Shown: piece after piece, positions 1-16,537 of the stretch
Position numbering within the stretch: the stretch's first letter is position 1
Layout of the letters: the number at the start of each line of letters is the position of its first letter
Source: a virus
Taxonomy: Duplodnaviria > Heunggongvirae > Uroviricota > Caudoviricetes
IMG/VR virus record: IMGVR_UViG_2703718786_000004
Length of the DNA stretch: 16,537 nucleotides
Strand: one strand, 5' to 3'
Program-made: the position numbers and the translations under genes
The notes under the pieces: model-generated
Database searches by the model: none
Told to the model about the DNA's origin: nothing
The model's input: the letters and a program-made list of their open reading frames with translations, nothing else

Positions 1-362
1 CACTCTGTCACCCCGTGCTCAAGGCGCCGCCCGGTGAGATGTGGCACACAGCGGAACTTGTGAATCGCCCCCCGACGGACCAGCCACCACGGCAAATCAC
101 TCTGCACGTGCAACCGCCGGTCGGCCTCACTCTGCCAGAGCAGACCACCGGCGTGGCTGTGGACCAGCGCCACAATCTCACCCTGCATCTCTGCCCGCAG
201 CCAGTCCTCCGGCGACATCCGGAAATACGCCTCCGGCTCACCGGAGATATTCACGCAGGGAAAATATCTTTCCCCTTCCGGCGTTCTCACCACGAAGCCG
301 CACGACTCCGCTGGCGCACATCGCCGGGCGTGCGCCAGAATCTCTGATTCTGTCTGTGTCAT
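1..362 (-). CDS. K: Tail assembly protein K (lambda gpK-like), N-terminal part only; the 3' end lies beyond the left window edge
   Basis: ATG at 362-360 just downstream of the L stop (369-367). My translation of the minus strand gives MTQTESEILAHARRCAPAESCGFVV.TPEGERYFPCVNISGEPEAYFRMSPEDW..VALVHSHAGG, which matches my recollection of the lambda K N-terminus. Not in the ORF track because no stop falls inside the window. Confidence 0.8.
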   Translation of the reverse strand, partial: MTQTESEILAHARRCAPAESCGFVVRTPEGERYFPCVNISGEPEAYFRMSPEDWLRAEMQGEIVALVHSHAGGLLWQSEADRRLHVQSDLPWWLVRRGAIHKFRCVPHLTGRRLEHGVTE

Positions 363-366
363 GGGA

Positions 367-1065
367 TTACTGCGAAAGTTTGTTAATGGAAAGGAAGCCG
401 CCAAAGTTGCCGACGTTATTGCGAAACTTACAGCCGCTCAGGCATTTGCTGCATTTATCCTTCGTGATATCGGACGTCGGCTGGTCATATTCATCCGCGA
501 CAGCCGGACCGTGATAACCACACTCATCACCGCGATAGGTCCAGGTGCAGGTGTTGGCCAGCATGATACGCCCCGGAAAAACAGCGCCGTCCGTTTCCGT
601 CGGTGTGGACAACACAAAGGAGGCACTGACCGCACTCAGTTCGCTGCACTGCTCGATGCGCCAGCGGCTGATCACCTCCTGCTCCGGATCGGCGTCGCTG
701 TTTCCGTTGACGAAGTTCACCGCATCCAGAAAACGGGCGTAAACCTTACGCCTGACCACCGTTCCGCCGACCAGACTCTGCAGGTCTTCCGCCATACCCG
801 TGACCATGCCGTGCAGGTTAGAAACCGTCAGTGTCGGACGGGCAGCACTGCCCTTGCCGTTCAGTTCAAATCCTGTCCCCTGAATGGGGTATGCCTGATA
901 CTGCCGCCCCTGCCAGGTAACCGGCTCACCTTTTTCGTTCTGCTCATTACAGAAAAAATAACGTTCACCACCGACCTCTGTCAGATCGATTTCCCAGAGC
1001 ACCACCTGGGCTGACTGAGTGAGGCGTGTCGTCTCATGATGTGTTTCCTGTGGAATATCCTGCAT
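367..1065 (-). CDS. L: Minor tail protein L (lambda gpL-like), 232 aa
   Basis: 232 aa, the same length as lambda L; sequence (MQDIPQETHHETTRLTQSAQVVLWEIDLTEV..., C-rich C-terminus) matches lambda L as I recall it; sits in the M-L-K order. Confidence 0.9.
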   Translation of the reverse strand: MQDIPQETHHETTRLTQSAQVVLWEIDLTEVGGERYFFCNEQNEKGEPVTWQGRQYQAYPIQGTGFELNGKGSAARPTLTVSNLHGMVTGMAEDLQSLVGGTVVRRKVYARFLDAVNFVNGNSDADPEQEVISRWRIEQCSELSAVSASFVLSTPTETDGAVFPGRIMLANTCTWTYRGDECGYHGPAVADEYDQPTSDITKDKCSKCLSGCKFRNNVGNFGGFLSINKLSQ

Positions 1066-1074
1066 CAGAGCCTC

Positions 1075-1404
1075 CTATGCCACGACCTGTTCAAAATCTG
1101 CCGTTATGGTTACCCACAGCGCCCCCACGCTTGCCGACCATTTACGACAAACCACCCTAATCGGTTTCCAGTCATAAGGTGGCGTCCACTGAAATGCGCG
1201 GACGCCACCGTGCCGTTCCAGAAAGGCTTTTAAAGATGGGTGTTCACATTTACGAACACGTATCGTCACGCTGTAAGTCGACAACTGGTTATTCAGTCCC
1301 GCCGCACGACGCTGTTCATAACCATCGCCCAGCTTCACTGTCACCACTTTCGGCTCTGATACCACATTCATATCCGGGCGCACTTTCCAGTGAAACGTCT
1401 CCAT
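1075..1404 (-). CDS. M: Minor tail protein M (lambda gpM-like), 109 aa
   Basis: 109 aa as in lambda M; METFHWKVRPDMNVV...GDGYEQRRAAGLN...WTPPYDW...FEQVV aligns closely with lambda M (MKTFRWKVKPGMDV...GDGYSQRAPAGLN...WTPPYEW...FEQVV). The start codon overlaps the H stop by 1 nt. Confidence 0.9.
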   Translation of the reverse strand: METFHWKVRPDMNVVSEPKVVTVKLGDGYEQRRAAGLNNQLSTYSVTIRVRKCEHPSLKAFLERHGGVRAFQWTPPYDWKPIRVVCRKWSASVGALWVTITADFEQVVA

Positions 1405-4400
1405 TACCGATATGCTCCACTTAACCGACCACCATCACGGGCCTGCTGTTGCATAAAGTCCGCTGCCGCTTTTTTCCCAAGGTCATAAACCACCTTCAGG
1501 GCAGCCGGACCTATCTGCCCGTTCGTGCCATCGTTATTGATCTCAATGTTGTACTGCGGGGCAAACATCGCCATACCTGAACCACCAATATCCGCCACAA
1601 CCCCCAGCTTACCGTCAGCACCACGACGCAGTGGCAGAATGGCTTCAGGTCCAGCTTCCCCCATCACACCCGCGCCTTTTGCAAAAGCAAAAAACGTCGG
1701 ACGGTTAACCACCGTGCCACTGTAACGACTCAAATCAGCAGACTGATAAATCCCCCCATTGGCATTCAGGGAAAGGCTGCTGAGATCAAATCCCAGTACA
1801 CTGCCAATCCCTTTTATCGATTTCATCATGGTTGCCTGCGCCAGGATTTTCGCCATATCTGACAGCACCGAAGAGGTGAAGGATTTGAAGTTGAGTTTGC
1901 CGGTAGTGACAAAAGTTGCCAGGCCATTTCCCATGTTGCTGAAGGCTGACGAGAACACCTGTTCTGCTGTTCCTGCCGTATTATCTGCATCCACGGTAAA
2001 ATCCTGAAATGCACGCAGGACTCCGTTTTTCCAGTTACCCTGCACAACTTCAAGCTGTTGCCAGTAACGGCGATTCTCATTCAGTTGTCGGTTCAGGCTC
2101 TCCGTCAGCGCCTGCTCGGCCTTTCTGTAGTCATCCGTGTTATATGCCCCTTTCTGCTCACTATCCCGCCTCAACTGCTCCAGCTGTTGCTGGTATTTCT
2201 GGCGAAGACTCAGTTGTACCTGATATCGCTGCCGCTGCTGATCACCCATACCCACCGTGGCGATATCCAGGTCATGTTGCTGGCGCTGAGCGCGCTCTTC
2301 TTCAGCCAGTTGACTGGTCAGCTGAATTGTTTTTTTCTTCAGCTCGTTGAGTGCCGTCTGTTTCTGAAGCTCCTGCTGTTTTACATCCAGCAGCGTCAGT
2401 GCCTGAATCAGTTCATCTTTACGGGCCAGTACACTCTTTTCATCTGCCGTCAGTTTTTTCCCGTCCAGGTCGCTGATGCGCTGCTGCAGAGCCAGAAGCT
2501 GTTTATGCGCTTCTGTCATCCTTTCCGTGGCAATGCCTGCTGACTGTCTGGCAGCAGCAATCTGTCCTTCCACCTGTGCCTGTTGCTGACTGTACTGCAG
2601 CAATAACCGGGTGGCCTCATCATTACGGGTTTCGCGTGTTTTTTTCTTACCGGATGCCAGGGCTTTCTCGTAACGTTCATTTTCACGTTGTATCGCCGCA
2701 TCCCTGACAGCCTGATCGGCGTACTGCATGGCATTAATACGCGCAATTTCACGCTGATGTCGTGCTGCTTCCGTTTCATTCATCCGGTTCAGTGCAGCAT
2801 TTTCAGCATTACGGCGTTTCTGTTGCTCCTGATAATTCCGCTCTGCCTGCTCTTTTGCATCCTGCAAATCCTTCTGGCGTTTTTTCTCCTGAAGATCGTT
2901 AAGACGCTGCTGATCGTATTCAACCTGAGAAGATGATGCCGTCCAGGGGAGTCTTTTCGCCCGCGACACTTTCTCCTGTAAAGCGGCAATCTGTTCATCC
3001 AGCGAGTCTTCACGACCAATATTCATGGCCGCATCCCAGAAACGACTCCATAAATCAGACAGATACTTCAGCGTACTGCCCAGCGCATTGAGGTTATTAT
3101 CAATATCCGCAGTACGCCGACCGGTTTCCTCTGCCAGTGCAGACATGGCTATCCGTGCCGCATCACTGGACCGCCCCTGCTCTCCAAGGACGCGTATCTG
3201 CTCAAGCTGAGTGGCAGTAAGAAAATGCAGCTCATTGTCCAGAGACTTCGCGGCATTTACAGGATCATCCTTCAGCCGCTCAAACTGATTTATGGTATCG
3301 CTGACCGACTGGCCAACCGATCGCTCCATCTGTGCGGCAGCTCTCGCCACCATACCGATATCGTTTCCACGAAATGCACCACTCCCCACCACCTGAGCCA
3401 GCGCACCGGCTGCAGCATGTTGCGTGATACCATTCCCGGAAATAGCACGACTGAGCGTCCACAGCTGCCCGGCAGTGACTCCGGCATAATGCCCCGTCAG
3501 TGACAGCTGGCGGTTAAATTCTTCCCCCTCCTTCTGACCGTCATACCAGGCTTTACCCAGACCATAGACGGCCGCGGCAATACCGCCAATAACCCCGCCA
3601 AGCATCATGCCTTTCGGTGACATCAGTGTGTCTATCCATCCGGCACGGTTAGCCAGCGTTATTCCGGATCCCCTCAGCGCACCTAAATTTCCGCGGGCCA
3701 GTTCACCTATCAGAACGCCTATCTCCTGACGGGCCGCTGCACTTTTCAGCCCCAGCGAATGCGTGGCTTTTCCTGCCTGCTCCATTTTGCGGATATACAC
3801 TTCTGCAGCACTGCTTACCCCCAGCTGGGCAGCCTTAGCACGAAGCAACTCAGAAGAAGAAAGATTCTGGCGGGTTGCCTGCTCTTTAAGCTGACGGATA
3901 AACGCCACTTTCTGTCGGGTAGCCTCTTCCTCAGCCTGTGTAAGAACACGGGTTTTCGCAGTAACCTCAGAAATCAGCGCCAGATAATCCTGCTGACCAA
4001 TCCCGCCACTGTTTCTGGCCTGTCGGATCTGCTGCTGAATACGCTGTAATTCCTGCAGCCCCGCACTGGCCTGTTTCACACTGTCAATCTGACGATAAAA
4101 CGCAGCAGCCGCTTTATCCTGAGCCTCCGCCAGAGCCATGGCCTGCGCCTGTTCCTCGCGCATTTTCTGGCTCAGCGCCTCCATGCGCTGGCGGGTTTTC
4201 TCCACCTCGCGGGCCATGCGTTCATGAGCCTGTGCGTTCTTCTCCACCGTCTGCGCATGGACGGATGCGGCTGTTGCAGCCGAAGAAGCCGCCTGCGTTG
4301 TCTGCCGGGCGGCCTGAGTCTGACGCTCCATAAAACGCTGCATACGGGCAGAAGACCGTTCTGCATCGCTGGCTGCACCATTCAGAAGGTTTTTGATACG

Positions 4401-4469
4401 GGGGATTTCATTTTTAAACTCTGCCGCATCAATCCCCAAATCAATGACCAGGTTGGCTATCTGGTCCAT
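1404..4469 (-). CDS. H: Tail tape measure protein (lambda gpH-like), about 1021 aa
   Basis: Track ORF 1404..4499 begins at a TTG; the likely start is the ATG at 4469-4467, preceded by GGAGGTG. N-terminus MDQIANLVIDLGIDAAEF resembles lambda H MAEPVGDLVVDLSLDAARF; C-terminus NNDGTNGQIGPAALKVVYD...RDGG is near-identical to the lambda H C-terminus. Long Q/A/E/R-rich helical middle is typical of tape measure proteins. Confidence 0.9.
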   Translation of the reverse strand: MDQIANLVIDLGIDAAEFKNEIPRIKNLLNGAASDAERSSARMQRFMERQTQAARQTTQAASSAATAASVHAQTVEKNAQAHERMAREVEKTRQRMEALSQKMREEQAQAMALAEAQDKAAAAFYRQIDSVKQASAGLQELQRIQQQIRQARNSGGIGQQDYLALISEVTAKTRVLTQAEEEATRQKVAFIRQLKEQATRQNLSSSELLRAKAAQLGVSSAAEVYIRKMEQAGKATHSLGLKSAAARQEIGVLIGELARGNLGALRGSGITLANRAGWIDTLMSPKGMMLGGVIGGIAAAVYGLGKAWYDGQKEGEEFNRQLSLTGHYAGVTAGQLWTLSRAISGNGITQHAAAGALAQVVGSGAFRGNDIGMVARAAAQMERSVGQSVSDTINQFERLKDDPVNAAKSLDNELHFLTATQLEQIRVLGEQGRSSDAARIAMSALAEETGRRTADIDNNLNALGSTLKYLSDLWSRFWDAAMNIGREDSLDEQIAALQEKVSRAKRLPWTASSSQVEYDQQRLNDLQEKKRQKDLQDAKEQAERNYQEQQKRRNAENAALNRMNETEAARHQREIARINAMQYADQAVRDAAIQRENERYEKALASGKKKTRETRNDEATRLLLQYSQQQAQVEGQIAAARQSAGIATERMTEAHKQLLALQQRISDLDGKKLTADEKSVLARKDELIQALTLLDVKQQELQKQTALNELKKKTIQLTSQLAEEERAQRQQHDLDIATVGMGDQQRQRYQVQLSLRQKYQQQLEQLRRDSEQKGAYNTDDYRKAEQALTESLNRQLNENRRYWQQLEVVQGNWKNGVLRAFQDFTVDADNTAGTAEQVFSSAFSNMGNGLATFVTTGKLNFKSFTSSVLSDMAKILAQATMMKSIKGIGSVLGFDLSSLSLNANGGIYQSADLSRYSGTVVNRPTFFAFAKGAGVMGEAGPEAILPLRRGADGKLGVVADIGGSGMAMFAPQYNIEINNDGTNGQIGPAALKVVYDLGKKAAADFMQQQARDGGRLSGAYR

Positions 4470-5168
4470 AACGCACACCTCCGGAAATACCTTCCCCAAG
4501 ATGCATCAGTTCTTCGTCCGTTCGCTCCGGTATCCCGTTCTCTTCCGGTAAAAGGCTGAAATCAGCCACCGCAGCATCACTGCTGCCGGACACCATTCTC
4601 ACGATCAATGCCTTCAGCGAGGCAAACTGCGCATCCATCCACACATCACTGAAGCTCTGCATCCGGAAATAATCGCCCCACTCACCAAGCTCAGTGGCCG
4701 ACATTTCCGACAGCATCCGCCGCCAGTCTGCCCGCCGGAACTCCCGGGCAAGCCGCATGACAAACTGCATTTCCCGCGTCAGGACTTTTCCGGCGTCAGC
4801 GCCTCATGCTCATCATCCCCGGCATTATCAATGGTCCCCATACCGCTCAGCGACAGAACCATCTCCGCCCCCGCACCCAGGGCATCATACGACCATGTTG
4901 TAATAACGGATGCGCAAAGCGTCTCTACATCCTTAGACTGATCCGCATTCCACAGTGAGCGGGAAACCAGCCAGGCATTGATATCCATCCCCATCCGCAG
5001 AAAAGCAATCTGTCGTTCAGCCTCCGGCAGTTCTCCCTCTTCGGCATCAAACTTTGCCGTTCGCTGCTGAACAAACGCCAGATATTCAATTCTCTGCAGC
5101 CCGGACAGCTCACTGAGCACCACGGACTGCTTTTCATAATTAAACGTGCCCTGTTTCAGAAACATCAT
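4441..5168 (-). CDS. T: G-T tail assembly chaperone fusion made by a programmed -1 ribosomal frameshift near the 3' end of G
   Basis: The T-frame ORF is open on the minus strand from 4803 to the stop at 4443-4441 and is in the -1 frame relative to G. The heptamer GGAAAAG (minus strand, plus coordinates 4791-4785) lies one codon before the G stop and is a one-base variant of lambda's GGGAAAG slippery site. Gene order V-G-T-H is the conserved context for this frameshift. The T segment overlaps the H start by about 29 nt. Confidence 0.7.
4779..5168 (-). CDS. G: Tail assembly chaperone G (lambda gpG-like), about 129 aa
   Basis: Track ORF starts at a TTG (5207). The realistic start is ATG 5168-5166 (or the adjacent ATG 5165-5163), preceded by GGTGGAG. 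MMFLKQGTFNYEKQSVVLSELSGLQRIEYLAF resembles lambda G MFLKTESFEHNGVTVTLSELSALQRIEHLAL. Stop TGA at 4781-4779. Confidence 0.85.
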   Translation of the reverse strand: MMFLKQGTFNYEKQSVVLSELSGLQRIEYLAFVQQRTAKFDAEEGELPEAERQIAFLRMGMDINAWLVSRSLWNADQSKDVETLCASVITTWSYDALGAGAEMVLSLSGMGTIDNAGDDEHEALTPEKS

Positions 5169-5180
5169 GTTCTCCACCTG

Positions 5181-5205
5181 AAAAAAAGCCCCGGATAACC
5201 GGGGC
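5181..5205 (-). terminator. Intrinsic terminator-like hairpin between V and G
   Basis: Minus-strand sequence GCCCCGG-TTAT-CCGGGGC followed by TTTTTTT: a perfect 7-bp GC stem, 4-nt loop and 7-U tract, in the 57-nt spacer between the V stop (5226) and the G start (5168). Confidence 0.6.
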
Positions 5206-5225
5206 AAATGATGAGTATCGTCCTG

Positions 5226-5969
5226 TTAACCTGCGGCGCTGACAGCCACCGTAGCCACTGCCACAAAATCGCCGTCAGAAGTCATGCCCACAATGCTGAC
5301 ACTGCCCTGCTTCACGCCTTTCACCGTGGCCACAAGCCCGTTCAGGGTCACCGTGGCAGTCTGTGGATCTGTCGAATGCACACTGATCGCTTTGTCACTG
5401 GCTCCGTCAGGTTTTACTGTAAAGGTCAGCGTGGTGGTTGCTCCCACTTTTACACTGGCAGATGCCGGTGCCACCGTCAGCCCGGTAACGCCCACGGTTT
5501 CAGTGCCTTCCTCTGCCAGATACGGACGCCCCACACCGCTGATTTTCACTGTGCGGGTCATCACGTCTTTTGAGGCAATGGTTTTACCCAGTGAGCTCAG
5601 CCAGCCACGGAAAACATCAACAGTGCCGTTGGGATATTTGATACGAAACGCGCAGACTTCACCGGAGTCGAACAACTGAACCAGTTTTTTCTGCCCGCTG
5701 TCACCCGGACGCCAGGCCAGCGTCGCCGAAGTATCACCAACGGATTTCTGCCCCTGGGTTGTCGTTTTCCAGTCTGCATCTTCATCATCGAGATAAGTGT
5801 CATCTTCTGCATCAGCGGTCATTTCGCCAGGTTGCAGATCCTTCACCATCGCAAGACGCAGCCAGTCAGTGTCCGACAAAGGGTTCGCAAATGCGTCGCC
5901 GTTGCCGGTATACATCCAGAACGTCGTTCCCGCACCTTTCGTTTTTGCCAGTGGATTTGGTGTGGTCAT
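5226..5969 (-). CDS. V: Major tail protein V (lambda gpV-like), about 247 aa
   Basis: Track ORF (5226..6044) has a 25-codon N-terminal extension. The start is reset to ATG 5969-5967, preceded by AAGGAGGTGG. MTTPNPLAKTKGAGTTFWMYTGNGDAFANPLSD...DTYLDDEDADW...KYPNGTVDVFRGW aligns with lambda V ([33 protein letters not shown]...DSYLDDEDADW...RFPNGTVDVFRGW). Confidence 0.9.
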   Translation of the reverse strand: MTTPNPLAKTKGAGTTFWMYTGNGDAFANPLSDTDWLRLAMVKDLQPGEMTADAEDDTYLDDEDADWKTTTQGQKSVGDTSATLAWRPGDSGQKKLVQLFDSGEVCAFRIKYPNGTVDVFRGWLSSLGKTIASKDVMTRTVKISGVGRPYLAEEGTETVGVTGLTVAPASASVKVGATTTLTFTVKPDGASDKAISVHSTDPQTATVTLNGLVATVKGVKQGSVSIVGMTSDGDFVAVATVAVSAAG

Positions 5970-5979
5970 TACCACCTCC

Positions 5980-6381
5980 TTAATTCGTGTACGTGATCTG
6001 GTACGTGATTTCCGCCATCGCCCAGGTGGCCATCTCATTATCACGTTGATAGTTAAAACCGAGTGGGATCAGGGTGTCGATGAGTCCGGAAAGTGCCGGT
6101 ACATCATTCAGGGCCGGGAAAATGGTGCTCTCCATCCACATATCCAGCTCTGAATCCGGTGCTTGTGCCCGGATGAAGACAGCAATATGCAGAACAGCCT
6201 GCCAGTCATCTTCATCCGTCATTTTTCCGGTGTACTGAGCATCACTCAGCCACACCGCCACGGCAGGCAGTTCCTGCGCATCAACAAATGCCGGAAGCCC
6301 GTCAAAAAACGTGGCGCTGTCTCCACACTGTTCCCGAAGGCGTGCCAGTACGACCTGGCGGATTTGTGTATGTCGGTTCAT
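5980..6381 (-). CDS. U: Tail terminator protein U (lambda gpU-like), about 133 aa
   Basis: Start reset to ATG 6381-6379, which overlaps the Z stop (ATGA). MNRHTQIRQVVLARL...ATFFDG.PA.VDA...PAVAVWL...YTG aligns with lambda U (MKHTELRAAVLDAL...ATFFDGRPAVFDE..FPAVAVYL..YTG). Confidence 0.85.
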   Translation of the reverse strand: MNRHTQIRQVVLARLREQCGDSATFFDGLPAFVDAQELPAVAVWLSDAQYTGKMTDEDDWQAVLHIAVFIRAQAPDSELDMWMESTIFPALNDVPALSGLIDTLIPLGFNYQRDNEMATWAMAEITYQITYTN

Positions 6382-6956
6382 CGGGTCAGCCATAACCTCA
6401 GTTGTTGTTTCAGTGCATACCCCAACTGTTTCGGCATTTCCGCAGCAATGATGCGGTCGCGGGCATCTTCAAATGCCTGTGTCAGCGGTCCGGACAACGG
6501 GATTTTCACCACATCAATGGGGTAACGATTTTTGCCATCAATACGCCGCATCACATGCCAGCGACCATTCGCCAGTTGCTGAATAAACGCATCCCGGAAA
6601 AGATATTTACCCACCTTCAGCACACTGCCACGGTACTGCAGTTTTCCACCACGCCGGGCCAGTCCGACCCGGGCTGTCCCCAGCTTAATGGCGGGCAGAT
6701 TGCCCCGGTTGACGCGGATCCTGGCCGTCATTTTTCCTGACGGACTGGCTTTAAACACCCGGACACGCTGACGTACCAGTTTCAGGGGTATCCCTTTCAC
6801 CTGGTTATCTCCCGCAACGGTATTCCCGGCAACCTGCCGGGTGGCAACCGAGACCGCTTTCTGTGCCACACGGTTTATCGCCCATGCGCTGGCCTGTGGC
6901 ACCATACGGGTATCAAGGCTGTTCAGATTGCGGATGGCATTCTCAAGCCCCTTCAT
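6378..6956 (-). CDS. Z: Tail completion protein Z (lambda gpZ-like), 192 aa
   Basis: 192 aa, the same length as lambda Z and in the gpZ position immediately upstream of U; preceded by AGAGGTG. Assignment rests on synteny and size. Confidence 0.8.
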   Translation of the reverse strand: MKGLENAIRNLNSLDTRMVPQASAWAINRVAQKAVSVATRQVAGNTVAGDNQVKGIPLKLVRQRVRVFKASPSGKMTARIRVNRGNLPAIKLGTARVGLARRGGKLQYRGSVLKVGKYLFRDAFIQQLANGRWHVMRRIDGKNRYPIDVVKIPLSGPLTQAFEDARDRIIAAEMPKQLGYALKQQLRLWLTR

Positions 6957-6967
6957 CCCACACCTCT

Positions 6968-7243
6968 TTACTCAATAAAGATCATTGGCTTACCGTTAAA
7001 GCGTTCATGCCGTGTGACCGTCCAATGTTGTCCGTCATAAACAACGCGATCCCCGCGCCGTGGGCGGTATCCCAAAGAAAACACCACCAGAGAGACAGCA
7101 GGTCCGGACAGAGCATTCAGCTCTGCCAGTGTTTCGCCCGGGATCACAGCCATATCGACATCATTAATCGAGGCTGTCTTTCCCATCTTTCTGACCGTGA
7201 TCGCATCCATACGCGCTGCCAGCCGAGAAAAGGGATCAGACAT
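6968..7243 (-). CDS. Small head-tail joining / head completion protein (at the lambda FII position), 91 aa
   Basis: ORF with ATG at 7243-7241 overlapping the end of the upstream gene by 8 nt. It sits between the head genes and Z, where lambda carries FII, but I see no convincing similarity to lambda FII, so the call is positional. Confidence 0.5.
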   Translation of the reverse strand: MSDPFSRLAARMDAITVRKMGKTASINDVDMAVIPGETLAELNALSGPAVSLVVFSLGYRPRRGDRVVYDGQHWTVTRHERFNGKPMIFIE

Positions 7244-7559
7244 TGAGTTTTACCGGCACTTCTTCTGCACTGGTTCCGGCATCTGCCCAGACAACCCCGA
7301 CCAGCGGATCAGAGCCGCTGTTAGTCAGCTGAACTTTTCCGGACTTCAGATAAACCTTCTTACCCGTTTTCATGTCATCCGTTTTCAGCTTAGGCAGGAT
7401 AAACACACCTTCGGTCATGCCGTCGCCTGTTTCACCCTGTGGAATATCGGTCAGCGCCACCGCAAAAACATCACCCACCTGCACCAGATCTCCGCTGCTG
7501 ATGGCTGCACTGGCAACAATCGCCACCGTTTTTCCTTCTTCTACAAAATTCTTTGCCAT
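7236..7559 (-). CDS. Small capsid-associated protein, about 107 aa (DUF2190-like; possible head decoration or stabilisation protein)
   Basis: Track ORF starts at a TTG (7604). The likely start is ATG 7559-7557, preceded by GGAGACAG. MAKNFVEEGKTVAIVASAAISSGDLVQVGDVFAVAL... is the size and Gly/Val-rich beta-type composition I associate with DUF2190 proteins found just downstream of major capsid genes. Family assignment is from memory. Confidence 0.45.
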   Translation of the reverse strand: MAKNFVEEGKTVAIVASAAISSGDLVQVGDVFAVALTDIPQGETGDGMTEGVFILPKLKTDDMKTGKKVYLKSGKVQLTNSGSDPLVGVVWADAGTSAEEVPVKLNV

Positions 7560-7602
7560 AACTGTCTCCGCACAGCCCCGTTCAGGGGCTGATTTCAGGT
7601 AC

Positions 7603-7622
7603 AAAAAAAGCCCTTACGGGCC
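7603..7622 (-). terminator. Weak terminator-like hairpin downstream of the capsid gene
   Basis: Minus strand GCCC-GTAA-GGGC followed by TTTTTTT: only a 4-bp stem with a GNRA-type loop, but a clean 7-U tract, lying between the capsid stop (7646) and the next start (7559). A stronger hairpin follows at 7573-7591 (CAGCCCC-TGAAC-GGGGCTG) with no U tract. Confidence 0.35.
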
Positions 7623-7645
7623 ATCAGAGTTGTTGTCTGCGACGT

Positions 7646-9673
7646 TTACGCCGTACATTTCACCAGACCGCGGTGATCAACTGGCGCGACACCGGCGTCA
7701 ATACGCACTTTCGTTGTCACGCCATCCACACTGAAGCCCTCCATCTGATCAATATATGGCGTATCCACACCGTTGAGATAAGCCACTTCAATCGTATCGG
7801 AGCCTTTGGACGCAGCCAGGTAGAAGGTGGTCTGGCTGTTATCATCAAGACGAGGCTCTGCAATAACGGTCGCAAAATCTTTCACCGGGTTAATAATACC
7901 GGCGTTAATGTCAGCCCCCTTGACACTTGAGGAGCGAATGACCTGGTTAGCAACAGACTCCATCGCCGTCGGTACCAGTACGAACGCAGGACGAATATTC
8001 AGATGACGCTCCCCCTCTTTCTGAACGCGCATCAACTGGCGGGCTTTATCCAGCGATGCCACGTCCATTGCAGCGCTCTCCAGTACGTTTGCATGTTTCG
8101 CTTTATCGAACAGACTTACATTATCTGTGGAGATTTTCGGGTTAGACGTCAGAATGGCATAAACCAGATCGGCAATAGTGGATTTCGCCGCACGGCCCAG
8201 TTTCATCGGGACATCGGTCAGCATATTCAGATCATCATTGATAATGGCCTGACGGGTGATACTGAACAGCTCGCCATAGGTCGCCAGTGCAATAGTGGCC
8301 TGTTTATCTCCGGTGGTGACGTATTTATATTCCGCCCCTTCACGCACCTGACGCAGAGCACTGAAGCCCCCCATACCCACACGATGGGCAATTTTAAAAT
8401 CAGACAACTGACCTTTCCGCGTCCACTGTTCATAGGTTTCAGGGGCATCTTCCCAGCCCTGCAGAATGGCTTTGTTCGCAACATCCAGCAGAATATTACC
8501 GAAGTCAGACGTACTGTGTGTGAACGCCGCACCGACCATCTGCATCGGGTTATAACTGGAAACCCCAATACCCCGTTCAGTCAGTGACATACGGGCATAT
8601 TCACGCAGGGTCATCCCGTTGTAGACATTATCACGTTCGGTTTTTTCAAATCCGGCACGCGCCATCAGCGCCTGGCGGATCCCGTCCCCCACAAAATTAC
8701 CGTTACCGGCATAAATATGAGCCGGGGTATTTTTATTGGATGGCGTGGACTCGCGCCCCATCTCGTTCAACAACTTTTCGCGGGCCTGCTCCAGCGAACA
8801 TTCAGGATCGGCAAGACACTGAGCCTGCAGCGTCTGATAACGCCCGCCAAACATGGCAAACAGATCATTAATACCGTTTACACGCGCTTTTTGCTCTGCC
8901 AGTACCTGCGCACGGATACTGTTTTCATCCACCACGGGTGCTGCTGCCTGCACTGGCGTCCGGGAGGCTGCAGGTTCATCATCCTGTACGCGTGGAGCAC
9001 TGTTGCGTGGCGGAGTAATCATGTTTCGAATGGATTCCGGCATCTTTTTAAATTCCTCTGTACGTTTTGACTGAATACATGCCATTGCCTTAACGGCTGG
9101 CGTTACCTGATCAGCAAATCCCTGTGCCAGACATTCGGCACCGGACATCCAGGTCTCATCCGCCAGCATGGCAGCAATTTCATCGGTGGTTTTCCCGGTT
9201 TTCTGTGCATAAGCGGGTAACAGAACCGCCTCAACCTTATCGAGCAGGTCGGCATAGGTGCGCATGTCCTCCGCATCACCGCCCGTAAAGCCAAATGGTT
9301 TATGAATCATCATGAAGGTGTTTTCCGGCATAATGACCGGGTTTCCCACCATCGCAATGACCGACGCCATTGACGCCGCCACACCGTCGACATAAACGGT
9401 AATGGACGCACCATGTGTTTTCAGCGCATTAAAAATGGCGATGCCTTCAAAGACATCGCCACCCGGTGAATTAATATGGAGATTAATGTGGGTGATATCG
9501 CCCAGTGCATTCAGATCACTGATAAACTGCTTCGCTGTAACACCCCAGAAACCAATCTCGTCATAAATATAAATATCCGCGTCACTCTGGTGACCAGCCT
9601 GCATCCTGAACCAGGAATTATTCTTCGGACTGGTCGTCGGTGTGCTGTGGCTCCTGTCGTTTCGTTGCGGCAC
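7646..9673 (-). CDS. Fused prohead protease (ClpP/S14-like) and major capsid protein, about 675 aa
   Basis: One uninterrupted reading frame. The N-terminal ~200 aa carry ClpP-type catalytic motifs read from the translation: DIYIYDEIG, serine motif GVAASMAS and histidine motif MMIHKP. A Pro/Ala-rich linker and helical segment follow, then a C-terminal ~300 aa that I interpret as the capsid shell domain. Likely start is GTG 9673-9671, with AAGGAGG 5 nt upstream, overlapping the portal 3' end; alternative start ATG 9604. The track's 9865 start is an artefactual extension inside the portal gene. Confidence 0.75.
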   Translation of the reverse strand: MPQRNDRSHSTPTTSPKNNSWFRMQAGHQSDADIYIYDEIGFWGVTAKQFISDLNALGDITHINLHINSPGGDVFEGIAIFNALKTHGASITVYVDGVAASMASVIAMVGNPVIMPENTFMMIHKPFGFTGGDAEDMRTYADLLDKVEAVLLPAYAQKTGKTTDEIAAMLADETWMSGAECLAQGFADQVTPAVKAMACIQSKRTEEFKKMPESIRNMITPPRNSAPRVQDDEPAASRTPVQAAAPVVDENSIRAQVLAEQKARVNGINDLFAMFGGRYQTLQAQCLADPECSLEQAREKLLNEMGRESTPSNKNTPAHIYAGNGNFVGDGIRQALMARAGFEKTERDNVYNGMTLREYARMSLTERGIGVSSYNPMQMVGAAFTHSTSDFGNILLDVANKAILQGWEDAPETYEQWTRKGQLSDFKIAHRVGMGGFSALRQVREGAEYKYVTTGDKQATIALATYGELFSITRQAIINDDLNMLTDVPMKLGRAAKSTIADLVYAILTSNPKISTDNVSLFDKAKHANVLESAAMDVASLDKARQLMRVQKEGERHLNIRPAFVLVPTAMESVANQVIRSSSVKGADINAGIINPVKDFATVIAEPRLDDNSQTTFYLAASKGSDTIEVAYLNGVDTPYIDQMEGFSVDGVTTKVRIDAGVAPVDHRGLVKCTA

Positions 9674-11126
9674 TGCTGCCTCCTTTATCACTGGCCGGAT
9701 CGGTATCAAATACCAGATCCAGCTTGCGGTTTTCATCAATTTCGGCCTTGCGCCGACGTTTGACATCATCCGGATTACGACCACCTGCACGTACCCAGTC
9801 TGATTCTGTCGCCGCTCCACCACGAATCTGGATTTTCCAGGCCTCAGCCTCCTTAACAGGGTCAATCCACGGCATCACTGGTCCGGAATACACCGCGGTA
9901 TACAGTGAAGAACGGTCAAGATCGCGGGGTAGCCTGATAACACCGGATGCCACAGCCTGTTTCAGCCAGGCACGATACATCGGGCGGGTGACGGCACCAA
10001 TAAACCAGTCCTGCAGGATCAGGTAGCCATCAGTAGACTCAACCAGTTCCTGACGCTGGGCGCTGTAAGTGCCGTTATAGTTGCGTGCCGTACTGGAAAA
10101 ACTCAGACGACTGCCCGCCGCCACGGCACGCAACTGACCATTACGAAAAGTTTCAAGGTTAGGATTGGGACGATCCGACTTCACCATTCCGATTTCTTCG
10201 CCGGGTTTCAGATCGTCGTAAATAATGCCTGGCTGAATGGTAAGCTCGCGTTCATTCTCCTTGCTGCCATTACCATCCGGTTCATAGCTCTGCCCGTCGC
10301 CTTTCCGGATGTACATCCCCAGAGCAGCGGCGATCCTTGCTGCAGTCAGCTCAGAATCTTCATACTCTTTCAGGGCACTGAGGCGGATCAGCACACCGGA
10401 CAACAAAGACGTCCCGCGCATCTGGTGCAGACGGCGAACAAATTTAAGATGCAGCATTCGCTCTGCATCCACTTCTTTGGTTTCCATCTGCCGCCCGGAT
10501 ACGGGACGGCTTTTATACACCAGATATTTTTCGGGACGCCCCCAGTCATCAACAAACACGCCCTGATTCAGCCTGTTGCTCTCATCACTGGTCATGGGAA
10601 TAAAGTCCGGCTCGAGCGCCTCCAGCCAGAAATGAACACCGGCAGAAGGCGTCAGGCTGTTTATGCGCCCGGAAACCATCTGGGCAAACACCTCACCATC
10701 GCGCAGCCAGGTACGCAGCATCAGACGTTCCAGCATCGGACGGGTAAACTGCCCGGTGACTTCCGGACTGACAGACCATTCACTCCATCGGGTGCGTATC
10801 TCCGCTGCCAGATCACGGGCAATGGCCCCATTGCGTAATACCGGATGTGGCTCGACAATAATCCCGTTTTTCCCCACCACCCGTTCTTCCAGCTTGTCAA
10901 ATACACCAATAACCAGATCGTGGTTGTTATCAAGGTAACGGGCCTGCTCACGTAACGACACGGCCCCGTACTGGCTTAACTGGTCGGCAGTTCGGTTTTC
11001 CCGCCGGGCTTTGTGTGTCCGCGTCGTTTTTACGGCCTCATAAGCCTGGATCACCGCACGGGAACGCAGCCTTGCCGCTTTCCATCCTGGTGAAAAAACG
11101 CCAATCACATCATCAAGAATTGCCAT
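9618..11126 (-). CDS. Portal protein, about 502 aa
   Basis: Large ORF between the W-like gene and the protease-capsid gene, the conserved portal position. Start reset to ATG 11126-11124, which overlaps the W-like stop (ATGA) and is preceded by GAGG. Acidic C-terminus. Not obviously similar to lambda B. Confidence 0.75.
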   Translation of the reverse strand: MAILDDVIGVFSPGWKAARLRSRAVIQAYEAVKTTRTHKARRENRTADQLSQYGAVSLREQARYLDNNHDLVIGVFDKLEERVVGKNGIIVEPHPVLRNGAIARDLAAEIRTRWSEWSVSPEVTGQFTRPMLERLMLRTWLRDGEVFAQMVSGRINSLTPSAGVHFWLEALEPDFIPMTSDESNRLNQGVFVDDWGRPEKYLVYKSRPVSGRQMETKEVDAERMLHLKFVRRLHQMRGTSLLSGVLIRLSALKEYEDSELTAARIAAALGMYIRKGDGQSYEPDGNGSKENERELTIQPGIIYDDLKPGEEIGMVKSDRPNPNLETFRNGQLRAVAAGSRLSFSSTARNYNGTYSAQRQELVESTDGYLILQDWFIGAVTRPMYRAWLKQAVASGVIRLPRDLDRSSLYTAVYSGPVMPWIDPVKEAEAWKIQIRGGAATESDWVRAGGRNPDDVKRRRKAEIDENRKLDLVFDTDPASDKGGSSAATKRQEPQHTDDQSEE

Positions 11127-11338
11127 CAGAACCTCGCCAGCCGGTACCCGGGATGCCCCCGTCGTCGTGTAATCAGAGCCGCAAGGCGGCGCTCCCACTC
11201 CTGCCGTCCCTGCCGGATCTCAGATAAGTTTTCCATGGTCATCTGCTGACCATTAAAGGTGACGGATTTTCCGTCCAGCACCGCCATTTCAGCTTCCGTA
11301 TAACGCTGAATCATGGCTTCGATATCATTCTGGTTCAT
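11126..11338 (-). CDS. W: Head-tail joining / head completion protein (lambda gpW-like), about 70 aa
   Basis: Small ORF between terminase large subunit and portal, as for lambda W. C-terminal region (...LAALITRRRGHPGYRLARF) resembles the lambda W C-terminus (...TQRRRGPAGFYV). Start ATG 11338-11336 overlaps the terminase stop (ATGA); ATG 11344 is an alternative. Confidence 0.7.
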   Translation of the reverse strand: MNQNDIEAMIQRYTEAEMAVLDGKSVTFNGQQMTMENLSEIRQGRQEWERRLAALITRRRGHPGYRLARF

Positions 11339-13437
11339 AACCATCCTCCGGAAGTCAGCCAGGGGTTAACATCGTCAGTTACTGTTTTCTTCCGTTTTTG
11401 TTTTTTAACAGGCGTGGATACCGGTTCCGGTGAGGGTGACGGTTCGGTACTGTCCGGGACACACTCCAGCCAGGTTTCCCGGCTCGCCCACTCCGGTGCA
11501 TCCGGCCAGCGGATCTTTTCGTATCCATGCAGAATGACCAGAGCCTCGGCATACACCATCAGGTCAAAAGCTTCGTTGGCACCGCGACCCGGCTTACTCC
11601 ATTTCCCGTCACTACTCCGCTCTTCATACGTCAGTTCGTCGTAAAACCAGCTCCCCAGCCAGTCAGGGAAATGCACATAGCCGGGACCTGGCGAGTCACG
11701 CCATAACGCGTTATTCACCCGGTCTTTCAGGGCATCCGTCTGAAGAAGCCAGAGCGGCACATCACCTGCGGCCTGCGCCCGTCGGCCCGTTCGTCCGGTG
11801 TTATCAGGGAATGTACGGGTGATCAGTTTTGCGCGCCGGATGCTGTCGCCCTTAAACAGGTAAATACGTTTACCAAGGCCATCACGACGGCAACGACGCC
11901 AGAATTTATAGGCATTATCAGTGACCCCGTCTTCACCGCCGGAGTCCACCGCCATTGCCATCAGTCGCATTTGTTGAGAAGGATCGGAGGCCAGCGGCCA
12001 GCTTTTATGAAAAACATCCGTCAGCAGGACATCCCAGTCTTCCGGATAGCTGGCCGGATCAATTCGCTGGCTCTCCCCGTCGCTGTCACCGCGCAATGAC
12101 TGCGTGATGTTGTAACGATCAATAATCCAGCGTTCGCCACGGCTGCCATAGCCCGTTACCTGAACCACAAAACGGCGATGACGTCCCGCCTGCACATCAA
12201 CTGTCGCCACCAGGAAATTAACGCCATCCGGCACACTGCGGGAAGGAACTGGCTCTGCCCGCTGCTCAAGCAGTTCACTTTTTCGTTGCTCCATGCTGGC
12301 ACGGGGAAGATAAGGTAATCCCCAGTCGGTATTGATAACCGTCTTGAGTGTTTCTTCACTTCCGGTTGTCTCGTATTCCTGTTCTGCAGTAAGCAGTTTG
12401 TAAACGAGTTGCGAGAGTGTCTGGTAAGCAGCTGCCGGACCCTCCATCCAGAATGACGCAATACGTGAGCGTCGGGGATCACCATAACGACTGCCATCCG
12501 CATTGATGGATTCACCATCCCGCAACCAGACCCCACGTCCGTTCAGCTCACGTTTTTGTTCAGGCATAATCCGTCCTGAACAGGAAGGACACTGAATATA
12601 AGCCGCCTCACTTGCCAGCACGGGATCGGCAATATCACGGAAACCAGCAACCACATCGCCGCAGGGCTGAAAATACTCACCACAGTGTGGACAGGGCCAG
12701 TACCAGCGACGGCGATCGCCACGGTTATAGAGCGACAGTATCCCCGTGGTTGGTGGAGCCTCATGCGGTGAAGTCCGTCGCCATTTCACATCCTTCACAT
12801 CCCTGCCGGGGGAACTCTCCACCAGCGTCATACCACTGGACATAAATGTGGTGGTACGTTTTGAGGCAAGAGAGAAGGCATCCCCCTCGCCATCAATATC
12901 TTCCGGAAAACGGTCATAATCCGTCAGCGCCACGCATTTATAATCTGATGAGGACATGATATTGACTGACGGCCAGCCGATTTTCAGGTAGTTGCCAGCA
13001 AGGAATGTTCTGTCATAAACGTTGTTGTCATTTTTGTTCGGACTCAGGCGACTGACCACTTCCGGGCTGACGCGAAACGTTCTGGCAAGTCGTTTTTTGG
13101 AGTGTTCGCGGGCTTTTTCCTCCGTCATCTGAATGATCAGCATATCCGCAGGATCGCAAATCACGTTGTAAATCACCCAGCCGTCAATCAGGCCGATAGT
13201 CTTGCCAGTTCGTGCCGGGCCAACAAATATCACTGCGTCGTATTCACGCGAGGCCAGGCAGTTCATCGGCTCAATAACATACGGTGCCACCAGCGGATCC
13301 CACGGGACTGAGTTCCCGGCCCCCATGGGCACCCGCATATACTGAGCAACGGCATCAGCAACCCGCATTCGTCTCGGTGCGCGAAGGATATAACCTGAAT
13401 CGGTTCGTGCTGCCTTTGCGGTTTCCTGATTCAGCAT
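11335..13437 (-). CDS. Terminase large subunit (lambda gpA family), 700 aa
   Basis: N-terminal Walker A-like VGPARTGKT; the CPHCGE zinc-finger-like motif also present in lambda gpA (CPHCGEE); size and position immediately downstream of the small subunit, with overlapping start/stop. Confidence 0.9.
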   Translation of the reverse strand: MLNQETAKAARTDSGYILRAPRRMRVADAVAQYMRVPMGAGNSVPWDPLVAPYVIEPMNCLASREYDAVIFVGPARTGKTIGLIDGWVIYNVICDPADMLIIQMTEEKAREHSKKRLARTFRVSPEVVSRLSPNKNDNNVYDRTFLAGNYLKIGWPSVNIMSSSDYKCVALTDYDRFPEDIDGEGDAFSLASKRTTTFMSSGMTLVESSPGRDVKDVKWRRTSPHEAPPTTGILSLYNRGDRRRWYWPCPHCGEYFQPCGDVVAGFRDIADPVLASEAAYIQCPSCSGRIMPEQKRELNGRGVWLRDGESINADGSRYGDPRRSRIASFWMEGPAAAYQTLSQLVYKLLTAEQEYETTGSEETLKTVINTDWGLPYLPRASMEQRKSELLEQRAEPVPSRSVPDGVNFLVATVDVQAGRHRRFVVQVTGYGSRGERWIIDRYNITQSLRGDSDGESQRIDPASYPEDWDVLLTDVFHKSWPLASDPSQQMRLMAMAVDSGGEDGVTDNAYKFWRRCRRDGLGKRIYLFKGDSIRRAKLITRTFPDNTGRTGRRAQAAGDVPLWLLQTDALKDRVNNALWRDSPGPGYVHFPDWLGSWFYDELTYEERSSDGKWSKPGRGANEAFDLMVYAEALVILHGYEKIRWPDAPEWASRETWLECVPDSTEPSPSPEPVSTPVKKQKRKKTVTDDVNPWLTSGGWL

Positions 13438-13931
13438 TACTCCTCCTGCTGTAATTCCTCCTCATCATCCGCACCTGCTTCAGTCACCCGCAGGGCTATC
13501 TGATCGCGCAGATCATCAATAATGGACTGAACACGGCTCACAGCGGCAGGCTGCAGACCGCAGTCACGTTCCAGAATATCCGGTAATGTCTCCAGCACCT
13601 GCACGACCGCTTTTGCCCAGATGGCAAACTCCCGTCTGACATCACTGGCCGGAATGAGTTGTGCCGTTTCCTGTTCGAACTTAAGACGCTCACGTTCAGA
13701 CTGATACCAGGCTTTGCGCTCATGCGCGTCCATTTCGCCTTCTGCAACCGGCGGTGGCAATGCCAGAAATGCCGACACAATATCAACCACCCGATAAAGC
13801 TTGAGGTTGCTTTCATGCCCCCCTGCAACGGGTAGATTTTGCAGCCTTGCCGCAGCAGTCTGGCGATGTACACCTGACAGTGCCGCCAGTTGACTGATAT
13901 TCAGCGTCAGATTTTTTAACTCTCGATCCAT
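13437..13931 (-). CDS. Terminase small subunit (Nu1-like), 164 aa
   Basis: First gene downstream of the cos site, about 175 nt from cosN as in lambda. N-terminal helix-turn-helix-like segment (LNISQLAALSGVHRQTAAARL) and acidic C-terminus; its stop overlaps the large-subunit ATG. Confidence 0.8.
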   Translation of the reverse strand: MDRELKNLTLNISQLAALSGVHRQTAAARLQNLPVAGGHESNLKLYRVVDIVSAFLALPPPVAEGEMDAHERKAWYQSERERLKFEQETAQLIPASDVRREFAIWAKAVVQVLETLPDILERDCGLQPAAVSRVQSIIDDLRDQIALRVTEAGADDEEELQQEE

Positions 13932-14150
13932 ACCCGCTCCAGAATGTTTTAAACATGCATCTTGCGAACAACTTTAGGCAAACGGTGTTAGTGATGAACA
14001 AAAAACAATCAAAATCGACACCGCAAAAATAAAACTACTGCAATATCAATCAATTACAGCAGTGGCGATGACGAATGAAATTTCAAAAACTAGCCTTTTT
14101 CCGCGACGCTCCCGCCCCGTGGCAGGCCACCCCACCGGGAGGACCCGTCA
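13932..14150 (-). other. cos site: cosQ-like and cosN-like elements plus an A/T-rich cosB region
   Basis: Minus strand reads ...ACGGGTCCTCCCGGTGGGGTGGCCTGCCACG-GGGCGGGAGCGT-CGCGG..., against lambda ...ACGGGTCCTTTCCGGTGATCCGACAGGTTACG-GGGCGGCGACCT-CGCGGG... (lambda sequence from memory). The cosN-like 12-mer is at plus 14106-14117. The A/T-rich stretch from there to the terminase small subunit start corresponds to cosB. Confidence 0.75.
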
Positions 14151-14511
14151 GCCTGACAGCTCTGACGAACGTCTGATACAACGCCTTGCATGAATGGCAT
14201 CGGGATAATCCAGAAAGGCATAGCATCGTGCCCACAAGAATCTGTGTAAGTGTCCTGTTTCTTCCACCCCCGCACAGGACTGGCGAGCATGAGGGACAAA
14301 CCCGCGAACCATAAACGCGGTAAAAACCCGGTGTGCATCGTTTTTGATTATTCCCGCACACTCGCGCAGAAGGAGTTCCCCGTCGGGCTACGGTCTCTGT
14401 TAATACGGGAATACGGCGACGATACAGCGCATGATGTGTCAGGCTTGAATACCTTTATCCGTTAAAAGGGATATCAGTTAAGCTATCCCGTGTAGGGTAT
14501 AAGCCATTATC

Positions 14512-14545
14512 AAAGCCACTCTGTAGGGAGTGGCTTTTGTAATGG
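14512..14545 (+). terminator. Terminator-like hairpin readable on the plus strand
   Basis: AAAGCCACTC-TGTAGG-GAGTGGCTTT (10-bp perfect stem) followed by TGTAATGG; the U tract is partly inside the stem. It lies about 45 nt after the stop of a small plus-strand ORF (14289..14465). Confidence 0.35.
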
Positions 14546-14573
14546 CAATAAAAAGCCCCGCGAATGCGAGGCT
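14546..14573 (-). terminator. Intrinsic terminator-like hairpin downstream of Rz/Rz1
   Basis: Minus strand AGCCUCGC-AUUC-GCGGGGCU (8-bp stem with one G-U pair) followed by UUUUAUU, about 175 nt after the Rz stop. Confidence 0.5.
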
Positions 14574-14746
14574 AAATCCTGGTATTTGTAATGACTGGCT
14601 CTTATCTCAACGCAGCCCCTTACCGCGCGCAAGATGCTCAATATCAAGCATCAGCAATGAGATGTTTAATCTGGATTCACTCCAGAAGTGATCACCATCC
14701 TGTCTACAGAGCCAGATGTGAAGGATGATGAGTAAAATTATCGCTA

Positions 14747-15214
14747 TCATCGAAGGCATTGCGTCCTGATGTATTCCTGAAGCGTTCTCAGTGCTGTTTG
14801 GTCGCGGATAATTCCGTCCCGGATACCGAGAACGTTTCGTCCAGCAACTGGAGAGAGTTCGACGGTGGCATCATTGCCCATGCCGGAGGCGCTGGAGGTT
14901 TCGGCTGAGGATGGCACAGGGCATTTTCCTTTGACGAACACCCGACCACCATTATCAAGCTTGCGCCGAAGAGCATCATTTTCAGCTTTCGCATCAGCTA
15001 ACTCCTTCGTGTATTTAGCATCGAGTGCATCAGCAGAACGCTGGCGCTGCTGCATGTCAGTAATGGTGGCGGTCGCCTGCTTCAGCTCACTGACTTTTTT
15101 ATCTCGCTGTTCTTTGTAGGCGATGGCGTTATCACGGTAATGATTGACCGCCCACGACAGGCAGACGATGATGCAGATAACCAGAGCGGAGATAATCGCG
15201 GTTACTCTGCTCAT
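14747..15214 (-). CDS. Rz: Rz i-spanin (lambda Rz-like), about 155 aa
   Basis: [37 protein letters not shown]...ITDMQ.RQR...[21 protein letters not shown] is near-identical to lambda Rz over the N-terminal half. Start reset to ATG 15214-15212, overlapping the endolysin stop (ATGA). Confidence 0.9.
14788..14994 (-). CDS. Rz1: Rz1 o-spanin lipoprotein, embedded in the +1 frame of Rz, 68 aa
   Basis: Entirely within Rz in a different frame. [19 protein letters not shown] carries a lipobox-like VVGC; Pro-rich mature region [16 protein letters not shown] parallels lambda Rz1 (…VVVGC…KPPPPPAW…). Confidence 0.85.
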
Positions 15215-15708
15215 TGTTGCCCCCACAAACAGACTTCACGCTCAATCTCACGACGAGTCATCAGGCCTTTCCATTGCTTACCGCCAGCGTATATCCAGCG
15301 ACGTAGCTGGTCACATGCGCCTTTGATATCGCCCTGGTTTATTTTGCGAAGAAGCGTCGATGTTCTGAAATTGCCAGCACCCACGTTGTAGACGAACGAG
15401 TAAAGAGCGCCGCGCGTTGTTTCCGGTATATCGACTTTGATGTACGGGTTAATTTGTCTGGCAACCGTGGCAAGGTCTTTATTCAGGAGGGCTTTGCATT
15501 CTGCTTCGGTATACGTTTTACCGAGCATGATGTCTTTTCCGGTGTGTCCGTGACATACAGTCCATACGCCAACGATATCTTTGTATGGTATGTAGCTGAC
15601 ACCTTCCAGGCCATCGTCACCACTTGGGCCAGTGATTAACACTGATGCTATAGCAATTGCTCCGCCACCAATAGCAGCAGCAACTGCTTTTCGTAATGAT
15701 GGAGGCAT
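15211..15708 (-). CDS. R: SAR endolysin (phage 21 R21-type, T4-lysozyme fold), 165 aa
   Basis: N-terminal Gly/Ala-rich weakly hydrophobic segment [20 protein letters not shown] (signal-anchor-release domain), then lysozyme catalytic region (GLEG...[10 protein letters not shown]...). Sequence matches phage 21 R as I recall it. Confidence 0.9.
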
Positions 15709-15923
15709 TATTCACCTCTCGCAGCCTTGCGCTTATCTTCTTTAATCTTGAAATAAAGGTTTGTCAGGTACGTCAGCAGGCCAAATACCAGGCTACCCAG
15801 CACACCTATTGCTGCCCACTGTGAGGGCGTGACTTTATCGAGCAGCTGTAAAAACCAGTAACCGGCACTACCTGCTGAGGTGCCATAGGCGACACCCGTT
15901 GTTAACTTATCCATGGATTTCAT
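15708..15923 (-). CDS. S: Pinholin (phage 21 S21-type) with dual-start motif, 71 aa
   Basis: Track ORF starts at a TTG (15989) inside the upstream terminator; the real start is ATG 15923, preceded by GAGGTGG. MKSMDK...GSAGYWFLQ...[32 protein letters not shown] matches S21. Met1-Lys-Ser-Met4 gives the antiholin (71 aa) and holin (68 aa) starts. Its stop overlaps the endolysin ATG. Confidence 0.9.
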
Positions 15924-15958
15924 AACCCCACCTCGCAGATGCGGGTGCTGTGTAATGG

Positions 15959-15984
15959 AAATAAAAAGGCCACCTGACGTGGCC
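15959..15984 (-). terminator. Intrinsic terminator-like hairpin between the methyltransferase-like ORF and the holin gene
   Basis: Minus strand GGCCAC-GUCAG-GUGGCC followed by UUUUUAUUU, beginning within 10 nt of the upstream ORF stop (15991) and ending about 35 nt before the holin ATG. Confidence 0.5.
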
Positions 15985-15990
15985 ACCAAA

Positions 15991-16416
15991 TTATTTCCCC
16001 ACCAGCTCGTTTATCTCTTTCACTGTCTGGTTAAACCGCTCTGACTCAAGCTCAACACCTAAGGCCCGACGCCCCAGCGCCATTGCTGCTTTTATTGTGG
16101 AACCGGATCCCATAAAAAAATCAGCAACCAGATCACCAGGTCGACTACTGGCATTGATTATTTGCCTGAGCATATCCGCCGGTTTCTCACACGGATGTTT
16201 ACCCGGGTAGAACTGAACGGGTTTATGCATCCAGACATCGGTATAAGGCACGGAGACAGATACGGAGAAATAGCGCCGGAGAGATTTAAACTCATCCAGC
16301 AATTCAGAATATTTGCGATTCAGTGAATCATAAGATGCCACCAGCTGGTGGTGTGGTTGTTCCAGTTGTTGTTCCTGAAACTTCTCTGTATGAAGTGGCC
16401 AACTGAATTTGTCCAC
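15991..16416 (-). CDS. DNA methyltransferase-like ORF, 141 aa (beta-class N6/N4 C-terminal SAM-binding region only; possibly truncated or degenerate)
   Basis: C-terminal half has the motif pair ...HPCEKP...[14 protein letters not shown]..., typical of the SAM-binding end of beta-class DNA methyltransferases. No canonical DPPY/NPPY catalytic motif is present (closest is SVPYTD). The ORF begins at GTG 16416, and the frame is closed 18 nt upstream by a TAG. Confidence 0.5.
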
Positions 16417-16537
16417 CTGAACAGAGGTGATATGCTAACCTCAGAACAACACAGGTGCTCCAATGAAATAAAGAAATTTCAGCGCAGCGTTTAAACGCGA
16501 ATCTGCTCAACTGGTTGATGACCAGAAATACACGGTG

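Follow-up and report, generated by a model that had tools for sequence, protein, structure and literature searches.

How does a lambda-type phage build its head shell when the protease, scaffold and capsid protein all appear to be encoded in one frame, and does such a gene yield one product or two? This question is raised by the window, i.e. the whole 16,537-nucleotide stretch of viral DNA that was analysed. The preliminary description had noted the lack of a stop codon over about 2 kb, and the minus-strand frame is indeed open from 9865 down to a first stop at 7648-7646; the chance that 739 random codons would contain no stop is ~4e-16. The frame, its coding sequence and the neighbouring head genes are:

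7646..9865, minus strand: maximal open frame, 2,220 nt, 739 codons from the first TTG
7646..9673, minus strand: protease/scaffold/major capsid fusion coding sequence, GTG start, stop at 7648-7646, 675 aa, 73.5 kDa
9618..11126, minus strand: lambda-family portal gene (TIGR01539, 1.4e-136; Pfam Phage_portal_2), sharing its final 56 nt with the fusion gene
7236..7559, minus strand: head decoration (cement) protein gene, directly downstream of the capsid gene (Pfam Phage_cement_2, 1.3e-20)

The portal gene ends with TAA at 9620-9618, which together with a start at 9673 gives the 56-nt overlap that had been proposed. Upstream of 9673 the open frame likewise overlaps portal sequence, and this portion probably goes untranslated in the fusion-gene frame. 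The cement gene additionally matches the head decoration family phrog_122 (1.4e-46), while no separate capsid or scaffold gene was found in the head module by annotation, Pfam or PHROG. On our best explanation, a lambdoid prophage of the Gifsy-2 type (phage cdtI / E2348/69 prophage) very probably has this open frame as its one gene for the head shell. Sequence comparison strongly supports a product that opens with a short N-terminal extension and a ClpP-like protease of the Ser/His type; a flexible linker rich in Pro and Ala follows, then a scaffold-like segment of three helices and, at the C-terminus, a major capsid protein with the HK97 fold. Every element listed in the preliminary description was found at the position it gave.

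The first large domain of the product is the protease:

9101..9583, minus strand: ClpP-like serine protease domain, residues 31-191 of the 675-aa protein (Pfam CLP_protease, E=4.8e-36)

The two halves of the protein were searched separately with HMMs. Both gave the predicted outcome, with domain hits in Pfam and PHROG, and the protease half also matched NCBIfam NF045542 (Clp_rel_HeadMat) at 216 bits against a cut-off of 120. The proposed ClpP-type serine and histidine motifs, GVAASMAS (encoded at 9385-9362) and MMIHKP (9313-9296), both align with the active site of solved ClpP structures. We see that Ser101 (9373-9371) and His124 (9304-9302) line up with the catalytic Ser and His of 1y7o and 6hwm, and that both are invariant across 26 homologues. 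At the third triad position, the same alignment places Glu173 where ClpP has its catalytic Asp.

The remainder of the protein divides as follows:

8927..9019, minus strand: Pro/Ala/Gln-rich linker, residues 219-249, of varying length among aligned homologues
8753..8926, minus strand: scaffold-like (delta-domain-like) three-helix segment, residues 250-307, conserved in the alignment
8696..8752, minus strand: variable connector ESTPSNKNTPAHIYAGNGN, residues 308-326, differing in sequence and length among homologues
7649..8695, minus strand: major capsid protein region, residues 327-675

The Pro/Ala-rich stretch reads PPRNSAPRVQDDEPAASRTPVQAAAPVV in the translation. A full-length AlphaFold model, built on a shallow alignment of 21 sequences at 75-96% identity, was of low confidence (overall pLDDT 36.5), with linker residues 219-249 below 50. 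Residues 250-675 were modelled from an alignment of 104 diverse representatives and reached a pLDDT of 93.5. The helical stretch that had been suggested to follow the linker appears in this second model as three predicted helices (model residues 2-24, 31-39 and 45-58; pLDDT 91-98), and the C-terminal domain, previously described as capsid-sized, is an HK97-fold capsid protein with an N-terminal helical extension (327-385) and a core at ~386-675. Connector residues 308-326 form the sole stretch of the 250-675 model at pLDDT 66-70, and are the first candidate maturation cleavage zone; a second candidate zone lies near residues 366-386. The accessible literature, which did not extend to the original Gifsy-2 study, yielded no account of where the tripartite product is cleaved or of internal initiation in its gene.

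The window DNA is 100% identical to phage cdtI and also to E. coli E2348/69. The RefSeq coding sequence of the latter has coordinates identical to 7646..9673 and is named ‘ClpP-like prohead protease/major capsid protein fusion protein’, and proteins of the same 675-aa length are found at NCBI. NCBIfam model NF045540, which carries the same name, scores 985.1 bits against a cut-off of 475 over profile positions 2-651 of 652; the protein thus combines a full-length match, a ClpP-related protease with Ser and His, an HK97-fold capsid and one uninterrupted frame. The Gifsy-2 tripartite gene product shares 70% identity over 668 aa. These matches bear out the earlier guess that the fusion was probably not new: this tripartite head gene was already known from lambdoid prophages that resemble Gifsy-2, and it is both common and curated. 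The fusion gene is present in 2,135 of 5,426 complete E. coli genomes (~39%), and the family comprises about 10,600 clusters at 50% identity; a scan of IMG/VR with alignment returned close relatives only. The portal-fusion-cement synteny is kept in 12/12 distant loci, a set that also entered the comparison of internal starts and was chosen by hand, with some bias. Fusion of the Gifsy-2 protease and coat genes is stated in a later paper (PMC12315714, citing Effantin 2010).

Just past the protease domain, the gene carries a second candidate translation start:

9054..9058, minus strand: internal Shine-Dalgarno (SD)-like GAGGA, 10 nt ahead of ATG 9043
9041..9043, minus strand: candidate in-frame internal start, ATG (Met211), with a predicted product of 465 aa and 50.7 kDa that lacks the protease

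Conservation across homologues points to ATG 9043 as a second start that is conserved and so far unannotated. The ATG is present in 24/24 non-redundant loci, and Met211 is preceded by an SD-like motif in all of them, compared to 0-1 of 24 for the other conserved start-type codons (16 in all). Codon 206 is GAG in 21/21 cases where it encodes Glu, and loci with K or Q use AAG or CAG, such that its third-position G is found at 24/24 loci; the share of GAG among all Glu codons is 0.38. In distant relatives at 31-58% identity, the arrangement takes the form AAGGAG-N6-7-ATG and occurs in 33 of 56 loci where 4.0 would be expected (P ~3e-25). An ATG with an SD lies within 50 codons upstream of the scaffold/capsid part in 40/61 loci, whereas other bins hold 0-11. 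This conserved pair suggests that not every capsid subunit need bring a protease in cis. We consider the chances evenly balanced that the internal SD and ATG direct a nested, protease-less scaffold-capsid product in vivo, as in lambda C/Nu3. Equally poised, in our judgement, is the broader proposal that the tripartite gene is a nested gene pair, in which the 465-aa form would make up most of the shell and the full-length form would be a minority protease carrier.

The strongest competing explanation, for which we see slightly less than an even chance, is that only the 675-aa polyprotein is made, so that each shell subunit would carry its own protease in cis; the GAGGA-N10-ATG would then be a relic of an ancestral boundary between protease and scaffold-capsid genes, or a translational pause site. 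All database records do show a single coding sequence, and the internal SD of the window is modest, with a duplex energy of -6.0 kcal/mol that ranks fourth within the gene. The internal Met also lies at different positions in different clades: the exact Met211 column is unconserved among relatives below ~50% identity, where the site lies elsewhere in the linker. In addition, we estimate that an internal cargo of ~17 MDa would still fit a T=7 procapsid. A relic is nevertheless hard to reconcile with an ATG and a synonymous G in codon 206 that stay invariant over 24 lineages, down to 50% identity, or with the recurrence of the motif among the distant loci. Furthermore, gene callers independently placed the start of several 411-471-aa family members at the internal site. 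We rejected the possibility that these members are stand-alone scaffold-capsid genes; the frame is open for 127-666 codons upstream of the match in 75/75 relatives examined, so they are more likely internal-start gene calls.

Regarding the start of the full-length protein, the following element is relevant:

9679..9685, minus strand: Shine-Dalgarno AAGGAGG, 5 nt (CAGCA) before GTG 9673-9671, within portal codons D-K-G-G

That translation begins at GTG 9673, 56 nt within the portal gene, is strongly supported by comparison of homologues. The preliminary description had favoured this start, and RefSeq uses it for the identical E. coli E2348/69 gene. We see AAAGGAG and (G/A)TG unchanged in 21 distinct homologous sequences (24 loci), even at third positions that are synonymous in the portal frame, and a single locus among the 24 (L023) has ATG in place of GTG. 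It is improbable that ATG 9604, 14 nt past the portal stop, serves instead to give a 652-aa protein, perhaps by reinitiation or coupling after portal termination. This is the annotated start in the GenBank and RefSeq records of phage cdtI (NC_009514), ATG is a stronger start codon than GTG, and the Met is kept within Enterobacterales. However, no SD precedes ATG 9604 in any locus compared, a conserved SW[FY] motif is encoded upstream of it, and the invariant AAGGAGG and start, with a switch from GTG to ATG in one lineage, lie further upstream, where the bacterial RefSeq annotation also begins. The Met of 9604, which the window has, is missing from Gifsy-2 and from the Photobacterium, Pseudomonas, Oceanisphaera and Parashewanella homologues, so an upstream start is needed there. 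The start in the phage cdtI record is not backed by the comparative data.

The idea that the long frame is an artefact, in which a mistake in sequencing or assembly, or mutational decay of a defective prophage, would have merged two or three genes (for protease, scaffold and capsid), has next to no probability and is already refuted by the comparative data: although databases do hold aberrant 1,159-aa portal-protease-capsid fusions arising from indels, the frame runs uninterrupted, with coverage of at least 80%, through 1,997 complete E. coli genomes, recurs in the propagating phages mEp460, Ayreon and Tritos, in Gifsy-2 and in ~100 loci from many genera and metagenomes, and is modelled as a full-length fusion by a curated HMM. 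Programmed frameshifting was considered as the origin of the 1,159-aa proteins and rejected; their junctions differ (PVKE|LRPG vs GGSSA|QRND), so random indels fit.

From homologues we infer the processing, cleavage sites and capsid geometry of the fusion product. In phages of the Gifsy-2 type, the mature capsid protein is reportedly freed by proteolysis, and the shell is said to be T=7 with trimeric decoration. By analogy with Gifsy-2, HK97 and lambda, the portal would be the base on which the capsid domains assemble into a procapsid that encloses the N-terminal parts, and the protease would thereby become concentrated within the shell. It would then excise itself together with the scaffold segment, and the cleaved pieces would exit. 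DNA packaging would bring about shell expansion, and the cement protein from the adjoining downstream gene would stabilise the expanded shell. The internal start (GAGGA 9058-9054, ATG 9043) may add the 465-aa scaffold-capsid form, leaving the protease-bearing form in the minority.

Overall, our finding chiefly bears out an annotation that was already good. A prophage type found in ~39% of complete E. coli genomes, and in the Gifsy phages of Salmonella, has this gene as its only shell gene. The names given to the gene in phage databases are inconsistent (‘head maturation protease’, ‘Nu3’, ‘protease C’, ‘major head protein’), and such phages can therefore seem to lack a capsid gene. If the internal start is used, thousands of genomes gain an unannotated product, and the model shifts from one protease per subunit to a nested dosing like that of lambda or herpesviruses. 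The internal SD and ATG would then be a general, unannotated rule by which these phages set protease stoichiometry, general because the pair recurs family-wide and apparently extends to fusions whose protease is not of the ClpP type.

Among known systems, Gifsy-2 is like the window in the order of ClpP-like protease, central region and capsid protein (STM1034.3n), in the overlap of the fusion-gene start with the portal gene, and in the presence of an internal SD and ATG (GAGGAG-N9-ATG, residue 221). The two also share the order of gpA-type terminase, gpW-like adaptor, lambda-type portal, fusion, cement and Z/U/V-type tail genes, although the N-terminal extension and the Pro/Ala linker are unlike in sequence and length. 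The tripartite capsid gene of Gifsy-2, and of Gifsy-2 only, was reportedly characterised with cryo-EM and processing data by Effantin et al. (2010, Virology 402:355).

Fusions of the NF045541 type (‘scaf_prot_MCP2’), such as that of Pseudomonas phage LPPA33, likewise hold protease, scaffold and capsid in one open frame. Their scaffold-capsid part is homologous to that of the window at 32% identity, and NF045541 scores 400 bits over residues 220-672 of the window protein, below the cut-off of 525. LPPA33 also has an in-frame ATG with an SD after the protease domain, but its N-terminal protease lacks any ClpP motif and is thus not ClpP-like, in contrast to that of the window. A match in the related phage B8b is annotated ‘peptidase U35’. 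HK97 gp5 resembles the window protein in carrying a helical, delta-like scaffold N-terminal to the HK97-fold capsid, and in HK97 the prohead protease removes this scaffold. However, that protease (gp4) is encoded by a separate gene and belongs to a different family, and the HK97 shell is held by covalent cross-links with no cement protein, whereas the window carries a cement-protein gene.

Lambda shares with the window the lambda-type terminase, portal and tail genes, as well as a small shell-stabilising protein. The statement in the preliminary description that lambda encodes C, Nu3, D and E separately holds for E, but not fully for Nu3, which is nested inside gene C. Indeed, gpC is a protease-scaffold polyprotein with an in-frame nested Nu3, and it is this logic that we propose for ATG 9043. 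The lambda protease is of the S49 (SppA-like) type and that of the window is S14 ClpP-like; no match to Peptidase_S49 was listed for the window protein, and SppA_dom gave 22 bits against a cut-off of 155. Lambda E is a separate and uncleaved product, whereas the capsid part of the window is fused. D precedes E in lambda, but the cement gene of the window follows the capsid gene, and the cement protein, a member of Pfam Phage_cement_2, had no listed match to the gpD family. The window gene may thus work like C/Nu3, yet it is outside the C/Nu3 family, because its protease is ClpP/S14-like and its capsid is fused. A protease-scaffold fusion described in a CBASS preprint is unrelated to the tripartite gene. 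In herpesviruses, the in-frame nesting of UL26 and UL26.5 sets how much of the assembly protein carries the protease and how much does not. The proposed 9673/9043 pair would be analogous, with no sequence relationship, but the herpesvirus capsid protein is separate, and the nested product there comes from a separate transcript rather than from an internal ribosome-binding site.

On the minus strand, a frame runs without interruption from 9865 to the stop codon at 7648-7646 (739 codons from the first TTG); the chance probability of such an open frame is about 4e-16. The preliminary description had reported a single stop-free ORF of about 2 kb with ClpP-type Ser and His motifs and, as the most plausible start, a GTG 56 nt inside the portal gene, and this observation is confirmed by the following elements.

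9685-9679, minus strand: Shine-Dalgarno (SD) sequence AAGGAGG, then 5 nt, then GTG 9673
9620-9618, minus strand: portal stop codon TAA, giving an overlap of 56 nt with the fusion gene
9385-9362, minus strand: GVAASMAS motif, read in translation
9313-9296, minus strand: MMIHKP motif, read in translation

Its interpretation, including the choice of start codon and the expected lack of novelty, is also supported. The fusion gene is already known: Enterobacteria phage cdtI matches the 2.2-kb stretch at 100% identity, NCBIfam NF045540 gives the protein 985 bits (curated cut-off 475), RefSeq names it, and a Gifsy-2 homologue, STM1034.3n, is on record (70% identity over 668 residues). Phages mEp460, Ayreon, Tritos and others are 99% identical over the stretch, E. 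coli O127:H6 E2348/69 carries a 100% identical chromosomal copy, and matches occur in 2,135 of 5,426 complete E. coli genomes. The RefSeq CDS of the E2348/69 copy spans exactly 9673-7646 and is named 'ClpP-like prohead protease/major capsid protein fusion protein'. PHROG 133 is matched over the whole length of the protein, and a passage in PMC12315714 describes the Gifsy-2 protease and coat genes as fused. This is a curated and experimentally studied kind of gene. Names in phage records conflict (protease/scaffold, head maturation protease, Nu3, protease C, major head/capsid protein), and several of these labels make the phage look as if it had no capsid gene.

Profile searches, alignment and an AlphaFold model of residues 250-675, built with 104 diverse representatives (pLDDT 93.5, pTM 0.80), divide the 675-aa protein as follows.

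Residues 31-191: ClpP-type protease domain (Pfam 4.8e-36; NF045542 216 bits against a cut-off of 120)
Residues 219-249: Pro/Ala/Gln-rich linker, variable in length among aligned homologues
Residues 251-307: scaffold-like segment, three confident helices in the model
Residues ~308-326: connector of lower confidence (pLDDT 66-70 in the model)
Residues 327-385: N-terminal part of the capsid, modelled as three more helices, then the HK97-fold core

Ser101 and His124 line up with catalytic residues of solved ClpPs and are unchanged in 26 of 26 homologues, while Glu173 occupies the position of the ClpP catalytic Asp. Between protease domain and linker, the alignment shows a conserved KAMACIQSKRxEEFxKMPxxIRNMI segment. 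Two candidate maturation cleavage zones are plausible, namely the variable, low-confidence connector at 308-326, which would leave a mature protein of ~39 kDa, and the region around 366-386, where the Pfam capsid model and a Mu-gpT-like solved capsid start aligning (~32 kDa). According to Effantin et al. in 2010, the Gifsy-2 gene reportedly comprises a ClpP-like protease, a central and possibly scaffolding domain of ~200 residues and the capsid protein; the same study reportedly describes T=7 shells, for which HK97 gp5 and lambda gpD served as modelling templates. A central region of that size would fit the second zone. By analogy with HK97, several cuts inside the scaffold part are likely.

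For the start of the gene, GTG 9673 is favoured over ATG 9604, where the cdtI records, NC_009514 among them, begin it. The comparison covered 24 homologous loci (21 distinct sequences) from many enterobacterial genera. In all 24, AAAGGAG plus an xTG start is unchanged amid variation at neighbouring portal-synonymous positions, with ATG replacing GTG in one lineage. GTG 9673 has a perfect SD at a spacing of 5 nt, and no SD precedes ATG 9604 in any of these loci. The Gifsy-2, Photobacterium, Pseudomonas, Oceanisphaera and Parashewanella homologues lack Met at the 9604 column and keep an SW[FY] motif upstream of it. The 9673 start is also used in NCBI 675-aa proteins and in the RefSeq chromosome, leaving the cdtI start unsupported. 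Separately, about a dozen 'portal-protease-capsid' entries of 1,135-1,159 aa in the protein database are 99% identical to the locus. Since their junctions vary (PVKE|LRPG near 9850 or GGSSA|QRND near 9673 among entries P0006, P0011 and P0043), they appear to come from independent 1-nt indels or from assembly errors in the stretch open in both frames (9618-9865), and not from programmed frameshifting.

The head module reads DUF1441/small terminase, gpA-type large terminase, gpW-like adaptor, lambda-family portal, fusion gene, Phage_cement_2 decoration gene and Z/U/V-type tail genes, and no second capsid or scaffold gene was found across it. The cement gene (7236-7559; Pfam Phage_cement_2, DUF2190) lies downstream of the capsid gene, whereas in lambda D precedes E; the capsid-then-cement order is kept in 12 of 12 distant loci. 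The lambda gpD family is absent from the matches listed for the cement protein. Beyond it, a 91-aa ORF (6968-7243, minus strand) is variously named 'Gifsy-2' (PF13856), described as 'ATP-binding sugar transporter from pro-phage', by Pfam, 'DNA breaking-rejoining protein' by RefSeq and 'minor tail protein' by PHROG. Most distant syntenic loci showing a gene at this position have Phage_attach (lambda gpFII-like), so the ORF probably encodes a protein that joins head and tail. Two adjacent minus-strand ORFs located upstream of the tape-measure gene are labelled 'minor tail protein' (4779-5207) and 'tail assembly protein' (4441-4770); the Gifsy-2 annotation presents their counterparts as homologues of lambda gpG and gpT that form a frameshift hybrid.

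Within the fusion gene there is a candidate second start.

9058-9054, minus strand: internal SD-like GAGGA, then an A/T-rich 10-nt spacer
9043-9041, minus strand: ATG of Met211, directly C-terminal to the protease domain

Among 24 non-redundant close relatives (50-99% identity), Met211 is the sole column with an SD-like motif of the 16 with a conserved start-type codon (24/24, against 0-1/24 at each of the other 15). Wherever residue 206 is Glu its codon is GAG (21/21), and loci with another residue there have AAG or CAG; the GAG share of Glu codons is 0.38 overall and 0.82 in the next-highest Glu column. In distant relatives the exact Met211 column is not conserved, yet the SD and ATG signal recurs. 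In most of 12 metagenomic loci (37-50% identity), a hand-chosen and somewhat biased set, a linker ATG ranks first among all in-frame starts of the gene that follow an SD. All 61 loci of an unselected IMG/VR set (31-58% identity; 56 non-redundant) have the long fused ORF. In 33 of the 56, the top-ranked internal start lies in the 56 codons immediately preceding the scaffold/capsid part, against 4.0 expected for that stretch (P ~3e-25). With SD defined by a duplex energy of -6 kcal/mol or lower, 40/61 loci have an SD-preceded ATG in the 50-codon bin upstream of this part, and every other bin holds 0-11. The usual form is K-E-x-x-x-M, encoded as AAGGAG-N6-7-ATG. Pseudomonas phage LPPA33 (L040, 2407-4395), probably of fusion type NF045541, joins a protease without ClpP motifs to a homologous scaffold-capsid part and has GAGAGG-N8-ATG at residue 213, directly after the protease domain; the feature may therefore be common to both fusion families.

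The simplest reading of this conserved signal is a nested gene, in which ATG 9043 would yield a 465-aa (50.7-kDa) scaffold-capsid protein beside the 73.5-kDa polyprotein. The main rival is that the SD and ATG are a relic or a pause site, and we put the chance that the nested start of this gene is used in vivo at about even. Judged from sequence comparison, the internal SD plus ATG that recurs across the family might be the only new element here. The proposed 9673/9043 pair of a nested gene would resemble lambda C/Nu3 and herpesvirus UL26/UL26.5.

What the first reader, a model, noticed from the sequence alone, without database searches (positions are those of the whole stretch)
13932..14150. 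Lambda-type cos site with a variant cosN core
The minus strand carries a segment that aligns base-for-base with the lambda cosQ-cosN junction, but the 12-nt core is GGGCGGGAGCGT rather than lambda's GGGCGGCGACCT, a difference at 4 of 12 positions. The flanks (ACG upstream, CGCGG downstream) and the cosQ-like ACGGGTCC.(T/C)CCGGTG are conserved. It sits about 175 nt upstream of the terminase small subunit, mirroring the lambda cos-Nu1 spacing. If the nicks fall as in lambda, this phage would have cohesive ends that do not anneal to lambda's. The lambda sequence is from memory.
Basis: partly seen in the sequence, partly recalled or inferred. Interest (0 to 1): 0.5.

Follow-up and report, generated by a model that had tools for sequence, protein, structure and literature searches.

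The report
Common lambda-type cos site, variant overhang
This is the DNA-packaging cut site (cos) of a very common E. coli lambda-like prophage; its predicted 12-base sticky end differs from lambda's at four bases, but the same site already sits at the ends of deposited phage genomes, so it is ordinary.

Summary
On the minus strand, GGGTCC-N21-ACG|GGGCGGGAGCGT|CGCGG lies at 14146-14101. It is unique in the window and absent from 200 shuffles. It matches the true lambda cosQ-cosN junction, except for one base fewer in the cosQ-cosN spacer. The core differs from lambda's at bp 7, 8, 9 and 11.

It lies 174 nt upstream of a small terminase gene. A gpA-family large terminase, a lambda-family portal and head and tail genes follow. 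The small terminase is Pfam DUF1441, not Nu1, and is only remotely related to Nu1.

- **Already deposited:** GenBank records of phage cdtI (2007) and phage Tritos start at GGGCGGGAGCGT and end at ...CCACG.
- **Common:** The 81-nt site occurs in 2097 of 5426 complete E. coli genomes and in more than 120 IMG/VR stretches.
- **Expected variation:** Feiss et al. 2015 report that natural variation in bp 7-12 of cosN is common. Gifsy-1 differs from this core at one base only.
- **cosB:** The window's only IHF consensus match lies here, with three candidate terminase-binding repeats arranged as in lambda.

Verdict: a genuine lambda-type cos whose overhang is not fully complementary to lambda's. Its nick positions are inferred, not measured. 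It is already known as a kind, and interest is low.

The parts
14141..14147 (-). cosQ-like element, the packaging-termination signal. It reads CGGGTCC with core GGGTCC at 14146-14141, and the G of GGGTCC is 29 nt before the predicted top-strand nick (30 nt in lambda).
   Evidence: The core is identical to lambda's GGGTCC. It is conserved in all three cosB types that carry this cosN allele, while sequence further upstream is variable.
14104..14119 (-). cosN, reading CG|GGGCGGGAGCGT|CG. The predicted 12-nt 5' cohesive end GGGCGGGAGCGT is window 14117..14106. The predicted nicks fall between 14118/14117 on the minus strand and, on the complementary strand, opposite 14106/14105.
   Evidence: The sequence is shown. 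The pattern is unique and absent from shuffles. GenBank records of phage cdtI and phage Tritos begin at this G and end at ...CCACG. The differences from lambda are at bp 7, 8, 9 and 11, and 8 of 16 positions show two-fold symmetry against 10 of 16 in lambda.
14083..14103 (-). Conserved cosN-proximal spacer (cos bp 15-35, CGGAAAAAGGCTAGTTTTTGA). It is shared by phages with different TerS/cosB types.
   Evidence: The spacer is nearly invariant across types a, b and c. Bp 1-24 were fixed by the search pattern, and bp 25-33 (CTAGTTTTT) are conserved independently of it.
14062..14072 (-). Candidate R3-like small-terminase binding site, GTCATCGCCAC (cos bp 46-56, motif TCGCCAC).
   Evidence: It occupies the same position as GTCATCATCATC in Fels-1, VT1-Sakai and mEp213-like cos regions. 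Lambda R3 is at bp 50-65 (PMC9026076). Binding is inferred, not shown.
14044..14056 (+). IHF consensus match TATCAATCAATTA (cos bp 62-74). It is a candidate I1-like bending site.
   Evidence: This is the only WATCAANNNNTTR match in the 16.5-kb window, where 0.47 are expected. The same core sits at the same position in cosB types a, b and c.
14015..14021 (+). Candidate R2-like site in inverted orientation (TCGACAC on the plus strand; cos bp 97-103).
   Evidence: It is positionally equivalent to the inverted GATGATGAT of Fels-1 and VT1-Sakai. This is inferred.
13987..13999 (-). Candidate R1-like site, GTTCATCACTAAC (cos bp 119-131, motif TCATCAC).
   Evidence: It is positionally equivalent to GTTCATCATC, GTTCACCATC and GTTCGACATC at bp 118-127 in related cos regions. 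This is inferred.
13437..13931 (-). Small terminase subunit, 164 aa, Pfam DUF1441 / PHROG 141. It is the presumed cosB-binding protein.
   Evidence: Pfam DUF1441 scores E 2.7e-41. phrog_141 'terminase small subunit' scores E 7e-74 and also hits lambda Nu1's phrog_57 at 8e-10. hhalign against the Nu1 family gives 60% probability, E 8e-5. BLASTP finds no similarity to Nu1.
11335..13437 (-). Large terminase subunit, 700 aa, gpA family. It carries the ATPase and the endonuclease presumed to nick cosN.
   Evidence: Pfam GpA_ATPase scores 8.5e-72 and GpA_nuclease 1.1e-85. It is 25% identical to lambda gpA. It is 88% identical to phage cdtI TerL and identical from about residue 381 to the end.

Best explanation
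This is the cohesive-end site (cos) of an E. coli lambdoid prophage of the mEp460 / cdtI / Tritos head-gene type. The proposed mechanism follows lambda.

1. During lytic growth the small terminase (DUF1441 family) binds cosB, the 174 bp between cosN and its own start codon. Host IHF probably helps by bending the DNA at 14044-14056.
2. This positions the gpA-family large terminase on cosN.
3. The nuclease nicks both strands 12 bp apart, between ACG|GGG on one strand and after GCGT|CG on the other. The result is a virion chromosome with 5'-protruding ends GGGCGGGAGCGT.
4. Packaging runs towards the terminase and head genes and ends at the next cos, where GGGTCC (cosQ) is needed for the terminal cut.

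The overhang differs from lambda's at bp 7, 8, 9 and 11, so it is not fully complementary to lambda's.

**Shown:** the sequence, its uniqueness, its context, its identity to the ends of deposited phage genomes, and its wide distribution.
**Inferred:** the nick positions, the overhang length and polarity, and TerS and IHF binding.
For: - **Match to lambda:** The sequence matches the real lambda cosQ-cosN junction. It occurs once in the window and in none of 200 shuffles.
- **Gene context:** lysis genes - cos - TerS - gpA-family TerL - lambda-family portal - ClpP/capsid fusion - tail genes.
- **Spacing:** The TerS ATG is at cos bp 187, against 191 in lambda.
- **Deposited genome ends:** Phage cdtI (AB285204) and phage Tritos (OV696610) start at GGGCGGGAGCGTCGCGGAAAAAGGCTAGTTTTT and end at ...CCTGCCACG. 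Tritos forms plaques (PMC9928086).
- **Assembly break:** The deposited assembly of mEp460_4F5 (LR595868) starts and ends 5 nt upstream of the predicted nick.
- **Matching nuclease:** The window TerL is identical to cdtI TerL from about residue 381 to the end, which covers most of the nuclease domain. TerS is only 42% identical, which fits a shared cosN/cosQ with a different cosB.
- **Published variation:** Natural cosN variation concentrates in bp 7-12, and lambda terminase nicks such variants. [quoted passage not shown] The window core is Gifsy-1's with one further change at bp 7.
- **cosB features:** The only IHF consensus match in the window lies in cosB and is conserved across three cosB types. 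Three TCRNCAC motifs in -> <- -> order sit where relatives have TCATCATC-type repeats.
- **Distribution:** 2097 of 5426 complete E. coli genomes hold the site, and more than 120 IMG/VR stretches hold the exact 24-mer.
Against: - I could read no experimental end-mapping for this allele or for this TerL clade, which is only 25% identical to lambda gpA. Asakura 2007 and Vahanian 2017 are not held.
- The Tritos paper does not discuss cos, so the record ends may have been set by analogy.
- The closest relatives' cos in the literature I could read (LLS/mEp213) is explicitly 'inferred' (PMC12315714).
- The R-site assignment in this window is post hoc. The repeat finder found no direct or inverted repeats of these motifs here, and the window's R3 candidate deviates from its clade's consensus (TCATCGCC versus TCATCACC).
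- This particular prophage may not be inducible. In the best-matching genome an IS911 interrupts a methyltransferase gene just upstream of the lysis genes.
Confidence: 0.88

Rival explanations
1. The site is a real cos, but the nicks are not placed as in lambda. The overhang would then have a different length or register, for example 10, 11 or 13 nt, or be set by distance from cosB rather than by the ACG/CGCGG flanks.
For: TerL is only 25% identical to lambda gpA, and no end mapping was found. In VT1-Sakai-type relatives with the same DUF1441/gpA-like terminase, only 10-11 bp separate the conserved ACG and CGCGG flanks. The interval is therefore not rigidly 12 bp in this clade. The two-fold symmetry of cosN is weaker here, 8 of 16 against 10 of 16 in lambda.
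Against: In this allele the interval is exactly 12 bp and both CG flanks are identical to lambda's. Two phage records are cut exactly at the lambda-equivalent position. The cosQ-cosN and cosN-TerS spacings match lambda within 1-4 nt.
Confidence: 0.07
2. The sequence is a relic. The prophage is defective and this cos is no longer used, or it is used only when another helper phage's terminase acts on it.
For: The best-matching genome has an IS911 in the adjacent late region. E. coli carries many decayed lambdoid prophages. The window's R3 candidate carries a rare substitution, seen in only one other sampled contig.
Against: TerS, TerL, portal, capsid and tail ORFs are all intact in the window. 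cosQ, cosN and the IHF core are identical to those of relatives deposited as phage genomes. This rival concerns activity of this copy, not the nature of the element.
Confidence: 0.04
3. The resemblance to lambda cos is chance similarity in a GC-rich intergenic stretch, and the phage packages by a headful (pac) mechanism.
For: There is essentially none. The small terminase is not a Pfam Nu1 family member.
Against: The pattern is absent from 200 shuffles. The site is conserved across hundreds of prophages, always just upstream of TerS. TerL has the gpA ATPase and gpA nuclease domains; by established knowledge, large-terminase type correlates with end type (Casjens and Gilcrease, as cited in PMC12315714).
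Confidence: 0.01

Closest known systems
Phage lambda cos (cosQ-cosN-cosB; NC_001416)
   Same: The GGGTCC cosQ core, the ACG and CGCGG nick flanks and bp 1-6 of the overhang are identical. A 12-bp interval separates the flanks. The order is cosQ - cosN - cosB - TerS - gpA-type TerL, and the TerS ATG is about 190 bp from the nick. An IHF consensus and three candidate repeats in -> <- -> order lie in cosB.
   Different: The overhang differs at bp 7, 8, 9 and 11, and the cosQ-to-nick spacer is 1 nt shorter. The cosB sequence is unrelated. TerS is DUF1441 rather than Nu1, with only remote, profile-level similarity. TerL is only 25% identical to gpA.
Phage cdtI (AB285204, 2007) and phage Tritos (OV696610, E. 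coli LF82 prophage 3)
   Same: cosN and its first 33 bp are identical, and cosQ is the same. Both records begin and end exactly at the predicted nick. cdtI TerL is 88% identical to the window's and identical from about residue 381 to the end.
   Different: cosB beyond bp ~34 is a different type (type b). cdtI TerS is only 42% identical.
Phage mEp460 and relatives (JQ182728, LR595868, phi458, vB_EcoS-569R4)
   Same: The whole cos, including cosB and TerS, is 93-97% identical to the window. This is the window's own cos type (type a).
   Different: There are only point differences. The mEp460 record is linearised just upstream of TerS rather than at cosN.
Salmonella phage Gifsy-1 cosN (GGGCGGCAGCGT)
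   Same: The 12-mer differs from the window's at bp 7 only. Feiss et al. cite Gifsy-1 as a natural right-half cosN variant (PMC4669245).
   Different: Gifsy-1 has a true lambda/21-type Nu1 and gpA and a lambda-like cosB.
mEp213 / LLS cos (GGGCGGCGCGCT, inferred; PMC12315714)
   Same: The terminase clade is the same DUF1441/gpA-like one. The cosQ and the GGCTAGTTTTT spacer are the same, and an R3-like GTCATCATC lies at bp ~44-57.
   Different: The overhang differs at bp 7-11. TerS starts at bp ~128 rather than 187.

Membership tests
Lambda-type cos site (12-nt 5' cohesive ends, as the lambda-like phages are defined by Feiss et al.) | [quoted passage not shown] | tested here: met
   The site reads ACG|GGGCGGGAGCGT|CGCGG. 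Bp 1-6 and both flanks are identical to lambda, and 8 of 12 core positions are identical. The pattern is unique, with 0 of 200 shuffles matching.
Lambda-type cos site (12-nt 5' cohesive ends, as the lambda-like phages are defined by Feiss et al.) | cosQ (GGGTCC-containing 7-mer) about 30 bp upstream of the nick | tested here: met
   GGGTCC lies at 14146-14141, 29 nt before the nick, against 30 in lambda. It is conserved across relatives, while sequence upstream of it is not.
Lambda-type cos site (12-nt 5' cohesive ends, as the lambda-like phages are defined by Feiss et al.) | cosB between cosN and the small terminase gene, with TerS-binding repeats (R3, inverted R2, R1) and an IHF site | tested here: inconclusive
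   The only IHF consensus match in the window lies at cos bp 62-74. Three TCRNCAC motifs sit at bp 50-56, 97-103 (inverted) and 121-127, in positions where Fels-1 and VT1-Sakai have clear TCATCATC repeats. The motif was defined post hoc, the repeat finder found nothing of the kind in the window itself, and binding was not tested.
Lambda-type cos site (12-nt 5' cohesive ends, as the lambda-like phages are defined by Feiss et al.) | Adjacent gpA-family large terminase (ATPase plus cos-nicking endonuclease) | tested here: met
   Pfam GpA_ATPase scores 8.5e-72 and GpA_nuclease 1.1e-85.
Lambda-type cos site (12-nt 5' cohesive ends, as the lambda-like phages are defined by Feiss et al.) | [quoted passage not shown] | tested here: inconclusive
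   The protein is Pfam DUF1441, not Phage_Nu1, and BLASTP finds no similarity. However, PHROG hits are reciprocal (phrog_141 and phrog_57, E 1e-8 to 1e-10), and hhalign gives 60% probability, E 8e-5, colinear from the N-terminus. No structure was predicted.
Lambda-type cos site (12-nt 5' cohesive ends, as the lambda-like phages are defined by Feiss et al.) | Virion DNA actually carries complementary 12-nt 5' single-stranded ends at this site | not testable with these tools
   Only indirect evidence exists. Two GenBank phage records are linearised at the site, and one deposited phage assembly breaks 5 nt away. The papers that might hold mapping data are not held.

The most novel reading that the evidence does not exclude
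Within the accessible record, the cohesive ends of the DUF1441-TerS / divergent-gpA terminase clade have never been physically mapped. One cosQ-cosN allele (GGGCGGGAGCGT) is shared by at least three distinct cosB/TerS specificities. Sister lineages (VT1-Sakai type) have only 10-11 bp between the conserved nick flanks. The most novel reading not excluded is that nick placement in this clade is set differently from lambda. Overhang length or register would then vary between lineages, and the shared cosN/cosQ module would let phages of different initiation specificity terminate on, and exchange ends with, one another.
Probability: 0.08. Interest if true: 0.35.

Novelty: already known. Interest (0 to 1): 0.12.

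Why it matters
It matters little beyond annotation. The site is unannotated in RefSeq E. coli genomes ('none' under every listed match), although about 39% of complete genomes carry it. Marking it would help define prophage packaging modules and predict virion genome ends. It would also help predict which lambdoid phages, or cos-bearing satellites, could share or mis-pair cohesive ends. It adds one more example to the published rule that bp 7-12 of cosN drift freely, while cosQ, bp 1-6 and the CG flanks are fixed.

Tried and rejected
- **Literature on the 12-mer:** I searched for the 12-mer, its reverse complement and the 11-mer. Only unrelated eukaryotic or VSV papers print them, and papers naming mEp460 gave nothing on cos.
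- **Papers not held:** I tried to read Vahanian et al. 2017 (Virology 509:140, the natural-history survey of cosN) and Asakura et al. 2007 (the phage cdtI paper). Neither is held, so I cannot say whether the ends were mapped or whether this allele is tabulated there. The Tritos paper contains no text on cos or termini.
- **Rfam:** A scan of the whole window gave no match, so a structured-RNA explanation has no support.
- **Solved structures:** TerS and TerL have no sequence relative among solved structures. I did not run structure prediction, because the question was about the DNA site.
- **ORFs across cos:** The 92-aa ORF across cos (14083-14361, minus strand) and the 71-aa ORF at 14250-14465 (plus strand) have no Pfam, NCBIfam or PHROG match. 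PGAP does not call them. I treated them as non-genes.
- **Virome contig ends:** I looked for contigs that start exactly at the nick, which would be physical-end evidence. None of the listed IMG/VR matches lies at a locus end, and most come from isolate-genome prophage predictions.
- **PICI or satellite cos:** I rejected this for the window because a full terminase-head-tail operon follows the site.
- **Repeats in cosB:** The repeat finder found no repeats of the candidate R motifs in the window's cosB. The R-site proposal rests on positional comparison with relatives.

Full report
**Observation.** The minus strand of the window reads ...GCTGACGGGTCCTCCCGGTGGGGTGGCCTGCCACG GGGCGGGAGCGT CGCGGAAAAAGGCTAGTTTTTG.... 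The 12-mer occupies window 14117..14106 and GGGTCC occupies 14146..14141. I fetched lambda itself. The core differs from lambda's at bp 7, 8, 9 and 11. The ACG and CGCGG flanks and GGGTCC are identical.

The composite pattern GGGTCC-N18-26-ACGGGGCGG-N6-CGCGG occurs once in the 16.5-kb window and in none of 200 dinucleotide-preserving shuffles. There is one small correction: the spacer between cosQ and the nick is one base shorter than in lambda (29 against 30 nt). The match is therefore not strictly base-for-base.

**Context.** The window is the late region of an E. coli lambdoid prophage, transcribed on the minus strand. It is 99.8% identical to E. coli 377323_2f. At least 80% of the window is present in 1753 of 5426 complete E. 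coli genomes. The RefSeq annotation of the best match gives this order: holin EssD, lysozyme RrrD, Rz-like lysis protein, a 50-aa ORF, about 675 bp with no called gene, a 'DUF1441 family protein', a large terminase, a small head protein, a portal, a ClpP-protease/major-capsid fusion and lambda-like tail genes.

Pfam confirms the following:
- The 700-aa protein at 11335-13437 has the gpA ATPase and gpA endonuclease domains.
- The portal belongs to the lambda family.
- The 164-aa protein at 13437-13931 is DUF1441, not Phage_Nu1.

PHROGs calls the DUF1441 protein a small terminase (phrog_141, E 7e-74). It and lambda Nu1 (phrog_57) hit each other's families weakly. A profile-profile comparison gives a colinear alignment from the N-terminal helix-turn-helix-like segment, with 60% probability and E 8e-5. 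BLASTP finds nothing between them. The small subunit is therefore at best a remote relative of Nu1. The large subunit is 25% identical to gpA. The small-terminase ATG is cos bp 187, against bp 191 for lambda Nu1.

**Related phages.** The 219-nt region is 93-95% identical in phages phi458, vB_EcoS-569R4 and mEp460. Two GenBank records matter more. Phage cdtI (AB285204, 2007) and phage Tritos (OV696610, prophage 3 of E. coli LF82) both start at GGGCGGGAGCGTCGCGGAAAAAGGCTAGTTTTT. They end at ...GGGTCCTTCCGGTGGGGTGGCCTGCCACG and ...GGGTCCTCCCGGTGGGGGCCCCTGCCACG respectively. The depositors thus linearised them exactly at the lambda-equivalent nick of this same allele. Tritos forms plaques (PMC9928086). 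Phage cdtI is described as an inducible lambdoid prophage in the title of its 2007 paper (reference list).

I could not establish that either set of ends was measured. The Tritos paper has no text on cos, and the 2007 cdtI paper is not held. The deposited assembly of mEp460_4F5 (LR595868) breaks 5 nt upstream of the predicted nick and lacks 3 nt inside cosN. That is what low, ragged coverage at physical ends tends to produce, but it is weak evidence.

**Modularity.** The window's large terminase is 88% identical to that of cdtI and identical from about residue 381 to the end, which covers most of the nuclease domain. The small terminases are only 42% identical. In step with this, cosQ, cosN and the first ~34 bp to their right are the same in both phages, and cosB then diverges.

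Among 119 usable copies, three different cosB types follow it:
- the window's type (62 copies);
- the cdtI/Tritos type (36 copies);
- a third type (19 copies).

One cosQ-cosN module therefore serves at least three presumed initiation specificities. This fits the lambda model, in which the large subunit reads cosN and cosQ and the small subunit reads cosB.

**cosB anatomy.** The IHF consensus WATCAANNNNTTR has a single match in the whole window (0.47 expected). It lies at 14044-14056, which is cos bp 62-74. The same core (ATTGAT on the minus strand) sits at the same distance from cosN in all three cosB types, although the flanks differ.

I anchored related DUF1441-type cos regions at the nick. 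They show these elements:
- GTCATCATCATC at bp ~44-57;
- the ATTGAT core at ~66-72;
- an inverted GATGATGAT or GATGTCGA at ~95-105;
- GTTCAYCATC at 118-127.

In Fels-1 and VT1-Sakai these are picked up as repeats by the tool. In the window the corresponding elements are weaker: TCGCCAC (14068-14062, minus), TCGACAC (14015-14021, plus) and TCATCAC (13997-13991, minus). These are 3 of the 28 TCRNCAC matches in the window, and they fall in 1% of its length. Their -> <- -> order matches lambda's R3, R2 and R1, as described in PMC9026076. This assignment is post hoc, and the repeat finder did not report these motifs in the window. I rate it a reasonable hypothesis, not a result.

**What is known.** Feiss et al. 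(PMC4669245) define lambda-like phages by 12-base 5' cohesive ends similar to lambda's. They make these points:
- Differences at bp 7-12 are common. N15 differs at bp 9 and 12, which I verified. Gifsy-1 differs at bp 8, 9 and 11, which I verified as GGGCGGCAGCGT.
- cosQ and the CG dinucleotides flanking the nicks are conserved.
- Lambda terminase nicks right-half variants efficiently.
- A 2-bp cohesive-end mismatch lowers viable yield about fourfold.

The window's core is Gifsy-1's plus one further change at bp 7. A 2025 paper infers GGGCGGCGCGCT for LLS and mEp213, which belong to the same terminase clade, and cites Vahanian et al. 2017 and a personal communication (PMC12315714). The window's allele is thus a frequent one. 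The 81-nt site is found in 2097 of 5426 complete E. coli genomes and is unannotated in every listed match.

**Mechanism and confidence.** I take this to be the functional cos of the prophage. TerS, probably with IHF, assembles on cosB. The gpA-type TerL nicks at ACG|GGG and GCGT|CG, giving 5'-GGGCGGGAGCGT ends. Packaging proceeds towards the head genes and terminates at the next cos with the help of cosQ. The ends would mismatch lambda's at 4 of 12 positions, so cross-annealing should be poor. This extrapolates from the published fourfold yield loss with two mismatches and was not tested.

- **Shown:** sequence, uniqueness, context, conservation, and identity to deposited phage genome ends.
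- **Inferred:** nick positions, overhang length and polarity, and protein binding.

My confidence is 0.88. The main rival (0.07) is a real cos with differently placed nicks. Its support is the low identity of TerL to gpA and the 10-11 bp flank interval in VT1-Sakai-type relatives. A decayed, unused site (0.04) or chance similarity (0.01) are unlikely.

**Verdict.** It is a well-understood kind of site, in a common allele that already sits at the ends of deposited phage genomes. Its differences from lambda fall where published work says cosN varies freely. Novelty: already known. Interest: 0.12.

Noticed in passing
L072 (IMGVR_UViG_2574179916_000005) 1-11983; cos cores at 96, 8231 and 10767: One 12-kb contig carries three lambda-type cos sites on the same strand. 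The first is followed by a DUF1441 TerS and a TerL truncated after the ATPase domain (331 aa). Next come an integrase, a Bro-N protein, an AAA_25 replication-type protein, SSB, a second cos, a ClpP/capsid fusion, a third cos (GGGCGGGAGCGG) and another DUF1441 TerS. This looks like a cos-bearing integrative element or satellite inserted into a prophage terminase gene, or a misassembly.
   Followed up: partly
L012 (VT1-Sakai AP000400) ~833; also L107, L108, L110, L123, L133: In VT1-Sakai-type prophages with the same DUF1441/gpA-like terminase, only 10-11 bp separate the conserved ACG and CGCGG nick flanks (for example GGGCGGGCGGG|CGCGG). The cosQ-cosN spacer is 2 nt longer. Either the overhang length differs there or the nicks are not set by those flanks.
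   Followed up: partly
L016 (LR597641, phage mEp460_ev081), about cos bp 23-122: This phage record has a tandem duplication of about 98 bp covering most of cosB (GGCTAGTTTTTGAAATTTCATCCG...TTTTTTGT, twice). It is either a real cosB duplication or an assembly artefact near the genome ends.
   Followed up: no
L009 (LR595868, phage mEp460_4F5) 1-30: The record starts 5 nt before the predicted nick and reads GGGCGGGAGCG-CGG. It therefore lacks 3 nt of cosN relative to the window and all other copies. This is probably an assembly error at the physical ends.
   Followed up: partly
window 14252-14500: About 250 bp between the lysis genes and cosQ, with no gene called by PGAP, is 89-96% identical in many Stx-converting and other lambdoid phages, mostly with no annotated feature there. 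The ORFs here (71 aa on the plus strand at 14250-14465; 92 aa on the minus strand at 14083-14361) have no family match. The reason for the conservation is unexplained.
   Followed up: partly
L007 (NZ_CP039404) 18985-21289, just beyond the window's right end: In the best-matching genome an IS911 interrupts a phage DNA methyltransferase gene immediately upstream of the lysis cassette. That copy of the prophage carries at least one disrupted gene.
   Followed up: no
window 7646-9865 (minus strand): The head protease and major capsid protein are fused in one ORF, annotated as a ClpP-like prohead protease/major capsid fusion. PMC12315714 describes the same arrangement for Gifsy-2. The head module is therefore not lambda-like, even though cos, portal and tail are.
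   Followed up: no

Follow-up and report, generated by a model that had tools for sequence, protein, structure and literature searches.

The 141-aa open reading frame (ORF) located next to the lysis genes in the window, i.e., the whole stretch of 16,537 nucleotides of virus record IMGVR_UViG_2703718786_000004 analyzed here, is very probably the downstream part, the last third, of a 350-aa M.EcoGII-family methyltransferase gene broken by the insertion sequence IS911. According to this reading, the ORF resembles a methyltransferase and has no DPPY motif because IS911 cut the gene, leaving its 3′ piece in view.

The chimeric ORF occupies positions 15,991..16,416 of the minus strand, with a GTG start codon at 16,414–16,416. 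A pattern search found the SAM-binding FxGxG motif in it, present as FFMGSGST, together with HPCEKP. Motif IV, (D/N/S)PP(Y/F/W/H), was not found in the 141-aa ORF, and a DPPY-like segment is also absent from the three minus-strand frames of 16,417–16,537. The in-frame codons 5′ of the ORF up to and including its start are TAG CAT ATC ACC TCT GTT CAG GTG; that is, the frame is closed 18 nt upstream. All of this agrees with the original prediction, which had described a 141-aa ORF with a GTG start and a SAM-binding region but without DPPY/NPPY, closed 18 nt upstream by a stop codon and not preceded by a DPPY-encoding segment in any of the three frames up to the window edge. The Pfam profile PF01555 (N6_N4_Mtase) matches the ORF with E = 8e-24, but only at profile positions 132–220 of 221, which is the C-terminal part. 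The NCBIfam methyltransferase models likewise match only with their C-terminal quarter, at 42–45 bits vs. cut-offs of 244–830. A complete beta-class domain of about 350 aa, comprising both halves of the Rossmann fold and the target-recognition domain, is not contained in the ORF. The profile search and the alignment to full-length methyltransferases, both recommended earlier as a way of finding the deletion or fusion point, recovered a C-terminal domain part only and placed the fusion point at 16,387/16,388.

A megablast search against phage genomes indicated that the similarity of the window with the Ayreon, cdtI, mEp460, and SfV phages begins abruptly at 16,387/16,388 and continues downstream through the holin gene. 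The segment 15,991..16,387 (minus strand) is the 3′ fragment of an M.EcoGII-family gene of a beta-class adenine DNA methyltransferase; it includes the last base of codon 219, codons 220–350, and the stop codon, and it has motif I but not motif IV. Three parts can be distinguished in the ORF itself. Codons 1–8, including the GTG, are the left inverted repeat of IS911; codons 9–10 lie across the IS/gene junction; and codons 11–141 (131 codons) correspond to methyltransferase residues 220–350. The left inverted repeat of IS911 supplies an in-frame GTG and eight codons by chance. If the common IS911 sequence is put in place of the variant found in the window, the same 141-codon ORF is obtained, beginning with MAKFSVPLHT.

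The intact gene is 1053 nt in length and encodes 350 aa. In the extracted locus of the Ayreon phage it is located at 2346–3398, and the match with the window starts at 3001; from gene base 656 on, the DNA of the window is 99.6% identical to that of Ayreon, and the first 655–656 nt are missing. The order of the genes in Ayreon, cdtI, and SfV is as follows: antiterminator Q, some small ORFs, methyltransferase, terminator, and holin. The level of DNA identity over the retained part is 93–99% for the orthologues of Ayreon (ATE85487.1), cdtI (gp56, YP_001272569.1), SfV (orf48, NP_599080.1), and mEp460. They occupy the same place, after Q and before the terminator and the holin; however, they are uninterrupted 1053-nt genes, whereas in the window IS911 has split off or removed the initial 656 nt. 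The earlier suggestion that the ORF is a remnant of a phage orphan methyltransferase at the Q–S junction is thus supported by intact 350-aa homologues located exactly there in Ayreon, cdtI, and SfV. An anti-restriction role, which had also been proposed, is plausible for the intact gene (PMC5778455). As for tRNAs as another cargo of the Q–S junction, a tRNA scan found none in the window.

The translated intact gene contains TDPPYF at residues 34–39 (DPPY at 35–38) and FFMGSGST near the C-terminus; the DPPY region of the intact allele has a ATTGTCACTGATCCGCCGTAT-like sequence. A comparison of the intact protein with solved structures gave two separate matched stretches, approximately residues 9–115 (the N-terminal catalytic part) and 281–347 (the C-terminal SAM-binding part), both of which align to beta-class enzymes such as M.RsrI, M1.MboII, CcrM, and DpnA. 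The ORF of the window retains only the second of them. The intact Ayreon protein (gp53) is 81% identical to M.EcoGII over 349 aa, and the ORF shares 73% identity over about 130 aa with M.EcoGII residues 220–348; the M.EcoGII sequence used here comes from the supplement of the SUPREM paper (PMC11551740) and was machine-read from a PDF, which may have introduced errors at a few residues. M.EcoGII is a non-specific adenine methyltransferase from a prophage of E. coli O104:H4, silent in the lysogen and harmful under constitutive expression. M.EcoGII and the intact allele considered here have the same beta-class order, namely DPPY, target-recognition domain, and FxGxG, and each belongs to a prophage and stays silent in the lysogen. 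In contrast, what the window encodes is limited to the last 131 residues; it lacks DPPY, the dimer interface, and the N-terminal fold half.

The full-length gene was found in 1158 of the 5426 complete E. coli genomes, and the DNA of the fragment is 99.8% identical to intact E. coli alleles. This level of identity indicates that the disruption is recent; the frame has remained open because there was too little time for it to decay, not because of selection. A copy of the methyltransferase gene covering bases 692–1053 only is present in E. coli 2-331 (NZ_CP110117.1, 1682902–1683263). Its break point is unlike that of the window; therefore, truncation of this gene has happened at least twice.

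Across the junction lies the left end of IS911, a member of the IS3 family (16,391..16,537, plus strand). Its left inverted repeat begins with TGAAGTGG at 16,391, and the ATG of orfA is at 16,463, reading out of the window. Alignment to the E. coli 377323_2f and Sf6 copies confirmed the IS911 terminal inverted repeat, 5′-TGAAGTGG, followed by the orfA start. The level of identity of 16,391–16,537 with the IS911 elements of the Sf6 and SfII phages and of E. coli is 93–94.6%, and IS911 matches to this segment occur in about half of the complete E. coli genomes. At the insertion site, IS911 faces opposite to the late genes. A 3-bp filler (16,388..16,390; GTA on the plus strand, TAC on the minus strand) is located between the IS911 tip and the methyltransferase fragment. 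It does not repeat the left flank, GGC, and base 16,388 can be assigned equally well to the methyltransferase gene.

The prophage is also found in the genome of E. coli 377323_2f (NZ_CP039404.1), where 8638 nt align with 99.88% identity and the junction, TAC filler included, is the same. The order there is Q with small ORFs, a 656-nt 5′ fragment of the methyltransferase gene, a 1249-bp IS911 on the opposite strand, TAC, the 3′ fragment, holin, endolysin, and Rz. The 656-nt fragment encodes DPPY and is 99.7% identical to Ayreon; its frame terminates 10 IS-encoded residues past the break (VVNKNWPPS, with one split codon shared). The IS911 of this genome is complete (1249 bp), has an intact transposase gene with the programmed frameshift, and is annotated as 'IS3-like element IS911 family transposase'. 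In RefSeq it is flanked by the pseudogenes E9097_RS04255 and E9097_RS04265, both flagged as incomplete; the label 'incomplete; missing N-terminus' is already given for this pair. A second, unrelated 'phage N-6-adenine-methyltransferase' is encoded in the early region of the 377323_2f prophage (1005–1658 of the locus); therefore, loss of the M.EcoGII-like gene would not strip the phage of all methyltransferases.

The IS junction was found in only one of the 5426 complete E. coli genomes. A junction-pattern search also revealed one IMG/VR contig, which is 99.98% identical to positions 2814–16,410 of the window, has the same junction, and stops 22 nt into the IS; the pattern had no match in GTDB representative genomes or metagenome contigs. 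Present in three assemblies, the junction is real and inherited. The edge of the window at 16,537, 147 nt into IS911, probably reflects where the assembly broke in a repeat rather than a biological boundary, since the IMG/VR contig breaks at the same repeat. By analogy with the sister genome 377323_2f, the 5′ piece with DPPY would be expected about 1.1 kb past the window edge in the window's own genome as well. It had been supposed that the N-terminal catalytic domain might be supplied in frame by the sequence beyond the window through a sequencing-error frameshift. In 377323_2f the N-terminal part does lie beyond the position of the window edge; however, it is separated from the ORF by the 1249-bp IS911, and no frameshift is involved. 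A frameshift or a sequencing error as the explanation of the missing part is ruled out, since the break is an IS junction found in three assemblies.

The junctions in 377323_2f can be compared directly with the intact gene, which reads ...AGCGGC/AGAGAAG at the break (the slash marks the break point). The left junction is AGCGGC/TGAAGTGG, and the right one is CCACTTCA/TAC/AGAGAAG. The insert is therefore the IS plus 3 bp without target duplication, with GGC on the left vs. TAC on the right (6896–6898 and 8148–8150 of the 377323_2f locus), and the intact target has no TAC. IS911 ordinarily makes a 3-bp target duplication. Since there is none here, the insertion was not a textbook transposition. 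The IS911 of the Sf6 phage has the same boundaries, TGAAGTGG...CCACTTCA, and the same length of 1249 bp, and is inserted into gene 54 (ninG), a non-essential gene of a lambdoid/P22-like phage; unlike the methyltransferase insertion, it is flanked by a normal 3-bp duplication, AAC.

Absent target duplications often signal IS-mediated rearrangement. This leaves some room for the 5′ part of the gene having been lost, either through an adjacent deletion mediated by IS911 or through recombination among copies of the IS, in which case the remnant would still be a pseudogene. In addition to the junction without target duplication, such a deletion would be compatible with the fact that the window stops within the IS, with the far side out of view, and with the IS end of the window being another variant than the 377323_2f copy. 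However, the right junction with the unusual TAC is identical in 377323_2f and the IMG/VR contig, and the flanks are at least 99.9% identical, which points to a single inherited event; moreover, both halves of the gene are present in 377323_2f and are contiguous except for the IS. A deletion is thus very unlikely.

In IS911 circles, the two ends abut with 3–4 bp of former flanking DNA left between them (PMC2909936). The TAC, whose 3 bp fit the length of this spacer, may be such a circle-junction spacer, brought in by a non-canonical 'targeted' integration of IS911 at a site that adjoins a weak likeness to the right inverted repeat, although we regard this as a doubtful, rather improbable explanation. 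The likeness is located 19–31 nt away from the insertion target (AACAACAACTGG vs. AACAAAAACTGG), and its best local score is 10. Among background 50-nt windows, 1.8% reach this inverted-repeat score, so the likeness is too weak to claim. Less likely than targeted integration is selection, within the lysogen, for knocking out a toxic methyltransferase that modifies adenine non-specifically.

As for the function of the fragment, inspection by eye revealed no Shine–Dalgarno-like sequence upstream of the internal ATGs or within the 25 nt that precede the GTG (AGGTTAGCATATCACCTCTGTTCAG; ...ATATCACCTCTGTTCAG GTG). A promoter scan found no sigma-70-like promoter in 15,650–16,537 on either strand; therefore, there is no support for an outward promoter borne by the IS and driving the fragment. 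In the AlphaFold-based domain map of M.EcoGII, the catalytic fold is formed by residues 1–134 and 260–349, the target-recognition domain by residues 160–237, and the subunit interface by residues 97–110 and 116–140 (PMC11551740). For beta-class enzymes, it has been argued that activity requires dimerization (PMC7544214). The fragment holds one of the two catalytic-fold segments (260–349), without residues 1–134, the catalytic motif, and the dimer interface. Judging by these missing parts, methyl transfer to adenine N6 would not be expected from it, and we infer that the fragment is most likely an inert, non-functional pseudogene piece.

The original prediction had offered a miniaturized non-catalytic derivative as the alternative to a remnant. 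If functional and retained by selection, such a derivative might, for example, bind SAM or act in regulation. The frame is indeed open for 141 codons, and the motif I region is intact. However, the start codon and the N-terminus, i.e., the first 9–10 codons, are IS911 and junction sequence, and the break coincides with the IS tip, so that a family of about 140 aa is not needed to explain the ORF. In addition, the translation and promoter signals mentioned above were not found, and residues 260–349 stand alone in a fold that also needs residues 1–134, with the dimer interface absent. An exact-sequence look-up of the 141-aa product gave no record in a large gene catalogue, and the allele occurs in one of 5426 complete E. 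coli genomes vs. 1158 with the full gene. Taken together, this makes a functional derivative extremely improbable.

Equally improbable is a split enzyme, whose N- and C-terminal fragments would both be produced at induction and come together again as a non-specific adenine methyltransferase with restored activity. Both halves are undamaged besides the break in 377323_2f, the 5′ piece retains its own start, and some C5 methyltransferases are known to allow complementation by fragments. To our knowledge, there is no precedent for it in beta-class enzymes. The break is located at residue 219, inside the helix bundle of the target-recognition domain (160–237) and not at a domain boundary, and the C-terminal piece has no visible translation signals.

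All IS911 copies found differ from the IS end of the window at nine positions. Over its 147 nt there are nine substitutions relative to the copy at the same site in 377323_2f, eight of them transversions, vs. one difference in the adjoining 8.5 kb. The prophage, the insertion point, and the TAC are the same; however, the IS911 of 377323_2f is the common variant, whereas in the window the differences include a TAA at codon 3 of orfA. As sequenced, orfA of the window reads ATG AAA TAA (16,463–16,471) instead of the ATG AAA AAA of other copies, which is a nonsense codon in both orfA and orfAB. The best IS911 match to the IS end of the window among the 5426 complete E. coli genomes is 94.6% identical, and no exact match to this IS-tip variant was found in GTDB representative genomes, IMG/VR, or metagenome contigs. 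These private substitutions may be explained either by errors at the contig end or by conversion from an unsampled relative of IS911; whichever the cause, they leave the main conclusion untouched. The ending of the window in a repeat and nine private substitutions that look like low-quality sequence could also suggest an assembly artefact, a chimeric join of the prophage contig to an IS911 read pile, but there is next to no chance of this, since an independent IMG/VR contig and a complete, closed genome both have this junction. Chimeric assembly as the source of the junction is refuted by them, and only the substitutions could still be errors.

The fragment is followed by the lysis region. Between the methyltransferase stop codon and the holin gene there is a GC-rich hairpin with a T run, resembling an intrinsic terminator (15,958..15,984, minus strand); in Ayreon and SfV this same element carries a terminator annotation. 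Both of these phages have a further terminator upstream of the methyltransferase, which places the gene between terminators within the late operon. The first lysis gene downstream of the remnant encodes a phage-21-type, essD-like holin of 71 aa (15,708..15,923, minus strand), corresponding to essD (WP_000839596.1) at 8615–8830 of the 377323_2f locus. The holin begins with MKSMDK; its two Met codons, separated by three codon positions, point to a dual start. It is followed by the rrrD-like endolysin gene (15,211..15,708, minus strand) and then by Rz. The endolysin has a hydrophobic N-terminal segment that appears typical of signal-anchor-release (SAR) endolysins.

The following history can be proposed for the gene interrupted by IS911. 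The late operon of a lambdoid prophage would have included an ordinary 350-aa beta-class N6-adenine methyltransferase gene, placed between Q and a lysis cassette of the phage-21 type. IS911 would then have entered at codon 219, within the target-recognition domain, and the 5′ piece would have kept DPPY, the dimer interface, the Rossmann-fold residues 1–134, and the larger part of the target-recognition domain. At induction, Q-modified polymerase starting from pR′ probably transcribes the IS and the 3′ piece passively, toward the lysis genes; this read-through is proposed because of what is known of lambdoid late operons and because of where Ayreon and SfV have Q and their terminators. IS911 is tolerated within the genome of the Sf6 phage.

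The IS911-broken allele is already recorded as a RefSeq pseudogene in the sister genome 377323_2f. What looks like a motif-less 'mini methyltransferase' beside the lysis cassette is a copy, broken by an IS, of a prophage gene that is very common, and it is of little consequence. For annotation, this means that no protein should be called from an ORF whose start lies in the inverted repeat of an IS at the end of a contig. As for the phage itself, a prophage with the broken allele should yield virion DNA without the heavy non-specific adenine methylation expected of M.EcoGII-type enzymes. Such virions could be more exposed to restriction in new hosts, which would be a minor consequence.
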